Origin: Alphaproteobacteria bacterium
Lineage (GTDB): Bacteria > Pseudomonadota > Alphaproteobacteria > Bin95
NCBI GenBank assembly: GCA_963665325.3
Contig: CAXXWS020000003.1
Location: forward strand, 1,040,051 to 1,104,050
Length of the DNA stretch: 64,000 nt
Direction of reading: 5' to 3'
Positions 1 through 64,000 of the stretch are shown one piece after another. Every line of letters starts with the position of its first letter. Position 1 is the stretch's first letter. The position numbers were made by a program, and so were the translations under genes. Under the pieces are notes generated by a model. That model ran no database searches. It saw only the letters and a program-made list of their open reading frames with translations, and was not told where the DNA came from.

Positions 1-560
1 GCCGGCATGGTGGTGTCCGCGTGGTCGAGCGCGGGATCGGTGACCTCGAAGACCTGGAATTCCACCTCCAATCCCACGACCGCCCGCATACCCTGTTCGG
101 AGAGCCTGTCGCAGGCGCCCTGCAGGATCCGGCGCGAGGCGAAAGAGACGGGCTCCCCCGAAGTCATCGACACATCGCAATGGATCAGCGCGGAATGCGG
201 CGACCAGGGCAGCACGCGGAATGTGTGCGGCAGGGGCGCCAGCACCAGGTCGCCCGCTCCCAGCATCGGCGCGTCACCTCCTTCCGACCAGACGGGAAAC
301 ACCGTCCGGTGCGAGACGTCCTTGAGCAACAGGGTGGAAGGGGCCCGAATGCCGGAGGCGAAGGCGTCCGTCAGCGCCTCGGCCGTGATCGTCTTGCCGC
401 GCAGGATGCCGTGAGGATCGGCAAGGACTACGCGGACGGTCTCGATTCCTTCGGCCTCGACCAGCGCGACCGTTTCCGCGGCGCGGGCGATATCCTCCTG
501 CGAAAGCGCGCCCGTTCGCGCCAGGGCGCCCGCCCGGATCCTGTCTTCGACGGTGGCCAT
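1..560 (-). CDS. Glutamine synthetase-like (gamma-glutamyl ligase) protein, N-terminal part; runs off window start
   Basis: Not in ORF track. Manual translation from ATG at 560 gives MATVEDRIRAG...ETVRVVLADPHGILRGKTI...PSTLLLKDVSHRTVFPVW, the GS N-terminal D-x-x-G-x-x-R-G-K motif. Starts 7 nt after the Rieske gene stop. Confidence 0.8.
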   Translation of the reverse strand, partial: MATVEDRIRAGALARTGALSQEDIARAAETVALVEAEGIETVRVVLADPHGILRGKTITAEALTDAFASGIRAPSTLLLKDVSHRTVFPVWSEGGDAPMLGAGDLVLAPLPHTFRVLPWSPHSALIHCDVSMTSGEPVSFASRRILQGACDRLSEQGMRAVVGLEVEFQVFEVTDPALDHADTTMP

Positions 561-566
561 GTCCGT

Positions 567-1886
567 CTAGACCGACGCATCCCAGGGGCATGCGGCGCGG
601 CGCTCCAGGTCGGCTCGCATGCTGGCGGCTTCCCAGTCGGCCGTGTTCGCAATGGCGTCGTTGGACAAGGGTCCGACGATCCCGGCCACATCGACGCCTT
701 TCCGCATGGGCAGAGCTGTCTCCTCGTTCCCGGCCAGACCCTCGATAGCCCCCCGCAACAGCCTGCGATACTGCACGATACCTGCATCGGTCGCGCCCAG
801 ATGCTCCCTGGTGCGGTCCTGGATCGGGCCCATGCCCTCGACTGCCCACTGGTCGTGCACATTGATGTCGAGCCCCATGCCCGTATAGGTCCGGGCCTCC
901 TGTTCTTCCGGCCGGTATCCGTAATTGTTGCCCCTGTTCTTCAGCGGGGCGTAGTCGGGCAGGCTGTGTTCCTTTAACCGTTGCGCGCGCATCGTCTCTT
1001 TGTCCACCGGTTTGTCGAAACTGGTGAACAGGGAGTACCAGTAGCAGGTCTCGTCATCGACCGGCACGTGCCACTGGGTAATCGTCATCTCGCGGCTCAT
1101 CGGGATGCAGATCGCCGCGGGGAAGATCTGGTTCGTGACGCGCACATGGGTCAAGCCGTTTCCCATATGTCTGAGCGCGGTCAGCTTGAGCCCGAATTCG
1201 GTCTCCTCGACCCTGATCTCGGGACGCGGATATTCCCGCAGCAGCTGCGTCATGGGGATGTTGGTGCCGGTGGCCGCGCTGTCCCGGAACTGCCTGCCGT
1301 AGCCCGCCTTCGGGTCCTCGTCCTCGAGGAAGCGGTGCAGGAAGGAGGCGTGGGCAGGATCGATGCCGATTTCCAGCGCCTGCAGCCAGTTGCACTCCCA
1401 CAGTCCCTTGAACGCGAAGACATGCGTCCCGGGCGCCCGGAAGCAGTCGAAATTGGGGAAGGCCGGCGGCTCGCCGGGACCCATATAGGCAAAGACGATG
1501 CCGTTCTTTTCGACGACCGGATAGGATACCGACCTGATCTGCCTGAACATTTCCGAGCCCTCGGGCTCGCCCGGCTGTTCGATGCATCGGCCGTTGCGGT
1601 CGTAGAGCCAGCCGTGGAACGGGCAGCGCAGGCCGTTGTCTTCGCGGCGGCCGAAGCACAGGTCTGCGCCCCGGTGCAGGCAGTGCCTGCCGATCAGTCC
1701 GAGCCCCCCCTCATTGTCGCGAAACAGCACCAGCCGCTCGCCCAGAAGCGTCACCGGCACGACCGGGCGCTCGCCCTTCAGCTCGTCGCTGAGCGCGGCC
1801 GGCTGCCAGTAGCGGCGAAGCACCTCGCCCGCGGGCTCACCCTTGCCCGTCCGGGTAAGCCGATCGTTGAGTTCCCGGCTCATCAT
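567..1886 (-). CDS. Rieske non-heme iron oxygenase alpha subunit (phthalate/vanillate oxygenase-like)
   Basis: Rieske motif CLH...CPFHGW and mononuclear Fe motif DPAHASFLH. Start MMSRELNDRL overlaps the reductase stop (ATGA). Confidence 0.92.
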   Translation of the reverse strand: MMSRELNDRLTRTGKGEPAGEVLRRYWQPAALSDELKGERPVVPVTLLGERLVLFRDNEGGLGLIGRHCLHRGADLCFGRREDNGLRCPFHGWLYDRNGRCIEQPGEPEGSEMFRQIRSVSYPVVEKNGIVFAYMGPGEPPAFPNFDCFRAPGTHVFAFKGLWECNWLQALEIGIDPAHASFLHRFLEDEDPKAGYGRQFRDSAATGTNIPMTQLLREYPRPEIRVEETEFGLKLTALRHMGNGLTHVRVTNQIFPAAICIPMSREMTITQWHVPVDDETCYWYSLFTSFDKPVDKETMRAQRLKEHSLPDYAPLKNRGNNYGYRPEEQEARTYTGMGLDINVHDQWAVEGMGPIQDRTREHLGATDAGIVQYRRLLRGAIEGLAGNEETALPMRKGVDVAGIVGPLSNDAIANTADWEAASMRADLERRAACPWDASV

Positions 1887-3145
1887 GGTTCGGCTCCTGC
1901 AATTGCGGACACCGGGCCGCGCCGGTCCACAGGCGCCGCCAGACAGGCCTTGAGCGGAGTGTCCGGGTCCGAAGCGGCAGCCCTGTCGAACAGGCCGGGC
2001 TCGCCGATCAGCCGGCGCGAGGCCATGTGGTCGGCAACCGCATTGACGGAATAGACGGCGACGAGGCGGTCCCCCAGGGTCTCGACAAGGCTGAAGCTGC
2101 CGCTCTCGAGGGCACCGCGGACCGTCAGTTCGCCGCCCCGGACCGAAAGGCCCGCCATCTGGAGCTTCATGTCGAACTGGTCGCTCCAGAACCACGGCAC
2201 GGGATCGTATGAGCCGCCCTGCCCCGTAATCTGCCGGGCAACCGCCCTGCCCTGGTCCACCGCATTTTGCACCGATTCCAGCCGTGTCCGGCTGCCCGTT
2301 ACCGGCAAGTCGAACGCTGTGCAATCGCCGACCGCATACACGTCCGGAATCGTGCTTTGCATGGCCCCGTCGACCAGGATTCCGCCGAGCGCGGTCGCAG
2401 CCCCGGCATCCGCCGCCAGGCCGATATCGGGCACGCTGCCCACGCAGACCAGAACCAGATCGGCCGTCAGGGAGACCCCGCTCGATAGCTTAACCGAGAC
2501 GATCCGGCCGTCCTCCGCGGCGACCCTGTCGATCTGCGCACCGAGGTGAATGCGCACGCCCTCGGCGCGGTGCCGGTGACAGATATATTCGGACAAGGCC
2601 GCGGGAATCGCACGCGTCAGCAGCCGGTCCTGCATCTCGACGACATCGACCGTGAGCCCCAGCTTGCGCGCAGTTGCGGCAACTTCCAGCCCGATGAACC
2701 CGCCGCCGACGATGACCAGGTTCGCTCCGGGGGCAAGCGCATCCTGCAGCGATTGCGCGTCCTGCATGTTCCGAAGCACGAAGACATTCTCGCCCTGGAA
2801 GCCTTCGAGCATCCGCGCGCCGGCTCCGGTGGCGATCACGGCCTTGTCGTAGGCCAGGGTCCCGTCCGCCAGCCGCACCGTCTTCGATGCCGGGTCGAGC
2901 GCGCGGGCGCGGATGCCGAGCATGAGCTCGATGCCGTTCCGCTCGAAATAGTCGGGGCCCCGAAGCGCGATCTGCTCCGGGCGCTTCTCGCCCGCCAGCA
3001 TCGCCTTGGACAGGGGGGGGCGGTGATAGGGCGCGCAGTCCTCGTCGCCAATCAGGCGGATCGGCTCCTGGTAGCCGGCCTGGCGCAGCGAGGCGGCGGC
3101 CTGAACCCCGGCATGACCGGCGCCGACGATGACGGTGCCCGACAT
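1883..3145 (-). CDS. Ferredoxin-NAD(P) reductase (putidaredoxin reductase-like)
   Basis: GAGHAG FAD motif, PYHRPPLSK, GGGFIGLE, YAVGDC, RLESVQNA, PWFWSDQ. Confidence 0.93.
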   Translation of the reverse strand: MSGTVIVGAGHAGVQAAASLRQAGYQEPIRLIGDEDCAPYHRPPLSKAMLAGEKRPEQIALRGPDYFERNGIELMLGIRARALDPASKTVRLADGTLAYDKAVIATGAGARMLEGFQGENVFVLRNMQDAQSLQDALAPGANLVIVGGGFIGLEVAATARKLGLTVDVVEMQDRLLTRAIPAALSEYICHRHRAEGVRIHLGAQIDRVAAEDGRIVSVKLSSGVSLTADLVLVCVGSVPDIGLAADAGAATALGGILVDGAMQSTIPDVYAVGDCTAFDLPVTGSRTRLESVQNAVDQGRAVARQITGQGGSYDPVPWFWSDQFDMKLQMAGLSVRGGELTVRGALESGSFSLVETLGDRLVAVYSVNAVADHMASRRLIGEPGLFDRAAASDPDTPLKACLAAPVDRRGPVSAIAGAEP

Positions 3146-3468
3146 CAGATCTGCACACGCGGCAATTGGAACACCGCGCCCTCAAGGGACGGCTCCAGCT
3201 CTATCTGGCAGGAAAGCCGGCTGTTCGGGCGCCTCTCGTCCGCCGCAAAGTCCAGCATGTCCAGCTCGTAGGCATCGTCTGCCGGGCCGACGCTCTCGGG
3301 GGCGTATACATGGCAGGTCGCGCAGGCGCAGGCGCCGCCGCATTCGGCCTCGATACCCGGGACATCGTTCATGATGGCGACTTCCATCACGCTGGTGCCC
3401 GGCGTCCCGCTCACATGGAACATCTCTCCGTCGGCTGTCCTGAATGCGATGCTGATTTCATCCGTCAT
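3145..3468 (-). CDS. [2Fe-2S] ferredoxin, adrenodoxin/putidaredoxin type
   Basis: ECGGACACATCHVY...SRLSCQI; start taken at MTDEISI. Confidence 0.92.
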   Translation of the reverse strand: MTDEISIAFRTADGEMFHVSGTPGTSVMEVAIMNDVPGIEAECGGACACATCHVYAPESVGPADDAYELDMLDFAADERRPNSRLSCQIELEPSLEGAVFQLPRVQI

Positions 3469-3637
3469 GCGGTCATTACCCTCTGCCGGGTTTCCGGTCA
3501 CCCGGCATCGCGAAACAAGGGGGCCTGCAGCAGGTCTCGACGACCGGTCTCAGCCGACTGGTCGGGCCGGATGTTAATGCATTCGCCGTTCCCCGGCCAA
3601 GCCGCGAGGCGGGACGAAGGAACCGGCCGATACGGCG

Positions 3638-4477
3638 TCAGCTTTCGAAGACGACGAAGGCCCTGAGTTCGATGCTCTCGCGCGGCGGCGCGGCGGGGTC
3701 CTGGTCCGGCAGGGCGAAGGCGCCGTGCGGCGTGTAGCGGGCGCGGCCGTCGTCCAGGCTGTCCCAGCCCTTGATGAGCAGCACCTCGTCGCGCTCCATG
3801 CGCGGCGCCCAGTACCAGCGATGCGCCGGCGAGTAGGCAAGCTGGTAGATTTCGCCCACCCGGTCGGGGAACACCTGGTCGGTGGCCAGAAGGTCCTCCT
3901 TCGGGATGCTGCCGGCATCGGCCAGCGCGAGCGGCGAGCGCTCGACCGGCCCCCGGATCGGCCGCCAGACATTGATCTGCACGATCCGCCCGCCGGCGCC
4001 GAGCACACGGTCCACCGTCTCGTCGCCGAGTTCGTCGCGGGCGCGTTTGGGACCGGAGTCGTCGGTATAGTCCACATGCACCCGGCTCGCCGGCATGCGC
4101 ATACCGTCGGGATTGGTAGCGCCCGCGCCGGCATCCGAACGCCGCGTGCGGTCGAACACGACCGCGATGTCTGCGCCCGTCAGACGTTTCAGGAAGTCCT
4201 CGACCTCGCGGTCATAGACATCGCCGACCGCCTTGTCGTCATACAGGTCGTCCACCGCCGTCTCGTGGCGGTGCAGTTCGAAGCCCGTCGCATCCAGCGA
4301 GAGCCGGGCCGCATCGGCGCGCATGTCGTGGATCGACACCGGGCGCTCCTCGGTCCTGAAGTGGACTTTGGGCACCCCGCCGGTGATCCGCGAACTCTCG
4401 AACCACGGCTTGGTGTCCTGGCGGACCGTGAAGGTGAGGTCTGCAACGACCCGGGTCGGGCTGTGGGCGTCCGGCAT
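3638..4477 (-). CDS. CmcJ/NvfI-family oxidoreductase
   Basis: VHVDYT, QINVWRPI, PLALADA, TPHGAF and RESIELRA motifs. Confidence 0.8.
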   Translation of the reverse strand: MPDAHSPTRVVADLTFTVRQDTKPWFESSRITGGVPKVHFRTEERPVSIHDMRADAARLSLDATGFELHRHETAVDDLYDDKAVGDVYDREVEDFLKRLTGADIAVVFDRTRRSDAGAGATNPDGMRMPASRVHVDYTDDSGPKRARDELGDETVDRVLGAGGRIVQINVWRPIRGPVERSPLALADAGSIPKEDLLATDQVFPDRVGEIYQLAYSPAHRWYWAPRMERDEVLLIKGWDSLDDGRARYTPHGAFALPDQDPAAPPRESIELRAFVVFES

Positions 4478-4591
4478 GGCGGCACCGAGGCTCCTTTACG
4501 TCTTTCGCTCGAGGGGCGACATTCGCCGGATTAGGTGGAACGAAACCGGCGGGCGGTCAAGGGCGCGGGCCGGAAGGGGGAAGGAGCTTCC

Positions 4592-5320
4592 ATGCGACTC
4601 GAAGGCAAGACGGTTCTGGTAACGGCGGCGGGACAGGGCATCGGCCGCGCCATCGCGCTGGCGGCGGCGACGGAAGGCGCGCGGGTGGTCGCGACCGACA
4701 TCGCCGCGGATAAGCTGGCGGATCTGGGCGGCGGCATCGAAACGCACCGGCTCGATGTGACCGACGGCGCGGCGATAACGGCATTCGCAGGGGCGCTCGG
4801 GCAGGTGGACGCGCTTTGCAATGTCGCGGGCTTCGTCCATCACGGCACGATCCTGGAAGCGACGGAAGCCGAACTCGATTCCGCCTTCGACCTCAATGTA
4901 AAGTCGATGTTCCGCACCATCCGGGCCTTCCTGCCCGACATGATGGCGGCGGGCCGGGGCTCCATCGTCAACATGGCCTCGGTCGCGTCCAACCTGAAAG
5001 GCGTGCCCTATCGCGCGGTCTATTCCACCACCAAGGCGGCGGTGATCGGGCTGACGCGGGCGGTGGCGGCGGATGCCATCTCGACGGGCGTGCGCTGCAA
5101 TGCAATCGCGCCCGGCACCGTGCAGTCGCCCTCGCTGGACGAGCGCATCGCGGCCTTCGACGACCCCGTGCAGGCGCGCAGGGACTTTATCGCCCGCCAG
5201 CCGCTCGGCCGCCTCGGCACGGCGGAGGAGATCGCGGCGCTCGCCGTCCACCTCGCCGCCGACGAAAGCGCCTACACCACCGGCGCCGTCTTCATCGCCG
5301 ACGGCGGGATCACGCTGTAG
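4592..5320 (+). CDS. SDR oxidoreductase (BDH2 / 2-keto-3-deoxy-L-fuconate dehydrogenase-like)
   Basis: TAAGQGIG, YSTTK catalytic motif, RCNAIAPGTVQSPSL; RBS AAGGAG upstream. Confidence 0.88.
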   Translation: MRLEGKTVLVTAAGQGIGRAIALAAATEGARVVATDIAADKLADLGGGIETHRLDVTDGAAITAFAGALGQVDALCNVAGFVHHGTILEATEAELDSAFDLNVKSMFRTIRAFLPDMMAAGRGSIVNMASVASNLKGVPYRAVYSTTKAAVIGLTRAVAADAISTGVRCNAIAPGTVQSPSLDERIAAFDDPVQARRDFIARQPLGRLGTAEEIAALAVHLAADESAYTTGAVFIADGGITL

Positions 5321-5458
5321 GGCAGCGTTTCGCATCGCATGCCCCGTCTGCTCCGGTGCTGGACTCGGTTCCGGCCGTTACCTACTGTGAATGGCGGCCT
5401 GAGCGATGGAGCAAGGGAGCGCTTCGGCGGTCGCCGCTTTACTACGGGAGGAAGAGAA

Positions 5459-6457
5459 ATGTCTGTGTTCAAGTCACTGACGCTGGGCTGCGCGGCGGTC
5501 GCGGCGTCGTTCCTGACGACCGCCGTGATGGCGCCAGCCGGCGCAACGACGCTGATCGGCGCGGTGCAGTTCGACGAGAGCCACGCCTTCACCAAGGCGC
5601 TGCGCAAATTCGAGCAAGAAGCGTCCGCCTGCTCGAACGGCTCGCTGGAATTCGATCTGCACCTGAACTCGGAGCTCGGTCTCGAGAAGGACTATTTCGA
5701 GAATATGAGCCAAGGCATCGCGGTAGATTACGCCATCGTCGCGCCGTCGCACATGTCGACCTTCAGCGCCAAGGCGCCGCTGATGGATATGCCGTTCCTG
5801 TTCCGCGATCTCGACCACTGGAACAAGGTGATGGAGGCCGACGCGCTGGCGCCATTGGCCGGTGATGTGCTCGAGACGGCAAGTGTGCGGCTGATCGGCT
5901 ATGCCGGCGGCGGCACCCGGCAGTTGATCGTGAACCGCCCGGTCACGAACATGTCCGAACTCAAGGGCCTGCCGATGCGCGTGATGGGCGCGCCGATCCA
6001 GACTCGAATCTTCGAGGCGATCAACGCGCATCCCTCGGTAATCGCCTATGCCGAGGTCTATAACGCCATCCAGACCGGCGTGATCGACGGCGCCGAGAAC
6101 GAAGCCGCCGGCATCGAGCAGATGAAGTTCTACGAAGTCGGGCCGCATATCTCGCTGACCGCGCACGCGATCACCGTGCGTCCGCTCGCCTTCTCCGATG
6201 CGACCTTCCAGCGGCTGAGCGCCGATGAGCAGGCTTGCGTGCTCAAGGCTGGCAAGATCGCCGGCAAGTATGGCCGCGACATCGAATCGAGCCAGGACAG
6301 CGCCAAACTGAAGGCTATGGAGGACGCCGGGCTGCTGAAGACCCATGTCTTCGCCGAACGCGACATGCTGCTGGAGCTTGCCGGTCCGGTGAAGCGCGCC
6401 TATGCCGAGGAACTGGGGGCGGTCGACGTGCTCGAGGCCATCGAGGCAGTCCAGTAA
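5459..6457 (+). CDS. dctP: TRAP transporter substrate-binding protein
   Basis: Signal peptide, LKGLPMRV, EVYNAIQTGVIDGAEN. Confidence 0.92.
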   Translation: MSVFKSLTLGCAAVAASFLTTAVMAPAGATTLIGAVQFDESHAFTKALRKFEQEASACSNGSLEFDLHLNSELGLEKDYFENMSQGIAVDYAIVAPSHMSTFSAKAPLMDMPFLFRDLDHWNKVMEADALAPLAGDVLETASVRLIGYAGGGTRQLIVNRPVTNMSELKGLPMRVMGAPIQTRIFEAINAHPSVIAYAEVYNAIQTGVIDGAENEAAGIEQMKFYEVGPHISLTAHAITVRPLAFSDATFQRLSADEQACVLKAGKIAGKYGRDIESSQDSAKLKAMEDAGLLKTHVFAERDMLLELAGPVKRAYAEELGAVDVLEAIEAVQ

Positions 6458-6469
6458 CGTCGAGCCGAA

Positions 6470-6492
6470 CGGCGGGGCCGTCCGGCCCCGCC
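6470..6492 (+). terminator. GC hairpin between dctP and dctQ (attenuator or mRNA stabiliser)
   Basis: ggcggggccg-tc-cggccccgcc inverted repeat. Confidence 0.5.
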
Positions 6493-6534
6493 TGTCGGAC
6501 CCTCCCGACCTGCACCTGAACCCGGGAGGTGCGT

Positions 6535-7029
6535 ATGCGCAAATTCCTGGGCGCTTACTACCGTCTGCTCAGGATTCTGCTGACCGTGCTGATGGCCGTG
6601 CTGATCGTGCCGGTCGCGATGCAGATCCTTAGCCGCTACACCGGCATCATCCCGCGCTTCATCTGGACCGAGGAGATCGCGCGCTTCTGCTTTGTCTGGA
6701 TCATCCTGATCGGCGCGATGATCGCGGTGCGCGACGGCACCCATTTCGATGTCGATATCCTGCCGCACAGCTCCAACCCGCTGGTCGAGCTGATCATGAA
6801 GCTGATCGGCCATACGGCGGTATTCGCCGTCGCCCTGACCTTCATGATCTACGGTTACGATTTCGCCATTCTCGGTTCGCGCCAGCACTCGGAAATCGCC
6901 GGTCTGCCCATGCTCTCGATCTACATCGCCTGGCCGATCGCCGGCGTGACCTGGGCGATGTTCCTGATCGAGAGGATCTGGGACCTCATTCGCGACTACC
7001 GCGCCGGGAGCGCCCATGGCGCCGGGTGA
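6535..7029 (+). CDS. dctQ: TRAP transporter small permease
   Basis: About 4 TM segments; WTEEIAR and HFDVD motifs. Confidence 0.9.
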   Translation: MRKFLGAYYRLLRILLTVLMAVLIVPVAMQILSRYTGIIPRFIWTEEIARFCFVWIILIGAMIAVRDGTHFDVDILPHSSNPLVELIMKLIGHTAVFAVALTFMIYGYDFAILGSRQHSEIAGLPMLSIYIAWPIAGVTWAMFLIERIWDLIRDYRAGSAHGAG

Positions 7030-8320
7030 AGTTGCCGCCATCCTGTTCGGCGTCTTTGCTGTCCTGGTGATCCTGCGCGTGCCGGTGGCATTCGCGCTGG
7101 GGCTCGCGGTCGTGCCGGTCTTCTTCATCGAGGAACGGCTGACCCCGGTGCTGCTCTTGCGCGAGATGTTCAAGAGCTACAACGCTTTCGTTCTCCTGGC
7201 GGTGCCGTTCTTCCTGCTGGCGGCCAACCTGATGAACGCGGCCGGCATCACCGACCGGCTGATCCGGCTGGCGCGCGCCATGGTCGGGCATCTGCCGGGC
7301 GGGCTCGGCCATGTCAATGTCGTGGTCTCGATGCTCTTTGCCGGCATATCGGGGTCGTCGACGGCGGATGCGGCGGGGATCGGCTCGCTCTTGATCCCGC
7401 AGATGAAGAAGCAGGGCTATGACGCACCCTTCGCGGTGGCGATTACGGCATGCTCCTCCGTAATGGGCGTCATCATTCCGCCCTCGATTCTCATGGTCGT
7501 CTGGGGCGGGCTGATGTCGGTCTCGATCGGCGGGCTGTTCCTGGCGGGCGTCGTGCCGGGAGTGCTGATTGCAGGCTCCCAGATGCTGACGGTCTATATC
7601 TACGCCAGGCGCCGGGGCTACCCGGTTTACGCCCGTTCCACCCTCATCGAGCTTATGGTGGCTGCGGGAAGCGCGTCGCTGGCGCTGATGACGCCCCTGA
7701 TTATCGTCGGCGGAATTGTCGGCGGTTTCTTCACGCCGACCGAGGCCTCCGTGGTGGCGGTGGTCTATTCGCTGATCCTCGGCACCGTAATTTACCGCTC
7801 GGTCGCGCTGCCGGCGCTGCCGGGCATTCTCTATGACAGCGCCCGGTTCGCTGCGATCTCGCTGTTCTGCATCGGCACCGCCTCGGCATTCGGCTGGTGC
7901 CTGGCGTTTTTCAAGATCCCGGCCGCACTTGTCGGTCAGATCGAGGCGATGGGGCTCGGGCTGATCGGCACCGGCGTGATGTGCGCGCTTGCTTTCCTGA
8001 TCATCGGTATGTTCATCGATGCGATCCCGGCGATCATCATCCTGGGCACGGTGCTGTTCCCGGTGACCCAGCATGTCGGCATGCACCCGATCCACTTCGC
8101 GATCATCGGCGTCATCAGCCTGGCCTTCGGGCTCGTCACCCCGCCCTACGGGCTCTGCCTGCTGATCGCCGCCTCCATCGGGCGGATCCGGGTGATCGAT
8201 GCGCTCAGGGACGTCGCGATCATCCTGTTACCCATGATCTTCGTGCTCGGTATCGTGATCGCCCTTCCCGATGCGATCCTGTCCTTGCCGCGCTGGGTTA
8301 TGCCGAGATTCATCAATTGA
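7016..8320 (+). CDS. dctM: TRAP transporter large permease
   Basis: AVPFF, GISGSSTADAA, IIPPS, TPTEA, TPPYG motifs. Confidence 0.93.
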   Translation: MAPGEVAAILFGVFAVLVILRVPVAFALGLAVVPVFFIEERLTPVLLLREMFKSYNAFVLLAVPFFLLAANLMNAAGITDRLIRLARAMVGHLPGGLGHVNVVVSMLFAGISGSSTADAAGIGSLLIPQMKKQGYDAPFAVAITACSSVMGVIIPPSILMVVWGGLMSVSIGGLFLAGVVPGVLIAGSQMLTVYIYARRRGYPVYARSTLIELMVAAGSASLALMTPLIIVGGIVGGFFTPTEASVVAVVYSLILGTVIYRSVALPALPGILYDSARFAAISLFCIGTASAFGWCLAFFKIPAALVGQIEAMGLGLIGTGVMCALAFLIIGMFIDAIPAIIILGTVLFPVTQHVGMHPIHFAIIGVISLAFGLVTPPYGLCLLIAASIGRIRVIDALRDVAIILLPMIFVLGIVIALPDAILSLPRWVMPRFIN

Positions 8321-8345
8321 TACGCCACTGAGCAGGGAGCAGATC

Positions 8346-9215
8346 ATGGAACGCTACAAGATCGAGCCCCTCGCGGACGGATTCGGGGCCGAGGTCACCG
8401 GCCTCGACCTCGCCGCCGAGACCGGCGCGGACGAGATGGCTGCGCTGCGTCGGCGGTTTCACGACAGCCAGCTCATGGTGATCCGCAACCAGAAAATCGA
8501 ACCTCGGCGCTTCCTGTGGTTCGCCCGCCATTTCGGACGCCCGCAACCGCATATCGCCGCTCACCTGCGCCACAAGGAGGTGCCCGAGATTCTGCGGCTT
8601 TCCAACATCTTCGTCGATGACAAGCCGACCGGGATCTTCGACGGCGCCGCGTTCTGGCATCAGGACATGGCTTATGAGGATGTGGCTTCCAACGCCACGA
8701 TTGTCCACGCGATCGAGGTGCCGGACCGGGGCGGCGAGACGCTGTTCGCCGATATGCGGGCGGCCTATGACGCACTTGAGCCCGGGATACGCAAACGCAT
8801 TGCGGGCTTGGTCGCGTGCCATCGCTACGGCAACCGCGCCGACGAGGACTACAACACCCGCACCAAGGCCATGGAATTGACAGCGGAGGAGTAAGAGCAG
8901 GTGCGTGACGTTTTTCACCCGCTGGTGCTCACGCATCCGGTTACCGGTCGTCCCGCACTCTACGGCGCCGCTTCCACGTCGCGGGGTATTCGGGGCCTGG
9001 AGGATGCCGAGGCGCGCGCGCTGCTCGATGCGCTCGCCGAACATGCGTCGCAGGACCGCTTCGTGCACGCCCATCGTTACCGGCCCGGCGATATCGTGCT
9101 CTGGGACAATTTCTCACTGATGCATAAAGCCACGCTGATCGACCGCGCGAGCGGGTCGGGGACGCAGCGCTACCTGCACCGGATCAGTACCAAGGACTTA
9201 CCGGCGACAGCCTGA
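8346..9215 (+). pseudogene. TauD/TfdA-family Fe(II)/2-oxoglutarate dioxygenase with in-frame TAA at 8892-8894
   Basis: N-half has WHQD and GGETLFAD. C-half (HPLVLTHPVTGRPALY, WDNFSLMH) continues in the same frame after GAG GAG TAA GAG CAG. Confidence 0.85.
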
Positions 9216-9272
9216 TATTCGGGGCTGGCGTTTCAAGCCCCAGTGAGCGTCTTCGGCCTTGCGAGTCGCGCC

Positions 9273-10649
9273 CTACAGGTCGCCGTCTGCCTTCATCATG
9301 TCGAGGGCGCTGGCGAAGGCTTCCACGGTGGCGTCGATCTCGGCTTCGCCGTGGGTGGCGGAGATGGTACCGCCGGGCCAGCCGGTGAAATCGACGCCAT
9401 GCACATTCATCGCGAGGCGCAGCTTGTGCGCCGCGCCCGGCGCATTGCCGCGGAGCTCCTCGTAGCCACAGGCGAACGGATCGAACGTGTCCGGCGAGAC
9501 ATCCGCCCGCCCGGTGGGGTTGGTGAAGATATGGAAGACCGAGAAGGTGCCGTAGGCCGCCCACGGAACGCCGGCGGCCCGGATGGCGTCGTTCAGGCCC
9601 GCGCGCAGGCGCTCGCCCGTCGCATTGGCGCGCTCGCAGGCGCCGGTCGCATCCAGCTTCGTCAGCGCCGCAAGGCCGGCGGCCGCGGCCACCGGATTGG
9701 CGTTGTAGGTGCCCTGGTGGCCCACCTTCTCGATGCCCTTCTCGCGGGTGAGATCGAAATCGAGCCGCTCGAAGAAGTCGGCCCGCCCGACGACCGCCCC
9801 GCCCGGCAGGCCGCCCGAGACGATCTTGGCAAAGGCAGTGAGGTCCGGGCGGATGCCGTAATGGCCTTGCGCGCCGCCGGGGGACACGCGGAAGCCGGTC
9901 ACCACCTCGTCGAAGATGAGCGCCGTGCCGTTCGCGGCGGTCGCCTCGCGCAGTCCTTCGAGGAAGGCCGGAGAGGTCGGCACCATGCCGGTAGAGGAGC
10001 CGGTCGGCTCCAGGATGGCGGCGGCAATATCTCCGGCGGCGAGCGCCGCCCGCGCGCCGTCCAGATCCTCCGGATCGACCAGCACCGTGCTCTCGGCAAT
10101 GCCGGGCACGAGCCCGACGGCCGAGGAGCCGTCGAAATGCGAGTTCTGGCCGGACGCCATATGGTCGTGCCAGCCGTGAAAGTGGGTGCGCACCCGCAGG
10201 ATCTTCGCGCGCCCCGACAAGGTCCGCGCAAGGCGAAGCGCGAGCAGCGTCGCTTCCGTGCCGGAGGAGGTGAAGCGCACTTTCTCCGCCGAGGGAACCA
10301 ACGACTGGATCTTCTGCGCCCAGCGCAACTCGCCTGTATGGCTCGCGCCGAAATGCGTGCCGCAGGCGAGCGCGTCGGCGACCGCCGCCACTACATCCGG
10401 GTCGTTGTGGCCGAGCAGCAGCGCGCCGTGCCCGCCGAAATAATCGATGTATTCATTGCCATCGACATCCCATTTGCGCGGGCCCTGGGCGCGCTCGACA
10501 TAGATGCCGTAGGGCTCCAGCCGGCGGCTGTCATGGGTGATGCCGGAGGGAAATGTGCGGCAGGCCTCGTCGAACAGCTTGGCGCTGGTCGGCGTCTTTT
10601 GCCTGTAGGCGGCCAGGATGCCGGAATTGCTGAGCGGGGCGTCGGGCAT
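9273..10649 (-). CDS. Class III PLP aminotransferase (glutamate-1-semialdehyde aminomutase-like paralog)
   Basis: SSGTEAT, FHGWHD, FDEVVTGF, AFAKIVSGGLP, HQGTYNANP. Confidence 0.88.
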   Translation of the reverse strand: MPDAPLSNSGILAAYRQKTPTSAKLFDEACRTFPSGITHDSRRLEPYGIYVERAQGPRKWDVDGNEYIDYFGGHGALLLGHNDPDVVAAVADALACGTHFGASHTGELRWAQKIQSLVPSAEKVRFTSSGTEATLLALRLARTLSGRAKILRVRTHFHGWHDHMASGQNSHFDGSSAVGLVPGIAESTVLVDPEDLDGARAALAAGDIAAAILEPTGSSTGMVPTSPAFLEGLREATAANGTALIFDEVVTGFRVSPGGAQGHYGIRPDLTAFAKIVSGGLPGGAVVGRADFFERLDFDLTREKGIEKVGHQGTYNANPVAAAAGLAALTKLDATGACERANATGERLRAGLNDAIRAAGVPWAAYGTFSVFHIFTNPTGRADVSPDTFDPFACGYEELRGNAPGAAHKLRLAMNVHGVDFTGWPGGTISATHGEAEIDATVEAFASALDMMKADGDL

Positions 10650-10654
10650 GGCAG

Positions 10655-11695
10655 TCACACTCCGTCGAGTTTGTAGAAGCGCCGCGCAGTGCCGGCGAAC
10701 AGGTCGGCCTTTTCGCCGTCGGACGCGGCGGCGGCAAGTTTCTTGAAGGCATTCCACATTACAGCATAGCTGCAGGACGCCTTGTCCACGGGGAAATTGC
10801 TCTCGAACATGCAGCGCGAGGGGCCGAACGCCTCGATGCAGGTGTCGATATAGGGCTTCCACACGGCGGCGAGCGTGTCGGAGTCGGGCGCCCGGTCCTG
10901 CTTGTGGAAGTCGAACCCGTAGACCTTCATGCCGAGGCCGCCGAGCTTGACATGGACGTTTTCGCATGCCGCGATGGCCCGGATGCCGGCCTGCCAGCCG
11001 GGGAAAATCTCATCGTGCCGCCCGGCATAGGGGCCGATGCCGAGCGGTCCGCCGACATGGTTCAGCACAATCCGGGCGTTCGGGAAGGCGCTCGCCAGAC
11101 CGACGACATCCTCAAGCTGCGTGTGGTAGAGCCACGCCTCGAAGGTGAGGTCCAGCGCAGCGAGCCTGGCGAAGCCCTCGCGGAAGGCTGCATCGCGGAA
11201 GAGCCCCGGCGGCGGGTTGGTGTGGCTGTTGCGCACATCCGGGCTCGGGTCGTATCCGGCCGCGTGGCGGATGCCGCGGAAGCGCCCGTTGCCGGCGGCG
11301 ATCTCGGCCTGCAGCACGTCTTCGGCCGCGGCGCCCAGGGTGAGGTCGGCGAAGCCGACGATGCCGGCGCAGGCCGCCGTTTCTCCATAGCGTCCGGACG
11401 CGCTCATCGCGGCCGTCCCGTTGACGAACTCGACCTCTCCTACCGGCGCTTCGGCCTCGGGGCCTCCGCCCCGGTACATCGCACCGCATTCGATGAAGAC
11501 CGTCGCGCGGACATTGTGGCCGCTGCCGGTGTCTTCCAGCAGCTCGTGCAGCAGGTAGCGATGGAAGGGAAAATCCCACAGATGATGGTGCGGATCGACG
11601 ATCGGCAGGTCCGGCTCCAGAATCTCTTCCTCTGTCGTGGCGAGCCAGGCGTCGTCAATGGCGGTCATCCGCGACTCGACGGAGTTTGCAGTCAT
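10655..11695 (-). CDS. Amidohydrolase_2 family protein (L-fuconolactonase-like)
   Basis: IVDPHHHLW, LNHVGGP, MFESNFPVDK. Confidence 0.88.
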   Translation of the reverse strand: MTANSVESRMTAIDDAWLATTEEEILEPDLPIVDPHHHLWDFPFHRYLLHELLEDTGSGHNVRATVFIECGAMYRGGGPEAEAPVGEVEFVNGTAAMSASGRYGETAACAGIVGFADLTLGAAAEDVLQAEIAAGNGRFRGIRHAAGYDPSPDVRNSHTNPPPGLFRDAAFREGFARLAALDLTFEAWLYHTQLEDVVGLASAFPNARIVLNHVGGPLGIGPYAGRHDEIFPGWQAGIRAIAACENVHVKLGGLGMKVYGFDFHKQDRAPDSDTLAAVWKPYIDTCIEAFGPSRCMFESNFPVDKASCSYAVMWNAFKKLAAAASDGEKADLFAGTARRFYKLDGV

Positions 11696-12657
11696 TCCAG
11701 TCCGATCTCCTCTCTCACCCCCGGCTCCAGCGCCGCATGGAGCTTGACCAGCCGATCGTAGCACTTGGCCTGGTAGCGGAAATGCGGCTGACGGAAGCGG
11801 CGCCCCCCCAGCATGACATCGACATCGCCGGCCGCATTGGCCTTCAGGAACGGCCAGTAGACCTCGCGCGCCATCTCCAGCAGCGCGGCGACGGCGGGGC
11901 CCGGCTCCTCCCACTCGCCGTCCACGCCGGAAAGGTCGTCCGCACGGCGCACCCAGGCGTCGGTGCGCGGCGCGCGGGCGCGCATGACGGCCATCGGCGT
12001 CGGATCGATGCCGAGCGTCTTCAACTGGCCGAACAGCGCGAGATCGGCGACCGAGGGGCGCGTGCCGAACAGGAACCGCCCGTTGGCGACCGTCGTCTCG
12101 AGCGCGTCGAGGATGCGCAGATAACTCGCCTCGAAGAGCGGCGCCGCTTCCGGCGTGCAGCCGAGAAAGCCCATGCGCTCGACCTGCCGCTCCCGGAAAG
12201 GCCGGACGGCCGCGGCGAGTTCGCCGGCGTCGAGGTCGCTGCGGGCGTCGTCCATCACCCAGAGCGCGGCAAAGTCCGCATCCTCCGAGGCTCCGAAGCG
12301 ATAGTGGAAGAGGCATTTGGACAGCCATTCGTCGGCCATATCCTCGATCAGCCAGGCGAGGAAGCGGTCGCGCGAGCGCTCGGGCAGCAGCGAGCGCCCG
12401 TCCTCATGCCGGCCTTCCAGCTCTTCCAGTATGGGTGTGCTGTCGGTCCTGAGCTCGCCGTTCGGGAATTCGAGCACCGGCGTCAATTGCGGGCGGACAT
12501 GGGCGAGCGGCTCGTACATCTGCACGAAGCGGCAGACCCAGCGACAGGGCAGCCGGCGGTAGCGCAGCGCCGCCCGGAGCTTGACGGTGTAAGGCGACGC
12601 CTCCACGCCGTAGAGGATATAGGGACGCCCGCCCGGCTCGCCGTCCGTTCCGGTCAA
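11692..12657 (-). CDS. Glutathione S-transferase-like protein
   Basis: [19 protein letters not shown]...[19 protein letters not shown]; TTG start overlaps the aapP stop. Confidence 0.82.
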
Positions 12658-13445
12658 TGGGACAGAATCTGGCTAAGGAACAGCCTGGTCCGCTCCGATT
12701 GCGGATTGTTGAAGAAGGCTTCCGGCTCGTTCTGCTCCACGATCTGGCCTTCGTCCATGAATATGATGCGGTGCGCGACCTGACGGGCGAAGCCCATCTC
12801 GTGCGAGACGACCAACATGGTCATGCCGCTTTCGGCCAGATCGACCATGACGTCGAGCACTTCCTTGATCATTTCCGGGTCGAGGGCCGAGGTCGGCTCG
12901 TCGAACAGCATGATGCGCGGCTGCATGCACAGCGAGCGCGCGATCGCCACCCTCTGCTGCTGGCCGCCGGAGAGCTGCCCCGGATATTTCAGCGCCTGGT
13001 CGCCGATCTTCACCCGTTCCAGGTAGTAGCGCGCCCGTTCCTCGGCTTCCTTCTTCGGTTCGCGCCGGACCCAGATCGGCGCGAGCGTACAGTTCTCGAT
13101 CACCGAGAGGTGGGGAAAGAGGTTGAATTGCTGGAAGCACATGCCGACTTCGGAGCGGATCCGGTCGATGTTCTTGAGGTCGGAAGACAGCTCCGTGCCC
13201 TCTACGAAAATCGTGCCCGTCTGGTGGTTCTCCAGCGCGTTGATGCAGCGGATGAGCGTGGACTTGCCGGACCCGGACGGCCCGCAAACGACGATACGCT
13301 CGCCGCGAAAGACGGAAAGATTGATGTCGCGAAGGACATGGAACTCGCCGAACCACTTGTTCATGCCGGCGATCTCGATGGCGCTCTCTCCCGATGCCGT
13401 CGTGGCGCGGCGTGCTTCGTCCTGTTCGGTTGCGGCATCGGTCAT
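12654..13445 (-). CDS. aapP: General L-amino acid ABC transporter ATP-binding protein
   Basis: [27 protein letters not shown]. Confidence 0.9.
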
Positions 13446-13460
13446 GGGCCCGGCCCTTCC

Positions 13461-14774
13461 CTATCGGTGTCCGACATCGAGGTTGCGCTCCAGATACATC
13501 GAATAGCGCGACATGGCGAAACAGAAGATGAAGAAGAACAGCGCGATGAAGCCGTAAAGCTCCCACACGATGCCATTCCAGTTCTGGTCGGCGCGGATCG
13601 GCTGCAGCAGGCCCACCGGGTCCAGCAGCCCGATGATGATGACGAGGGTCGTGTCCTTGAACAGGCCGATGAAGGTGTTGACGATCCCCGGAATGGAAAT
13701 CTTGAGAGCCTGCGGCAGGATGATGAGGCGCATCGACTTCCAGTAGTCCAGCCCGAGGGAATCGGCGGCCTCGTACTGCCCTCTGGGCAGCCCCGCGAGC
13801 CCGCCGCGGATGACCTCCGCCATGTAGGCTGAGGCAAAGGCGGTCACCATGATGACCACGCGCAGGATCAGGTCGAATTCCGTGCCGGGCGGCAGGAAGT
13901 AGGAGAGCAGCAGCCAGGCGACGAACAGCAGCGTGATCAGCGGCACGCCGCGAATGAACTCGATGAACCCGACGCAAACCGCCTTGATGAGGATCAGGTT
14001 GGACTGCCGCCCGAGCGCGAGCACGATCCCGATGGGCAGCGAGCCCGCAATGCCGGAGACACCGATGATGCTGGACAGCAGGAAACCGCCGAGCCTGGCG
14101 GACTCCACCGGCTCGAGGCCGATGGCCAGCACGGCGCTCAGCGCATCCTCGAAGGCGGTTACGCCGAACAGCCACCAGAGCGCCGTGGCGAGGATTCCCG
14201 TGCCGACGGCCGCCAGGGAAGCGATCCCTTCGTCCAGTCTTCCGCCCGCAAGCCGCGGCAGGAAGCGGACACAGGCCCAGCCGATGGCGGGACCGACGAT
14301 GACGCCGACAGGTCCCCAGAGGGAGCCGCCCCAGATCAGCCAGTAAGCGAGAAGCGGATAGAGGGCGGTGAAGATGAGCAGCTTGCGCGGCGCGGAGCTG
14401 AACAGCGCGGGCCAGATCGCGACGAACAGCAGCACGAAGGTCACGACCGGCCGCCAGCGCAGATCGTCCGGATAGAACCCGAACACGAACTGCATGAAGC
14501 GTTCGTTGATGACGGCGAGACATGCGCCGTCGTCCACTTCCCGGCACCCCTGCAGCGAAGACGCGTTCCAGACCGAGTCCAGGAACAGCCAGGGCACGAC
14601 CATGGCGAGGATATAGGCGACGAACGCGAGCGACAGCAGGGTCGCGACCGAATTGAAGATGCCCGAGAACAGGTTGTCCCGCGCCCATCCGAGTGCGCCG
14701 CCCGTCCTTACGGGCGGCGGCGATGGCGGGATTTGCCGCTCGGCAACGAATGCGACGGGCCTTTCGCCGGCCAT
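13461..14774 (-). CDS. aapM: Amino acid ABC transporter permease
   Basis: IEFIRGVPLI, AYMAEVIRGG, FKDT; order within the aap/bzt operon. Confidence 0.88.
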   Translation of the reverse strand: MAGERPVAFVAERQIPPSPPPVRTGGALGWARDNLFSGIFNSVATLLSLAFVAYILAMVVPWLFLDSVWNASSLQGCREVDDGACLAVINERFMQFVFGFYPDDLRWRPVVTFVLLFVAIWPALFSSAPRKLLIFTALYPLLAYWLIWGGSLWGPVGVIVGPAIGWACVRFLPRLAGGRLDEGIASLAAVGTGILATALWWLFGVTAFEDALSAVLAIGLEPVESARLGGFLLSSIIGVSGIAGSLPIGIVLALGRQSNLILIKAVCVGFIEFIRGVPLITLLFVAWLLLSYFLPPGTEFDLILRVVIMVTAFASAYMAEVIRGGLAGLPRGQYEAADSLGLDYWKSMRLIILPQALKISIPGIVNTFIGLFKDTTLVIIIGLLDPVGLLQPIRADQNWNGIVWELYGFIALFFFIFCFAMSRYSMYLERNLDVGHR

Positions 14775-14775
14775 C

Positions 14776-15990
14776 TCAGCGCTCCTTCAGCCCGGCGCGT
14801 CGGTTGTAGGCGTTCATGGCCCCGGAAATCGTCAGCGAGGCCGCCAGGTAGAACGCCATCAGGAGCAGGATGCACTCCATCTCGCGGCCCGTCTGATTCA
14901 ACGTGATGCCGCCGAGCGTCCCGGTGGCGTCCATGTATCCGACAGCGATGGCGAGCGACGAGTTCTTGGTCAGATTGAGGAACTGGCTGATGAGCGGCGG
15001 CACGATGACGCGAAGCGCCTGAGGCAGCACGACGAGGCTCATGGTCCGCCCGGGCCTGAGGCCGAGCGCATGGGCCGCCTCCGTCTGGCCCTTGCTGATC
15101 GCGAGGATGCCGGCGCGCACGATCTCGGCGATGAAGGCGCCGGTATAGACCGAGAGCGCGAGCCACAAGCCGATCAGGCTGTCGCGCATATAGATGCCGC
15201 CCTTGAAATTGAAGCCCTTGAGGGCGGGAAGCTCCAGCGAGATCGGCGAGCCCATGGCGAAGAACGCGAGCAGGACCGGGACGGTGAGAATTGCGAGCCG
15301 GACCCGGAACACCGGTAGTATCTGGCCGGTCGCCGCCTGCCGGACCCTGGCCCAGCGGCCGAAATACCAGGCTGCGGCTAACGACAGCAGCAGCACTGCG
15401 CCAACTACTGCCGAACCCGCTTCGAAGACCGGGGCCGGGATGTAGAAGCCCCTGTTGGTGATGAAGACGCTGTCGAACAGGAAGCCGCTCATCGCGTCCT
15501 CGCCCCGGAACGACCTGATACCCGGAAGGGCTTCGTTGACGATGGCGACCGTGAACAGGATCCAGATAAGGACCGGAATGTTGCGGACCGTCTCGATATA
15601 GACCGTCATCAGCCGCGCGACGACCCAGTTCCGGGAAAGCCGGAGCACGCCGACGAAAATGCCGATGACCGTCGCGGTAATGCAGCCCATGATCGCGACG
15701 AGGATGGTGTTGATAATGCCGACAAGGGCGGCGCGCCCGTGCGTGGACGTCGAATCGTAGTCGAGCAGGTGCTGGTTGATGTCGTAGGCGGAGGTTTCGA
15801 AGATGAAACCGAAATCGATGTCCTTGCCGAGCGCCGCGAGGTTCCGGACTGCGTTGTCTATCGCCCATGCGAAGGCCAGCATGATGACGATCAGTGCAAA
15901 GATCTGAATCGTGTAGGAACGATATCTGGTGTCGTAGAGGAGCTGCCTGAGGCGAAACGGTTCCGGAGGCGGCTGCCCTGTACTGGACAT
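14776..15990 (-). CDS. aapQ: Amino acid ABC transporter permease
   Basis: AFIAEIVRAGI, LNLTKNSSLAIAVGY. Confidence 0.88.
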   Translation of the reverse strand: MSSTGQPPPEPFRLRQLLYDTRYRSYTIQIFALIVIMLAFAWAIDNAVRNLAALGKDIDFGFIFETSAYDINQHLLDYDSTSTHGRAALVGIINTILVAIMGCITATVIGIFVGVLRLSRNWVVARLMTVYIETVRNIPVLIWILFTVAIVNEALPGIRSFRGEDAMSGFLFDSVFITNRGFYIPAPVFEAGSAVVGAVLLLSLAAAWYFGRWARVRQAATGQILPVFRVRLAILTVPVLLAFFAMGSPISLELPALKGFNFKGGIYMRDSLIGLWLALSVYTGAFIAEIVRAGILAISKGQTEAAHALGLRPGRTMSLVVLPQALRVIVPPLISQFLNLTKNSSLAIAVGYMDATGTLGGITLNQTGREMECILLLMAFYLAASLTISGAMNAYNRRAGLKER

Positions 15991-16058
15991 GCGTCACAGC
16001 TCCCCGTCAAACGCGGCCGACGGCCTCGCCGTTCGAAGGCCCCCGGCCCGGGCAAAGA

Positions 16059-16086
16059 AAGGGCGCTTCCTCATGGAAGCGCCCTT
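16059..16086 (-). terminator. Hairpin downstream of aapJ
   Basis: aagggcgcttcc-tcat-ggaagcgccctt, followed by TCTTT on the minus strand. Confidence 0.6.
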
Positions 16087-16099
16087 CGCATTGTAGTGC

Positions 16100-17119
16100 T
16101 TACCGGAACGGCGGGGCGTAAAGAATGCCGCCCTTGGTCCAGAGCTGGTTCAGCCCGCGGGCCAGGCCGATAGCGGTGTTCTCACCGATATACTTCTCGA
16201 AGATCTCACCGTAGTTGCCGCCGGCCTTAATCGCGTGGACGGCCCAGTCGGCGGAGAGGCCGAGCATCTCGCCGTAGTTGCCCTCGACGCCCAGCAGGCG
16301 CTTGACCTCGGGGTCCTTGGTGTCGGCAGAGGCCATGCTGTCCACATTCGCCGCCGTGACGCCTTTCTCCTCGGCGATGATGAGACCGTTCAGCACCCAG
16401 CGCACGATGTCGCCCCAGGCATTGTCGCCGTGGCGGACCAGCGGGCCGAGCGGCTCCTTGGAGATGATTTCCGGCAGGATGATATGGTCCGCCGGGTTCT
16501 CGAAGGTGGCGCGGGTCGCGGCCAGGCCGGAAGCGTCCGTGGTGTACACGTCGCAGGCGTTCGACAGATATTTCTGCTGCGATTCGGCGTTGGTCTCGAT
16601 CGGCACCGGCTCGTAGTTCATGTTGTTGGCGCGGAAATAGTCGGCCAGGTTGAGCTCGGTGGTGGTGCCGGTCTGGATGCAGACCGTCGCGCCGTCGAGT
16701 TCGGTGGCGGACGTAACACCCATGTCCTTGCGGATCATGAAGCCCTGGCCGTCATAATAGTTGACGCCCAGGAACGAGAATTTCAGATCGACGTCCCGGC
16801 TCAGCGTCCAGGTCGTGTTCCGGTACAGCATGTCGACTTCGCCCGAGGCAAGCGCCGTGAAGCGCGTCTTGCCGGTCGTCGGCGTGAACTTGATCGCATT
16901 CGGGTCGCCGAACACGGCCGCGGCCGTCGCGCGGCAGAAGGTGACGTCGAAGCCGTCCCAATTGCCGTCGGAATCGGTGAACGCGAAGCCGGCGAGGCCG
17001 GTGGAAACGCCGCACTGAATGAAGCCCTTGGCTTTCACGTCGTCCAGCGTCGCTCCGTGGGCCCCGACGGAGAACGCCGCGGCCGCAGCAGCGGCAACCA
17101 ATGTCGTTTTCAGTTTCAT
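16100..17119 (-). CDS. aapJ: General L-amino acid-binding periplasmic protein
   Basis: RNTTWTLSRD, GATVCIQTGTTTELNL, ISKEPLGP, C-terminal YAPPFR. Confidence 0.92.
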   Translation of the reverse strand: MKLKTTLVAAAAAAAFSVGAHGATLDDVKAKGFIQCGVSTGLAGFAFTDSDGNWDGFDVTFCRATAAAVFGDPNAIKFTPTTGKTRFTALASGEVDMLYRNTTWTLSRDVDLKFSFLGVNYYDGQGFMIRKDMGVTSATELDGATVCIQTGTTTELNLADYFRANNMNYEPVPIETNAESQQKYLSNACDVYTTDASGLAATRATFENPADHIILPEIISKEPLGPLVRHGDNAWGDIVRWVLNGLIIAEEKGVTAANVDSMASADTKDPEVKRLLGVEGNYGEMLGLSADWAVHAIKAGGNYGEIFEKYIGENTAIGLARGLNQLWTKGGILYAPPFR

Positions 17120-17269
17120 GGGTTCTTGTTCTCCCGTTCGAGTTCGGTGCGCTACCGCGCGGAATTCCGGCGTGTCCCCGCTCCTTAAGGCCACTCATGA
17201 ATACCGAACGCGGACTGCGTTCGCATGATACCTGATCGGTGTGCCGCTCGGCAACAGGATTGCCCCCGG

Positions 17270-17520
17270 TGCCGTTGGCAGATGATGCGTCCGGTTTAGG
17301 TAGCAGATGGATTGTCCGGTTTGGTTTCTCCCGGAGGAGGGACCTGGATGACCCGGACGACATGGCTACAGGAACGCAGGATGGAGAAGTTTGAGGATAT
17401 GCTGGTCCGCTTTGGGTCACGGCGTCTTTCGGCGCCGGACGCGGCGAAGCGTCCGGGGATGTCGGAGCGGACGTTCCGGCGCTACCGGCGGCGCTGGGAG
17501 GAGGACGGGCTGGAAGGTCT
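17270..17520 (+). mobile_element. Truncated IS (ISNCY/IS481-like) left end plus 5' transposase HTH fragment
   Basis: Encodes MTRTTWLQERRMEKFED...MSERTFRRYRRRWEEDGLEGL and then degenerates. A near-identical end sequence occurs at 37574. Confidence 0.75.
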
Positions 17521-17613
17521 AACTTCTCTGCCTCAGCCAGGTCCTGCACTCGCTCGTAGTGCCCGGCTCCGGTACGCTATGTTGCATGGGAGCGTTGTAA
17601 CGGGGAGAGGGCG

Positions 17614-18390
17614 ATGACGGACGCTGTGCTGGTTTCGGTGGACGGCGGGGTGGGGGTGCTGACGCTCAACCGGCCCGACAAGTTCAACTGCATCTCGACC
17701 GGACTTCTGGACGGGCTCAGGGACGGCATGGACCGGTTCGAGGCCGACCCGGCGGTGCGCGCCGTGCTGCTGAATGCCAGCGGCAAGCAGTTCTGTACCG
17801 GCGCCGACCTCGACGAGGTGCTGGACCGGCGCAAATCCGCCGAAACGCTCACGCCCTTCATCGGCGCCATCCATGAGGTGACGCGCCGCTTCGAGGTCTC
17901 GCCGCTGCCCGTGGTGGCAGCGGTGCAGGGGTTGGCGCTCGCCGGCGGCATGGAGATCGTCGTCGCCTGCGACACGGTGTTCGCCGCCGAGAGCGCGCGC
18001 ATCGGCTGCCAGCACGCCCGCTACGGCCTGCCGCCGGGCGGCGGGGGCACGCAGCGGCTCGCCCGCCTCGTCGGCCTGCGCCGGGCGCTCGACCTCATGT
18101 TCACCGCCCGCTGGCTCGACTCCGCCGAGGCGGAGCGCTGGGGCCTCTTCAACCATGTCGTGCCAGACGAGGAGCTCGACGCCCGCGCGCGCGCCTATTG
18201 CGCCGACCTCGCCGCCAAGAGCCGCCACGGCCTCGCGTTCATGAAGGGCATGGCGCGGCGCGGCCTCGAAGGGCCGCTCGAAGTCGGCCTCGCGCTGGAG
18301 CGCGGCGCGGTCGTGGCCGCCCTTCAGCACAGCGACGTGGCCGAGGGCCTCGACGCCTTCCAGTCCAGGCGCGAGCCGGTCTTCCCGTAA
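17614..18390 (+). CDS. Enoyl-CoA hydratase/isomerase
   Basis: LNRPDKFN, FCTGADL, ALAGGMEI, GGGTQRL. Confidence 0.92.
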   Translation: MTDAVLVSVDGGVGVLTLNRPDKFNCISTGLLDGLRDGMDRFEADPAVRAVLLNASGKQFCTGADLDEVLDRRKSAETLTPFIGAIHEVTRRFEVSPLPVVAAVQGLALAGGMEIVVACDTVFAAESARIGCQHARYGLPPGGGGTQRLARLVGLRRALDLMFTARWLDSAEAERWGLFNHVVPDEELDARARAYCADLAAKSRHGLAFMKGMARRGLEGPLEVGLALERGAVVAALQHSDVAEGLDAFQSRREPVFP

Positions 18391-18407
18391 GCAGGAGCCT
18401 CCGTTTC

Positions 18408-19613
18408 ATGCAGCTCGAATTCACCGCCGAGGAACGCGCCTTCGCTGACGAGGTCGATGCCTTCTTCCGTGCCAACCTGGACCCCCGGCTCTCCGAGCAG
18501 GTCAAGCGCAACCCCTCCTATGTCTCCAAGGAGGACATGCGGCGCTGGCAGAAGGCGCTCTACGAGCAGGGCTGGATCGCGCCTAACTGGCCCGAGGAGC
18601 ATGGCGGCACCGGCTGGACACCGACGCAGAAGTTCATCTTCGAGGAAGCCTATCAGCGCTACTACGCGCCCCGGCTCTCGCCCTTCGGGCTGATGATGGT
18701 GGGGCCGGTGATCTACACCTTCGGCAGCGAGGAGCAGAAGGCCGAGCACCTGCCGGCGATCCTGAAGAGCGACCGCTTCTGGTGCCAGGGCTACTCCGAG
18801 CCCGGCTCCGGCTCCGACCTCGCCTCGCTGAGGACGCGCGCCGTGCGCGACGGCGACGAGTATGTCGTCAACGGCTCGAAGATCTGGACCAGCAGCGCGC
18901 ACAATGCCGACTGGATCTTCGCGCTGGTGCGCACCGACACGGAAGCCGCAAAGCAGCAGCAGGGCATCTCCTTCCTGCTGATCGACATGAAGACGCCCGG
19001 CATCGAGGTGAGCCCGATTATCTCCATGGACGGCGGGCATTATCTGAACCAGGTGTTCTTCACCGATGTGCGCGTTCCGGTTTCGAACCGCATCGGCGAG
19101 GAGAACAAGGGCTGGACCTACGCCAAGTTCCTGCTCGGCAACGAGCGCGCGGGCGTTGCCGGTGTCTCCAAGTCGCGCATGAAGGTCGACCGGCTGAAGG
19201 AGATCGCCCGCACGGAGACCGGCGCGGACGGGGGAAAGCTCGGCGAGGACCCGGCCTTCCGCGCCCGCCTCGGCGAGATCGAGGCAAGGCTCGGCGCGCT
19301 GGAGATCGTCAATCTGCGCACGCTGGCGGCGGAGGAGAAGGGCGGCGGCGTCGGGCCGGAAGCCTCGATCCTCAAGATCTGTGGCACGGAGATCGAGCAG
19401 GCGCTCAACGAAATGCTGATCGAGGCGGTCGGCGTCGATGCGGTCCCCTATTCGCTGGAATGGACCCGCCTCGACACCAATGAGGAGCCGCCCATCGCCG
19501 ACCGGTCCATCGGCCTGATGAGCGAGCATCTGCTGAAGCGGGCGGCCACGATCTACGGCGGGTCGAACGAGATCCAGCGCAACATCGTCGCCAAGCACGT
19601 GCTGGGGCTTTGA
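18408..19613 (+). CDS. Acyl-CoA dehydrogenase (PimC-like)
   Basis: WCQGYSEPGSGSDLASL, GSKIWTS, TIYGGSNEIQR. Confidence 0.92.
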   Translation: MQLEFTAEERAFADEVDAFFRANLDPRLSEQVKRNPSYVSKEDMRRWQKALYEQGWIAPNWPEEHGGTGWTPTQKFIFEEAYQRYYAPRLSPFGLMMVGPVIYTFGSEEQKAEHLPAILKSDRFWCQGYSEPGSGSDLASLRTRAVRDGDEYVVNGSKIWTSSAHNADWIFALVRTDTEAAKQQQGISFLLIDMKTPGIEVSPIISMDGGHYLNQVFFTDVRVPVSNRIGEENKGWTYAKFLLGNERAGVAGVSKSRMKVDRLKEIARTETGADGGKLGEDPAFRARLGEIEARLGALEIVNLRTLAAEEKGGGVGPEASILKICGTEIEQALNEMLIEAVGVDAVPYSLEWTRLDTNEEPPIADRSIGLMSEHLLKRAATIYGGSNEIQRNIVAKHVLGL

Positions 19614-19618
19614 GCGCG

Positions 19619-21889
19619 ATGGCTATCGTCCACCACGGCTCGCACTGGGGCGCCTTCCGGGCCGAAACGTCGGAGGGGCGCGTCACCGGCGCGCTGCCCT
19701 TCGCCAAGGATCCCGAACCTTCCCCCATTGTGACCTCGATACCGGACGCCGTGCATCATCGCTCGCGCATAGAGGGACCGATGGCGCGGCGCGGCTGGCT
19801 GGACGGCGACGGCGGTGAGGGGCGCGGTCGCGATTCCTATGTAGCGCTCGACTGGGACCGGGCGGTCGATCTCATCGCGGGGGAGGTCGCGCGCGTCGGC
19901 CGCGATTTCGGCAACGCCTCGATCTTCGCCGGCTCCTACGGCTGGGCGAGCGCCGGGCGCTTCCACCACGCGAAGAGCCAGCTGCAGCGCTTCCTGAACA
20001 TGGCGGGCGGCTTCACCAGCCAGCTGCACAATTACAGCTATGCGGCGGGCCTCGCCGTGCTGCCGCACATACTGGGCGGCGTGGAGGCGGCGGCGGGCCC
20101 CGTCACGGACTGGCCCTCCATCGTGGAGAACACCGGGCTGATGGTGTCGTTCGGCGGCCTGCCGGTGAAGAACGCGCAGGTCGATTCCGGCGGCAATGGC
20201 GAGCATGCCGCGGCCGCCTATATCCGCGAAGCGCGGGCGCGGGGCGTTCGCTTCGTTGCCATCTCGCCGCTTGGCGACGACCTGCCGGCGGACCTGGGCG
20301 GGGAATGGATTCCGATCCGCCCCGGCACCGACACCGCCATGATGCTGGCCCTCTCGCAGGTGCTGCTGGCCGAAGGGCTGGCCGACCGGGCATTCCTGGA
20401 GCGCTATTGCACGGGCGCCGCGGCCTTCGAGGCCTCGCTGGAAGGCAGAACGCCGGAATGGGCCGAGGGGATTACCGGCGTGCCGGCCGCGCGCATCCGT
20501 TCGCTCGCCCGCGAGATGGCGGGCGCGCGCACCATGATTTCGACCGCCTGGGCCCTGCAGCGAGGCGACCATGGGGAGCAGCCCTTCTGGGCCACCGTGG
20601 GGCTCGCGGCCTGCCTCGGCCAGATCGGCCTGGCCGGCGGCGGCTTCGGCTTCGGCTACGGGTGCGTCTCCGGCATCGGCGCGCCGCGCCACGGCCTTTC
20701 CGGGCCGACTTTCCCGATCGGGCCGAACCCGGTCGATGACTTCATACCCGTCTCGCGCATTGCGGACATGCTGCTCGATCCGGGCGGCGACTACGATTTC
20801 AATGGCGAGCGGCGGCGCTATCCGGATACGCGCCTCGTCTATTGGGCGGGCGGCAACCCGTTCCACCACCACCAGGACATCAACCGGCTGATCCGCGCCT
20901 TCCGCCAGCCGGAAACCGTGGTCGTGCACGACCCCTGGTGGACGGCGACCGCGCGCCACGCCGATATCGTCATCCCGGCAACCACGACGCTCGAGCGCAA
21001 CGACATAGCCGCCGGCAGGCGGGACCGCTTCTGGCTCGCCATGCACCGCGCCATCGACCCGGTCGGCCGGGCGCGCAACGACCACGATGTCTTCGCCGAT
21101 ATTGCCGACCGCCTCGGCTTCCGCGAGCGCTTCACCGAGGGCCTCGGTGAGATGGAGTGGCTGCGCCGGATGTATGACGAGGCCTGCGGGCGCGCGGCCG
21201 AACGGGGCCTCAACCTGCCGGACTTCGACGCCTTCTGGGACGAGGGCCATGTGGAGCTGCCGCGGCCGGCGCGCCCGCGCATCCTGTTCGAGGGCTTCCG
21301 CAGGGGCGAGGATGCGCTGGCGACGCCTTCGGGGAAGATTGAGCTCTATTCGGAGCATGTGGCGGGCTTCGGCTATGAGGACTGCCCCGGCTATCCGGCC
21401 TGGCTGCCGCCGAAGGAGTGGCTCGGCGCGGAGGCCGCACAGCAATGGCCGCTGCACCTGATCTCGAACCAGCCGGCGACGCGCCTCCACGCGCAGCTCG
21501 ACCAGGGCCGCGTGTCGCAGGCGAGCAAGGTGCAGGGCCGCGAGCCGATCCGGCTGAACCCGGCGGACGCCGCCGCGCGCGGCATCGCGGACGGGGACGT
21601 GGTGCGCGTGTTCAACACCCGCGGCGCGCTGCTCGCGGGCGCGGTGCTGAGCGGGGAGGTCGTGCCCGGAGTGGCCGTGCTCGCGACCGGCGCCTGGTAC
21701 GACCCTGCCGACCCTGCGGAGCCGGACAGCCTCGACAAGCACGGCAACCCCAATGTGCTGACCGCTGACCGCGGCACCTCGAAGCTCGGCCAGGGACCGA
21801 GCGCGATGAGCGCGCTGGTCGAGGTCGAGCGTTTCGAAGGCGAACTGCCCCCCGTCACCGCCTTCGAGCCCCCCGACATCGCTGCATGA
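19619..21889 (+). CDS. Cytoplasmic bis-MGD molybdoenzyme, BisC/TorZ (S-/N-oxide reductase) family
   Basis: SHWGAF, GSYGWASAGRFHHA, YSYAA, WAGGNPFHHHQD, HGNPNVLT; no Tat leader. Confidence 0.9.
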   Translation: MAIVHHGSHWGAFRAETSEGRVTGALPFAKDPEPSPIVTSIPDAVHHRSRIEGPMARRGWLDGDGGEGRGRDSYVALDWDRAVDLIAGEVARVGRDFGNASIFAGSYGWASAGRFHHAKSQLQRFLNMAGGFTSQLHNYSYAAGLAVLPHILGGVEAAAGPVTDWPSIVENTGLMVSFGGLPVKNAQVDSGGNGEHAAAAYIREARARGVRFVAISPLGDDLPADLGGEWIPIRPGTDTAMMLALSQVLLAEGLADRAFLERYCTGAAAFEASLEGRTPEWAEGITGVPAARIRSLAREMAGARTMISTAWALQRGDHGEQPFWATVGLAACLGQIGLAGGGFGFGYGCVSGIGAPRHGLSGPTFPIGPNPVDDFIPVSRIADMLLDPGGDYDFNGERRRYPDTRLVYWAGGNPFHHHQDINRLIRAFRQPETVVVHDPWWTATARHADIVIPATTTLERNDIAAGRRDRFWLAMHRAIDPVGRARNDHDVFADIADRLGFRERFTEGLGEMEWLRRMYDEACGRAAERGLNLPDFDAFWDEGHVELPRPARPRILFEGFRRGEDALATPSGKIELYSEHVAGFGYEDCPGYPAWLPPKEWLGAEAAQQWPLHLISNQPATRLHAQLDQGRVSQASKVQGREPIRLNPADAAARGIADGDVVRVFNTRGALLAGAVLSGEVVPGVAVLATGAWYDPADPAEPDSLDKHGNPNVLTADRGTSKLGQGPSAMSALVEVERFEGELPPVTAFEPPDIAA

Positions 21890-22006
21890 GCGCATCTGGG
21901 CAATCGCATTTCAGCTTCGGCGGCTTCGGTCCGCACGGACTCTCTGTAGGACCGGACGCTTTCCCCTTTCGTCACCCCGGCCCCCGAGCCGTGTGTGGAC
22001 GCCTCC

Positions 22007-22258
22007 CTGGATGCAAGCAGTTTTTTCGGCTTGGTCGGGCCTATGCGGTCAGGCGGAGTCGTGTGTCCGGTTTCCCTTGTGCGGCACTTGAGTTGCCGCG
22101 GGCCAGTATGGAGATACGCGGATCGGGTCCATATCGGGGTCATGCGCTCGCGGCGCGCCGGCTCAGCCTGGTTTTCCCGATCCCGTCTCATTGACCGTTT
22201 GCCCTTACCCCTTGCCTCGGCCTGCCTGCATCCTCCGACGGCTCGCCGCACCGCCTTC
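22007..22258 (-). ncRNA. Putative bridge/seek RNA in the 3' non-coding region of the IS
   Basis: Position typical of the IS1111 group. Contains short matches to the target (cggggtc at 22135, ccggctc at 22158) and to the donor junction (tcgtgtgt at 22059). Confidence 0.65.
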
Positions 22259-23290
22259 TCAGGCGGCTGCGGGAGCCCGGTAGGTCTCCTTCTTCACGGC
22301 CAGCGCCCACAGGATGCGCGCCATGCGATTGGCGAGCGCGACGGCGACCAGCTTGCGCTTCCCTGGCTTGCTCGCCAGCAGGCGCGCCAGCCAGGGATCG
22401 TTGCACTTGCCCCGGCGGATGGCGTTCTGGATCACCGACATCGCCCCGACCACCAGCAGGCGGCGCAGGTCCTTCTGGCCCATCTTCGAGATCTTGCCGA
22501 GCCGCGGTTTGCCGGCTGTACTGTGCTGGCGGGGCGTGAGGCCGAGCCAGGCAGCGAAGTCGCGCCCCTTGCGGAAGGTTTCGAGCGGCGGGGCCAGGGC
22601 CTGGAGCGCCAGCGCCGTGACCGGCCCCACCCCCGGCACGGTCATCGCGCGGGCCGCCTCCTCGTCCTCGCGCGCGGCGGCCCGCAGCGTCCGGTCCAGC
22701 TCTCTGACCTTCCCGTCCAGCTCGGCGATCCGTTCCAGCAGCAGTGCCCCCATCTCGTGCGTCAGCGCCGGCAGAGACGCCCCCTCTTCGCCCTCAAGTG
22801 CCCAGGCCAGACGTGCCACATGCGCCGGCCCCTTGGGAGCTACAAGGCCGAACTCCGCTAGATGGCCCCGCAGCGCGTTGATCGTCTGCGTGCGCTGGCG
22901 CACCAGAAGCATGCGCACCCCCAACTGCATCGCCCCCGCCTGGCTCTCCTCGCTCTTCACCGTCACGAAGCGCATGGTCGGGCGCTGCGCCGCCTCGCAG
23001 ATCGCCTCCGCGTCCGCCGCGTCGTTCTTCTGCCGCTTCACATAAGGCTTCACATAAATCGGCGGGATCAGACGAACCTCATGGCCCAGCTTGCCGATCT
23101 CGCGGCCCCAGTAATGCGCACCCCCGCACGCCTCCATCGCAACCGTGCAGCGAGGTTGAGACAACAGAAACGCCAGAACCCGACCCCGCGACAGCTTGCG
23201 ACGGAACGCCACCGAGCCGTCCGAATACGCGCCGTGCATCTGAAAGCTGTTCTTCGACAGGTCCACCCCGATGATGCTAACCTCCTTCAT
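22259..23290 (-). CDS. IS110-family DEDD recombinase/transposase
   Basis: IGVDLSK, AMEACG, KNDAADAEAI, and the serine loop HSTAGK. Confidence 0.95.
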   Translation of the reverse strand: MKEVSIIGVDLSKNSFQMHGAYSDGSVAFRRKLSRGRVLAFLLSQPRCTVAMEACGGAHYWGREIGKLGHEVRLIPPIYVKPYVKRQKNDAADAEAICEAAQRPTMRFVTVKSEESQAGAMQLGVRMLLVRQRTQTINALRGHLAEFGLVAPKGPAHVARLAWALEGEEGASLPALTHEMGALLLERIAELDGKVRELDRTLRAAAREDEEAARAMTVPGVGPVTALALQALAPPLETFRKGRDFAAWLGLTPRQHSTAGKPRLGKISKMGQKDLRRLLVVGAMSVIQNAIRRGKCNDPWLARLLASKPGKRKLVAVALANRMARILWALAVKKETYRAPAAA

Positions 23291-23615
23291 TGGATGCCTC
23301 CTTCCCATTGGGGGTTTCAACAACACCACCATGGCACATTGCGATGCCGTCGGATGGAGGCGTCCACCCTATCGGGGTCCATCCATGGCTCTCGATACCG
23401 CCGCAACCGGTGGAGATGAGGGCGAACCGCCGAAGCTGCCGAGAGAACCGAGGCTGGGCCCCGGATCAGGGTCCGGGGCGACGCGTTGGGGATATGCAAT
23501 GCATTGCCGCCGGACGGAGATGTGTGCATGCGATAGGCTCGGCGTCCGGAGCGGCGACGGGGGGTAGGGCGAAAGGGACGCTCGAATCGGCCCGTTTTCG
23601 AATGCGATTGCCCGG

Positions 23616-24779
23616 ATGAGCGCATCGGGGCCGCTTGCCGGCCTTCGGGTGCTGGAGATAGCGGGCGTCGGGCCGGGGCCGCATTGCGCAATGCTGCTGG
23701 CCGACATGGGCGCGGATGTGCTGCGCATCGACCGGGTGCAGCCCCGCTACCGGGTCCATGCGCGCACCGACCTGCTGAACCGCGGCCGCCGCTCGGTTGC
23801 GCTTGACCTCAAGCAGCCTCGCGCGGTCGAGACTGTGCTCTCGCTGGCGGAAAAGGCCGACGTGCTGCTGGAGGGCTTCCGGCCGGGCGTCATGGAACGG
23901 CTCGGCCTCGGGCCGGAGCCTGTGCTCGCGCGCAATCCGAAGCTCGTCTTTGCGCGGCTGACCGGCTGGGGGCAGACCGGGCCGCTTGCGGAGGCGGCGG
24001 GCCACGACCTCAACTATCTGGCCCTGACCGGCGCGCTTCACGCCGTCGGCCCGGCCGCCGGCCCGCCGGTACCGCCACTCAACCTCGCCGGCGATTTCGG
24101 CGGCGGCGCGCTCTATGCCGCTTTCGGTATCCTGGCGGCGCTGTTCGAGCGCGGAACCTCCGGAAAGGGGCAGGTGATGGATGCCGCGATGGTGGATGGC
24201 GCGGCCTCGCTGATGACCTTCGTGCAGGGGCTCATGGCCGCCGGCTGGTGGCGGGACGAGCGCGAGGCGAACCTGATCGACGGCGGCGCGCCCTTCTACC
24301 GCTGTTATGAGACCGCGGACGGCAAATGGGTGGCGCTCGGCGCCATCGAGCCCGAGTTCTACGATGCCTTCCTGAGGCTGACCGGCCTCGACGGCGAGGG
24401 GCTGCCGAAACGCATGGACCGGGCCAACTGGCCGGAGCTGACCGAGCGCTTCAAGCGGCTGTTCCTGACGAAGACGCGCGAGGAGTGGTGCGCCCTGCTG
24501 GAAGGCACCGACGCCTGCTTCGCCCCGGTGCTGACCCTGGAGGAAGCGCCCGCCCACCCGCATATGGCGGCGCGGGGCGCGCTCGCCGCCAGCCATGGCG
24601 TCGTCCAGTCCGGTCCCGCTCCCCGCTTCTCGCGCACGCCCGGCGCACTCTCCCGCCCGCCGCCCGCACCCGGCGAGGACACGCGCGCGGCGCTTGCCGA
24701 CTGGGGACTGGACGAAACGGATATCGACGCTCTCATCGCTTCGGGCGGGGCGCTGCAGGCGGAAGCGACGGAGGAGTGA
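23616..24779 (+). CDS. CaiB/BaiF family III CoA transferase / alpha-methylacyl-CoA racemase
   Basis: GPGPHC, EGFRPGVMERLGLGP, GHDLNY, GDFGGG. Confidence 0.92.
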   Translation: MSASGPLAGLRVLEIAGVGPGPHCAMLLADMGADVLRIDRVQPRYRVHARTDLLNRGRRSVALDLKQPRAVETVLSLAEKADVLLEGFRPGVMERLGLGPEPVLARNPKLVFARLTGWGQTGPLAEAAGHDLNYLALTGALHAVGPAAGPPVPPLNLAGDFGGGALYAAFGILAALFERGTSGKGQVMDAAMVDGAASLMTFVQGLMAAGWWRDEREANLIDGGAPFYRCYETADGKWVALGAIEPEFYDAFLRLTGLDGEGLPKRMDRANWPELTERFKRLFLTKTREEWCALLEGTDACFAPVLTLEEAPAHPHMAARGALAASHGVVQSGPAPRFSRTPGALSRPPPAPGEDTRAALADWGLDETDIDALIASGGALQAEATEE

Positions 24780-24839
24780 GAGACCGGTTGGAAATTGCGC
24801 CGGAGCGGGATCCGGTTTGACGGCATCGACTGTTTGTTC

Positions 24840-24897
24840 GTAATTTATGAAATAATTCAAAAAATATCTTGACTCCGGGAAATTCCTCCCGATATTG
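24840..24897 (+). promoter_or_regulatory. Probable sigma70 promoter with AT-rich upstream tract
   Basis: TTGACT (24869) followed after 16-17 nt by GATATT/ATATTG, within an AT-rich island in GC-rich DNA. Confidence 0.45.
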
Positions 24898-25159
24898 GGA
24901 CACGAGGAAGGAAGCGGTATCCGCGCGGGGCTGCTTCCTTTCCCGGTTCGCGCCGGCGCGAAAAGACCCCTGAGAAACTGACGGGACAAGTGCGCCCTGC
25001 ATCCGGGTTCGCACGCGCGGGCGCAATCAGGCGCGCGAACCGCGCCGGCGCTAACGGGCGCCCGCGCCCGCGTGCGATACGCGCGAAACAGGGTCCTGCT
25101 GCAGCGGGTGAGCCGGCGCCGGGATGAACGGAACGAAGAGGGATCGAAAGGAGTGAACC

Positions 25160-25285
25160 ATGCCGAAGCCGCAAAGCCGGGGATATCGGACGGAATACCC
25201 CGAGCCCCGGTCCGAAACGACGGCTGCATACCCGAAGAGACATCAGGCTATGCGCTACACGCATGCGGATCATGACAAAACATGA
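25160..25285 (+). CDS. Possible 41-aa small protein
   Basis: AAGGAG 6 nt before ATG; MPKPQSRGYRTEYPEPRSETTAAYPKRHQAMRYTHADHDKT. Confidence 0.3.
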   Translation: MPKPQSRGYRTEYPEPRSETTAAYPKRHQAMRYTHADHDKT

Positions 25286-25370
25286 CATCCCATGACACTC
25301 CATGGGAGGCTCCGCTGCGGGGCGCCCGCCGGAGGCCGGCAAAGGGCGGCGCCGGCCCGGTCCTCTACCC

Positions 25371-25475
25371 CCTTATCCCGAGTAGCGGCGCGAGCCGCGT
25401 ATCGAGGGAGGCGTTTCCACCGGGGGACGGTCCTTCGATACGCGCCCGCTGGCGCGGGCGCTACTCAGGATGAGG
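25371..25475. repeat. Alphaproteobacterial REP/RIME-like palindromic element
   Basis: cttatcccgagtagcg...gtatcgaggga / tccttcgatac...cgctactcaggatgag nested inverted repeats. Confidence 0.7.
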
Positions 25476-25497
25476 AGAGGGCCGGGACGCCGGGCGG

Positions 25498-25599
25498 GGC
25501 GGCGCCAACGCCGCCATCCGAAATGTTTGCCGCGTTCGGCGCGGCGGCGCCAACGCCGCCATCCGAAATGTTCGCCGCGTTCGCCGCGGCGGCGCCAAC
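25498..25599. repeat. 45-bp tandem repeat, about 2.3 copies
   Basis: ggcggcgccaacgccgccatccgaaatgtt(t/c)gccgcgttcg(g/c)cgc units start at 25498, 25543 and 25588. Confidence 0.85.
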
Positions 25600-25628
25600 C
25601 CGTGAGTCTCAACCCGGCAGCGCTGGTA

Positions 25629-27317
<1,689 letters not shown>

Positions 27318-27496
27318 TTCATGGGCTCCGGTCCGGGCGCCGAATATCCTGCGAGTGTATCCGCGCGACGGCGAAAATGCTGCCTCATTCGTCGGGCCGG
27401 CGGGGATGGTGGCGACGGTTCGGTCTTCACAAACGCCGGTTCCGGGCTTAGGGAAGTCCGGGCGAGGACGCGATTCATGCGCGATGCCGGAAATCC

Positions 27497-29029
27497 ATGA
27501 CTGAACCGGTCACGCTCACGCCCGGGCCGATCGGCTTGCCGGACCTCGAAGGGCTGTATCGCGAGAGCCCGCCGGTCGTGCTGGACCGGAGCTGCCGGGC
27601 AGAAGTCGAGCGGGCGGCGGCGGTCGTCGAGCGGGCAGCCGCGGGCGACGCGGCGGTCTACGGGGTCAATACCGGCTTCGGCAAGCTGGCGGGCACCCGC
27701 ATTTCGCCCGAGCAAACCGCCCGGCTGCAGCGCAACCTGATCCTCTCCCACAATGCCGGCGTCGGCCCGGACCTGCCGGAACCGGTCGTCCGCCTCATGA
27801 TGACGCTGAAGCTGCTCAGCCTCGGCCGCGGCGCCTCGGGCGTGCAGTGGGCCATCGTCGAGGTGCTGGAGCGGATGCTGGCGGCAGGCGTCACCCCCGC
27901 GGTGCCGGCGCAGGGCTCGGTCGGCGCCTCCGGCGACCTGGCGCCGCTCGCCCACCTGACGGCCGTCATGATCGGCGAAGGCAGGGCCAGTTGGCGCGGC
28001 GAACGCATGGCCGGCGGCGCGGCAATGCAGGCGGCCGGGATCGAGCCGGTCGTGCTGGGCGCCAAGGAAGGCCTCGCGATGATCAACGGCACCCAGTGCT
28101 CGACGGCGCTGGCACTGGCCGGCCTGTTCGACGCCAAGCGGTTGTTGCGCGCCGCGCTCGTCACCGGGGCGCTCTCGGTCGATGCCACTCTCGGGTCCGA
28201 CACGCCCTTCGATCCGGAGGTCAATGCACTGCGCGGCCACCAGGCCCAGATCGATGTCGCGGCGGCGCTCAGGGCGCTTCTGGCCGGGAGCGACATCCGC
28301 GCTTCCCATATCGATTGCACCCGGGTGCAGGACCCCTACTCGGTACGCTGCCAGCCGCAGGTGATGGGCGCCTGCCTCACCCTGCTCCGCCAGGCCGGAT
28401 CGGTGCTGGCGGTCGAGGCAGCGGCGGCGACCGACAATCCGCTGGTCCTGACGGAGCGCGGCGAAATCCTGTCGGGCGGCAATTTCCACGCCGAGCCCGT
28501 CGCCTTCGCCGCCGACCAGATCGCGCTTGCGGTGAGCGAGGTCGGCGCGCTGACGGAGCGGCGTATCGCGCTGCTGGTCGATCCGGCGATGAGCGAGCTG
28601 CCGGCCTTCCTGACGCCGGAGCCCGGCATCAACAGCGGCTTCATGGCGGCCGAGATCACCGCCGCGGCGCTTGCGGCGGAGAACAGGCAGCGTGCGGCAC
28701 CGGCCAGCATCGACAGCCTGACCACCTGCGCCAACCAGGAAGACCATGTGTCGATGGCGACCCACGGCGCGCGCCGGCTGTTGGAGATGAACGACAATCT
28801 GGCCAAGATCGTCGCCATCGAATGGCTCGCCGGCGCCCAGGGCATAGGGTTCCGCGCGCCGCTGAAGACGAGCGCGCGCCTCGGCCGGGCGGTGAAACGG
28901 CTGCGTGCGGTTGTGCCCCCGCTCGAAGAGGACCGGTATATGGCCCCGGACATCGAGGCCGCGGTCGCTCTGGTGCGGGCCGGCGCGCTGGTCGAAGCGG
29001 CGGGGCCGGACGGGATGCCGGGCTGGTGA
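27497..29029 (+). CDS. hutH: Histidine ammonia-lyase
   Basis: [11 protein letters not shown]-forming [25 protein letters not shown]. Confidence 0.95.
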
Positions 29030-29048
29030 GCGGACGAGCCGGCCCGGG

Positions 29049-29876
29049 TCAGGGCCTGCGGGCGAGGAACCTGACGCCTCCGAGATTGCCTCCGCGAAAC
29101 AGCCCGGCGATGCTCGAATAGAAGTCGTCCAGGCCGGCAAATACCTGCTCGCCGTGCAGGGCCACCTCATGCTCGCGACTGTCGCGATAGGCCTGTGCGC
29201 GTTCCGCAACATGGTCCGTCCAGGACGCTGTCACATCCTCAATGACGACTTCGGCGAAGCCGGCCCGGTCGAGGTCCCGGCGCAGTTCGTCCAGACGGGG
29301 AAGATTGCGGCTGTAAACCTTGACGGCGAGGGTCTCGCGTTCGTCGTCGGTGAATGCTCCGCGCTCGAAATAGTCCTCGACATACATGCCGCCTCCGGGG
29401 CGGAGCGCCTCGTAGCAGCGCCGGTAGAGCCGCTCGCGGTCGGGGATGTGCAGAAATGCCAGCCAGGCGAAGAGCGCGTCGAACCCGCCGGGCGGCACGA
29501 CTCCATCCAGAACGTCGCCCTGCCGGTGATGCACGAGATGCGCGAGGCCGCAGCGTTCGGTCAGCCGGGACGCGACCTCGTTCACATCCGCCTGGAGCTC
29601 GAGCGCTGTGACCTCGCATCCCGCCCGGCTGGCGATGAAGCGGGCCGGGCCGCCGAGACCGGAGCCGACATCGAGGACCCGGTGGTGCGGCTCGACCGCG
29701 AGCCGGGCGATGCCTTCGCCAACCGCTTCCGTGCCGTGATAGTGGTATTGGTCAAACCGGCTGAGCAGGCCCAGGGGAATAGGGTCGTCGTCCCCGATGC
29801 CGGCATCGCGAAGCTGGGCATACACGCGGTCCACTCGCGAGTAGAGCTTCATCGCCTTGATGTCTCGGTCGGTCAT
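29049..29876 (-). CDS. Class I SAM-dependent methyltransferase (sarcosine/dimethylglycine MT-like)
   Basis: DQYHYHG, VLDVGSGLGGPAR, LHIPDR, LRPGG. Confidence 0.85.
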   Translation of the reverse strand: MTDRDIKAMKLYSRVDRVYAQLRDAGIGDDDPIPLGLLSRFDQYHYHGTEAVGEGIARLAVEPHHRVLDVGSGLGGPARFIASRAGCEVTALELQADVNEVASRLTERCGLAHLVHHRQGDVLDGVVPPGGFDALFAWLAFLHIPDRERLYRRCYEALRPGGGMYVEDYFERGAFTDDERETLAVKVYSRNLPRLDELRRDLDRAGFAEVVIEDVTASWTDHVAERAQAYRDSREHEVALHGEQVFAGLDDFYSSIAGLFRGGNLGGVRFLARRP

Positions 29877-29912
29877 GGTACGGGCGGGCCGCTTCCTGTG
29901 CGCCGACCCGGC

Positions 29913-30488
29913 CTACGCTGCCCGGCCGGTCTTGCGGAAGGCCCTGCCGCCGCTTTCCGGCTGGTCGGAGCGGAAGATCAGGTCGTCCACGGGTTCGCCT
30001 GCATCGTAGCGGGCGACGAGCTCGTCCGGATCGAAGGGCTGGCCGACAGGGTCGCGCGCGAAGGTCTCGCTGCGCATGAACTCGCCGGCTGCGGCAAGGT
30101 CCATCGCGTCGATCTGGAACTCCAGCCCGTTGCCGTCCGGGTCGCGGTAATACATGGAGAGCGTGAGCCCGTGGCGGATCGGCCGCCAGGGCAGGATGTC
30201 CATGGCCTTCAACCGCGTGTAGGTGTGGAGGAGCTCGCCCAGGTCCTTCCAGGTGTAGGCGACGTGGTTGACGCCCGCCTCGCCGGGCTGCCGCTCCACG
30301 GCGCCCTCGGCCGCCGGCCCCAGATCGATGAAGGCGAAGCGGTGGTGCTCGTCATCGTAGGTGAGGAAGGCGAGCCGGTCGTCCCGGTGCTGGATGCGCG
30401 CCTCGAAGACGCGGGCATACCAGTCGATCATCTCCTCGAAGCGATGGGTGTTGTAGACGATGTGGGCGAATTTGCTGGGTGCGACCAT
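29913..30488 (-). CDS. VOC/glyoxalase-family protein (extradiol dioxygenase-like fold)
   Basis: FAHIVY, DDEHHR, NHVAY, HGLTLSMYYRDPDGNGLE. Confidence 0.85.
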   Translation of the reverse strand: MVAPSKFAHIVYNTHRFEEMIDWYARVFEARIQHRDDRLAFLTYDDEHHRFAFIDLGPAAEGAVERQPGEAGVNHVAYTWKDLGELLHTYTRLKAMDILPWRPIRHGLTLSMYYRDPDGNGLEFQIDAMDLAAAGEFMRSETFARDPVGQPFDPDELVARYDAGEPVDDLIFRSDQPESGGRAFRKTGRAA

Positions 30489-30527
30489 CTCTGCCTCCCC
30501 GGATGCGCTGGCGTTCGCGGCTGCCCG

Positions 30528-30626
30528 TCAGACCCTGACCGGCGGTTCGGTCTCGCTCGTCGCCAGCATTTCGGCGTCTGTCATGGCCATGATCTTCTCA
30601 TACCGGCCGGGCGGGTAGTTGTTCAT
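30528..30626 (-). CDS. Possible 32-aa small ORF or gene remnant
   Basis: GGGAG RBS; MNNYPPGRYEKIMAMTDAEMLATSETEPPVRV, co-directional within the operon. Confidence 0.3.
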   Translation of the reverse strand: MNNYPPGRYEKIMAMTDAEMLATSETEPPVRV

Positions 30627-30668
30627 GGCGCATCTCCCTGTTTCGGCCGGCCTCGCCGGATGCAGCTC

Positions 30669-31877
30669 TCAGCCCGTACGGGGCGGCCGGTCCGCCGCTG
30701 CCGCTTCCAGATCGAACGCATCGTAGCGGTAAAGCCAGTCCAATGTCCCGCCGCGCGCGCCGGCGATGGTGCGATTGCGCTCGGCGGCGGCTTCTCCGCG
30801 CACGTGGAAGACCTCGGCGTTCCGGCGGGAGTCCTGCTGGACGCGCGCGGTCCGGTCGCGGCGCAGGTCCTCGTAGCGCTTCAGGCCCGCCGGGACATCG
30901 TCCCCCGCGGCAAGGCATTCCGCCAGCACGGCGCCGTCCTCGATCGCCATGGCGGCGCCCTGGGCCATGAATGGCAGGGTCGCGTGGCAGGCATCGCCGA
31001 GCAGCGTCACCCGACCCTTGCCCCATCGCGGCATGGGCGGCCGGTCGAACAAGGCCCATTTGTAGCAGGCGTCCGGGTCCATGGCGTCGATGAGCCGCTG
31101 CACGCCCTCGTGCCAGCCGGCGAAGTCTCGCCTGAGTTCGGCATGGTCGCCGCGCTCGATCCAGGATTCGCGCTCCCAGCCTTCCTTCTCGACCACGCAG
31201 ACGCAGTTCACAGCCTCGCCCCGACGGACATAGTAGTGGACGACATGGCCGCCGGGACCCAGCCAATTGGAGGAGACCGGACGCACGAAGCCCACCGGCA
31301 GACGCGCCACCGGCACCAGGCTGCGCCATGCGACCGTGCCGGTGAAGGTCGGCGCTTCCGGGCCGAACAGGATGGACCGGACCGCCGAGTGGATGCCGTC
31401 CGCGCCGATCAGTGCTGCGCCCCGGTGGCGGACGCCGGCGGTAGTCAACAAGACCTCATCGGCGGACTGTTCCATGCCGGCGACCTCCGCATCGGTATGC
31501 AGCGAGATCAGCGGTTCGGCGGCGGCGGCCTCCGCCAGCGCGCCGACCAGGTCGGCCCGGTGGATGTGGTAGTAGGGAAAGCCGTAGCGGCGGCACAGCC
31601 CTTGGCCCAGTTCGTTCTCGAAGATGGTATCGCCGCTCGACCAGTCCCGTATATGGCCCGCGACCGGCAGGAACGCGACCGCCTCCAGGGCTTCCGCCAA
31701 ACCGAGTCGGTGCAGGACCCGCGTGCAATTCGGGCTGAGCTGGATGCCGGCGCCGATCTCGCCGAACTCCGGCGCCTGCTCGAAGACGTGAACCTCGAGG
31801 CCCTTTGCGGCCAGGCAGAGCGCCGCCGCCAGCCCACCGATGCCCCCGCCAGCGATCAGGATGTCACCGCCGGCTAT
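30669..31877 (-). CDS. FAD-dependent aromatic monooxygenase (salicylate hydroxylase / 3-hydroxybenzoate 6-hydroxylase-like)
   Basis: [34 protein letters not shown]. Best RBS-linked start is ATA at 31877. Confidence 0.88.
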
Positions 31878-33346
31878 CGTCCGCGCTCCCGTTCTTCGGC
31901 AAGTGCCGGCCGCGAGAGCGTGCGCGCCACCGCATCGGCCCAGCGCGCGCGCGCCGGCGCGGGGTCGCCCCGGGGCTCGAAACGTCGCCCAGCGGGGCGC
32001 GGGGCCTCGCGCGGATCGGAGAACACACCCGCACCCAGGCCCGCCAGCACGGCCGCGCCCCACGCCGTCGTCTCGGTGACCGCGGGGCGCTCTACCGCGA
32101 GGCCGGCAATGTCGGCGAGCCTCTGGGCGAACCAGTTATTGCCGCTCATCGCCCCATCTATCCGCAGCAGGGCGGGTTCGAGGCCGTCGGCAGCCGCCGC
32201 ATCCAGCAGGTCCGCAGTCTGGTGCGCGGCGGCTTCGAGCGCGGCACGGGCAAGCTCGGCCGGCCCCGTGTCGCGCGTCAGGCCGAAGAGCGCGCCCCGC
32301 GCCTCGGCATCCCACCAGGGCGCACCAAGGCCAACAAAGGCCGGCACCATGATGACGCCGCTTTCGCCTACGCCCTGCGCCAGCGCCTCCGTTTCCGCCG
32401 CATCGGCGATGACGCCCAGCCCGTCGCGCAGCCATTGCACCGCCGCCCCGGCGACAAACACCGCGCCTTCGAGCGCATAGGTAGTCCGTCCGTCGAGCCT
32501 GAGCGCGATGGTGGTAAGCAGGCGGTGGCGGGAGGCGGCGGGCTCCTCGCCGGTATGCGCCAGCAGGAAGCAGCCTGTGCCGTAGGTGCTCTTGATGTCG
32601 CCCGCTTCGAGGCAGCCCTGGCCCAGGGTGGCCGCCTGCTGGTCGCCCGCCATGCCGGCAATCGGCACGGGCGCGCCCAGAATGTCCGTCATGCCGAAGC
32701 CGTCGGCATTGCCGCGCACCTCAGGCAATACGGACTCGGGGACCCGGAAGAGTTCGAGCAGGTCGGGGCTCCAGGCGTTCTTCCGGATGTCGAAGAGATT
32801 GGTACGCGAGGCATTGGTGGCGTCGGTGGCGTGGACCCGGCCGCCGGTCAGCCGCCAGGCGAGGAAGCTGTCCACCGTGCCGAAAGCGAGGTCGCCGCGC
32901 TCGCGCGCGCCGGGCAGCCGGTCGAGCAGCCAAGCGAGCTTGGTCGCCGAGAAATAGGGGTCGATCAGCAGGCCGCTCAGCCCGGTGACGAACGGCTCCA
33001 GCCCCTCGGCGCGGAGGCGGTCGCATTCGGGCGCCGTGCGCCGGTCCTGCCAGACAATGGCGTTATGGAGGCAGGCGCCGGTTTCCCGGTCCCAGAGCAG
33101 CGCCGTTTCGCGCTGGTTGGCGATGCCGATGGCGGCGGGCAGGTCGCCGCCGGCTGCCTCGCGCAGCACGGCCACGCTGGCCGACCAAATTTCCTCCGGG
33201 TCGTGCTCCACCCGGCCGTCCGCCGGGTAGAACTGGCGGAGTTCGCGCTGGGCAGTCCTGACAAGCGCGCCGGCAGCATCGAACAGAATTGCACGGGTCG
33301 AGGTCGTGCCCTGGTCGAGTGCGAGGAGAAGCGGGGCGGAAGCCAT
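31874..33346 (-). CDS. glpK: Glycerol kinase
   Basis: [54 protein letters not shown]. Confidence 0.93.
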
Positions 33347-33404
33347 GGCGGCTATGCTAAGGAAGCCGGACCGCGTTCCGCAACCGCAGGAAAGGCCGCA
33401 GCCC

Positions 33405-34184
33405 ATGCCGCGTTTCGCCGCCAACCTCTCGATGCTGTTCACCGAGCACGAGTTCCTCGATCGCTTCGACGCCGCCGCCAGGGTGGGCTTCGAGGCGGTC
33501 GAGTTCCTGTTCCCCTACGACTTCGCCCCGGAGGAGGTGGCGAAGGCAAAGGCGGACGCAGGCGTCGAGGTCGTGCTGTTCAACATGCCTCCGGGAGACT
33601 GGGGGGCGGGCGAGCGAGGGCTGACTTCTGTGCCGGGGCGCGAGGCGGAGTTCGCGGAGGCGCTGGAGACGGCGGCCGGCTGGGCCGACATGTTGCAGAG
33701 TCCGCGCGTCCATGTCATGGCGGGCATACCCGGTGAGGGAGCGGAGGCCGAGGCCGAGGCGGTCTATGTCGCCAACCTGAAGCGCGCCGCCGCCCGGCTG
33801 GGCGAGCGCAGCGTTTCCATCGAGCCCATTAACCGGCGCGACATCCCGGGCTTCTTCCTCAACCGCCAGGACGAGGCGCATCGCATCCGCGCCGCCGTCG
33901 GGGCGGAGAACGTCAAGGTGCAGATGGACCTCTACCACTGCCAGATCGTCGAGGGCGATGTCGCGATGCGGCTGCGCGAATGGCTGCCGGGCGGCGGCGT
34001 CGGCCATATGCAGATCGCCGGCGTGCCCGAGCGCCACGAACCTGCGGTCGGCGAGATGTACTATCCCTACCTGTTCAGGCTGATCGACGAACTGGGTTAC
34101 GAGGGCTGGATCGGCTGCGAATACCGCCCGCGAGCGGGGACGGTGGAGGGGCTCGGCTGGGCCAAGGGTTACGGCATCGGTTGA
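33405..34184 (+). CDS. hyi: Hydroxypyruvate isomerase / 2-oxo-tetronate isomerase
   Basis: [37 protein letters not shown]. Confidence 0.88.
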
Positions 34185-34218
34185 CCCGTCTCCACCGCTT
34201 TCGGGGCGGAGACGGGTT
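34184..34218. terminator. Hairpin between convergent hyi and dctM
   Basis: acccgtctcc...ggagacgggt inverted repeat. Confidence 0.55.
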
Positions 34219-34223
34219 CCGCG

Positions 34224-35606
34224 TCAGTCGAGCAGCACCCTCGGCAGCCAGAGCGCGATATCGGGCCATGCGAGCACGAAGCTGAGGCCGATGAGCTGCA
34301 GGCAGACGAACGGGATGATGCCCCGGTAAATCGACGACAGCTTCACCTCGGGTGGCGCCACACCCTTCATGTAGAACAGCGCGAAGCCGAAGGGTGGTGT
34401 CAGGAAGGAGGTCTGGAGGTTGACCGCCACCAGCAGCGCAAACCAGTAGATCTTTTCCGCGTGGATGACGTGCTCGCCGAAATCGAGCTCCTGCACGATC
34501 GGCGTGAACACCGGCAGCACGATGAGCGTGATCTCCAGGAAGTCGAAGAAGAATCCGAGGAAGAAGACCGTCGCCATCAGGACGATGAGCAGGCCCCAGT
34601 CGCCGAGGCCAAGCGAGAAGATCAGCTCCTCCACCACATCGTCGCCGCCGAGCGAGCGGAAGACATAGGAGAATGCCGTCGCGCCGATGAAGACGAAGAA
34701 GATCATCGCCACGGTCATCGAGGTGCGGTTCAGCACATCGCCCAACGCCTCGATGGTGAGGTTCCGGTTGATGAACGCAAGGAAGGTGGCACCGAAGGCG
34801 CCGACAGCCGCCGCCTCGGACGGCGTGGCCCAACCGGCGATGATCGACCCCAGAACCAGCACGATCAGGAAGACCGGCGGAATGAAGCCCCGCAGCACCA
34901 TGCCCCCCAGCTCGGCCATGCTGCCGGGGCCGCGTTCGTCCGGCAGCGGCGGCCCGAGCCGCGGCCAGATGGCCGTGAGCACCATGATGTAAATGAAGTA
35001 GAGGCCGGAGAGCAGCAGCCCCGGGAACACCGCGGCGACGAACAGATTGCCGACCGAGATCGACAGCAGGTCCGCCATGATGACCAGCATGATGCTCGGC
35101 GGAATCAGGATGCCGAGCGTGCTGGCGGCAGCGATGGTGCCGGTCGCCAGTTCCGGGTTGTAGTTGCGCTCCAGCATGATCGGCAGCGCCATCAGCGTGA
35201 TCATCACCACCGAGGCGCCGATAATGCCCGTGCTGGCCGCCATGATGGTGCCCATGACGGTGACGCCGAGCGCCAGCCCACCGGGCACCCGCCGCAGCAG
35301 GACCTGCAGGCAGTGCAGCAGGTCGTGGGCCACGCCGGAGCGTTCCAGCATGGTGCCCATGAAGACAAAGAGTGGCACCGCGACCAGCACGAGATTTTCG
35401 GCCGCCCCGCCCCAGACGCGCGGAAGGATGTTGAAGAACTCGATCGGTGCGAACACGTCCAGAGCGGTGCCGATCAGGCCGAATGCCAGCGACGCGCCGC
35501 CGAGCGCGAAAGCGACCGGGAAGCCGGTGAACAGCAGGCAGCCCAGCCCGATGAACATGTAGATCGCAATGTATTCCTGCAGGTGCCAGTAGATTTCCTG
35601 GAACAT
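34224..35606 (-). CDS. dctM: TRAP transporter large permease
   Basis: AASTGIIGASV, LIPPSIML, LQTSFLTPPFG. Confidence 0.92.
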   Translation of the reverse strand: MFQEIYWHLQEYIAIYMFIGLGCLLFTGFPVAFALGGASLAFGLIGTALDVFAPIEFFNILPRVWGGAAENLVLVAVPLFVFMGTMLERSGVAHDLLHCLQVLLRRVPGGLALGVTVMGTIMAASTGIIGASVVMITLMALPIMLERNYNPELATGTIAAASTLGILIPPSIMLVIMADLLSISVGNLFVAAVFPGLLLSGLYFIYIMVLTAIWPRLGPPLPDERGPGSMAELGGMVLRGFIPPVFLIVLVLGSIIAGWATPSEAAAVGAFGATFLAFINRNLTIEALGDVLNRTSMTVAMIFFVFIGATAFSYVFRSLGGDDVVEELIFSLGLGDWGLLIVLMATVFFLGFFFDFLEITLIVLPVFTPIVQELDFGEHVIHAEKIYWFALLVAVNLQTSFLTPPFGFALFYMKGVAPPEVKLSSIYRGIIPFVCLQLIGLSFVLAWPDIALWLPRVLLD

Positions 35607-35609
35607 GGT

Positions 35610-36242
35610 TCAGCGGCCCTCCGCCTGCTCGTCGCTCGACGCGATCACCACCCGTTCGGTGATCGGTTCCTGCACGGTAAGCAGGGGCACGTTCAGGCCG
35701 GGAGGCCCGAATAGGTAGGCGGTCTTGCGCAGCCAGACGCTGATGCCGGCGAGCAGCGCAAACACGAAACCCAGGAAGAGAATGCCCTTGATGACCCAGC
35801 GATTGCTGAGACCGACCAGGGAATAGGAAATCTCATTCTGGATGAAAGACTTGTAGGCGAAGTCCCAGGAGAACCAGATCAGCACGCAGCAATAGGGGAT
35901 CATCGCGATGGTGACGCCGATCCACTCGATCCAGGCCTGCTTGCGGATCGGCAGGCGCTCGCGGATGACGTCCACCCGCACATGGCTGTTCATCACATAG
36001 CCGTAACCGAGGGCGGAGGCGAAGAGCGCGGTGTGGAAGTGCCACTCCCATTCCTGGAGCACGGTCGATTCCAGCTGGTCGCCCAGCAGATCGATGACCC
36101 AGAGCTGGAACGTGGTGAACTTGCGTGTCACGACATCCCACATCGTCACGATGATCAACGGGATGATGGCGACTGAACCCACCCGGCCGACAAACGTCAC
36201 GATCTTGTTCAGCCGGTCGCTGATCTGCACGAGCTTTTCCAT
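35610..36242 (-). CDS. dctQ: TRAP transporter small permease
   Basis: QEWEWH, HVRVD; start MEKLVQ. Confidence 0.88.
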   Translation of the reverse strand: MEKLVQISDRLNKIVTFVGRVGSVAIIPLIIVTMWDVVTRKFTTFQLWVIDLLGDQLESTVLQEWEWHFHTALFASALGYGYVMNSHVRVDVIRERLPIRKQAWIEWIGVTIAMIPYCCVLIWFSWDFAYKSFIQNEISYSLVGLSNRWVIKGILFLGFVFALLAGISVWLRKTAYLFGPPGLNVPLLTVQEPITERVVIASSDEQAEGR

Positions 36243-36413
36243 CGGACTCGCCCGCAACCTCCCTTGAAACTCCCGAACGCCAAACGGAGTGGCTATCGGC
36301 CCGCCTGCCCGTACGGCGTCCGGCAAGCGAGAGAAACCGCCGGGACGGACTCAAGCCCATCCCGGCGGCAAGTTAGCCCCCTGCGGGGGCCGGTTCGCTA
36401 GTCGGCCCGACGG

Positions 36414-37463
36414 TCAGTCGAGATAACCGTGTTCCTTCCAGATCGCGTATTTGTCGCGGAAGGCCTGGTAGGAAGCATGGAACTGGGCGAAGTTCGGGTC
36501 GGCCGCAATCTCCTCGGCCACAACCTCGTCCCAGGCACTGGAGAGCTTCGCGAGATCGTCGTCGCTCCAGCGAACGCTCTCGACGCCCTTTTCCTTCAGC
36601 TTCAGCATCGCCTCGAACTGAAACGCCTCGGAGCGAACGAACGACCAGGTGATCGACGCATCGCACGCATGGCGAATGATCGCCTGGTGCTGGTCGGACA
36701 GTCCTTCGAACGCCGACTTCTTCATCAGCAGTTCGCCGATTGAGGACTGCTGGTGCCAGCCCGGGAAGTAGTTGAATTTGGCGATCTGGTAGAAGCCGAG
36801 GTCGAGGTCGATCGACGGCATGGAGAACTCGGTCGCGTCGATGACGCCGCGCTCGAGCGCGGGATAGATGTCTGCGCCCGCCAGAAGCTGGGTCGAGACG
36901 CCGAGCTTGGTCATCACCTTCGCGCCCAGACCGAAGAAGCGCATCTTCTTGCCCTTCAGGTCGTCGATCGAGTTCAGCCTGGAGCGGAACCAGCCGGAGG
37001 TCTCCGGGGCGATCGCCGCGCAGTGCAGTCCGAGCAGGTCGTGCTTGGCGTACAGCTCGTTGTAGAGCTCGTCACCGCCGCCATAGCCCATCCAGGCCAA
37101 CAGTTCGCCGGCGCGCGGGCCAAACGGCACTGCCGTGAAGAAGGAGAGCGCCGGGTATTTGCCAGTGTGGTAGCCAGCGGTGCCCCACATGGCGTCCACG
37201 GAGCCCGCCTCAACGGCGTCGAAGCCCTGGAGCGTCGGCACGAGCGCGCCCGGCTCATAGAATTTGATGTTCAGGTCGCCGGCGGACATGTCCTTGACGA
37301 TGTCTTCATAGCGCGCCGCAACCTCGCCGATGATCGACAGCTTCGATCCGAAGGCGCTTTGCATTTTCCAGCGCACTTTCTGCGCTTCGGCGTCGCCCGC
37401 AGCACCCAGGGCGACCGCGCCCACAAGGCCGATTGCGGCTGCTGTAAGGAATTTCTTGACCAA
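36414..37463 (-). CDS. dctP: TRAP substrate-binding protein (TakP/keto-acid type)
   Basis: WKMQSAF, AVPFGP, IYPALERGVIDATEF, PGWHQ; TTG start with GGAGG RBS. Confidence 0.9.
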   Translation of the reverse strand: MVKKFLTAAAIGLVGAVALGAAGDAEAQKVRWKMQSAFGSKLSIIGEVAARYEDIVKDMSAGDLNIKFYEPGALVPTLQGFDAVEAGSVDAMWGTAGYHTGKYPALSFFTAVPFGPRAGELLAWMGYGGGDELYNELYAKHDLLGLHCAAIAPETSGWFRSRLNSIDDLKGKKMRFFGLGAKVMTKLGVSTQLLAGADIYPALERGVIDATEFSMPSIDLDLGFYQIAKFNYFPGWHQQSSIGELLMKKSAFEGLSDQHQAIIRHACDASITWSFVRSEAFQFEAMLKLKEKGVESVRWSDDDLAKLSSAWDEVVAEEIAADPNFAQFHASYQAFRDKYAIWKEHGYLD

Positions 37464-37573
37464 CTGTGTTACCTCCCTGGTACCAGTGAACACACCCGCA
37501 CATCTCCGAACGGGTGCGGAGCGCACTCTGAATAGCAGAAAAATTTTCGGCGCGCGACTCCTCCCGCCGCCTC

Positions 37574-37695
37574 TGTCGTTAGCAGATGATGTGTCCGGTT
37601 TAGGTAGCACATGGATTGTCCGGTTTGGTTTCTCCAAGACGAGGGACCTGGACGACCCGGACGAGATGGCTACAGGAACGCAGGATGGAGAAGTT
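37574..37695 (+). mobile_element. Second truncated copy of the ISNCY/IS481-like left end
   Basis: tgtcgttagcagatgatgtgtccggtttaggtagcacatggattgtccggtttggtttctcc...ggatggagaagtt matches 17270-17391. Confidence 0.8.
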
Positions 37696-37707
37696 CATTA
37701 CCCCGGT

Positions 37708-40095
37708 TCAGATTGTGCCGAGCGCGAGCAGCACCTTCTGAGGGGTGAAGGGCATGTCGGTGAGCCGCGCCCCTAACGGCGCCAGCGCGTCGTTGAGTGC
37801 GTTCATCACCGCGGCCGGCGCGCCGCAAGTGCCCGCTTCTCCCGCACCCTTGGCCCCGAGATCGGATTCGAAGGTTGGCGAGACCGCGTGGCCGCATCGC
37901 ATGTCGGGCAATTCCGCCGCCATCGGCACGAGATAGTCGGCCATGTTGGCGTTCAGCATTTGCCCGTCGCGGTCGTACACGCACTCTTCCCAGAGTGCTG
38001 CGCCCAGCCCCTGCACGACACCGCCCCGGATCTGCTCGTCCACCAGCAACGGATTGATGACCGTGCCGCAATCCTCGATGCACCAGTGGTCGAGCAGGGT
38101 AATGAAGCCGGTCTCGACATCGACCTCGAGATATGAGGCCTGCGCACCGTTGGTGAACGCAAAGGGGTGCTTGCGCGGGACATAGTGGCGGGTCGCGACC
38201 AGCTCCGACTGGAAGCCGTCCGGCAGGGTATCAGGCCGGTAGTAGCAGATGCGCCCGATTTCATCGAGGCCGATGCGTTCCGCCCCCGTCTCCGCGTCCA
38301 CCACGACCCCGCCCCGGATGTCGAGGTTCCCCGCCTCATCCTGAAGCATGACCGCCGCAGCGCGGAGAATCTGGATCCTGAGCGCGCGGCCTGCCTGGGC
38401 CACCGCCTCACCACCGATGCCGGCTGCGCGCGAGCCCCATGTGCCGCCCCCGTAGGGCGTGTGCTCGGTGTCGCCGGTGACGATCTTGAGACGCTCGGGA
38501 GGGACGCCGACGGCCGTTGCCGCGACCTGCGAGATCACCGCCTCCATGCCCTGGCCCTGCTCGGTCGCGCCCGTCGCGACGAAGACATTGCCCCTGGCGT
38601 CGAGGCGCAAGGTCGCCCCGTCCTGGGCGGATATGCGCGCGCCGCCCACGCCATAGAACATGGCGGAGGGGTTCGTCACCTCGATGAAGCTCGCGAGGCC
38701 GATGCCGCGATAGACGCCTTGCGTGCGAAGGGTGTCGCGCTCCGCCTTCAGGGCTTCGTAGTCCATCGCCTCCAGCAGCTTCGCGAGGCTCTCCTGGTGG
38801 GAGAGGTTCTCGAACGGGAGCCCCTGCACCGACCGGCACGGATACGAATCGTCCGCACGAAGGTTCCTCCGGCGAAGCTCTGCCGGATCGAGTCCGGTCG
38901 CGCGGGCCGCCGCATCCACCAGCCCCTCGGCCACCGCGCATTTGATCGGGTGTCCGACCGCGCGGTACTGACACATCATGTTCTTGTTCTGAAAGACGAC
39001 AGTCGCCTGCGCCCGGTAGTGTTCGAACTCGTAGGGGCCGCCCATCAGGTTCACGACCTGGTTCACCTCGATGCCGCTCGTGCGCGGATACATCGAGTAA
39101 GGGCCGATGCCGCTGAGCGCGTCGATCTCGAAGCCGAGAATGGAGCCGTCATTCCTGACCGCGATCTTTCCCCGGACCCGCTGGTCGCGCGCATGGATGT
39201 CGGACAGGAAGCTCTCCAGCCGGTCCGCCACGAACTTGACCGGCCGCTTGAGCAAAAGCGAGAGCCCGACGGTCGCGATCTCGTCGGCGTAGGTGTGCAC
39301 CTTGATCCCGAACGAACCCCCGACGTCGCGCGCGATCACGCGGACCCGATGCTCGTCGAGGCGAAAATGGGTCGCCAGGATGTTCTGGATCATGTGCGGG
39401 CACTGGGTGTTGTGCCACACGGTGAGCTGCCCGTCGCCGGGATTCCAGTCGGCGAGGATCGCCCGCGGCTCGAGGCACACCCCGGTGTGCCGGGCGAAGA
39501 CATATGTCTCCTCGATGACATGGTCGGCTTCCGCATATGCCGCATCGACGTCGCCGAAGTTCGCGTTGCGCCGCCACGCGAGGTTGTCGCCGAGGCTCTC
39601 GTGGATGACGGTCGTGGCGGGCTCGAGCGCGGTCTCGGCGTCGGCCACGGCGGGCAGCACTTCCCAGTCGATCTTCACAAGCTCCGCCGCATCCTCCGCC
39701 CTGGCGCGGCTATCGGCGACCACCGCCACCACCGCCTCGCCCTGCCAGGTTGCCGTCTCCGGGGGCAACGCATATTGCGGCGCGGATTTGAGGCCCTCGA
39801 GGTGGGTCAACACCCCGACCCAGGGGTCGTGTATCTCGGCCAGCTCGCGTCCGGTCACGACAGCGATCACCCCCGGGGCCGCCTTCGCCGCTTCCGCGTC
39901 GATCGACCGGATCCGCGCATGGGCATGGGGAGAGCGGACGAACGCCGCGTGGCCCGCCCGCTTGCCGAGCTCGATGTCGTCGACGAAGGTGCCGCGACCC
40001 TCGGCGAGACGAGGCGCATTGGGGCGCGGAACCGACCGGCCGATATAGGAGTTCGGGCGGTCGAGGAGCCAGCGATCCGCGATGAGATCGGTCAT
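37708..40095 (-). CDS. Xanthine dehydrogenase-family molybdopterin large subunit (CoxL-like)
   Basis: RSPHAHA, VGGSFGIK, QYRAVG, GGTWGSR, KGAGE. Confidence 0.92.
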   Translation of the reverse strand: MTDLIADRWLLDRPNSYIGRSVPRPNAPRLAEGRGTFVDDIELGKRAGHAAFVRSPHAHARIRSIDAEAAKAAPGVIAVVTGRELAEIHDPWVGVLTHLEGLKSAPQYALPPETATWQGEAVVAVVADSRARAEDAAELVKIDWEVLPAVADAETALEPATTVIHESLGDNLAWRRNANFGDVDAAYAEADHVIEETYVFARHTGVCLEPRAILADWNPGDGQLTVWHNTQCPHMIQNILATHFRLDEHRVRVIARDVGGSFGIKVHTYADEIATVGLSLLLKRPVKFVADRLESFLSDIHARDQRVRGKIAVRNDGSILGFEIDALSGIGPYSMYPRTSGIEVNQVVNLMGGPYEFEHYRAQATVVFQNKNMMCQYRAVGHPIKCAVAEGLVDAAARATGLDPAELRRRNLRADDSYPCRSVQGLPFENLSHQESLAKLLEAMDYEALKAERDTLRTQGVYRGIGLASFIEVTNPSAMFYGVGGARISAQDGATLRLDARGNVFVATGATEQGQGMEAVISQVAATAVGVPPERLKIVTGDTEHTPYGGGTWGSRAAGIGGEAVAQAGRALRIQILRAAAVMLQDEAGNLDIRGGVVVDAETGAERIGLDEIGRICYYRPDTLPDGFQSELVATRHYVPRKHPFAFTNGAQASYLEVDVETGFITLLDHWCIEDCGTVINPLLVDEQIRGGVVQGLGAALWEECVYDRDGQMLNANMADYLVPMAAELPDMRCGHAVSPTFESDLGAKGAGEAGTCGAPAAVMNALNDALAPLGARLTDMPFTPQKVLLALGTI

Positions 40096-40574
40096 GACCT
40101 GCCTCCTTCGCGCGCGCGGGCCATCTCGAACGCATCGACGATCGCCTCGTAGCCCGTACACCGGCAGTAGTTTCCGGAGATGAACTCGCGAATCTCGCGC
40201 CGGCTGGCAGTGGGATTGCGTTCCCTGAGTTCGGCCAGGGTGAGAAGCATGCCGGGGGTGCAGTATCCGCATTGGAGTGCGTTGCGCTCGATGAACGCAT
40301 CCTGGAGGGCACGGATCTCGCCCGTGTCGCTTACCCCCTCGATCGTCCACACCTCCGCCCCATCCGCCTGCGCGGCCAACATGAGGCACCCGCGCACGAT
40401 GCGCCCGTCCACCCGCACGGTGCAGGCTCCGCACACGCCGTGCTCGCAGCCGACATGGCTGCCGGTGAGGCCGAGCTCCTCGCGCAGGAAGTCCACCAGG
40501 TTCATCCGCGCCTCGACGCGGCGGGACGCGAGTTCGCCGTTCACCCTCACACTGACTTCGACGTTGGTGTCCAT
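40092..40574 (-). CDS. Mo-hydroxylase 2x[2Fe-2S] small subunit (CoxS-like)
   Basis: GCEHGVCGACT, QCGYCTPG, CRCTGY. Confidence 0.93.
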   Translation of the reverse strand: MDTNVEVSVRVNGELASRRVEARMNLVDFLREELGLTGSHVGCEHGVCGACTVRVDGRIVRGCLMLAAQADGAEVWTIEGVSDTGEIRALQDAFIERNALQCGYCTPGMLLTLAELRERNPTASRREIREFISGNYCRCTGYEAIVDAFEMARAREGGRS

Positions 40575-40586
40575 CGATTCCCTCCC

Positions 40587-41447
40587 TCAGCCCGCCGCCG
40601 CAAGCGGGCCCAGGACCCGCTTGACGAGCACCCCCGCGAGATGCCGGCGCATCGCCGCGTCTGCATTCAGGTCCTCGAACGGGTCCAGCTCCTCCTTGAG
40701 CGCTTCGGCGATCCGGGCGCCCAACGCATCCGACCAGCTCTCCCCCTGGAGCAGCGCCGCGCTCTGCACCGCTGCGACGGGCCGCTCACCGGCGCCGAAG
40801 AACACGAGGCGGCCGCCGCCGAAGCTGCCATCTTCGATCTCGACATGGGCGGCGAGTCCGATCATCGCGTAGTCGCCCTGCCGTCGCGCGAACTCAAGGA
40901 AGCCCGATCTCCAGCTCGCGCCGATTCCGGGAATCTCGACCGAGGTCAGGATCTCGTCCGGACCGAGAGCCGTTTCGTAGAGCCCCTGGAAGAATGCGTC
41001 CGCATCCACGGTCCGGCTGCCGCCCTTGCCGGCGATCACCATTCGCGCGCCCAGGGCGACAGCACAGGCGGGGAGCTCGGCCGCCGGGTCTGCGAACGCG
41101 ATTGAGCCGCCGAAGGTGCCGCGATTGCGAACGGCGGGGTGGGCGATGTGCGGCATGGCGTTTGCGACGAGCGGCGCATGGGTTGCGACGAGTTCCGAGT
41201 TCTCCACGTCCGCGTGGCAGGTCATGGCGCCGATCCTGAGGCCGCCGCCGGTCTCCTCGATCCCCGCAAGGCCTGCCACTCGGCCGATATCGACCAGAAG
41301 CGCGGGAGCGGAGAGCCGCATGTTGAGGGTGGCCATGAGGCTCTGGCCGCCGGCGAGGACTCTGGCGTCCTCCCCGTGTTCGTGCAGCAGGTCGATGGCG
41401 TCTTCGAGGCTTTCCGGCCTGGCATAGGCGAATGGGGCAGGTTTCAT
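40587..41447 (-). CDS. Mo-hydroxylase FAD medium subunit (CoxM-like)
   Basis: MKPAPFAY, AGGQSL, RNRGTFGGS, ADPAAE. Confidence 0.92.
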   Translation of the reverse strand: MKPAPFAYARPESLEDAIDLLHEHGEDARVLAGGQSLMATLNMRLSAPALLVDIGRVAGLAGIEETGGGLRIGAMTCHADVENSELVATHAPLVANAMPHIAHPAVRNRGTFGGSIAFADPAAELPACAVALGARMVIAGKGGSRTVDADAFFQGLYETALGPDEILTSVEIPGIGASWRSGFLEFARRQGDYAMIGLAAHVEIEDGSFGGGRLVFFGAGERPVAAVQSAALLQGESWSDALGARIAEALKEELDPFEDLNADAAMRRHLAGVLVKRVLGPLAAAG

Positions 41448-41513
41448 CGGCAAGTTCCCCCATATGCAGGCCCGGCTGTCATGCGGGTCTTTCGACTGCC
41501 GGGCGGCGGCGGC

Positions 41514-42416
41514 TCAATCGTCCGCCGCAGCCGCGGGCATGCTGCCGGCTGCGGCCCGATACCAGTCAAGGATGTCGCTCCCGGTCCAGAGAACGGCGCT
41601 CCCGGTGCCCGAGACAGCGTCCAGCACTTTCTCGAAATACTTGATGCGGAACGGCGTGCCCGAAATGTAGGGATGCACCGCAATCGCCATTATACGCGCG
41701 CCCCGCTCCCCCTCCCGGTCCAGGCGCTCGAAGGCGTCCATGCACCGGTCGTAGAACTCCGCTGCCTTGTGGTGCTGGACGAGCATCATCGGGATGTCGT
41801 TCAGCTCCACCGTATAGGGGATGGATGTGAGGTTGCCGTGCTCGGTCCGGATGTCGAATGGCTGGTCGTCCATCGGGAAGTCGGCGACATATTCGATGCC
41901 GGCTTCGGCGAGGTAATCAGGGGTTTCGAAGGTCTCGGTCAGGCCGGGACCCATCCAGCCACGGGGCGGGCGGCCCGTGAACTCCCGGATCGTCTCGATT
42001 GTCTGCCGGATGTCCTCGCGCTGGTCCTCTATCAGGTGGGTCGGGCGCTGCCGGTAGGCGTGGCCGAGAAACTCCCAGCCTGCATCGCGCGCGGCGCCGG
42101 CAATGCGGGGATACTGGACGCAGACCGAGCCGTTCACCGACATGGTGACCGGGATGCCGCGCGAGACGAGCGCCTCGTGGAACCGCCAGAACCCGACCCG
42201 CATGCCGTATTCCTGCCACGACCAGTTCGGAATGTCGGGGATGTGGACCTGATGCCCCGGCGGCGGAAGCACCGTGCGCGGCATGGGCTTCTCGATGTCC
42301 CAGTTCTCGATGTTCACGATAACCCAGACCGCCACTCGCTTGCCGTCGGGGAGCGCGAGCGGCTCGCGGTCAACCATGGCCGAGTAGTCGATGCGCTCAC
42401 GCGGCTTCATCGCCAT
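41514..42416 (-). CDS. Polysaccharide-deacetylase-fold hydrolase (PuuE allantoinase-like)
   Basis: EYGMRVGFWR, GWMGPGLTET, PYTVELND, AVHPYISG. Confidence 0.85.
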   Translation of the reverse strand: MAMKPRERIDYSAMVDREPLALPDGKRVAVWVIVNIENWDIEKPMPRTVLPPPGHQVHIPDIPNWSWQEYGMRVGFWRFHEALVSRGIPVTMSVNGSVCVQYPRIAGAARDAGWEFLGHAYRQRPTHLIEDQREDIRQTIETIREFTGRPPRGWMGPGLTETFETPDYLAEAGIEYVADFPMDDQPFDIRTEHGNLTSIPYTVELNDIPMMLVQHHKAAEFYDRCMDAFERLDREGERGARIMAIAVHPYISGTPFRIKYFEKVLDAVSGTGSAVLWTGSDILDWYRAAAGSMPAAAADD

Positions 42417-42544
42417 GGGGACAGACCTCCACAAGGGTCGCCGCCGGCTCGGACCGTTGGCGGGCGCCGGCTGCGAGGTCCCGGATCGACGATAGGCAGG
42501 CCGTTCCGGGCTGTCAACGAAGGGAGCACGCCGGGCGGAACGAC

Positions 42545-43639
42545 TCACCCATTGCCGATGGCCGCGTTGATCGCTGGCATGACCTTCTCCGCCATCAACT
42601 CCATCGACCGGATGCCGAGCGCCTTGTCCTCCCAGTCCTTGCCGGCATAGAGCAGCGTCCCGAAGTCGCCCGTTACCTCGCGGAAGGCGAGCAACTGGTC
42701 CACCACGCTGGCGACGTCGCCCGCGATGACGAGGCTGTCCACCACATAGTCGAGGGTCAGCTTCTCGTCCGGGAAATCGGGCGCGGGCTTGAACGCGGCG
42801 TGGCGGTTGGCCTTCCTGAGCTTGGTGAAGAGCTGCTTGTAGTAAAATCGGTAGGGGCTGCGCTCGTTCTCCTTGCCGTAGTCGAGCGCGGTCCGGCGGT
42901 CGTCATGGACGAAGATCGACCGCGCGACGCGCCAGTTGCCGGGATCGGCCGTGCGGCCCGCCTCCTCGCATCCCTGCACATAGTTCGCCCAGTGGGTGGG
43001 GACCCATTTCGGCTGCAGGAAGTTCGCCGAGATCGGGAAGAAGCCCCTTCGGCCGATCTCGACCGCGCTCTTCGAGTGCGGCGAGACGACGGTGGCCAGG
43101 ATGGGCGGGTGCGGCTTCTGGTAGGGCTTGGCGATGGGGCCGACCCCGATCTCCGGGAAGAGCGTCTCGCGGGTCGTGATGTTCCAGTGCTTGCCTTCGA
43201 GGTCGTAGGGCGGCTCACCCTGCCAGATGTTCAGGATGTGGCCGATGGACTCCAGGAACATCTCGCCCCGGTCCAAGCCGCGTATGCCGAGCGCCTCTGC
43301 GTCGGACTCGAGCGCGCCCGGGCTGATGCCGAGCAGGAACCGCCCCTTGAGCAGGTGGTCCAGCATGGCCGCCTGGGCGGCGATGAGCACGGGATGGCTG
43401 TGGGAGAGGTTGGCGGTGCCGGTCCCGAGCTTGATCTGTTTCGTGTCGGAAACCAGGCTCGCCTGGAACAGCATCGAATTAGTGATGCTCTCGGCCGCGT
43501 CGGTGACGTGCTCGCCGACATAAGCCTCGGAGTAGCCGAGCCGGTCGGCGAGGATAACCGCCTCGCGGTCCTCCTCCAGGACCTCGGTATAATTCCGGTC
43601 CAGCCGGTGGATCGGCATGGTGAAGAAGCCGAGCTTCAA
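42545..43639 (-). CDS. LLM-class (luciferase-like) flavin-dependent oxidoreductase
   Basis: KLGFFTMPIH, AYVGEH, LGTGT, PYQKPHPP; TTG start with GGAG. Confidence 0.88.
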   Translation of the reverse strand: MKLGFFTMPIHRLDRNYTEVLEEDREAVILADRLGYSEAYVGEHVTDAAESITNSMLFQASLVSDTKQIKLGTGTANLSHSHPVLIAAQAAMLDHLLKGRFLLGISPGALESDAEALGIRGLDRGEMFLESIGHILNIWQGEPPYDLEGKHWNITTRETLFPEIGVGPIAKPYQKPHPPILATVVSPHSKSAVEIGRRGFFPISANFLQPKWVPTHWANYVQGCEEAGRTADPGNWRVARSIFVHDDRRTALDYGKENERSPYRFYYKQLFTKLRKANRHAAFKPAPDFPDEKLTLDYVVDSLVIAGDVASVVDQLLAFREVTGDFGTLLYAGKDWEDKALGIRSMELMAEKVMPAINAAIGNG

Positions 43640-43676
43640 GGGCGGAACTCCGGGTTTCGGGGCGCTGGCACCCAGC

Positions 43677-44408
43677 TCAGGCTCCGAGATAGTACTGCTT
43701 GACCATCTCGTTCTCCGCCAGCGCAGCGGCCGAGGGGGCGGCGAACGCGATGTCGCCATGCACGATGATGTATCCGCGGTCGGCGATCTTGATTGCCTGG
43801 TTGAAATTCTGCTCGGCCATCAGCACCGTCAGGTTCCGCTGCTCCTTCAACTCCCTGATCTTCGCGATCACGCGGCTCACAAGAATCGGCGCGAGCCCGA
43901 CCGACGGCTCGTCCACGAGCAGGATGCGGGGCTCGGACATGAGCGCGCGGGCAATCGCAAGCATCTGCTGTTCGCCCCCGGACATCGAGCCCGCGAGCTG
44001 CCGGCGGCGCTCGGCGAGCACCGGGAACGCCTCGAAGCAGAACGCGAGATTGGCGCCGATCTGCCGCCTGGCCGACTCACGGTAGGCCCCGAGCATCAGG
44101 TTCTCCTCCACCGTCAGGCGGGGAAAGAGGCGCCGGCCTTCCGGGACGAGGGAGATCCCGAGTTCCACTACTTCCTGAGGCGTCTTGCCGACGAGTTCGA
44201 TCCGCTCGCCGTCGTCGGTTTCGAGCGCGATGGAGCCGGCGGTGGGCTCGACGATTCCCATGATGCAGTGGATGAGCGTTGATTTGCCGTTGCCGTTGGT
44301 GCCGAGAAGCGCGACCGTCTCACCCGGCTCGACGGAGATCGAGACGCCGTGGAGGACGCGCACCGAGCCGTAACCGGCCTCCACATCGCTTACGACAATC
44401 CTACTCAC
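43677..44408 (-). CDS. livF: Branched-chain-type ABC ATP-binding protein
   Basis: GTNGNGKS, MSGGEQQM, DEPSVGLAP. Confidence 0.88.
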   Translation of the reverse strand: MSRIVVSDVEAGYGSVRVLHGVSISVEPGETVALLGTNGNGKSTLIHCIMGIVEPTAGSIALETDDGERIELVGKTPQEVVELGISLVPEGRRLFPRLTVEENLMLGAYRESARRQIGANLAFCFEAFPVLAERRRQLAGSMSGGEQQMLAIARALMSEPRILLVDEPSVGLAPILVSRVIAKIRELKEQRNLTVLMAEQNFNQAIKIADRGYIIVHGDIAFAAPSAAALAENEMVKQYYLGA

Positions 44409-45138
44409 CGAGATATGCCCTCTCGACCTCGGGGTCGTTGACGATGTCGTCCGGCGCGCCCTCAGCGATTTTCCGGCCTGCGTCGAGCACGACGATCCGT
44501 TCCGAGAAGCGCATCACGGCCCGCATGATGTGCTCGATCATGATGATCGTGATGCCTTCCTCGTTCAGCCGGAACAGGATTTCGAGGATGTCATCGACCT
44601 CAGAGGAGGAAAGGCCGGCCATCGCCTCGTCCGAGATCAGCAGTTCCGGCTCCGTCGCCATCGCCCGCGCGAGTTCGAGCTTGCGCATGTCGATCTGGGT
44701 CAGCTTCCCCGAGTTTTCGCCGGCGCGGTCCGCCAGGCCGATCGTCTCGAGGATGGACATGCCGCGCTCGGAAATCTCTGCGGGACCGGTATGCGTGGCG
44801 TATTCGAGGGGGATGACCAGGTTCTCCAGCACCGTCATCGACCGGAACGGCTTCGGGATCTGGAACGACCGGGCGATCCCGAGCCGGGTTCGCTCATGCG
44901 GCTTGCGGCCGTCCAGCTTCCCGCCCTTGAAGAAGATTTCGCCGCCGTCGTTCGCGAGCGTCCCGGAGATGCAATTGATCATGGTCGTCTTGCCCGAGCC
45001 GTTCGGGCCGATCATTCCGAATCGTTCCCCGGTCCGCACGCCGAGGCTCACCTCGTCGAGCGCGGTGAAGCCGCCGAACCGCTTGGTAACCGCGCGCGCA
45101 TCGAGGAGCACGCCGCGCGCCGCGCCGTCATCCGTCAT
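44401..45138 (-). CDS. livG: Branched-chain-type ABC ATP-binding protein
   Basis: GPNGSGKT, IARSFQ, IEHIM, AYLG. Confidence 0.88.
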   Translation of the reverse strand: MTDDGAARGVLLDARAVTKRFGGFTALDEVSLGVRTGERFGMIGPNGSGKTTMINCISGTLANDGGEIFFKGGKLDGRKPHERTRLGIARSFQIPKPFRSMTVLENLVIPLEYATHTGPAEISERGMSILETIGLADRAGENSGKLTQIDMRKLELARAMATEPELLISDEAMAGLSSSEVDDILEILFRLNEEGITIIMIEHIMRAVMRFSERIVVLDAGRKIAEGAPDDIVNDPEVERAYLGE

Positions 45139-46087
45139 CGCCGGCCCTCCTCCGCCATTTCTTGACCAGCCCGACGATTCCCTCCGGCGCCGCGATCACG
45201 AAAAACACGAGCAGCACGCCGACGATGAGCAGGTTGAGCTCCGAGGAGATCGTCACCGTCGCGACCTGCTGCACCGTGCCGAGCAGCAGCGCGCCGATGA
45301 GGGGCCCGACCCAGGTGGTCGCCCCGCCGATCATCGGCATCGCGATGGAGTTGACGGCATAGACGAGGTTGAACGCCGACGACGGCTCGACGAACCCGAC
45401 ATAGAGCACGAAAGGCGCCCCGGCGACGCCCATGAGGAAGCCGGAGACCGTGGTCGCCACGAGCTTCAGCTTCAGCGTCGGCACGCCGGCGCACTCGGCC
45501 GCCTCCTCGTCGTCGCGGATCGCGGCGATGCCGCGCCCGGCCTTCGAGCGCTCGATCCAGCGCGCGGCCGCGACGGCGAAGATCGCAAGGAGGAGCATCA
45601 CGAAGAACAGGAACTCGATGTAATCGCCGAACGGGGCGATCTCCCGGTCCCGCAGGATGTAGGCCCCGGTCGCGCCGCCCACATAGTCCCAGTTGATGAC
45701 GAGGGTCTCCAGGACGATGGCGAGCGCGAGCGTCGCGATGGCGAAGAAGACGCCCCGCAGCCGCAGCGTGAGGTAGCCCATGGCGAGCCCGAGGAGCCCG
45801 CACACGATTCCCGATACCGGGATCATGAGGAGCAGGGGGGCCTTGAAGAGGTTGTAGAGCACGACGGAGGTGTAGGCGCCGACCGCGAAGAACCCGGCCG
45901 TGCCGAAGTTCACGTAGCCCATATACCCGCCCATGATGTTCCAGGCCGTGGCGAGCACCACATATTGCAGCACGACATAGCCCGCGAAATAGACGAAGGC
46001 GTTGACCGGTACGATGTCGAAGATCGTGAGCGCGGCGCCGAGAAGCGCGATGACCGCGGCCCAGAGCCAGAACGAGCCGAGTTTCAT
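45128..46087 (-). CDS. livM: Branched-chain-type ABC permease
   Basis: WNIMGGYMGYVNFG, LRLRGVFFAIATLA, AIRDDE. Confidence 0.87.
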   Translation of the reverse strand: MKLGSFWLWAAVIALLGAALTIFDIVPVNAFVYFAGYVVLQYVVLATAWNIMGGYMGYVNFGTAGFFAVGAYTSVVLYNLFKAPLLLMIPVSGIVCGLLGLAMGYLTLRLRGVFFAIATLALAIVLETLVINWDYVGGATGAYILRDREIAPFGDYIEFLFFVMLLLAIFAVAAARWIERSKAGRGIAAIRDDEEAAECAGVPTLKLKLVATTVSGFLMGVAGAPFVLYVGFVEPSSAFNLVYAVNSIAMPMIGGATTWVGPLIGALLLGTVQQVATVTISSELNLLIVGVLLVFFVIAAPEGIVGLVKKWRRRAGDDG

Positions 46088-46102
46088 GGCGCGCGCTCCC
46101 GC

Positions 46103-46975
46103 CTACCGGCCGAAGAGGCCCTGCGGCCGGAAGGCGAGCGCAAGGAGCAGGATGCCGAAGGCGACGGCGGGCGCCCATGACGGGCCGAAAAAGGTCGACA
46201 CGACGCTCTCCGCAACGCCGAGGACCAGCGCCGCGACGAGGGTGCCGGGGATCGAGCCGAGCCCGGCGAGCACGGCAATCGCGAACACCTGGCCGATATA
46301 GAGCCGCCCGACGGACGGCTCGATGGGAATGATGATGATGAGAAGGGCGCCCGCGATCGCCGTCGTCCCGATGCCGATGCCGAAGCCGAGCTGCTTGATC
46401 CTGACCGGATCCGCCGCCATGAGCTGGAGGGCGAGGCGGTCCTGCGCGACGGCCATGATCGCCCGGCCGTTGAACGTGCGCGACATATAGAGATAGACCG
46501 CGCCGAACATGGCGAGCGACACGCAGAAGGGAACCAGCATGCGGGTCGGCACCCCGATCCCGCCGATCTTCCAGTTCTGCCCGATATAGGGGGCCTGCAC
46601 GGAGCGGAAATCGACCCCGTAGGCCATGATGAGGCCGACCTCGATGATGAACATGACGCCGAAGAAGAAGGCGAGGCCGCGCAGCGCCTCGGCGTCCTTG
46701 CGCTCGAAGCTCTCATAGTAGATCCGGTAGACCCCGACCCCGACGAAGAAGAACACCGGCGCGAAGACGAGCCCCACCAGGATCGGGTCGAACCCCCACA
46801 TGCTGTTGCACATATAGGCGATGTAGGAGCCCAGGATGACGAATGCCGGATGGGCGATGTTCACGATGTTGAGCTGTCCGAACGCCACGGTGAGGCCGAG
46901 GCTCACCGCGGCGTAGAAGCCGCCGAGAAGGACCCCGGCGACGAGCGCGTTCAGGAGAAGCTCAATTGAGAACAC
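46103..46975 (-). CDS. livH: Branched-chain-type ABC permease
   Basis: SLGLTVAFG...NIAH, GRAIMAVAQD, RPQGLFG. Confidence 0.87.
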   Translation of the reverse strand: MFSIELLLNALVAGVLLGGFYAAVSLGLTVAFGQLNIVNIAHPAFVILGSYIAYMCNSMWGFDPILVGLVFAPVFFFVGVGVYRIYYESFERKDAEALRGLAFFFGVMFIIEVGLIMAYGVDFRSVQAPYIGQNWKIGGIGVPTRMLVPFCVSLAMFGAVYLYMSRTFNGRAIMAVAQDRLALQLMAADPVRIKQLGFGIGIGTTAIAGALLIIIIPIEPSVGRLYIGQVFAIAVLAGLGSIPGTLVAALVLGVAESVVSTFFGPSWAPAVAFGILLLALAFRPQGLFGR

Positions 46976-47075
46976 CGGCGGATTCGGTCCTTGAATGCTG
47001 CGCGCGAGGCCTCACCCCGCGCGGCGCGGAATGAGGCCTCGTTCTCGGAATGCGGGCAGGCGCCCGGCCGCGGGC

Positions 47076-48350
47076 CTACTCGGCGTAAGGAACGTTGATG
47101 TCTCCCGATTTCCACTCCGCCGGATACAGCACGACGCGCGTTCCCTGCTTCGTGAAGGTCGCAAGCTCGGTGTCCTCGATGCCCTGATACTGGACCATAA
47201 GCACGCGCGTCTTCGCCCACTCGCCGTTCGGCGCGAAGCTCACCTTGCCCACCACCGTGTTGAACTCGTTGCCGCGGATGTATTCGCCGATCGCGGCGTG
47301 GTCCATGCCGTTTGTGGCCGTGATCGCCTGCCCCAACACCTGGAGATACGCATAAGCGTAGGGCTGGAGGTAGTAACCCAGCGGATCGACGCCCTTGCCC
47401 ACCGCCGCTGCCTGGTACTTCTCGAGGAACGCCTCGACACCCTCGAATTTGAGGGTCGGCTCAGGCACCCAGAAGTCGTAGTTGACGATGCCGTTCAGCT
47501 TCGGCCCGAGCGCGGTCATGATCGAGGCGAACTGGAGCCCGACCATGCCGCCTCCGAACATCCTCGCCTTGAGGCCGACCTCCGTGGCCGCCTTCACCAT
47601 CCCCACCGAGTCGGGCGGATAGGATGCGACGAACACGATGTCCGGAGTGCGGGCCTGGATCGCGTTGACGATGGGCGTGTAGTCCGCCGTCCTGGGCGGA
47701 TAGGACTCGTCATAGACGATCTCGAGCCCGTATTCCTCCGCGTTGACCCGGGCACCAACCACCGCATTGCGGGCGAACTCCGCATCCGCGCCGACGAGCG
47801 CGATGGTCTTCGGCGGCGGATCCTGCGCCGTGGCGAGTTCGAAGAAGCCGCGGGACCAGTCCGTCATCGGCTTCGGGCCTGCCGGCATGATCTGGAAATA
47901 GTTGGGATAGTTGAACTTTTCGTTGACCGCGAGGCCGAACAGGGCCGGAAAGACGAGGCCCCGCTGCATCACGATCGGCATCGCAGGCGCAATCAGGTTC
48001 GTGCCGTAGCCCGAGACCACGAAGTCCACCTTGTCGACGTCGAGCAGCTTGGTGTAGATGGCCGGCACGGTTGCGGGGTTGGTCTGGTCGTCGTAGTAGA
48101 CGAGCTCGACCTGCTTGCCGAGGAGGCCGCCCGCGGCGTTGACGTCCTCCGCCCACACCTGCATCGCGATGAGCGCTCCCTTGCCGGCGCCGGCAAGGCC
48201 GCCGGTCAGCGCCATGCTGAACCCGATCTTGATGGTGTCGTTCGCGTAGGCAAGCGAGGCAAACGCCATCGAGGCCGACATCGCAACCGCCGCAAGCGAC
48301 CTGCCAAGCAACTTTCCGGTCTTCTTTTTGTCGGATGTTTTCGTGAACAT
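47076..48350 (-). CDS. LivK-type ABC substrate-binding protein
   Basis: IKIGFSMALTG, NAAGGLLGKQVELVYYDD, YPPD. Confidence 0.88.
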   Translation of the reverse strand: MFTKTSDKKKTGKLLGRSLAAVAMSASMAFASLAYANDTIKIGFSMALTGGLAGAGKGALIAMQVWAEDVNAAGGLLGKQVELVYYDDQTNPATVPAIYTKLLDVDKVDFVVSGYGTNLIAPAMPIVMQRGLVFPALFGLAVNEKFNYPNYFQIMPAGPKPMTDWSRGFFELATAQDPPPKTIALVGADAEFARNAVVGARVNAEEYGLEIVYDESYPPRTADYTPIVNAIQARTPDIVFVASYPPDSVGMVKAATEVGLKARMFGGGMVGLQFASIMTALGPKLNGIVNYDFWVPEPTLKFEGVEAFLEKYQAAAVGKGVDPLGYYLQPYAYAYLQVLGQAITATNGMDHAAIGEYIRGNEFNTVVGKVSFAPNGEWAKTRVLMVQYQGIEDTELATFTKQGTRVVLYPAEWKSGDINVPYAE

Positions 48351-48434
48351 TGAACTGCGCCTCCCTGACTGCGGACAAACCGCCGCTTCAGGCTATCGGA
48401 AGGACCGAAAAGGGTCAAAGGGAGTCCACGGTCT

Positions 48435-48620
48435 TCACTTGGCCGGTTGCCGCCCCCGGCCGCAAAGGCGCCGGGTTGCATCGGCATCGACGGTAATCGC
48501 CGCCCTGTCGATGACGACGCCGTATTCCTCCCTGGCGCTTGCGACCGGCAGATAGCCCTGCTCGACGTCGGCGATCACCCGTTCGGGCTCGCGCTCGAAG
48601 GGGTCGCAAGATACGCCGCC
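48435..48620 (-). pseudogene. C-terminal remnant of a hydantoinase B/oxoprolinase-family gene
   Basis: Manual translation GGVSCDPFEREPERVIADVEQGYLPVASAREEYGVVIDRAAITVDADATRRL resembles the family C-terminus (GGGxGDPxERxPExVxxDV...YGVV); no upstream portion. Confidence 0.65.
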
Positions 48621-48667
48621 AGCCGGCCGGCTTGGCGGGGAAGCCGTCAGTGCACTAACATCCGAAC

Positions 48668-49393
48668 ATGCTCGCCATTCGCAGCCTTGTCGTCGCGTTC
48701 GCCGTCTTCCTGATGCTGGCGGCGACCGCCGTTCCCCCCCGGGCGGAGGTCACTGACCGCGCCGCCGCCCGGGCGTTCCTGACCCTGCTCGCCGGGGAGG
48801 CGGGCGACAAGGCGCGCGCCGTGGACCTGATCGAGGCGCAATGGGAGCCGTCATTTCTGCCGATGGCTCTGGAGGCGATCCGCCTGACCCGCAGCGCGGA
48901 GGTCTCCGCCGCCCTGATGGGAATCATGGAACGGGAGACCGGCGCCAGGCACGGCGACGACCTGGCCGCCTGGCAACGCGAGATGTGGAATGCACCCGAG
49001 GCGCGGCACCCGCGCTATGCCGCCTTCAAGAGCGCGCTCTACAGCCTCATCGATCCGCGATTCTCGGCGTATTTCGACGCGCCCGGCAACACGCTCATCC
49101 GCCTCGACGAGATCGTCTGGGGCGGCGTGCGGCAGGATGGCATTCCGCCGCTTCGCAACCCGGCGATGCTGACCGCGGAAGACGCCGGCTATCTGGAGGA
49201 CGACCACATTGTGTTCGGCCTCTCCGTCAACGGCGATGCCCGCGCCTATCCGAAGCGCATCCTCGCCTGGCACGAGATGTTCGTCGACACGGTCGGCGGC
49301 GTGCCGGTCGCCGGGGTGTACTGCACGCTCTGCGGTACCGTGATCCTCTATTACACCGAGCACGCACCTGGCGGTGCTAACTATTTGATTTAG
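48668..49393 (+). pseudogene. DUF3179-family exported protein, 3'-truncated by island insertion near 49365
   Basis: IVWGGVRQDGIPPLRNP, ARAYPKRILAWHEMFVD, YCTLCG; then an abrupt switch to AT-rich sequence and a stop. Confidence 0.75.
49378..49390 (-). promoter_or_regulatory. IHF-binding consensus at the left end of the island
   Basis: Reverse complement AATCAAATAGTTA matches WATCAANNNNTTR exactly. Confidence 0.6.
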
Positions 49394-49481
49394 CGTCGTT
49401 TTTTCTCCCGAAAATTTGCAACTGGGGAGTTGAGGTGCAATCCCTTTGTTCCCCGGCTGCAACCGGTACCGGGAGAGCGAT

Positions 49482-50606
49482 ATGCCCAGGACTACCCTTA
49501 CCGCGGCCCGCATCGAGCGGCTCAGGCCCCGCAAGTCATCCTACGATGTCCGGGACGCCAAACTCAGGGGCTTCGGCGTCCGGGTGATGCCCACCGGCAG
49601 GAAGCGGTTTTTCATCCAATGCCAGCATCGCGGTGAGCGCGTCTGGAAGATCGTCGGCGATGACGGCACCATGAGCGTCGACGAGGCGCGGGTTTCGGCC
49701 GTCCGGATACTTGCTGCAATCCGACGAGGCGAGGAAGCCCCGCACCGTCCCGACGAGACGCTTTTCGAGGCCGTCGCCGAGACCGTGTTCGAGCGCCATG
49801 CGCGGCTCTGGAAGGCCAGGACGCTCAATGTGAACCGAAGCTATCTTCGCTGCCAGATCCTGCCGCATTTCGCGGGGCGGCAGATTGCCGATATCGACCG
49901 GCAGGAGGTGAGGAACTGGTTCGCCTCGCTTCGCGCTACGCCGGTGGCGGCGGACCGGTCCATGCCGGTACTGTCCGTCATCATGAGGGAAGCGGAGACG
50001 ATGGGCCTGCGCCCGGAGGGCTCCAATCCCTGCAGAGGCGTCCGGCGCTACCGCCGCAAGGGTCGCGAGCGGTTCGTCTCCGACGAGGAAATCCGCAGCC
50101 TGTCCGCGAGGCTCAGGGCGCATGAAGCACGACGACCGCAGCAGGTCGCGGTCATCCGGCTTCTGCTCCTGACCGGCTGCCGCAAAAGCGAAATCCTCAC
50201 CTTGCAGTGGACGGACTACCGGGAAGGCCATCTGTTCCTCCGCGACGGCAAGACGGGCCCGAGAACCGTGTGGCTTTCGGAACCCGCCCGGAACATTCTC
50301 GACCACCTCACCCGCCGGAACCGCTGGATTTTTCCCGGGGCGCACCAGGACTGCCCGCGCAGCACAAGTTGGCTGAGCCTTTTCTGGAACGGGGTTCGCG
50401 CGGAAGCCGGGCTAGACGATTTGCGCCTTCACGATTTGCGTCACGCGCATGCGAGCCTGGCGCTCAGACGGGGCGAGAACATCGTCGCCATCGGCAGGCT
50501 GCTGGGCCACCGCAGGGCGGAGACGACTCTGAAATACACGCATGCCGCCGACGCCATGATGCACGACGCCGCCGAGTTGGTCGGCACAGTGCTTGGAGGA
50601 GGCTGA
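49482..50606 (+). CDS. Tyrosine recombinase/integrase 1 with N-terminal arm-binding domain
   Basis: GFGVRV arm domain; LLTGCRKSE, DGKTG, HDLRH, LLGH, TTLKY catalytic set intact. Confidence 0.93.
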   Translation: MPRTTLTAARIERLRPRKSSYDVRDAKLRGFGVRVMPTGRKRFFIQCQHRGERVWKIVGDDGTMSVDEARVSAVRILAAIRRGEEAPHRPDETLFEAVAETVFERHARLWKARTLNVNRSYLRCQILPHFAGRQIADIDRQEVRNWFASLRATPVAADRSMPVLSVIMREAETMGLRPEGSNPCRGVRRYRRKGRERFVSDEEIRSLSARLRAHEARRPQQVAVIRLLLLTGCRKSEILTLQWTDYREGHLFLRDGKTGPRTVWLSEPARNILDHLTRRNRWIFPGAHQDCPRSTSWLSLFWNGVRAEAGLDDLRLHDLRHAHASLALRRGENIVAIGRLLGHRRAETTLKYTHAADAMMHDAAELVGTVLGGG

Positions 50607-50609
50607 GGC

Positions 50610-51776
50610 ATGGCAGCAGGGGAACGCATGAAACTGACCGACGCCGATATCGCCCGTCTCCGTCCCCGCGAGCGGGAATACACCGTCTGGGACAGCCGCG
50701 CTGCCGGCCTCGGGGTCAGGGTCCGGCCCACCGGCGGGCGGAGCTGGGTCCTGCTGCTCGACGCCGGCGGGCGCACGAGGCGCGTCTCTCTCGGTCCGGT
50801 CTCGACAAAAAGTGTTGCCGATGCCCGCCGGGAGGCTTTCAGGCGGCAGGCCGACCCGAAGCCGGAGAAGACAGTCGGGAAGGCAGGTGCGGTACCATTG
50901 TTCCGGGATTTCGTCGCGGGCCCGTGGAAACAGGCCCACTTCGCCCGCTACAAGCCGTCGGGCCAGGACACCGCATCCGTGTTCTTGAGACGCCAGCTTC
51001 TTCCTGCATTCGGGGCGAAGCCGCTCGACCGCATTACCCCGGCCCATGTCAGGCAATGGTTCGACCGATACAGCCGAACCGCGCCGGGCGGCGCCAACCG
51101 CGCCTTCGATATTCTCCGCCAGATCATGAATTTCGCCGTCGCCTGCGGCTATAGGGAAACCAACCCGACCGGGGGCATCGCAAGAAATCGCCGCCCGAGG
51201 CTGACACGGTTCCTGTCCCGCGAGGAGATCGCGCGCCTGCACCGCGTCCTGGACGCTCAGACCCGCAAGGGCAGCAGGCAGCAGGCCGACATCGTCCGCC
51301 TTCTTCTGCTCACCGGATGCCGCAAGGGCGAGATCACAGGCCTGCGCTGGTCCGAGGTTCACGATGACATGCTGGCTCTTGCCGACAGCAAGACGGGTCC
51401 GAGGACAGTTCCGCTCAACAGCCAGGCAAGAACCGTTCTCGACCGGCAGCCGCACGGCGGAAGTCCTTTTGTGTTCCCCTCGCCGCTCGATCCCTCCCGC
51501 CCGCGCAGTCCCGAGCTGCCATTCTGGTATCGCGTCAGGCGGGAAGCCGGCATTGAGGATGTGCGCCTCCACGACCTGCGACATACCATGGCGAGCCATG
51601 CGGTGATGAACGGCGTGCCGGTGCCGGTCGTCTCGCGCCTGTTGGGCCATTCCAACGTGCAGATGACGCTGCGCTACGCCCATCTCGCCGATCGCGACAT
51701 CGCGGCCGCTGCTGAAAGGGTCGGCCAGACCATGAGCGCCCTGATGGAGATCGATGCGGCCAACTGCCAATCGTGA
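50610..51776 (+). CDS. Tyrosine recombinase/integrase 2 (paralog of integrase 1)
   Basis: WDSRAAGLGVRV; LLTGCRKGE, DSKTG, HDLRH, LLGH, MTLRY. Confidence 0.93.
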   Translation: MAAGERMKLTDADIARLRPREREYTVWDSRAAGLGVRVRPTGGRSWVLLLDAGGRTRRVSLGPVSTKSVADARREAFRRQADPKPEKTVGKAGAVPLFRDFVAGPWKQAHFARYKPSGQDTASVFLRRQLLPAFGAKPLDRITPAHVRQWFDRYSRTAPGGANRAFDILRQIMNFAVACGYRETNPTGGIARNRRPRLTRFLSREEIARLHRVLDAQTRKGSRQQADIVRLLLLTGCRKGEITGLRWSEVHDDMLALADSKTGPRTVPLNSQARTVLDRQPHGGSPFVFPSPLDPSRPRSPELPFWYRVRREAGIEDVRLHDLRHTMASHAVMNGVPVPVVSRLLGHSNVQMTLRYAHLADRDIAAAAERVGQTMSALMEIDAANCQS

Positions 51777-51818
51777 GCAGCACCAGCTGCAAGTTTCGAC
51801 TGCATGTCCAAAGCAGGT

Positions 51819-51858
51819 GTCGCCTCTGCCACCCTGAAATAGTGGTGGCAGAGGCGAC
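51819..51858. repeat. Perfect 15-bp inverted repeat with 10-nt AT-rich spacer downstream of the integrases
   Basis: gtcgcctctgccacc-ctgaaatagt-ggtggcagaggcgac. Confidence 0.8.
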
Positions 51859-52177
51859 GTTGCAACACACCTCTTGGGAAAAGAGGGTGAGGGTACAGTA
51901 TGGCTGTTTCCCAAAGACCTTTCAACTCTCGGAATCTCTCCAGGAATCGGTGTCGTCAGCACCCACCGCCCCGGCTTTCCGGAGGCAGTCTTGTTTGAGT
52001 CGTGCAGCCATATCGAGATTTTCGCTGCTGGCATAGCGATTTGCTTCCGCCGCTGCGGACGGAGTGTTGCCGATGGGGCCGGGCAGGCGGAGATTATGGA
52101 ACCGGTCGCCCCATTCGAGGGTGCGTATTCGACATGCGCTTCGCGACTATCCTACCTTGGCCAGTCCGACGGCATTG

Positions 52178-53059
52178 CTAGGGACCACGGAAGCTATCTG
52201 CGATTTCGCCGCTGACGGCCCGCGCAGCCTCATTGTCGAGATCGGGCCGTTCCAAAAGCTGGACGCCAATCTCCCCCAGTCTTGGCAGATGGGACGGCTG
52301 GAAGAGAACCTTCATATCCTCAGGTATTTGGCCTTCCGGCATGGCGGCGATCGCTCGACCTGACCGGATGACACGGTCGAGAAGCCGGTCGCTCCAGCTT
52401 GTCGCAGTCAGGCGGTACGCAATGTCATGGCTCTCCAGCGCAGCCAGCGCGGAAGCCCGAACCGGGCAGCCTTCCGGATAGCTTGCCAGATGAATGGGCC
52501 CATCTTGTCCGAACACGTAGTCCGGTGTGCCGGCCCAGCGAAGACGGGACCGGTCAAGCAACATCGCCGACGGCGTTTCCTCCCCCTGCAAAAGCAGCGC
52601 GAGATCGATACTGCCCGTTTCGACGGACCGCCGCAGTCCGTCACCGAAGTCGCAGACGATATCCAGCTCGATGGCTGCATAACGCTCACGAATACGCGCA
52701 AGGAGCGGCGCCAGCATCGCCGCTCCAAAACCTTCGATCGCGCCTATACGGACCGTGCCGGCAACCGTCCGGGACCGCGCACTGCGGAAGAGACGGTCAT
52801 GGTGATCGAGAAGGCCGCGCGCATCCAGGAACAGCTCCTTGCCCGCTGGCGTCAACCGCACATTCAGCCGGTTCCGATGGAACAATCGCTCCCCGATCTG
52901 TTCCTCGAGCATTCGAACACGGGTCGATACAGCGCCCTGAGAACACCCAATGAATCGAGCTCCGGCCGTGAAGCTCCGCTCGGCAGCTACGCTAACGAAC
53001 GCGCGCAGCAGCTTCATCTCGATGTCAGGTTTTGCCAGTCGCCTGTTCCGTGTCGTCAT
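52178..53059 (-). CDS. LysR-family transcriptional regulator
   Basis: LRAFVSVAAERSFTAGA...SQGAVSTRVRMLEEQIGERLFHR...LTPAG; divergent from porin 1. Confidence 0.9.
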   Translation of the reverse strand: MTTRNRRLAKPDIEMKLLRAFVSVAAERSFTAGARFIGCSQGAVSTRVRMLEEQIGERLFHRNRLNVRLTPAGKELFLDARGLLDHHDRLFRSARSRTVAGTVRIGAIEGFGAAMLAPLLARIRERYAAIELDIVCDFGDGLRRSVETGSIDLALLLQGEETPSAMLLDRSRLRWAGTPDYVFGQDGPIHLASYPEGCPVRASALAALESHDIAYRLTATSWSDRLLDRVIRSGRAIAAMPEGQIPEDMKVLFQPSHLPRLGEIGVQLLERPDLDNEAARAVSGEIADSFRGP

Positions 53060-53351
53060 ATTCGAGCCCGAGTTTTGTCATTCAGCACAGGACTTCATCT
53101 CTTCAGGCGTTCATTGATCCAATCGATCGGCTCCTGCTGATGGGGCCAGTTTCGATGTTATTGCATTGACAGCTTCTTGGCCAAGCCGGTCGATCGGCGG
53201 CGCGTAACCAGTGCTCAACAACACAATGCACCGGCGGCGAAGAGGATCGGTATCGCACCCCCAAGAACGCCGTGCACGCCGTGCATACCGCATTTCCGGC
53301 GAAGACGACGGAGCCGCCGGAAGACCCGGACGGTCCGGCACGATGCCTGCG

Positions 53352-53513
53352 CGGCTTTCGAAGCATCTTCCGGTCGCACATTGGGGATTATGAGAAAAAC
53401 CCTGCTTGCGACCTCTGCGCTGGCCTTTGCCGGCGCGCTGGCTGCCGGGCCGGCCTCGGCGGCCGACATGCTGAGCGTCGGCGTCGGCGGCTACATGCAG
53501 CAATGGATTGGTG
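53352..53513 (+). repeat. 162-bp inverted repeat, left copy (porin leader + 5' coding)
   Basis: Matches the reverse complement of 62883-63044 with 6 mismatches by eye; first 64 bp identical. Confidence 0.9.
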
Positions 53514-54748
53514 TATCCAGTCTCGACAGCGCCGCCGGCGATGGCGGCGTCAGCCAGTATTCGGACAGCGAAATCTTCTTCAGGGGCAAGCTGGAGGCCG
53601 ACAGCGGGCTGACCTTCTCCGTGAAGGTCGAGTTCGAGGGCAACACCCATGCGGACGTGGTCGATGAATCGCAGGTCACGGTCGGCGGCTCGTTCGGCCA
53701 GATCGTGCTCGGCTCCGAGGACGACCCGACGACGCTCATGCACTACGGCACCGGCGATGTCGGCGTCGGCCTGAACTGCGGCGACGCCTCGTTCATCAAC
53801 GGCCTGACCAGCTGCGCCAGAAGCAGCGGCAAGGGCCTCGGCACGGCCGGCCATCTGATCGGCGGCGACAGCCAGAAGATCGCCTACTACACCCCCCGCC
53901 TGAGCGGCGTGCAGTTCGGCGTGTCCTACAGCCCGGAGTCCGTCGAGGACAGCGGCGCCGGCTCGCCGGTGAACAATGACGAAGACGCGGTGTCGCTGGG
54001 CCTGAACTACACGGGCGCGGTGGGCGATACCAACGTCTCGCTCTCCGTCGGCCATTACCAGAAGAGCCAGGTCGGCGCGACGGAGATGCTCAAGTCGGGC
54101 ATGAACGACGCTGCGATCTCGGTCGGCACGTACATGGCCAACGTTAAGGCCATCGAGGACTATGCGACGGCGCAGGCCGAAGGCACCAGCTCCAGCCTCG
54201 ACACGCTGGCGAACGGCGCCGCAGCGGCAGAGGCGTCGAACAAGGGCGCGTTCGACACCATGGCCTCGAAGGCCGACAGCCAGACGTTCACCAATTTCGG
54301 CATTAATGTCGGCATGGGCGCGTTCGGCTTCAGCGCCGCCTACGCCGTGCATGACGGCGGCACCTACATGGTCGCCAAGAGCCCGGACGTGAATGTCGTC
54401 GCCGGCCACACATGGGACGATGACGGCGACGCAACGACAGCCGCTGTCGCGGAGTCCGGCGACAAGAACGACCCGTCGAACGATACCGCGCGGACGGTTC
54501 TCGTGAAGGACACCTCCAGGGACTACGAGGTGGCGAGCGCCGGCGTGATGTATTCGGACGGCCCGATGGCGGTCAGCCTGGCCCACATGATGGCCGATGC
54601 CGATGACGGCTCCAGTGTCAGCGCGACCATGCTGTCCGTCAGCTACACGCTGGCGCCGGGCGTCGCATCGCGGTCCACGCTTATGGCCGGCGAGCAGGAT
54701 GCGGCCCAGGGCACGGCGTTCGTGACCGGCATCACGCTCAGCTTCTGA
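53390..54748 (+). CDS. Outer-membrane porin 1 (general porin, long loop insertions)
   Basis: Signal peptide, DSEIFFRG, FGQIVLG, KIAYYTPR, C-terminal ITLSF. Confidence 0.88.
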   Translation: MRKTLLATSALAFAGALAAGPASAADMLSVGVGGYMQQWIGVSSLDSAAGDGGVSQYSDSEIFFRGKLEADSGLTFSVKVEFEGNTHADVVDESQVTVGGSFGQIVLGSEDDPTTLMHYGTGDVGVGLNCGDASFINGLTSCARSSGKGLGTAGHLIGGDSQKIAYYTPRLSGVQFGVSYSPESVEDSGAGSPVNNDEDAVSLGLNYTGAVGDTNVSLSVGHYQKSQVGATEMLKSGMNDAAISVGTYMANVKAIEDYATAQAEGTSSSLDTLANGAAAAEASNKGAFDTMASKADSQTFTNFGINVGMGAFGFSAAYAVHDGGTYMVAKSPDVNVVAGHTWDDDGDATTAAVAESGDKNDPSNDTARTVLVKDTSRDYEVASAGVMYSDGPMAVSLAHMMADADDGSSVSATMLSVSYTLAPGVASRSTLMAGEQDAAQGTAFVTGITLSF

Positions 54749-54833
54749 TCTGCGCGGCGAACGACCCCACGAAGGAACGATCCAAACGGTTTGCCCGGCC
54801 GAATCCGGTCCGGGTTGAAAGGAGAAGGGTTCG

Positions 54834-56435
54834 ATGAGAACCATGAAACATCTGGCCTTTGCGGCAATGGCCGCTTCGGCTCTGGCACTCGCAGGCTGCG
54901 GAGGTGGCGGCAGCTCCAGTAGCATGGTGGCGCCCACGACGCCCACCACCACCACGTCGGAGACGACGACGCCCACGTCGATGGAGCTCCTGCTGCCGAG
55001 CGGCAGCAACATGTATCTCGACGACAGCGACACGATGCTCGCCGACGGCACATTCACCGTCGCAGCCGGCACGACGGTGAACCGTGGCGCCTACGCCTTC
55101 ACCTGCGGCGGCGACGAGGACTGCACGGTCACGGTCGCCGATGACGTAGTCACCGAGACGGGCGGTGTCACGGTCGACTACACGGCGACGGCGCAGGCCA
55201 CCATCACCATGAAGATGATGATGGCGGACGAGACGAACACCGAGAAGGCGATCGGCCTGTCGAAGGCGCTGGCCGCCGCCACCGAGGACGACGACAATGC
55301 TCCCACCGTATCCCGGGGGACGAGCGGCGCCGCCACTTTCAAGAAAGCCGGCTTCGAAGCGGGCGCGGCCCCGATGAGCATCGCCGGCTGGGAAGGCGCG
55401 ACGCTGACCCAGAAGACCCAAAGCATCGTGGCCTATACGGAGATCGAGGCCGCGACGCGGATGGCGTTTACGAAGGTTTATAGTGCTACGGCAGCGGACA
55501 ATCCCGGCGGACTTGCTTTCGCAGATGGCATGGTGACGATTCCCGCTGCCGCGTTGTCGTCCTCTCAAGCAGCCCTGCTGGACAAGACCCGTTTCCCGCA
55601 GAAGGGAAGCGCGGGTGCTGGAACCGAGACGTGGACCTACGTTGATGAAGCCGATGTCGATGTGGGCGAAAAGATGCACCCTCGGGAGTTCTCCGGTACC
55701 CTCCAAGGTGCGCGGGGCGATTACAGTTGCACCGGTGAGTGCTCCGTGGCGGTCACCGATGCCGGCAGCTACACGTTCGCAGGCACTTGGAATTTCGATC
55801 CCGACTCCTCCGCCCAGGCCGTCGTGACGGATCCCGACTACCTGACCTTCGGATGGTGGATCGACGAGAAGAAGAAGACCGCGGCAGGGGACTATCCTTT
55901 CACGGTCAACACATTCGCCACCGGGTCAGCGGTGTTCCCGACGGCCGCCGATACCGACACTGGCGCTGTTGGCCTGGACACCCTTACGGGCGAGGTGGAA
56001 TATAACGGCGTGGCGGCCGGCCTCTACGCGGTCAAGAATGTCGAGGGCGGGGAGATCGTTTCCGCCGCCCACGGAGCCTTCACCGCTGACGCCAGCCTGA
56101 CCGCCGACTTCGAGGCAGGAGATGCCGGGTTCCTTTCCGGCAAGATCGACGGTTTCCAAGGCGGTATGGACATGTCGGGCTGGGAGGTGACGCTGCAGAA
56201 GTCCAACTTCGATACCGACGGCAGCCTGGCGGACCAAGACGACGCCATCAACGCCACCGGCATGATGGTCGCGGGCAAGATCGGCGACACCAAGAGCACG
56301 AACGGCATCTGGGATGTCAGTCTCCACGGGTCAGGCGCAGACGCCGCCGCGCCCAGCGGAATCGCCGGGACCTTCCGGGTCGACTTCACCAACGCCAATA
56401 TCGCCGGAGCGTTCGGCGCAACGCGCGACAAGTAG
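54834..56435 (+). CDS. Surface lipoprotein 1, TbpB/fHbp-like C-terminal barrel (predicted Slam substrate)
   Basis: Lipobox LAGC-GGGG, DYLTFGWW, FTADASLTADF, C-terminal IAGAFGA. Confidence 0.8.
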   Translation: MRTMKHLAFAAMAASALALAGCGGGGSSSSMVAPTTPTTTTSETTTPTSMELLLPSGSNMYLDDSDTMLADGTFTVAAGTTVNRGAYAFTCGGDEDCTVTVADDVVTETGGVTVDYTATAQATITMKMMMADETNTEKAIGLSKALAAATEDDDNAPTVSRGTSGAATFKKAGFEAGAAPMSIAGWEGATLTQKTQSIVAYTEIEAATRMAFTKVYSATAADNPGGLAFADGMVTIPAAALSSSQAALLDKTRFPQKGSAGAGTETWTYVDEADVDVGEKMHPREFSGTLQGARGDYSCTGECSVAVTDAGSYTFAGTWNFDPDSSAQAVVTDPDYLTFGWWIDEKKKTAAGDYPFTVNTFATGSAVFPTAADTDTGAVGLDTLTGEVEYNGVAAGLYAVKNVEGGEIVSAAHGAFTADASLTADFEAGDAGFLSGKIDGFQGGMDMSGWEVTLQKSNFDTDGSLADQDDAINATGMMVAGKIGDTKSTNGIWDVSLHGSGADAAAPSGIAGTFRVDFTNANIAGAFGATRDK

Positions 56436-56476
56436 CTTCTCGTTGCAGGGCGCAGAAGCACTCTGCAAGCCAATTT

Positions 56477-56510
56477 CCCCGGCCATCTTCCGAGTGGCCG
56501 GGGCTTTTTT
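56477..56510 (+). terminator. Intrinsic terminator between lipoprotein 1 and Slam 1
   Basis: ccccggcca-N9-tggccgggg followed by a T-tract. Confidence 0.7.
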
Positions 56511-56529
56511 CCGCAAGATCGTCGAAGCC

Positions 56530-57792
56530 ATGAGTACATTTGTTCTCACCATCGTTCTGGCAGGGCTGCTTGTGCTCATCGCCGCGCCCCTCGCCTTCGG
56601 CCAGGACAGGAACGAAGCCCGCTTCCGCACCGGCATGGCCGCCGTCGAGGCGGCCGCGCAGGAGCAGGACGAAGATGCCCGGGACGAGAAGCTCGACGAG
56701 GCCATCGCGGCCTTCCGCGCCATTCTCGTGAGCCGCCCGGAGCTTGTGCGGGTGCGGCTCGAACTCGCCCGCGCCTTCTTCCTGAAGGAGGAGGACACGC
56801 TCGCCCGGAGGCATTTCGAGCAGGTGCTGGCGGGTGACGTGCCCCCGGCTGTCGCCGCCAACATTGCCCGCTTCCTGCGCGTCATGCGCTCCCGGCGGCG
56901 ATGGGAGGCGCATTTCGGGGCGGCCATAGCCCCCGACAGCAACCTGAACGCCGCCTCGGGCGAGCGCACGGTCTTCCTCGACACGCCCTTCGGCCGCCTG
57001 CCCTTCACCCGCCAGGGCGACATCGCGCCCAAGTCCGGCCTCGGCGTCTCGGTCTGGGGCGGCGGCGAATACCAGTATCCGCTCGGAGCGGGCCGCTGGC
57101 GGCTGCGCTCCGGGGCGGACGCGAGCGTCCGCGAATACAAGGGCGGGACCTTCGACCGCCATTCCGTCTCCGCACATCTCGGCCCCCGCCGGCTGATCGA
57201 CGCGCGCACCGAGGCGAGCCTGCTCGCCACCGTGGACCGGCAGTGGACCGCCGGCATGCCCGAGACCGACCGCTTCGGACTGCGGCTGGAAGCCGAGCGC
57301 CGCCTGACGCCGCGCCTCGCCATGTTCGGGCAGGCGAGCGCCGCCCGGCGCAACTGCCGCGACTGCAACTGGCTCGACGGCCCGGTGGGAGACATTTCGC
57401 TGGGGGCGGGCTGGGCCGCGCTTCCCGTGCTCCGGATCGACGCTAATGCCGGCTGGAGCTGGAGCCGCACGAACTCCGAGCACTGGCGTTCGAGCGGGCC
57501 CCAGGCGAGCCTTGGCGCAACGCTGGCGCTGCCGGCGGGCTTCACCGTGGGCCTGCGCGCCTCCCTGCAGCGCACGGAATATCAGGGGCCGGGCTTCGCC
57601 CACAACACCATCGACGGCGAGCCGCGCGAGGACGAAACGCAGACGCTCTCCGCCTCGGTGCACAACCGCGCGGTGACGGTGCTCGGCTTCAGCCCCCGCC
57701 TCTCGCTCGTCCGCGAGGAGCGCGACACCAACGCCCAGGCCCTCGACTACAAGCGAAACCGCGCCGAGCTCAGCTTCGTGCGCCAGTTCTGA
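56530..57792 (+). CDS. Slam / DUF560 outer-membrane translocator 1 (type XI secretion)
   Basis: TPR-like RVRLELARAFF, APDSNLN, beta-barrel ending in FVRQF; adjacent to a lipoprotein. Confidence 0.85.
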   Translation: MSTFVLTIVLAGLLVLIAAPLAFGQDRNEARFRTGMAAVEAAAQEQDEDARDEKLDEAIAAFRAILVSRPELVRVRLELARAFFLKEEDTLARRHFEQVLAGDVPPAVAANIARFLRVMRSRRRWEAHFGAAIAPDSNLNAASGERTVFLDTPFGRLPFTRQGDIAPKSGLGVSVWGGGEYQYPLGAGRWRLRSGADASVREYKGGTFDRHSVSAHLGPRRLIDARTEASLLATVDRQWTAGMPETDRFGLRLEAERRLTPRLAMFGQASAARRNCRDCNWLDGPVGDISLGAGWAALPVLRIDANAGWSWSRTNSEHWRSSGPQASLGATLALPAGFTVGLRASLQRTEYQGPGFAHNTIDGEPREDETQTLSASVHNRAVTVLGFSPRLSLVREERDTNAQALDYKRNRAELSFVRQF

Positions 57793-57879
57793 CTGAACAG
57801 CCGGATGGACAGGCTGCACGCGCGATAGTCGGCCGCACACGCCGTTGACGGAGTAGCTTTCGGTCGCCACCTTGCTCGC

Positions 57880-58172
57880 ATGAGATCGGTGGCATCAAGG
57901 TTCTGAACAGCAAGCTGAGCGAATACGTCCGGCTTGCGGCGTCCGGCGAAACGATTCTCGTGACTGATCGGGATCGGGTCGTGGCAGAACTCGGCCCGCT
58001 GAGGGAGACACGGAGCCCGTTTCTCGCCGACGCCTTCCTGGCCGAGGCGGTGCGGTCCGGCGTGCTGACGCCGCCGAGGCTGGCCGCTTCGGGACCGCCG
58101 CCCAAACCCGCGCCCGTCGCCACGCTGGACGAAATCCTGGCGGATCTGGACGAGAGCCGGCGCGACCGGTGA
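57880..58172 (+). pseudogene. Phd/YefM-family antitoxin with 5' frameshift
   Basis: MRSV / GIKVLNSKLSEYVRLAASGETILVTDRDRVVAEL; span is 293 nt, one base short of a whole number of codons. Confidence 0.75.
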
Positions 58173-58568
58173 TCTACATCGACACGTCCGTCGCGCTCGC
58201 GCATCTTCTTGCCGAGGATCGCCAGCCTCCCGGCTCGCTCTGGGAGGAGACACTGTTTTCCACCCGATTGCTGGAATACGAAATATGGACCCCGCTGCAC
58301 GCACGCGAGCTTGCGGCGAAGCAGCACGCTGGCTGATCGGGCGGGTCGCGATGCTGGATCTTTCGCCGTCGGTGCTGGCGCGGGCACTGAATGCCTTTCC
58401 CTGCCCCGGCCCGGTGCGGACGCTCGACGCCTGCATCTGGCGTCGGGCGCTTATCTGGCCGGGCACGGACAGGGGGTCATGCTCGCAAGCTATGACCGGC
58501 GAATGAACACCATCGCCCGCGCGATGGATATTTCGCTGTTCGACTTGGAAGCATCGCAAACTGCATGA
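58169..58568 (+). pseudogene. PIN-domain (VapC) toxin with frameshifts
   Basis: MIYIDTSVAL..., ...VRTLDA / HLAS...LASYDRRM spread over several frames; GTGA overlap with the antitoxin. Confidence 0.75.
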
Positions 58569-58574
58569 TTGTCG

Positions 58575-58865
58575 TAGCGGCGGCCCCGAACGCCCGAATG
58601 GGGACATCCGACGGGTAGGTCAGCCACCATCCTGCCGCGAGGTAGTCCGTCGGGTCGGCGTCATTCCAATCGATGAGAGCGTAGAGGAACACCCGGCCGT
58701 CATAGTGGTTGTCCGCCAGTATCCATTCGCGGCTGGAATGACCGGGCTGGACGGGACGCGGGAGGAACAGCCCCGACGTCCATTCGGTGTCCCGGACGGT
58801 ATTGAGGGTGCCGGTCCGGTCCCGCCGTCAGGGATCCGCACGTCGACACTGAGCACGCCCTCGGC
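58575..58865 (-). pseudogene. Internal fragment of a third surface-lipoprotein-like gene
   Basis: TLNTVRDTEW...ALIDWNDADPTDYLAAGWWL echoes DYLTFGWW/AYMTFGWW in the two intact lipoproteins; no start, frameshifted. Confidence 0.5.
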
Positions 58866-58948
58866 CTGAGCGGCGCGGGCGGCGGGCGCAGCGCAGGCGG
58901 ACTTTGTAACCGGTCTTACGGTGCATCCCGCTCTGTCCGGCTGCTCAG

Positions 58949-60247
58949 TCAGAACTGTCTGACGAAGGAGAGTTCGGCGCGGTTGCGCTTGTAGTCGAGG
59001 GCCTGGGCGTTGGTGTCGCGCTCCTCGCGGACGAGGCTGATGCGGGGGCTGAAGCCGAGCACAGTCACCGCGCGGTTGTGCACCGAGAGCGAGAGCGTCC
59101 GCGTCTCGTCCTCGCGCGGCTCGCGGTCGATGGTGTTGTGGGCGAAGCCCCGCCCCTGGTATTCGGTGCGCTGCATTGAGGCGCGCAGGCCCACGGTGAA
59201 GCCAAGCGGCAGCGCCAGCGACGCGCTCAGGCTGGCCTGCGGGCCGCTCGAGCGCCAGTGTTCGGAGTTGGCGCGGCTCCAGTTCCAGCCGGCATTGCCG
59301 CTGAGGCGCAGGACCGGCAGCGCGGCCCATGTGGCCCCGAGCGAGACATTCCCCTCCGGGCCGTCGAGATGATTGCAGTCGCGGCAGTTGCGCCGGGCGG
59401 CGCTCGTCCGGGCGAACATCGCAAGACGCGGCGTCAGCCGGTGCTCGCCTTCCAGGCGCAGGCCGAAGCGGTCTGTCTCGGGCATCCCGGCGGCCCATTG
59501 CCGGTCCACGGTCGCCAGCAGGCTCGCCTCCGTCCTCGTGTCGATGAGCCGGCGCGGGCCGAGATGGGCCGAGAGGAAATGGCGGTCGAAGGTCCCGCCC
59601 TTGTATTCCCGGATGCTGGCGTTGGCCCCGGAGCGCAGCCGGAGAGTCTGTGAAAGCGGATACTGGTATTCGCCGCCACCCCAGATGGAGAGGCCAAGGC
59701 CGGACTTCGGTGCGATGTCGCCCTGGCGGGTGAACGGTATGCGTTGCCCGAGAAAGTCGAGGAAGATCGTGCGTTCGCCGGAGGCGGCGTTCAGATTGCT
59801 GTCCGGGGCAAGGGCCGCGCCGAAATGCGCCTCCCAGCGCCGCCGCGAGCGCATGGTGCGCAGAAAGCGGACGATATTGGCAACCACCGGGGGCGGCGGC
59901 CTGCCGGCCAGCACCTGCTCGAAATGCCTCCGGGCGAGCGTGTCCTCCTCCTTCAGGAAGAAGGCGCGGGCGAGTTCGAGCCGCACCCGCACAAGCTCCG
60001 GGTTATTCACCAGGATGGAACGGAACGCGGCGATGGCCTCGTCGAGCTTCTCGTCGCGGGCCTCACGGCCCGTTGCGGTGTGGGCGGCATGGAGGGCCGC
60101 TATGCCAGCTCGGAAGCGCCTGTCGGTGGCATCAGCGGCGCCAACGCCGCCTTTCGCAACATTCGCTGCGCCGGGAGCGGCATAGGCGAGCGTCGCGGTG
60201 ACGAGGATGAGAAGGCCGGTGACGATGATGAGGATCAGGAAGCGCAA
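58949..60247 (-). CDS. Slam / DUF560 outer-membrane translocator 2
   Basis: Close paralog of Slam 1 over most of its length; TTG start LRFLILII. Confidence 0.85.
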   Translation of the reverse strand: MRFLILIIVTGLLILVTATLAYAAPGAANVAKGGVGAADATDRRFRAGIAALHAAHTATGREARDEKLDEAIAAFRSILVNNPELVRVRLELARAFFLKEEDTLARRHFEQVLAGRPPPPVVANIVRFLRTMRSRRRWEAHFGAALAPDSNLNAASGERTIFLDFLGQRIPFTRQGDIAPKSGLGLSIWGGGEYQYPLSQTLRLRSGANASIREYKGGTFDRHFLSAHLGPRRLIDTRTEASLLATVDRQWAAGMPETDRFGLRLEGEHRLTPRLAMFARTSAARRNCRDCNHLDGPEGNVSLGATWAALPVLRLSGNAGWNWSRANSEHWRSSGPQASLSASLALPLGFTVGLRASMQRTEYQGRGFAHNTIDREPREDETRTLSLSVHNRAVTVLGFSPRISLVREERDTNAQALDYKRNRAELSFVRQF

Positions 60248-60274
60248 ATCACGTTCCGCTGACTCGAATGAAAG

Positions 60275-60303
60275 AGGCCCACGGGGCAGTGCCCCGTGGG
60301 CCT
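60275..60303 (-). terminator. Hairpin between lipoprotein 2 and Slam 2
   Basis: aggcccacggggc-agt-gccccgtgggcct, followed by CTTTC on the minus strand. Confidence 0.6.
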
Positions 60304-60362
60304 GGGTAGTCCCCCGCGCCCCGGCCGCCGGAGCAGCCGGGGTGAAGGCCCGAACAACGCCG

Positions 60363-61895
60363 TCAGTTCGGCGGGTTCGGGTTCTCGATATTGGCGCCGA
60401 ACGCGCCGAGCATCCTGCCCTGTTCGTTGAAGTTGGCGTTGAACGTGCCCGAAACGCCGGTGGGCAGATTGTCGTTGCGGCTCTTGCCGGTGTTGGAAAG
60501 CTGCGCTTGCCAACCGCCCGCTGCGTCCGCCTTGCTCGACCCGACGGCCCATTGCGTGGACGAATCGGCTCTCGCGACCGAGCCATCGGCGGTGGAGATG
60601 GCATGTGGCATCAGCGTCACGGTCCAGCCCGGGTCCGTGCCGTCATCGCCGAGCCGGAAGCCGAAGATCGAGCCATTCATCATGTTGGTATCGAAGTTTG
60701 CCGCAAGGCTGGCCTTCGCGGTGAAGTGGCCGCCATGGGCGGTGTCCGCGACCCGGTCCCGCCAAGCATACTTGCCGGCGGCGCCGCCTTCGTAATCCGC
60801 CTCGCCGGTCAGTGCGTCAACATCGCCCACGGCGGTGCCCCCCCGCGGTCCGTGGAACACCGTCACGGCGTCAAGCGGATCGGAGGACGTCTTGATGTCC
60901 CTCATCCACCACCCGAAGGTCATGTAGGCGGGATCCGCGATCGAGACCATCGCTCCGGTGTTGGCGGTGAACGTCCAGCCCGCACCGCCGCCGAACGCGA
61001 TGGTGCCATTGGCATTCACCGACGAGGTGCAGTCGGCCCCGGTGCACTGGTAGGACCCGGTGGCGCCACTGTACGTGCCGGGCAGCATCACCACATCGTT
61101 CGTAGCCGCGGCCTCAGTCGACTTGGCATTCGGCTCGTGCTCGACCGTGCCGCCGTCGCGCCCATCGAAGGCCGCGCCCGCAACGCCTGCGTGAGCAGTG
61201 GTCGACAACGGCAGCTCCTGCCCGCCGCCGCCATGCACCTCCGAGAACAGCTTGCTGCTCGACGCGGCGATGTCGGTATAGACGAACATCGTGTCGGCCC
61301 TGGTCGTGTCCTCCCAGGTCAGCATCGTTCCCGAGAAGCCGTTGTTCGCGGCAAGGCTCACCGACGTTCCGGCCTGTGCGCTCGTGAACGCGGTATTGGT
61401 GGTTGCGTCGATGTCGACAAGCGGGTCAGCAACACCGGCACCGTCAAGAAACGTCTTTAGATTGGTGCCGGTCAACCGTGTCGTCCCCCCGTACCTCGCC
61501 GATACCAGCGGCGTGGTTCCGGCAATCGACGCGTCGGCGGGAGTGGTGGAATCGCCCAACGGGTCGAGCACGCCGAAGATGGCCTTGCCCTTCGCCGTCA
61601 TGGCGATCGTGGCAGCCTTGTTCGCATTATCCTTCTCGTCGTTGACCTGCTTGGTGAGATCGCGCACCTGATTTTCCAGAGCGGTGACGCTGCCGGTCAG
61701 GTCGTCAATGTCGATCGCCGGCAGCCCAAGCTCCGCCCGCAGCGCGTTGATCTGCCCTTGAAGCGTGGCGATCTGCTCTACCTGTGTCGCGCCGTCCGTT
61801 GCCGACTGGGGCGACCCTCCGCCGCCTCCGCATCCGGCAAGCGCCAGGGCCGTAGCGGTCATCGCCGCGATAGCCCAATGTTTCATGGTTCTCAT
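60363..61895 (-). CDS. Surface lipoprotein 2 with N-terminal coiled coil and TbpB-like barrel
   Basis: Lipobox LAGC-GGGG, heptad region, AYMTFGWW, FTAKASLAANF, MLGAFGA. Confidence 0.8.
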   Translation of the reverse strand: MRTMKHWAIAAMTATALALAGCGGGGGSPQSATDGATQVEQIATLQGQINALRAELGLPAIDIDDLTGSVTALENQVRDLTKQVNDEKDNANKAATIAMTAKGKAIFGVLDPLGDSTTPADASIAGTTPLVSARYGGTTRLTGTNLKTFLDGAGVADPLVDIDATTNTAFTSAQAGTSVSLAANNGFSGTMLTWEDTTRADTMFVYTDIAASSSKLFSEVHGGGGQELPLSTTAHAGVAGAAFDGRDGGTVEHEPNAKSTEAAATNDVVMLPGTYSGATGSYQCTGADCTSSVNANGTIAFGGGAGWTFTANTGAMVSIADPAYMTFGWWMRDIKTSSDPLDAVTVFHGPRGGTAVGDVDALTGEADYEGGAAGKYAWRDRVADTAHGGHFTAKASLAANFDTNMMNGSIFGFRLGDDGTDPGWTVTLMPHAISTADGSVARADSSTQWAVGSSKADAAGGWQAQLSNTGKSRNDNLPTGVSGTFNANFNEQGRMLGAFGANIENPNPPN

Positions 61896-61983
61896 CGAAC
61901 CTCTCTCCTTTCAACCCGGGCCGGCCGCGCCAGCCGGGCAAATTGTCTTGGTCGTTCCTCCGTGGCGTGGACTACCGCGCCGA

Positions 61984-63006
61984 TCAGAAGCCGAGCGTGA
62001 TGCCGGTCACGAACGCCGTGCCTTCGGTCTCGTTGGCGGTGTCCTCGACGCCGAAGACAGAGCTTTTCCACGCGACGCCCGGCGCCAGCGAATAGCTGGC
62101 CGAGAGCATGGTCGCGTTGCGCTCCGTGCCGTCTTCCACATCGTGGAGCATATGCCCCAGGCTGACCGACATCGGGCCGTCCGCGTAGCTGACGCTGGCG
62201 CCCACGACCGACCACTCGTCCTTTGTCATGCCCGTGCCCTTGTCGCGCTCGGCATAGGCAACGTTGAAACCGAACGCGCCGGTGCTGACCGCAAGGCCCA
62301 TGTTGGTGAACGTGTCGTCGTCGGCGTCAGTGCCGGCGGCGCGGTGGCCGAGCGAAATCTTGACGCTGGCGTCGGCGAGTTCCTGGTTCAGGTTGATGCC
62401 GCCGGCGACCACGGCGTTGTCGTTGTTCTTCGGTGCGCTGGTGACCGAGTTCTCGCTGGCCGAGTCCGCCCCGTAGGACAGGCCGACCTGTACGCCGTTC
62501 ATGCGCGGCGAGATGTAGATGACGTTCAGGTTGTCCCCGATCCAGCCATTGGTGTCGAGATAGGCGCCCGGGATCCACTTCTGCGTGTCGCCTGCGTTCA
62601 GGCCGACGCCGACATCCTTGATGCCGTAATGCGTGCGCGCATGGATCGGGTCGCGCTGGCCGATCTCGATCCGACCGAAGTCGCCGCTCATGAATGCGAA
62701 CGACTCGTCGATCTCGGTGTCGTCGCCCTTCGGATCGGTATGCGCTTCGTTGTTGGCCTCGAGCTGGACATGCACGCCGAACTTGAGACCCATGTCGGAC
62801 TCCATCGAGCCCTTGAAATAGATTTCGCTGTCCGACTGGATGTCGACACCGCCCTCGTCGCTGTCGTCAGTCCGGTCGGCTGCACCAATCCACTGTTGCA
62901 TATAGCCGCCGACGCCGACGCTCAGCATGTCGGCCGCCGAAGCCGGCCCGGCAGCCAGCGCGCCGGCCAAGGCCAGCGCGGAGGTCGCAAGCAGGGTTTT
63001 TCTCAT
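61984..63006 (-). CDS. Outer-membrane porin 2 (short loops)
   Basis: Nearly identical N-terminus to porin 1, DSEIYFKG, FGRIEIG, YISPR, C-terminal ITLGF. Confidence 0.88.
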   Translation of the reverse strand: MRKTLLATSALALAGALAAGPASAADMLSVGVGGYMQQWIGAADRTDDSDEGGVDIQSDSEIYFKGSMESDMGLKFGVHVQLEANNEAHTDPKGDDTEIDESFAFMSGDFGRIEIGQRDPIHARTHYGIKDVGVGLNAGDTQKWIPGAYLDTNGWIGDNLNVIYISPRMNGVQVGLSYGADSASENSVTSAPKNNDNAVVAGGINLNQELADASVKISLGHRAAGTDADDDTFTNMGLAVSTGAFGFNVAYAERDKGTGMTKDEWSVVGASVSYADGPMSVSLGHMLHDVEDGTERNATMLSASYSLAPGVAWKSSVFGVEDTANETEGTAFVTGITLGF

Positions 63007-63044
63007 AATCCCCAATGTGCGACCGGAAGATGCTTCGAAAGCCG
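62883..63044 (-). repeat. 162-bp inverted repeat, right copy
   Basis: Partner of 53352-53513. Confidence 0.9.
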
Positions 63045-63288
63045 ATCAGCGGGTTACGAAAACCGCGTGTCCGCAGGGAGTTGCCGTAACTCCACGATTG
63101 CCGGATGGACCCGGTTATGCGGGTCGGGTCGAACGGCTACCTGTCGGTTCAGGCTTCCGGTGGTTACCGAGATCGCCTGTCCCGTTCAGCGCCGCCCGTG
63201 CGCATCCAGACGCCAAATTGTCATCGATAAGGGACTTACAAAGATTGGTTGACGGCATCTTGCCAGTCTTCGTCCGGACCGGTCCGCG

Positions 63289-64000
63289 TCAGGGGCATGC
63301 AGGCTCCGAAACGCGGTCCAAACCGCTCCAGGAGAGCGCTATGTCGGCGCTTCGATGTTCGAAGGCGCCGGCATAGCGCCTGATTTCCTCGGGCGTCATA
63401 CCCAGCCGTTCCCCCAACCCTCGCCAGTTGTCGCGGATATATGAGGCCATCGCTTTCGCCCGCGCTGCCGCGGCATCGACGGAGACGTCGAAAAACGGGG
63501 CGGCATCGATCGCCGCCTCGATGTCGGGTTCGAACCCGTGGACCTCCGAAATGCCGGTCTGCAAAAGGCCTCCTCCCCCGGGCTCGGGATTGATGTCGTA
63601 GGCGGGCGACAGACGCCACCGGCCGCCAGAGACATGGAGAAAGGCATGATTGCGGAGATGGTCGTCGAAGTTCGAGACGAGGATGGTAAACAGCAGGCGG
63701 CCGTACAGCTCGGCCATGTCCACTGCCGGCTCTTCCCCATGCCCCCTGATGGCGTCCGCGATCGAAACGTAATCGCTCGGCTCGGCGCCGTCGATCGCGA
63801 GCATTGTCTGCGCCGACATGAAAGGAATACGCCTCTCTCCCGACCGGTCGAAGCGCCGGATGAGGGCGACGGGATAGCGACGGGCTCCGGGCAGCAGCTG
63901 CGCCTCGGCCGCACGGATGCCGCATGCAGATGCGAGCTGCAACGCGAGGACCTCTCCCCTCGCCACGGGGAGCGCGTCCCCGGTGCTTGCCAGCTTTGCA
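63289..64000 (-). CDS. hipA: HipA-family kinase toxin, C-terminal part (runs off window end)
   Basis: IRRFDR, SNFDDHLRNHAF, LSPAYDINP. Confidence 0.85.
   Translation of the reverse strand, partial: AKLASTGDALPVARGEVLALQLASACGIRAAEAQLLPGARRYPVALIRRFDRSGERRIPFMSAQTMLAIDGAEPSDYVSIADAIRGHGEEPAVDMAELYGRLLFTILVSNFDDHLRNHAFLHVSGGRWRLSPAYDINPEPGGGGLLQTGISEVHGFEPDIEAAIDAAPFFDVSVDAAAARAKAMASYIRDNWRGLGERLGMTPEEIRRYAGAFEHRSADIALSWSGLDRVSEPACP

Follow-up and report, generated by a model that had tools for sequence, protein, structure and literature searches.

A putatively RNA-guided IS1111-group insertion sequence in a REP-like palindrome of an alphaproteobacterium

The element described here very probably belongs to the IS1111 group of insertion sequences (IS110 family), is intact, has been active recently and is guided by RNA in its insertion. 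It lies in a window of 64,000 nucleotides (the whole stretch of DNA that was analysed) from an Alphaproteobacteria bacterium. The element has the anatomy of its group, occupies the same site at three independent places in the genome, and contains a non-coding region with a conserved fold whose guide segments covary with the flanks and ends of related elements. By analogy with the family, RNA-guided catalysis, a circle, a junction promoter and RNA processing would complete its mode of movement. RNA guiding of IS110/IS1111 movement itself comes from experiments with other family members (PMC11187229, PMC11208160).

Members of the IS1111 group have subterminal inverted repeats of about 11-13 bp with a 7-bp left and a 3-bp right extension, a transposase of 330-350 aa and a long non-coding region downstream of its gene (PMC11187229). 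All the defining sequence features of the group were found in the element (Table 1), which bears out the IS1111-type identity proposed in an earlier note on the window. The non-coding DNA comprises 267 nt downstream of the gene (22258-21992) versus 82 nt upstream (23372-23291). The terminal repeats of relatives were located by a motif-anchored search, and equal dinucleotides were present at both junctions in 57 of the 66 relatives that were placed in the frame of the window element.

Table 1. Coordinates of the element, its insertion site and its putative guide segments in the window
Feature	Position	Strand	Remarks
Whole IS1111-group element	21992..23374	-	1383 bp including one CG copy (23374-23373); from subterminal repeats and empty-site comparison
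Core dinucleotide CG, left junction (transposase orientation)	23373..23374	-	Second copy at 21990-21991
Left terminal extension ATAGG	23368..23372	-	With CG, the 7-bp left extension CGATAGG
Left subterminal inverted repeat GTGGACGCCTCC	23356..23367	-	Perfect 12-bp reverse complement of 21995-22006
Transposase gene	22259..23290	-	343 aa; GGAGG ribosome-binding site 5' of ATG at 23290
Conserved structured non-coding RNA region, seekRNA/bridge-RNA-like	22036..22211	-	Alignment and consensus fold of 34 relatives
Helices P2 and P2b	22120..22183	-	P2, 22183-22176 with 22127-22120; P2b, 22171-22169 with 22131-22129
Top-strand target guide CUGAGCCGG, right-target-guide-like	22158..22166	-	Would pair with C-CG-GCTCGG, one G-U
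Small GC hairpin P3, separating the target guides	22144..22156	-	Both partners changed in 4 of 4 pairs among relatives
Bottom-strand target guide GACCCCGAUA, left-target-guide-like	22132..22141	-	Unpaired strand
Candidate second donor guide CUCCAU	22108..22113	-	Complements left-end positions 1-6 (ATAGGG) at 5 of 6
Donor guide ACACACGA, left-donor-guide-like	22059..22066	-	Unpaired, in multiloop between P4 and P1
TTGCAT, -35 half of predicted junction promoter	22011..22016	-	TTG with 17-nt spacer in 49 of 54 distinct relative junctions
Right subterminal inverted repeat GGAGGCGTCCAC and 3-bp extension ACA	21992..22006	-	Repeat 22006-21995; extension 21994-21992
One half of interrupted REP-like palindrome	21970..21991	.	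Other half 23375-23381

The transposase contains an N-terminal DEDD (RuvC-like) domain, identified by PF01548 over residues 21-160 of a 357-aa reading (E 4.2e-13; 49.8 bits, cut-off 29), and a C-terminal domain identified by Pfam as PF02371 (E 3.9e-21). It also matches the transposase chains of IS621 and ISCro4 in the PDB, with the alignment running across the catalytic Ser-Gly region. The C-terminal motif of the family (GL-P----S/T-G) reads GLTPRQHS-TA-G in this protein, and its Thr aligns with the Ser of Ser-Gly (ESG) in the ISCro4 and IS621 chains.

The insertion locus is intergenic, with a molybdopterin oxidoreductase gene on one side and a CoA-transferase gene on the other. The earlier note had stated that removal of 21992-23372 together with one CG restores a REP-like stem-loop with a CG core. 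This was borne out: the palindrome ACCCCGG, 8-nt loop, CCGGGGT is recovered, CG is present at both junctions, and, with one CG assigned to the element, the rejoined flanks are identical to 9 uninterrupted sites in the genome. The exact empty site occurs 9 times as a 16-mer and 8 times as a 29-mer. At all three occupied sites the element has the same position and orientation within one palindrome, with no target duplication; the two remaining copies thus sit in the same REP position, which the earlier note had proposed to check. The palindrome is not abundant, with 12 sites including the 3 occupied ones and 34 sites when up to 2 mismatches are allowed. The generic pattern CCCCGG-N4-12-CCGGGG is at chance level in the genome (102 observed versus about 103 expected). 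Of the empty sites, six are located within a repeat of about 230 bp.

The non-coding region downstream of the gene has a conserved fold. In the consensus of 34 relatives 95.8% of cells were paired, and 19 of 28 pairs had changed on both sides; none of 500 shuffles reached these values and slid controls paired at only 26-42%. The closing helix P1 pairs 22196-22193 with 22050-22047. Helices P2 and P2b close an internal loop that would bind the target, with compensatory changes in 7 of 8 pairs of P2 and 2 of 3 pairs of P2b. Within this loop the hairpin P3 is formed by GCGC (22156-22153) and GCGC (22147-22144), and it is the small GC stem on either side of which the earlier note had placed two 7-mers. 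Helix P4 is GGCC/GGCC in 32 of the 34 relatives; in the window element and in the relative closest to it the helix has two C-A mismatches, although a shifted CCC/GGG pairing is possible. The consensus fold leaves both target guides and the donor-junction segment unpaired. When a covariance model was made from this fold, it matched 45 of 51 further loci. Searched against the genome, with 150 of 3533 first-look candidates scored, the model gave 4 matches, all within elements, and no orphan copies of the RNA. Folded alone, the non-coding region of the window element was no better than shuffles (z -1.56 and -1.19), and a scan of 21500-24000 against Rfam 15 at E up to 10 placed no family on the RNA region, with three chance-level matches outside or irrelevant to the RNA.

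The two 7-mers, cggggtc at 22135-22141 and ccggctc at 22158-22164, were both confirmed, and both fall in loops rather than in stems, as judged from the fold backed by compensatory changes. The top-strand guide is the unpaired strand between P2b and P3, and its pairing would consist of 7 Watson-Crick pairs, one G-U pair and one more pair. The bottom-strand guide GACCCCGAUA corresponds to the left flank GACCC, the core CG and nucleotides 1-3 of the left end. Both matches include the CG, and the top-strand match lies 5' of the bottom-strand match, which is the order found in IS1111 seekRNAs (PMC11187229, sections 4 and 9). The sequence UGGAC, 3' of the bottom-strand guide, was considered as a reader of the subterminal repeat; this was rejected because UGGAC forms the 3' strand of P2b and P2 and does not track GTGGAT variants.

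Guide covariation was assessed with 51 non-redundant targets, by taking the longest exact run over the core with a threshold of at least 7 nt. The top-strand guide reached this threshold in 25 of 51 own pairings versus 43 of 2550 cross pairings, and it covaries with the right flank. The bottom-strand guide reached it in 29 of 51 own pairings versus 79 of 2550 cross pairings, and agreement between its columns and left-flank positions -1 to -5 was 79-91% over 57 relatives. At 26 of the 51 relative loci no exact top-strand match reached 7 nt, and in some relatives with several copies the left flank is conserved and the right flanks vary. In a 73%-identical relative on contig 5 the segments UCGUGGAGCA, AAUAAUGAU and ACAGAUGA match its own flanks and ends. 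Also, relatives from the same genus (74-82% identity) occupy GG(G/A)CCC-CG-G(C/A)TC sites with matching guides, and diverged relatives with different guide segments occupy correspondingly different targets.

These observations suggest the following mechanism. The DEDD/serine-type recombinase would act with an RNA from the 267-nt region downstream of its gene, in which the internal loop, closed by the two covarying helices and split by the GC hairpin, would present two target guides. CUGAGCCGG would cover the core and right flank by pairing with the top strand, and GACCCCG(AUA) the left flank and core by pairing with the bottom strand, so that together they would read about 13 bp, GACCC-CG-GCTCGG, in the stem of the REP-like palindrome. 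ACACACGA, single-stranded in a multiloop, would match the right end, core and left end of the circle and hold the donor. Recombination at the CG core would then give insertion in one orientation without target duplication. The joined ends would assemble a promoter, TTGCAT-17 nt-CACGAT, that drives the transposase and the RNA. The -10 hexamer CACGAT (CA, core and AT) would be formed only once the two ends are joined, and a search within the integrated element gave no consensus promoter.

Sequences from this region are present in RNA libraries. An exact 163-nt contig covers 22074-22236, and a 374-nt contig from a relative covers 21988-22303; both are unstranded and the libraries may contain DNA. 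The runs contain only small shares, as unstranded contigs over parts of the non-coding region and the gene, which carry no information on strand, ends or level. The non-coding contig of one relative had a word depth of 83, versus 5-7 for gene pieces in the same run, a difference that is not readable as expression.

The donor segment tcgtgtgt at 22059-22066, which had been noted earlier as matching the predicted circle junction, was verified. ACACACGA is equivalent to the last 5 nt of the right end, the core CG and the first nt of the left end. Across relatives, column 22063 agrees with right-end position -2 in 100% and column 22061 with core position 1 in 95%. A match of at least 7 nt was found in 44 of 51 own pairings versus 610 of 2550 cross pairings. 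The variants ACAGAUGA, ACAUACGA, ACAAAUGA, AUAUAUGA and ACGGAUG of this segment accompany the right ends AGA, ATA, AAA, ATA and GGA, respectively, and the segment tracks the CG, TG or AG cores of relatives. A possible second donor guide, CUCCAU, was assessed by an aligned-column test. Relatives with the left end ATGC have GGCAU at this position in 11 of 11 cases, and pairing of at least 5 of 6 was found in 15 of 15 distinct own combinations versus 56% of 180 cross combinations. The margin over cross combinations is modest, and this segment is regarded as a candidate only, with moderate support at best. An exact-match search for a guide complementary to the core and left end gave scattered matches at inconsistent positions. 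For positions 4 and 13 of the left end and position -11 of the right end, apparent covariation involved many RNA columns; this signal was diffuse, was read as shared ancestry rather than pairing and was set aside.

The donor results bear on an alternative in which only the target loop is functional, as a seekRNA of about 80-100 nt, while ACACACGA is kept for an overlapping structure or promoter and the protein reads the ends through the subterminal repeats. In ISEc11 an 82-nt seekRNA with target matches alone sufficed and outperformed the long form (PMC11187229, section 10); the donor statistic is inflated because the ends are conserved, as the cross pairings demonstrate; and the second donor guide is weak. 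However, the donor segment varies in step with rare right-end variants as well as with the core, it is unpaired in the consensus fold, and Durrant et al. (PMC11208160) report donor-binding nucleotides in a multiloop for many IS1111 orthologues. A role for the target loop alone is considered rather unlikely. Another reading is that the clade has a complete two-module bridge RNA downstream of the gene. This would combine a target loop in reversed order; a donor module spread over the multiloop, in which the right end and core are recognised by ACACACGA and the left end by CNCCAU; a bottom-strand guide extended into the first nt of the left end in a handshake-like manner; and a programmable core that also contributes to the -10 hexamer of the predicted promoter at the junction. 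Taken as a whole, this reading is put forward tentatively, with somewhat less than an even chance of being right. Because the core lies within the -10 hexamer, retargeting of the core would alter expression under this reading. If it were true, RNA-guided donor recognition would operate alongside long subterminal repeats, and the published finding that a short seekRNA is sufficient would describe only part of the natural mechanism.

A second alternative accepts a genuine IS1111-type element and takes it to be inert now, having spread by recombination between the repeats that carry it or having been disabled by the Thr-Ala change and the weakened P4 after its last jump. The catalytic motif is Thr-Ala in 2 of the 59 loci in which a motif was recognisable (the window element and one other) and has Gly in second place in the other 57, and P4 is mismatched in the window lineage. 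Two of the three copies in the genome lie in members of one repeat family of about 230 bp. An identical element was not found in the 30 related genomes searched, where the best match was 82% identical, and a near-identical copy was not found in the plasmid collection, where the best match had 82% identity over 22% of the query. Against this, identity among the three copies is 100% over 1381 bp, whereas the flanks of the copies designated C1 and C3 have in common only repeat units of 70-136 bp at about 90-95% identity, and the flanks of copy C4 have just 22 bp in common with those of C1 and C3. Because so little flanking sequence is in common, the three copies are considered separate insertions and not segmental duplications. 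Thr-Ala is an occasional natural variant of the Ser/Thr-Gly motif in IS1111 transposases (PMC11187229, section 6), and it is also found in an 89%-identical relative from another genome, so the variant has persisted under selection. The frame is also open and is preceded by a good ribosome-binding site. An inert element is thus quite unlikely. The description of the element as intact in the earlier note agrees with the open 343-aa frame and the three identical copies in unrelated flanks, and the reading of a recently active element is retained.

The guide evidence draws its strength from where the segments lie, from the structure and from covariation among relatives. When the non-coding region was resampled 5000 times with a first-order Markov model, a 7-nt complement over the core appeared in 1134 resamples and is not rare, and a second 7-mer, CGAGCCG, directly 3' of the stop codon is at chance level. 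For these reasons the 7-mers of the earlier note would on their own be weak evidence. The bottom-strand match extends to 10 nt (GACCCCGATA), which was reached in 12 of 5000 resamples, and the donor match of 8 nt was reached in 88 of 5000. It is highly improbable that the flank matches are by-products, a captured REP fragment or chance in a target and non-coding region that are both GC-rich, with the protein alone recognising the palindrome: such frequent 7-nt complements and the spurious 7-mer near the stop codon would fit this, but relatives whose targets are non-palindromic, AT-richer or unrelated have matching sequence in the same two positions of the loop, all three matches (two target and one donor) occurred jointly in 0 of 5000 resamples, and the RNA was essential and reprogrammable by experiment in four IS1111 members (PMC11187229, sections 9, 10 and 14).

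REP-targeting IS1111 elements with a seekRNA or bridge RNA have already been described, and the window element is a clear but ordinary example that leaves the known mechanism unchanged. First, ISPa11 of Pseudomonas aeruginosa is likewise of the IS1111 type and inserts into REP sequences; a seekRNA from downstream of its transposase gene co-purifies with the protein and has the top-strand match 5' of the bottom-strand match (PMC11187229). It is likened here by description, and its host lineage, REP and guide sequences are different. Secondly, ISEc11 and ISXne4 resemble the window element in their subterminal repeats, their 7- and 3-bp extensions, the non-coding region behind the gene and the junction promoter, and their relatives were naturally retargeted by changes in the guide segments alone (PMC11187229), as is seen among the window element, the contig-5 relative and the same-genus relatives. 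However, the target of ISEc11 is a short linear sequence and not a palindrome, and its 82-nt RNA suffices, whereas the window element has an additional conserved segment, about 70 nt further downstream, that matches the donor.

Third, in the IS621 bridge RNA (PMC11208158) a hairpin likewise divides one internal loop that holds two guides; left of the core one of them reads the bottom strand, right of the core the other reads the top strand, and both cover the dinucleotide core. A second module of that RNA reads the donor junction, and REP sequences are targeted in E. coli (PMC11208158; title of Choi et al. 2003). The IS621 RNA lies upstream of the gene with the left guide before the right guide, whereas the RNA of the window element lies downstream with the order reversed; the donor segment is in a second internal loop in IS621 and in a multiloop here; and IS621 is without long subterminal repeats and has the core CT rather than CG. 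The match between the two transposases is confined to the C-terminal domain (E 1.5e-7). Lastly, ISPpu9 and ISPpu10 of Pseudomonas putida also insert site-specifically into REP sequences at a conserved dinucleotide, at which the ends are joined in the circle, and ISPpu10 depends on a junction promoter (PMC12288879). In that source ISPpu9 is placed in the IS110 group, which is without terminal repeats, unlike the window element, and its small-RNA gene has orphan copies. In the genome of the window the covariance-model search, among the 150 first-look candidates scored, gave no orphan RNA copies.

The element provides an instance of a naturally programmed IS1111 recombinase with a CG core whose relatives vary in guides, cores and ends in step. 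Because of this joint variation, the relatives form a comparative set for how IS1111-type RNAs read the donor, a question left open by published experiments. For annotation, a 1.4-kb insertion in an intergenic palindrome is explained, and 9 further sites in the genome that the element could occupy are identified.

The element carries a transposase that matches Pfam PF01548 (DEDD transposase, E 4.2e-13) and PF02371 (E 3.9e-21), and its C-terminal domain can be aligned to the IS621 and ISCro4 transposase chains. The subterminal repeat is 12 bp long and perfect. Subterminal repeats, a 7-bp left and a 3-bp right extension, protein length and a long downstream non-coding region are traits of the IS1111 family (PMC11187229, sections 4, 6), and the element shares all of them. 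It lies between two plus-strand genes, one for a molybdopterin oxidoreductase (19610-21889) and one for a family III CoA-transferase (23616-24779). A 587-aa open frame on the minus strand (23466-25229) overlaps the CoA-transferase gene in antisense and gave no Pfam hit; it is probably an artefact of the high G+C content.

Features of the element and of its predicted RNA, in minus-strand order
Feature	Position	Strand	Basis
Left flank tggaccc	before 23374	minus	sequence read
Core CG, left junction	23374-23373	minus	sequence read
ATAGG, left terminal extension	23372-23368	minus	sequence read
Left subterminal repeat GTGGACGCCTCC	23367-23356	minus	sequence read
Leader, 65 nt, includes GGAGG	between left repeat and ATG 23290	minus	
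Transposase frame, 343 codons	ATG 23290 to 22259	minus	
Non-coding region, 267 nt, 3' of gene	22258-21992	minus	
Helix P1	22196-22193 with 22050-22047	minus	consensus fold
Helix P2	22183-22176 with 22127-22120	minus	consensus fold
Helix P2b	22171-22169 with 22131-22129	minus	consensus fold
Hairpin P3	22156-22153 with 22147-22144	minus	consensus fold
P4, then hairpin P5	further downstream of P3	minus	consensus fold
Right subterminal repeat GGAGGCGTCCAC, terminal part of non-coding region	22006-21995	minus	
ACA, right extension	21994-21992	minus	
Core CG, right junction	21991-21990	minus	
Right flank gctcggg	after 21990	minus	

The strings quoted in the earlier note were all found in place, and removal of 21992-23372 plus one CG does restore the palindrome. 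The uninterrupted target also occurs elsewhere in the genome (5 contigs, 5.58 Mb, 67% G+C), where the site-spanning 16-mer was found nine times and the 29-mer eight times. The genome holds three 100% identical copies of the element, on contigs 4, 3 and 1, as well as a contig-5 relative at 73% identity and short remnants. The note had proposed a comparison of other copies, and all three occupy the identical nucleotide, in identical orientation, within one palindrome. The flanks of the contig-4 copy have 22 bp in common with those of the other copies, and the contig-1 and contig-3 flanks are common only in repeat units of 70-136 bp at ~90-95% identity. Because the flanks are otherwise unrelated, the three copies represent independent insertions. 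One remnant of ~177 bp (C1:1733445-1733618, on contig 1) comes from the 5' part of a 90%-identical element; it retains the left end and the transposase start, is broken off after ~30 codons and is preceded by the left flank GGCCC-CG.

The target palindrome consists of ACCCCGG, an 8-nt loop and CCGGGGT, is intergenic at the element locus and is accompanied by a second, related palindrome. The description of the target as REP-like is fair, but it falls short of a demonstrated classical high-copy REP, with a small family of 9 empty and 3 occupied sites and 34 sites with at most two mismatches. Six of the 9 empty sites lie inside a ~230-bp repeat with terminal inverted repeats that start TAGAGC. 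This repeat contains two REP-like palindromes and resembles a small mobile element of the non-autonomous kind. It is found on contigs 1, 3 and 5 (for example, C1 minus-strand offsets 1086486, 1086688 and 1088574 and C3 plus-strand offset 375291), and it stands in tandem around the contig-1 element copy. The second palindrome in the window (23458-23479; GCCCCGGA, 6-nt loop, TCCGGGGC) is 84 bp from the interrupted one, and its arm GGCCC-CG-GATC is the target of L009, an 89%-identical relative, not of the resident element.

Eighty relatives from public genomes (49-89% protein identity) and the four loci of this genome, L001-L004, gave 84 loci, 71 of which have a subterminal repeat pair of the GTGGA type. 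L046, L051, L068, L072 and L085 were dropped (repeat of another type or out of frame), leaving 66. With the 7-bp left (one CG counted) and 3-bp right extensions as frame, an equal dinucleotide (CG, TG or AG) stands on both sides in 57 of the 66. L027, L028, L030 and L057, four copies of one relative in Salipiger and Sedimentitalea records, have TG at the left junction and CG at the right, and all three of their RNA segments specify CG despite the left TG. The flanking dinucleotides are also unequal in L059, L066, L069 and L079. Repair of a heteroduplex at the core, or cleavage in another register, may explain such cases.

A consensus fold was obtained from the aligned non-coding regions of 34 relatives including the window. 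Standard pairs occupy 95.8% of cells, both sides change in 19 of 28 pairs, and 0 of 500 column shuffles attain any of the five observed measures; when partners are slid by 1-3 columns, pairing falls to 26-42%. Weight is placed mainly on the compensatory-pair count, because kinship of the sequences inflates the fold figures. P4 is uninformative either way because it is invariant, and it has two C-A mismatches in the window and the nearest relative. In this genome, a covariance model derived from the alignment hit the four expected places and no others among 150 scored of 3533 candidates. It also matched 45 of 51 loci outside its training set, although some of these 51 nearly duplicate sequences in that set. 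In L039 it matches twice on opposite strands (1125-1295 plus, 1394-1560 minus), which may represent two elements tail to tail.

The top-strand guide CUGAGCCGG (22166-22158), on the strand between P2b and P3, pairs with target C-CG-GCTCGG with one G-U pair. The bottom-strand guide GACCCCGAUA (22141-22132), on the strand between P3 and P2b, equals GACCC-CG plus the left end's first three bases. Since both guides occupy strands between helices, the outcome that the earlier note named as refuting, matches within paired stems, was not observed. The two 7-mers quoted in the earlier note are present but are weak evidence alone; when the non-coding region was resampled 5000 times under a first-order Markov model, 1134 resamples gave a core-covering 7-nt complement. 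The actual bottom-strand match is 10 nt long (12 of 5000 by chance), the donor match is 8 nt (88 of 5000), and all three matches occurred jointly in 0 of 5000.

Loop windows were also compared with their own and all other flanks for 51 non-redundant targets of 60 usable loci, scoring the longest exact core-covering run of at least 7 nt. The top-strand guide reached this length in 25 of 51 own versus 43 of 2550 cross combinations, and the bottom-strand guide in 29 of 51 versus 79 of 2550. Support varies among loci, half of which have no exact 7-nt top-strand match. In a 57-sequence alignment, five columns of the bottom-strand guide agree with left-flank positions -1 to -5 in 79-91% and the core columns with the core in 95%. 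Each target guide of the 89% relative carries a single base change against the window, and the site of this relative is GGCCC-CG-GATCGG. Same-genus elements with 74-82% identity (frame obtained for 12 of 17 loci) have sites GG(G/A)CCC-CG-G(C/A)TC, which the guides match up to 11 nt. The contig-5 relative has segments UCGUGGAGCA, AAUAAUGAU and ACAGAUGA, site ...AATAA-TG / TC-CTCCACGA and ends ATGGA and AGA. The observation in the earlier note is confirmed, and its interpretation as an RNA-guided element is supported.

The contig-5 relative (L004, C5:113347-114739, 73% identical) also has a 24-nt tandem duplication in the target loop, which repeats the inner hairpin together with some of the bottom-strand guide, and its flanking dinucleotides are unequal (TG left, TC right), with TG specified by its RNA. 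One multi-copy relative has a constant left flank and variable right flanks. Loci L010, L011, L092 and L102, from one alphaproteobacterial genome with 12 copies, have in common the left flank GTAAC-CG, in agreement with the bottom-strand guide, and several have a right flank that bears no relation to the top-strand guide. The pattern suggests either that a single guide can be enough or that flanks were rearranged later.

The fold places the donor segment ACACACGA (22066-22059) within the multiloop that joins P4 and P1. This segment reaches at least 7 nt in 44 of 51 own versus 610 of 2550 cross combinations, and its column 22063 equals right-end position -2 in 100% of the 57-sequence alignment. 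A candidate partner donor guide is CUCCAU (22113-22108), 5 of whose 6 positions are complementary to the left end; the same position reads GGCAU in 11 of 11 relatives with left end ATGC. Pairing of at least 5 of 6 was found in 15 of 15 own combinations versus 56% of 180 cross, only a modest advantage overall. Donor recognition in this clade may be RNA-guided through the multiloop.

In IS621 the left target guide stands 5' of the right one; the former pairs with the bottom strand to the left of the core, the latter with the top strand to its right (PMC11208158). The element's two guides share these roles in reverse order, exactly the order that Siddiquee et al. described for IS1111 seekRNAs (PMC11187229, sections 4, 9, 14). 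Its multiloop donor segment fits the many IS1111 orthologues with donor-binding nucleotides in a multiloop noted in PMC11208160. A REP-targeting IS1111 element with target-matching RNA, ISPa11, has already been published (PMC11187229), and PMC11208160 gives bridge-RNA predictions for 93% of IS1111 elements in ISfinder. Therefore, the element adds one more example of a described type.

RNA-library contigs cover the non-coding region (an exact 163-nt contig, 22074-22236, and a relative's contig, 21988-22303), although they are unstranded and possibly from DNA. A search for a consensus promoter within the integrated element identified none. At the predicted circle junction, TTGCAT (22016-22011) would be followed after 17 nt by a hexamer made up of the right end's last two bases, the core and the left end's first two; among the relatives' distinct junctions, 49 of 54 have TTG at the identical place. 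Junction promoters are known in this family (PMC11187229, section 4; also PMC12288879). A caveat on activity is that the catalytic motif is Thr-Ala in the element and the 89% relative, a variant reported as occasional (PMC11187229, section 6); of the 59 loci in which the motif could be recognised, 57 have Gly at the second position.

Follow-up and report, generated by a model that had tools for sequence, protein, structure and literature searches.

Porin, surface lipoprotein and Slam operons of an alphaproteobacterium: a mirror-image, multi-copy family probably diversified by recombination at shared joints

The window, a stretch of 64,000 nucleotides, contains at 53352-63044 two convergent triads, each composed of a porin gene, a lipoprotein gene and a gene for a Slam/T11SS translocon (Table 1). 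A preliminary description had proposed that crossover at conserved blocks of this imperfect palindrome would invert its interior and re-pair promoter, porin and lipoprotein. The question raised by the locus is whether it operates as a dedicated switch or has been shaped in some other way.

Gene products and copy number

The gene identities first proposed were correct. Both porins and both Slams scored above the Pfam cut-offs (27 bits for Porin_4 and 22 bits for SlipAM, PF04575), and the lipobox LALAGC was present in the lipoproteins. The TPR_Slam match on Slam A (26.4 bits) was under the family cut-off in Pfam. Neither lipoprotein had any match in the Pfam search, TbpB_B_D included. The AlphaFold2 model of lipoprotein A (pLDDT 84.3) had a C-terminal 8-strand barrel and a handle, and its best Foldseek matches in the PDB were HpuA, hemophilin, TbpB, NHBA and fHbp; all 10 matches at E ≤ 0.001 were neisserial or Acinetobacter lipoproteins of the same fold (HpuA, hemophilin, TbpB, NHBA). 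The predicted structure is that of a Slam cargo of TbpB/HpuA type. Between the two cassettes, identity was 78% for the Slam proteins, 38% by BLASTP for the porins (54% when counted across aligned columns only), and 36% between the lipoproteins, where it was confined to the C-terminal half (256 aa). The N-terminal region of lipoprotein B had a helical or coiled-coil appearance.

Table 1. Positions of features in the window
Feature	Position	Strand	Details
Tandem tyrosine-recombinase (P4-like phage integrase) genes	49446-50606 and 50610-51776	+	Phage_integrase 72.6 and 82.8 bits, with Arm-DNA-bind_3
LysR-family regulator	52178-53059	-	Divergent from porin A; HTH_1 67.6 bits, LysR_substrate 65.9 bits
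Left leader block	53352-53513	+	38 nt of 5' UTR, signal peptide and first strand of porin A; inverted partner 62883-63044
Porin A, type 1	53390-54748	+	452 aa; two long loop insertions (alignment); Porin_4 98 bits
Left junction block	54705-54910	+	Porin 3' end, intergenic RBS, lipoprotein signal peptide, lipobox and Gly linker; inverted repeats 83-84%
Surface lipoprotein A	54834-56435	+	533 aa; lipobox LALAGC, residues 17-22
GC-rich hairpin and T tract, candidate attenuator/terminator	56477-56503	+	Between lipoprotein A stop and Slam A start
Slam A, alpha subtype, T11SS outer-membrane translocon	56530-57792	+	PF04575 80.9 bits
Palindrome centre	57793-58948		Remnant toxin-antitoxin pair, Phd/VapC-like; ORFs 57960-58172 and 58169-58336, + strand
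Slam B, beta subtype	58949-60270	-	PF04575 82 bits; start codon uncertain, just 3' of hairpin
Hairpin between lipoprotein B and Slam B	60275-60303	-	13 pairs, 11 G-C
Surface lipoprotein B	60363-61895	-	510 aa; lipobox present
Right junction block	61819-62027	-	Porin 3' end, RBS, lipoprotein leader
Porin B, type 2	61984-63006	-	340 aa; Porin_4 126 bits
Right leader block	62883-63044	-	Inverted partner of 53352-53513
Perfect palindrome GGAGTTACGGCAACTCC, candidate operator	63077-63093	-	Upstream of porin B
HipA-like kinase C-terminal domain ORF, contig end	63289-63966	-	HipA_C 121 bits

Treating the locus as a single inverted-duplicate triad was too narrow. The window pair (locus W, present too at C2:99795-109411) was one of four mirror-image loci in the genome (W, X, Y and Z), comprising eight distinct triads of a multi-copy family. 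The profile search gave 15 PF04575 matches in the genome, and all 9 porins of the cassette type genome-wide sat in cassettes. Further triads were carried by relatives, with 23 Slam matches in G005, and canonical barrel-type cargo adjoined every complete Slam checked in these loci. By the titles of the relatives' records, the host is a sponge-associated alphaproteobacterium.

Conserved joints and mosaic cassettes

Near-identity at the joints had exactly the extent originally described: the leader block had 6 mismatches in 162 bp, with the first 64 bp identical (53352-53513 against the reverse complement of 62883-63044), the porin 3' block had 1 mismatch in 41 bp (54710-54750 against 61982-62022), and the lipoprotein RBS/start GGGTTGAAAGGAGA...TTCGATGAGAACCATGAAACAT was common to both cassettes. 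Identity in the leader block stopped abruptly at both edges, and the sequence upstream of it differed between the left and right sides, also as described. The leader block was common to all 9 cassette porins, and homology to other cassettes broke off at the left junction block. Repeat search and blastn located inverted arms in the leader (172 nt, 94%), near the porin end and lipoprotein start (95-138 nt, 76-84%) and in the Slam genes (706, 309 and 89 nt, 86-89%). Synonymous sites in the conserved blocks were less diverged than elsewhere: pS was 0.16 in the leader versus 0.29-0.51 across the remaining porin, and dipped as low as 0.11-0.17 in Slam. Part of the leader conservation could be due to selection for the signal peptide and for translation signals.

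Comparison among paralogs in the genome revealed mosaics. Porin A and porin XR on C2 were 98% identical, and their lipoproteins 43%; porins B, XL and YL were 98-99% identical, and their lipoproteins 30-35%. Lipoprotein B was 76% identical to the lipoproteins of locus Z, with 53% identity between their porins. Slam A was 85-86% identical to Slams XR and YR, and Slam B 88-93% identical to Slams YL, ZL and ZR. Between cassettes, nucleotide homology stopped either at the final ~43 bp of the porin or 77-147 bp inside the lipoprotein gene. In locus Z, the inverted arms had 0 mismatches across 3194 bp, followed by 92 mismatches in the final 901 bp (~10% diverged); judging from this pattern, the 3194-bp identity is a conversion tract between the inverted arms. 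Breakpoints were distributed among at least four blocks and did not occupy fixed sites.

In the relative G011, the LysR flank and 5' UTR (window 51866-53645 against L090 2183-3948) were 93.9% identical to those of the window, and L090 ran on into a type-2 porin; the same LysR flank joined a type-1 porin in the window. Window 53370-60812 aligned in inverted orientation to L090 14677-7154 (92.6%), and window 60889-63044 to L090 5856-3655, the G011 interior being collinear throughout but inverted relative to the LysR flank. The switch between G011 and the window mapped to alignment columns ~268-295, where the leader has its 3' end. G011 had the flank in a second copy too, which was syntenic back to window 50400 and led into a third porin form. 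Because the right flanks of the two genomes were unlike, G011 represents a rearrangement with a leader breakpoint and an inverted collinear interior, and not an inversion that is clean at both ends. At the homologous locus, several genes of G011 were split or stop-bearing, which would fit decay over a maintained system.

These comparisons give good support to a re-pairing of flank or promoter, porin, lipoprotein and Slam through recombination at the conserved joints. The crossover and re-pairing part of the initial proposal was thus upheld by the chimeric cassettes here and in relatives, the conversion tract in Z and the inverted G011 interior; its dedicated switching system was not, as the locus had no invertase and the breakpoints were spread.

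The mosaics also bear on a tentative alternative, in which porin channel and lipoprotein ligand catcher form a substrate-specialised two-part uptake system (cf. TbpA/TbpB and SusC/SusD), with paralogs that differ by solute instead of serving evasion, and recombination that is incidental. Consistent with such uptake, the order porin, lipoprotein, Slam with a conserved joint was found in at least 16 of 76 related loci from 5 assemblies, the lipoprotein fold resembles the ligand-binding cargo HpuA, hemophilin and TbpB, and known Slam cargo is often paired with an outer-membrane barrel, a TonB-dependent receptor occurring in 120 of 185 Slam clusters (PMC5449769). However, because one porin type stood beside three divergent lipoproteins, there was little sign of co-variation between porin and lipoprotein, and outside this alphaproteobacterial group a porin was found upstream of the lipoprotein-Slam pair in 0 of 10 ORFs sampled at 9 loci.

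Flanks, switching and assembly state

Palindrome GGAGTTACGGCAACTCC had 1 site in the window versus 0 expected, and was absent upstream of porin A. Genome-wide, all 5 exact sites were upstream of a cassette porin (reversed-pattern control, 0). On the LysR side, block 51866-53350 accompanied cassette ends in G011 with 96%, 96% and 87% identity, and LysR paralogs (69-79%) were located near Slam genes on contig C1 and in G011, G013 and G016. Paralogs of the tyrosine recombinases were found on other contigs (76-77%). No tRNA gene was found in a search over 40000-64000, and no invertase within the cassette locus. A lipoprotein-Slam hairpin was in the same position in all 6 cassettes checked, with at least 4 distinct stem sequences. 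At the palindrome centre, PhdYeFM_antitox scored under its cut-off (19.7 bits), and a 55-aa ORF is presumably a VapC-like N-terminus; the centres of other loci carried other cargo (methyltransferase, MazEF, Tn5-like transposase).

It is unlikely that the interior inverts reversibly and at high frequency in a clonal population, re-pairing the LysR-side and palindrome-side upstream regions with the two gene sets as programmed phase or antigenic variation. Such switching would agree with the two unlike upstream regions, one of them bearing a cassette-specific palindrome, with the divergent LysR gene, the identical first 64 bp of the leader and the inverted G011 interior, and with the two recombinase genes 1.6 kb away. 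These recombinases, however, share their domain composition (Arm-DNA-bind_3) with island integrases and have paralogs elsewhere in the genome, and breakpoints in several different blocks are contrary to a site-specific invertase. Inversion driven by RecA would be rare, because beyond the first 64 bp the arms were just 72-94% identical. Public data consisted of short Logan contigs from four runs, which break at repeats, so that orientation is not readable from them.

Window 53372-64000 (the contig end) was 99.991% identical to C2:99777-110405 over ~10.6 kb, and upstream of 53372 the two copies diverged. The left junction of the window may be a population variant or an assembly fork; near-identical cassette pairs behind two left flanks in one assembly could represent a population-level structural variant, as switching would produce. 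The genome appears to be metagenome-assembled, and the records of relatives are titled MAGs. Since it also had a contamination score (CheckM-type) of 4.22%, and C2 shared segments with C4 and C5 at 99.5-99.99%, some of the paralogs could represent haplotypes of different strains, and the left junction an assembly-graph fork.

That the mosaics and duplicates result largely from contigs of co-existing strains binned or joined together, each cell having fewer cassettes and no special recombination, is very improbable. Besides the contamination and the shared segments, such an origin would suit contigs C4, C5 and C2, all of which terminate within or next to cassettes or in sequence common to another contig, and runs X3 and X10, which covered the cassette, yet nearly lacked LysR block 51868-53268. 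Against it, matching architecture and mosaicism were present in independent assemblies (G011, G005, G002 and OZ220750.1), loci W and X lay entirely within one contig, as did Z, and recombinant junctions must exist in real molecules even under strain mixing. If long reads underlie the assembly, as contig sizes suggest, joins at repeats of 40-160 bp are also unlikely.

Related systems and the preferred reading

The locus resembles neisserial Slam clusters (cargo TbpB, LbpB, HpuA and fHbp) in a DUF560/SlipAM translocon gene adjoining a lipobox lipoprotein gene, in a cargo with handle and 8-strand barrel (here from a predicted model), and in an outer-membrane barrel gene within the cluster. It differs in that the barrel partner is of the Porin_4 general-porin type and not a TonB-dependent receptor, the gene order is fixed, the 15 Slam matches are in one genome, the lipoproteins lack a Pfam TbpB_B_D match and the host is a sponge-associated alphaproteobacterium. 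Marine 'cluster 3' T11SS of Rhodobacteraceae/Roseobacteraceae are likewise alphaproteobacterial, and their outer-membrane proteins were studied by gene neighbourhood (PMC12282271). Barrel-type cargo is rare at those loci (8 of 145), DUF1194 co-occurring instead, and the text of that source mentions neither 'porin' nor 'sponge', whereas canonical barrel-type cargo lay beside each complete Slam checked here.

Invertible SusC/SusD cassettes of Bacteroides similarly combine a barrel and a surface lipoprotein in opposed paralogs, with 5' inverted repeats that allow promoter re-pairing; their inversions use site-specific recombinases and short fixed sites, with two orientations in single cultures (PMC9881135). 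In contrast, the present locus had no invertase, its breakpoints extended over several homology blocks, and it has other protein families and another route of lipoprotein export (Slam). A further source on the Bacteroides outer-membrane cassettes is reportedly Nakayama-Imaohji 2009. In the Campylobacter fetus sap S-layer and neisserial pil/opa systems, paralogs have conserved 5' blocks and divergent bodies, as here; RecA-type recombination of opposed copies leads to inversion, and conversion tracts make stretches of the copies uniform. The sap system has a single promoter carried on the invertible segment, whereas each cassette here has its own, distinct upstream region.

The best fit is with general homologous recombination and gene conversion, because breakpoints fell in at least four blocks and an invertase was absent from the locus. 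We assign a probability of about 0.75 to a multi-copy family of surface-protein operons diversified in this manner at shared joints. Each operon encodes a Porin_4 porin, a lipoprotein with a predicted TbpB/HpuA fold, and a Slam that should bring that lipoprotein to the cell surface, with the hairpin between the latter two probably holding Slam expression down. The near-identical joints that the operons share comprise 5' UTR plus porin leader, porin 3' end plus lipoprotein leader, and the greater part of Slam. Sequence comparison shows that RecA-type recombination and conversion at these joints have repeatedly swapped flanks, porins, lipoprotein bodies and Slam segments, from locus to locus as well as across the arms within a locus. 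As the operons are tail to tail, exchange within a locus would result in inversion or conversion and not in deletion, and both variants would thereby be retained while still able to exchange. The outcome would be that exposed porin loops and lipoprotein N-terminal domains diversify across paralogs and strains, the selective agent possibly being phage, host cells or ligand range.

The cassette pair and its proteins

The porin, surface lipoprotein and Slam genes at 53352-63044 formed two mirror-image cassettes, A (left) and B (right), and all figures of the preliminary description for this pair were reproduced. The 162-bp leader block, comprising the 5' UTR and the porin signal peptide, had 6 mismatches in 162 positions between 53352-53513 and the reverse complement of 62883-63044, with the first 64 positions identical, and similarity dropped at once on both sides of it. 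The porin 3' block had 1 mismatch in 41 (54710-54750 vs. 61982-62022), and the ribosome-binding site and start of the lipoprotein gene were common to both cassettes. The longest inverted arms were the Slam genes, with stretches of 706, 309 and 89 nt at 86-89% identity by repeat finding, and 84% identity over 1207 nt by blastn. Slam A and Slam B were 78% identical, and porins A and B were 38% identical by BLASTP and 54% over aligned columns. The two lipoproteins were alignable in the signal peptide and the C-terminal half only, the latter at 36% identity.

Features of the cassette pair in the window and mirror-image loci of the genome (C2 and C5 are contigs of the assembly)
Feature	Location	Strand	Remarks
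Porin A	53390-54748	+	Porin_4, 98 bits
Lipoprotein A	54834-56435	+	Lipobox LALAGC
Slam A	56530-57792	+	PF04575, 80.9 bits
Centre	57793-58948 (1156 bp)		Toxin-antitoxin remnant
Slam B	58949-~60270	-	PF04575, 82 bits
Lipoprotein B	60363-61895	-	Lipobox
Porin B	61984-63006	-	Porin_4, 126 bits
Locus W	Window; also C2:99795-109411		
Locus X	C2:163970-174306		Left Slam frameshifted
Locus Y	C2:188729 to contig end		Right lipoprotein cut by contig end
Locus Z	C5:346204-359498		

Both Slam proteins covered positions 1-288 of the 288 of PF04575 (DUF560/SlipAM barrel; cut-off 22 bits). Their periplasmic N-termini matched TPR_Slam at 26.4 and 29.5 bits, under the cut-off of 35.2, and TPR_16 weakly. Both porins matched Porin_4 (PF13609; cut-off 27 bits), had a leader ending in PASA followed by AD, and had F as final residue. 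A gene with a lipobox lay immediately upstream of Slam in 8 of 8 distinct cassettes, the copy in the right arm of locus Y being cut by the contig end; on this gene adjacency, Slam is the putative carrier of the neighbouring lipoprotein to the cell surface.

The six aligned lipoproteins of the genome all read MRTMKH...LALAGC and then GGGG. Among 53 homologues from this genome and related loci, the lipobox and the glycine run were present in all, and C22 was invariant (53/53). Lipoproteins A and B matched no Pfam family, TbpB_B_D and the lipoprotein C families included; a profile of the six lipoproteins had a single, chance-level match among PDB sequences (E = 0.084), and an NCBIfam search with the six cassette proteins of the window gave nothing above threshold. 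The predicted structure of lipoprotein A (mean pLDDT 84.3, pTM 0.77) had eight C-terminal strands (residues 386-531) with a beta-rich handle ahead of them. Foldseek against the PDB gave 10 matches at E ≤ 0.001, which were HpuA, hemophilin, TbpB and the C-domain of NHBA (probability 0.97-1.00, E 4e-5 to 9e-4), followed in rank by fHbp (probability 1.00, E 1.7e-3), LbpB and HphA. A passage of Hooda et al. (PMC5449769) defines the TbpB-like family by a handle plus an eight-stranded barrel. With both elements in the model, and with the Foldseek matches, the cassette lipoproteins are placed in the TbpB-like family by predicted fold.

The cassette family in the genome and its relatives

The assembly of five contigs had 15 matches to PF04575, a count that may differ from the copy number per cell. 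Four mirror-image loci (W, X, Y and Z; left and right arms denoted L and R), in which porin, lipoprotein and Slam face a second Slam, lipoprotein and porin, were located by tblastn and ORF inspection, and contig C1 held one lone lipoprotein-Slam pair. Nine porins of the genome bore the cassette leader, all nine inside cassettes. Slam fragments outside cassettes (C2:147578-147876, C1:1229642-1230714 and C1:1789607-1790014) look like remnants of further cassettes.

Window 53372-64000, the end of contig C4, was 99.991% identical to C2:99777-110405, with different sequence upstream; the 5' UTR was of the porin B kind in the C4 copy and of the Z kind in the C2 copy. Contigs C2 and C5 shared long blocks at 99.5% identity (flanking Z on C5 and flanking W to X on C2), C2 and C4 shared blocks at 99.98-99.99%, and the ends of C4, C5 and C2 each fell within or next to a cassette, or in sequence that another contig also carries. 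The contamination score of the genome was 4.22%. Because of the blocks common to several contigs and the contig ends at cassettes, the last 10.6 kb of C4 could be a graph-fork overhang, with two left flanks leading into one locus W, or just as well a duplication of very recent date. Both readings place a recent exchange in the leader, and per-cell copy numbers are uncertain under both.

The related assemblies were sponge-type metagenome-assembled genomes (MAGs) labelled Alphaproteobacteria or Candidatus Poriferihabitaceae. Each of the other 16 genomes in the genus had homologues of Slam A, with 1 to 23 matches, and HMMs built from this genome found the full triad in no fewer than 16 of the 76 related loci, spread over 5 assemblies. 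Convergent Slam pairs occurred at three related loci (L010, L024 and L039), L039 being a complete mirror triad with a Slam identity of only 53%. Lipoprotein-Slam pairs with 43-56% Slam identity (loci L037-L083), in which a lipobox-GGGG lipoprotein lay directly upstream of the Slam homologue, were found in MAGs labelled Nitrospirales, Binatia, Gammaproteobacteria, Defluviicoccus and Syntrophobacterales. Such pairs occurred even in a Chloroflexota-labelled MAG, on a 5-kb contig that is possibly mis-binned. Outside this alphaproteobacterial group, none of 10 upstream ORFs sampled from 9 loci was a porin. The titles of several Nitrospirales, Binatia and Gammaproteobacteria MAGs carry what we take to be bin names of sponge studies. 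The distribution hints at exchange of the lipoprotein-Slam pair among members of the sponge microbiome.

Recombination at the joints

Identity between arms differed by module. Arms WL and XR had porins 98% identical and lipoproteins 43% identical; among WR, XL and YL, porins were 98-99% and lipoproteins 30-35% identical; between WR and locus Z, the porin was 53% and the lipoprotein 76% identical. The junction blocks, at which crossover had been proposed from the window alone, were the sites where nucleotide homology between such pairs broke off: it ended 77-147 bp into the lipoprotein gene, just past the lipobox, or started within the final ~43 bp of the porin gene. The alpha subtype of Slam comprised WL, XR and YR (85-86% identity) and the beta subtype WR, YL, ZL and ZR (88-93%). 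Loci W and Y had one Slam of each subtype apiece, and locus X was apparently also mixed, its frameshifted left Slam being closer to Slam B than to Slam A by tblastn. A simple one-off tandem or inverted duplication was rejected, given four loci with incongruent modules. Judged from these alignments, the mirror unit was apparently copied as a whole, and its lipoprotein bodies were replaced afterwards.

The arms of locus Z formed a 4095-bp inverted repeat with no mismatches in its first 3194 bp (UTR, porin, lipoprotein and Slam start) and 92 mismatches in its last 901 bp; this abrupt change marks the edge of a conversion tract between the mirror arms. Synonymous divergence in the window pair, which under the preliminary description should be lower in the conserved blocks, had a pS of 0.16 in the first 40 porin codons vs. 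0.29-0.51 in the rest; two segments of Slam also had low values (0.11-0.17).

The LysR flank and 5' UTR of the window (51866-53645) recurred at 93.9% identity in G011, the closest relative, where they continued into a type-2 porin, the type to which porin B belongs. The remainder of that locus was collinear with the window but inverted, at 92.6% for 53370-60812 and 85% for 60889-63044. In a five-way alignment, G011 followed the left flank of the window up to the leader and the porin B type from columns ~268-295. A second G011 copy of the flank was syntenic back to window 50400, the 3' part of its porin being Z-like (79%), and the right flank of the locus differed between this genome and G011. 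At the level of aligned sequence, the comparison proves a leader breakpoint and an interior that is collinear in inverted order, but falls short of a clean inversion with two ends.

The G011 locus (L090, G011:C3:646000-665500; homologous region 3655-14900) had a TAA at codon 37 of the left porin, a split frame in the right porin, and a left lipoprotein split around a ~1.2-kb stretch (L090 5856-7154) missing from the window; these interrupted genes could reflect pseudogenisation or assembly error. Divergent LysR genes, 96% and 87% identical to that of the window, flanked the locus on both sides, so the palindrome there includes the regulators.

Breakpoints fell in at least four blocks: at the end of the leader, in the leader of the lipoprotein gene, at the porin 3' end and within Slam. 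No recombinase genes were found inside 53352-63044, and neither a dedicated invertase nor a set of short, fixed inverted sites for one was identified. A site-specific invertase was rejected on the dispersed breakpoints, on the locus being devoid of a recombinase, and on the island type of the nearby integrases (two tandem P4-like tyrosine integrase genes at 49446-51776). Because the breakpoints are dispersed and the locus has no recombinase, general homologous recombination with gene conversion is favoured over a site-specific switch. The family has conserved flanking blocks, divergent bodies and mosaic, incongruent modules, as a recombination-driven surface-antigen family does.

Orientation was examined in Logan contigs of four (X1, X3, X5 and X10) of 22 public sequencing runs over window 50000-64000. 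The pieces were mostly 0.4-2.3 kb long and ended at conserved blocks, and none extended far enough past both ends of a block to show orientation. Two opposite-strand joints in one X5 contig (54290/62581 and 54579/62013) look like a further mosaic porin allele rather than an inversion junction. A joint going back from 57581 to 53370 (runs X1 and X5) had only 31 letters on its shorter side, and one X5 contig (52898-53400) ran from the LysR flank into the leader and stopped within the stretch common to all leaders. Runs X3 and X10 covered the cassette, with the LysR block (51868-53268) almost absent, which fits a LysR block varying between populations.

Upstream regions, surroundings and significance

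A LysR regulator gene (52178-53059, minus strand) was divergent from porin A. The perfect palindrome GGAGTTACGGCAACTCC lay upstream of porin B (63077-63093), was absent upstream of porin A, and had 5 exact sites in the genome, all 5 upstream of cassette porins. With LysR beside porin A and the palindrome only at porin B, the two cassettes therefore have different upstream regions, in agreement with the preliminary description. A sigma-70 promoter scan, uninformative for a high-GC alphaproteobacterium, gave no sites. In 6 of 6 cassettes examined, the stretch from the lipoprotein stop codon to the start of Slam contained a GC-rich hairpin followed by a T tract, with at least 4 different stem sequences; it is a candidate attenuator that would hold the translocon below porin and cargo levels. 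In all cassettes scanned, the lipoprotein start codon was in the loop of a hairpin (GGTTC-GATGA-GAACC on the coding strand; window 54828-54842 and 61887-61901), which may affect translation initiation of the lipoprotein.

Pairs of integrase genes paralogous to those of the window (76-77%) were present on C1, C3 and C5, and no tRNA genes were found in window 40000-64000. The LysR block from 51866, which is exactly where synteny with one G011 copy begins, is a mobile or variable unit of its own. At the contig end, directly past the upstream region of porin B, was an ORF with a HipA C-terminal domain (63289-63966, 121 bits). The centres of the mirror loci compared (window, Z and X) held unrelated cargo: a decayed Phd/VapC-like pair in the window (57960-58336), MazE/MazF (PemK), a Tn5-like transposase and a methyltransferase in locus Z (L088, on C5, 8230-10904), and the same methyltransferase in locus X (L086, on C2, 7398-8399). 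An IS110-family element (Transposase_20, DEDD_Tnp_IS110; window 21970-23381) had 100% identical copies at C3:1297215-1298626 and C1:1479220-1480631, the latter ~640 bp from the lone lipoprotein-Slam pair of C1. Outside the window, a 4.4-kb element (L109; C2:25283-29666 and C2:86277-90660) encoding an rve-type integrase and an AAA_25 protein with HTH had well over 20 copies at 99.9-100% identity on all five contigs, and looks like a very active transposon.

Slam/T11SS systems have been studied chiefly in animal pathogens, where they export single cargo proteins alongside TonB-dependent receptors. In function, neisserial Slam, with a TbpB-like cargo and an outer-membrane partner, comes closest; here, in contrast, the partner is a porin, the gene order is fixed and the system is much expanded. 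Closest in logic are RecA-dependent families such as the sap genes of C. fetus, and the invertible SusC/SusD units of Bacteroides (PMC9881135). A site-specific mechanism was not found here. No description of Slam/T11SS with porins in this arrangement, or in sponge symbionts, was found in the literature searched; the main texts of two T11SS gene-neighbourhood studies contained neither "porin" nor "sponge", and their supplementary tables could list porin co-occurrence.

A bolder reading, to which a probability of about one in six is given, is a surface shufflon without a recombinase. Sponge symbionts of this genus would exchange and invert their mirror operons at the joints often enough to maintain many porin/lipoprotein coats per population, LysR-controlled vs. 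palindrome-controlled expression sites would select the coat, and escape from phage or host-cell recognition within the sponge would be its use. If true, it would be a T11SS-based counterpart of SusC/SusD and sap switching. The system differs from known Slam/T11SS in its massive expansion (15 Slam matches here, up to 23 in one of the relatives), in the porin partnership, and in a layout that lets recombination keep reshuffling the exposed parts. If this picture of the system holds, it would explain in concrete genetic terms how uncultured sponge symbionts vary their surfaces, and would offer naturally swapped porin/lipoprotein/Slam combinations for studying the determinants of Slam-cargo specificity; an inverted gene layout, rather than a dedicated enzyme, may here preserve and mix paralogs.
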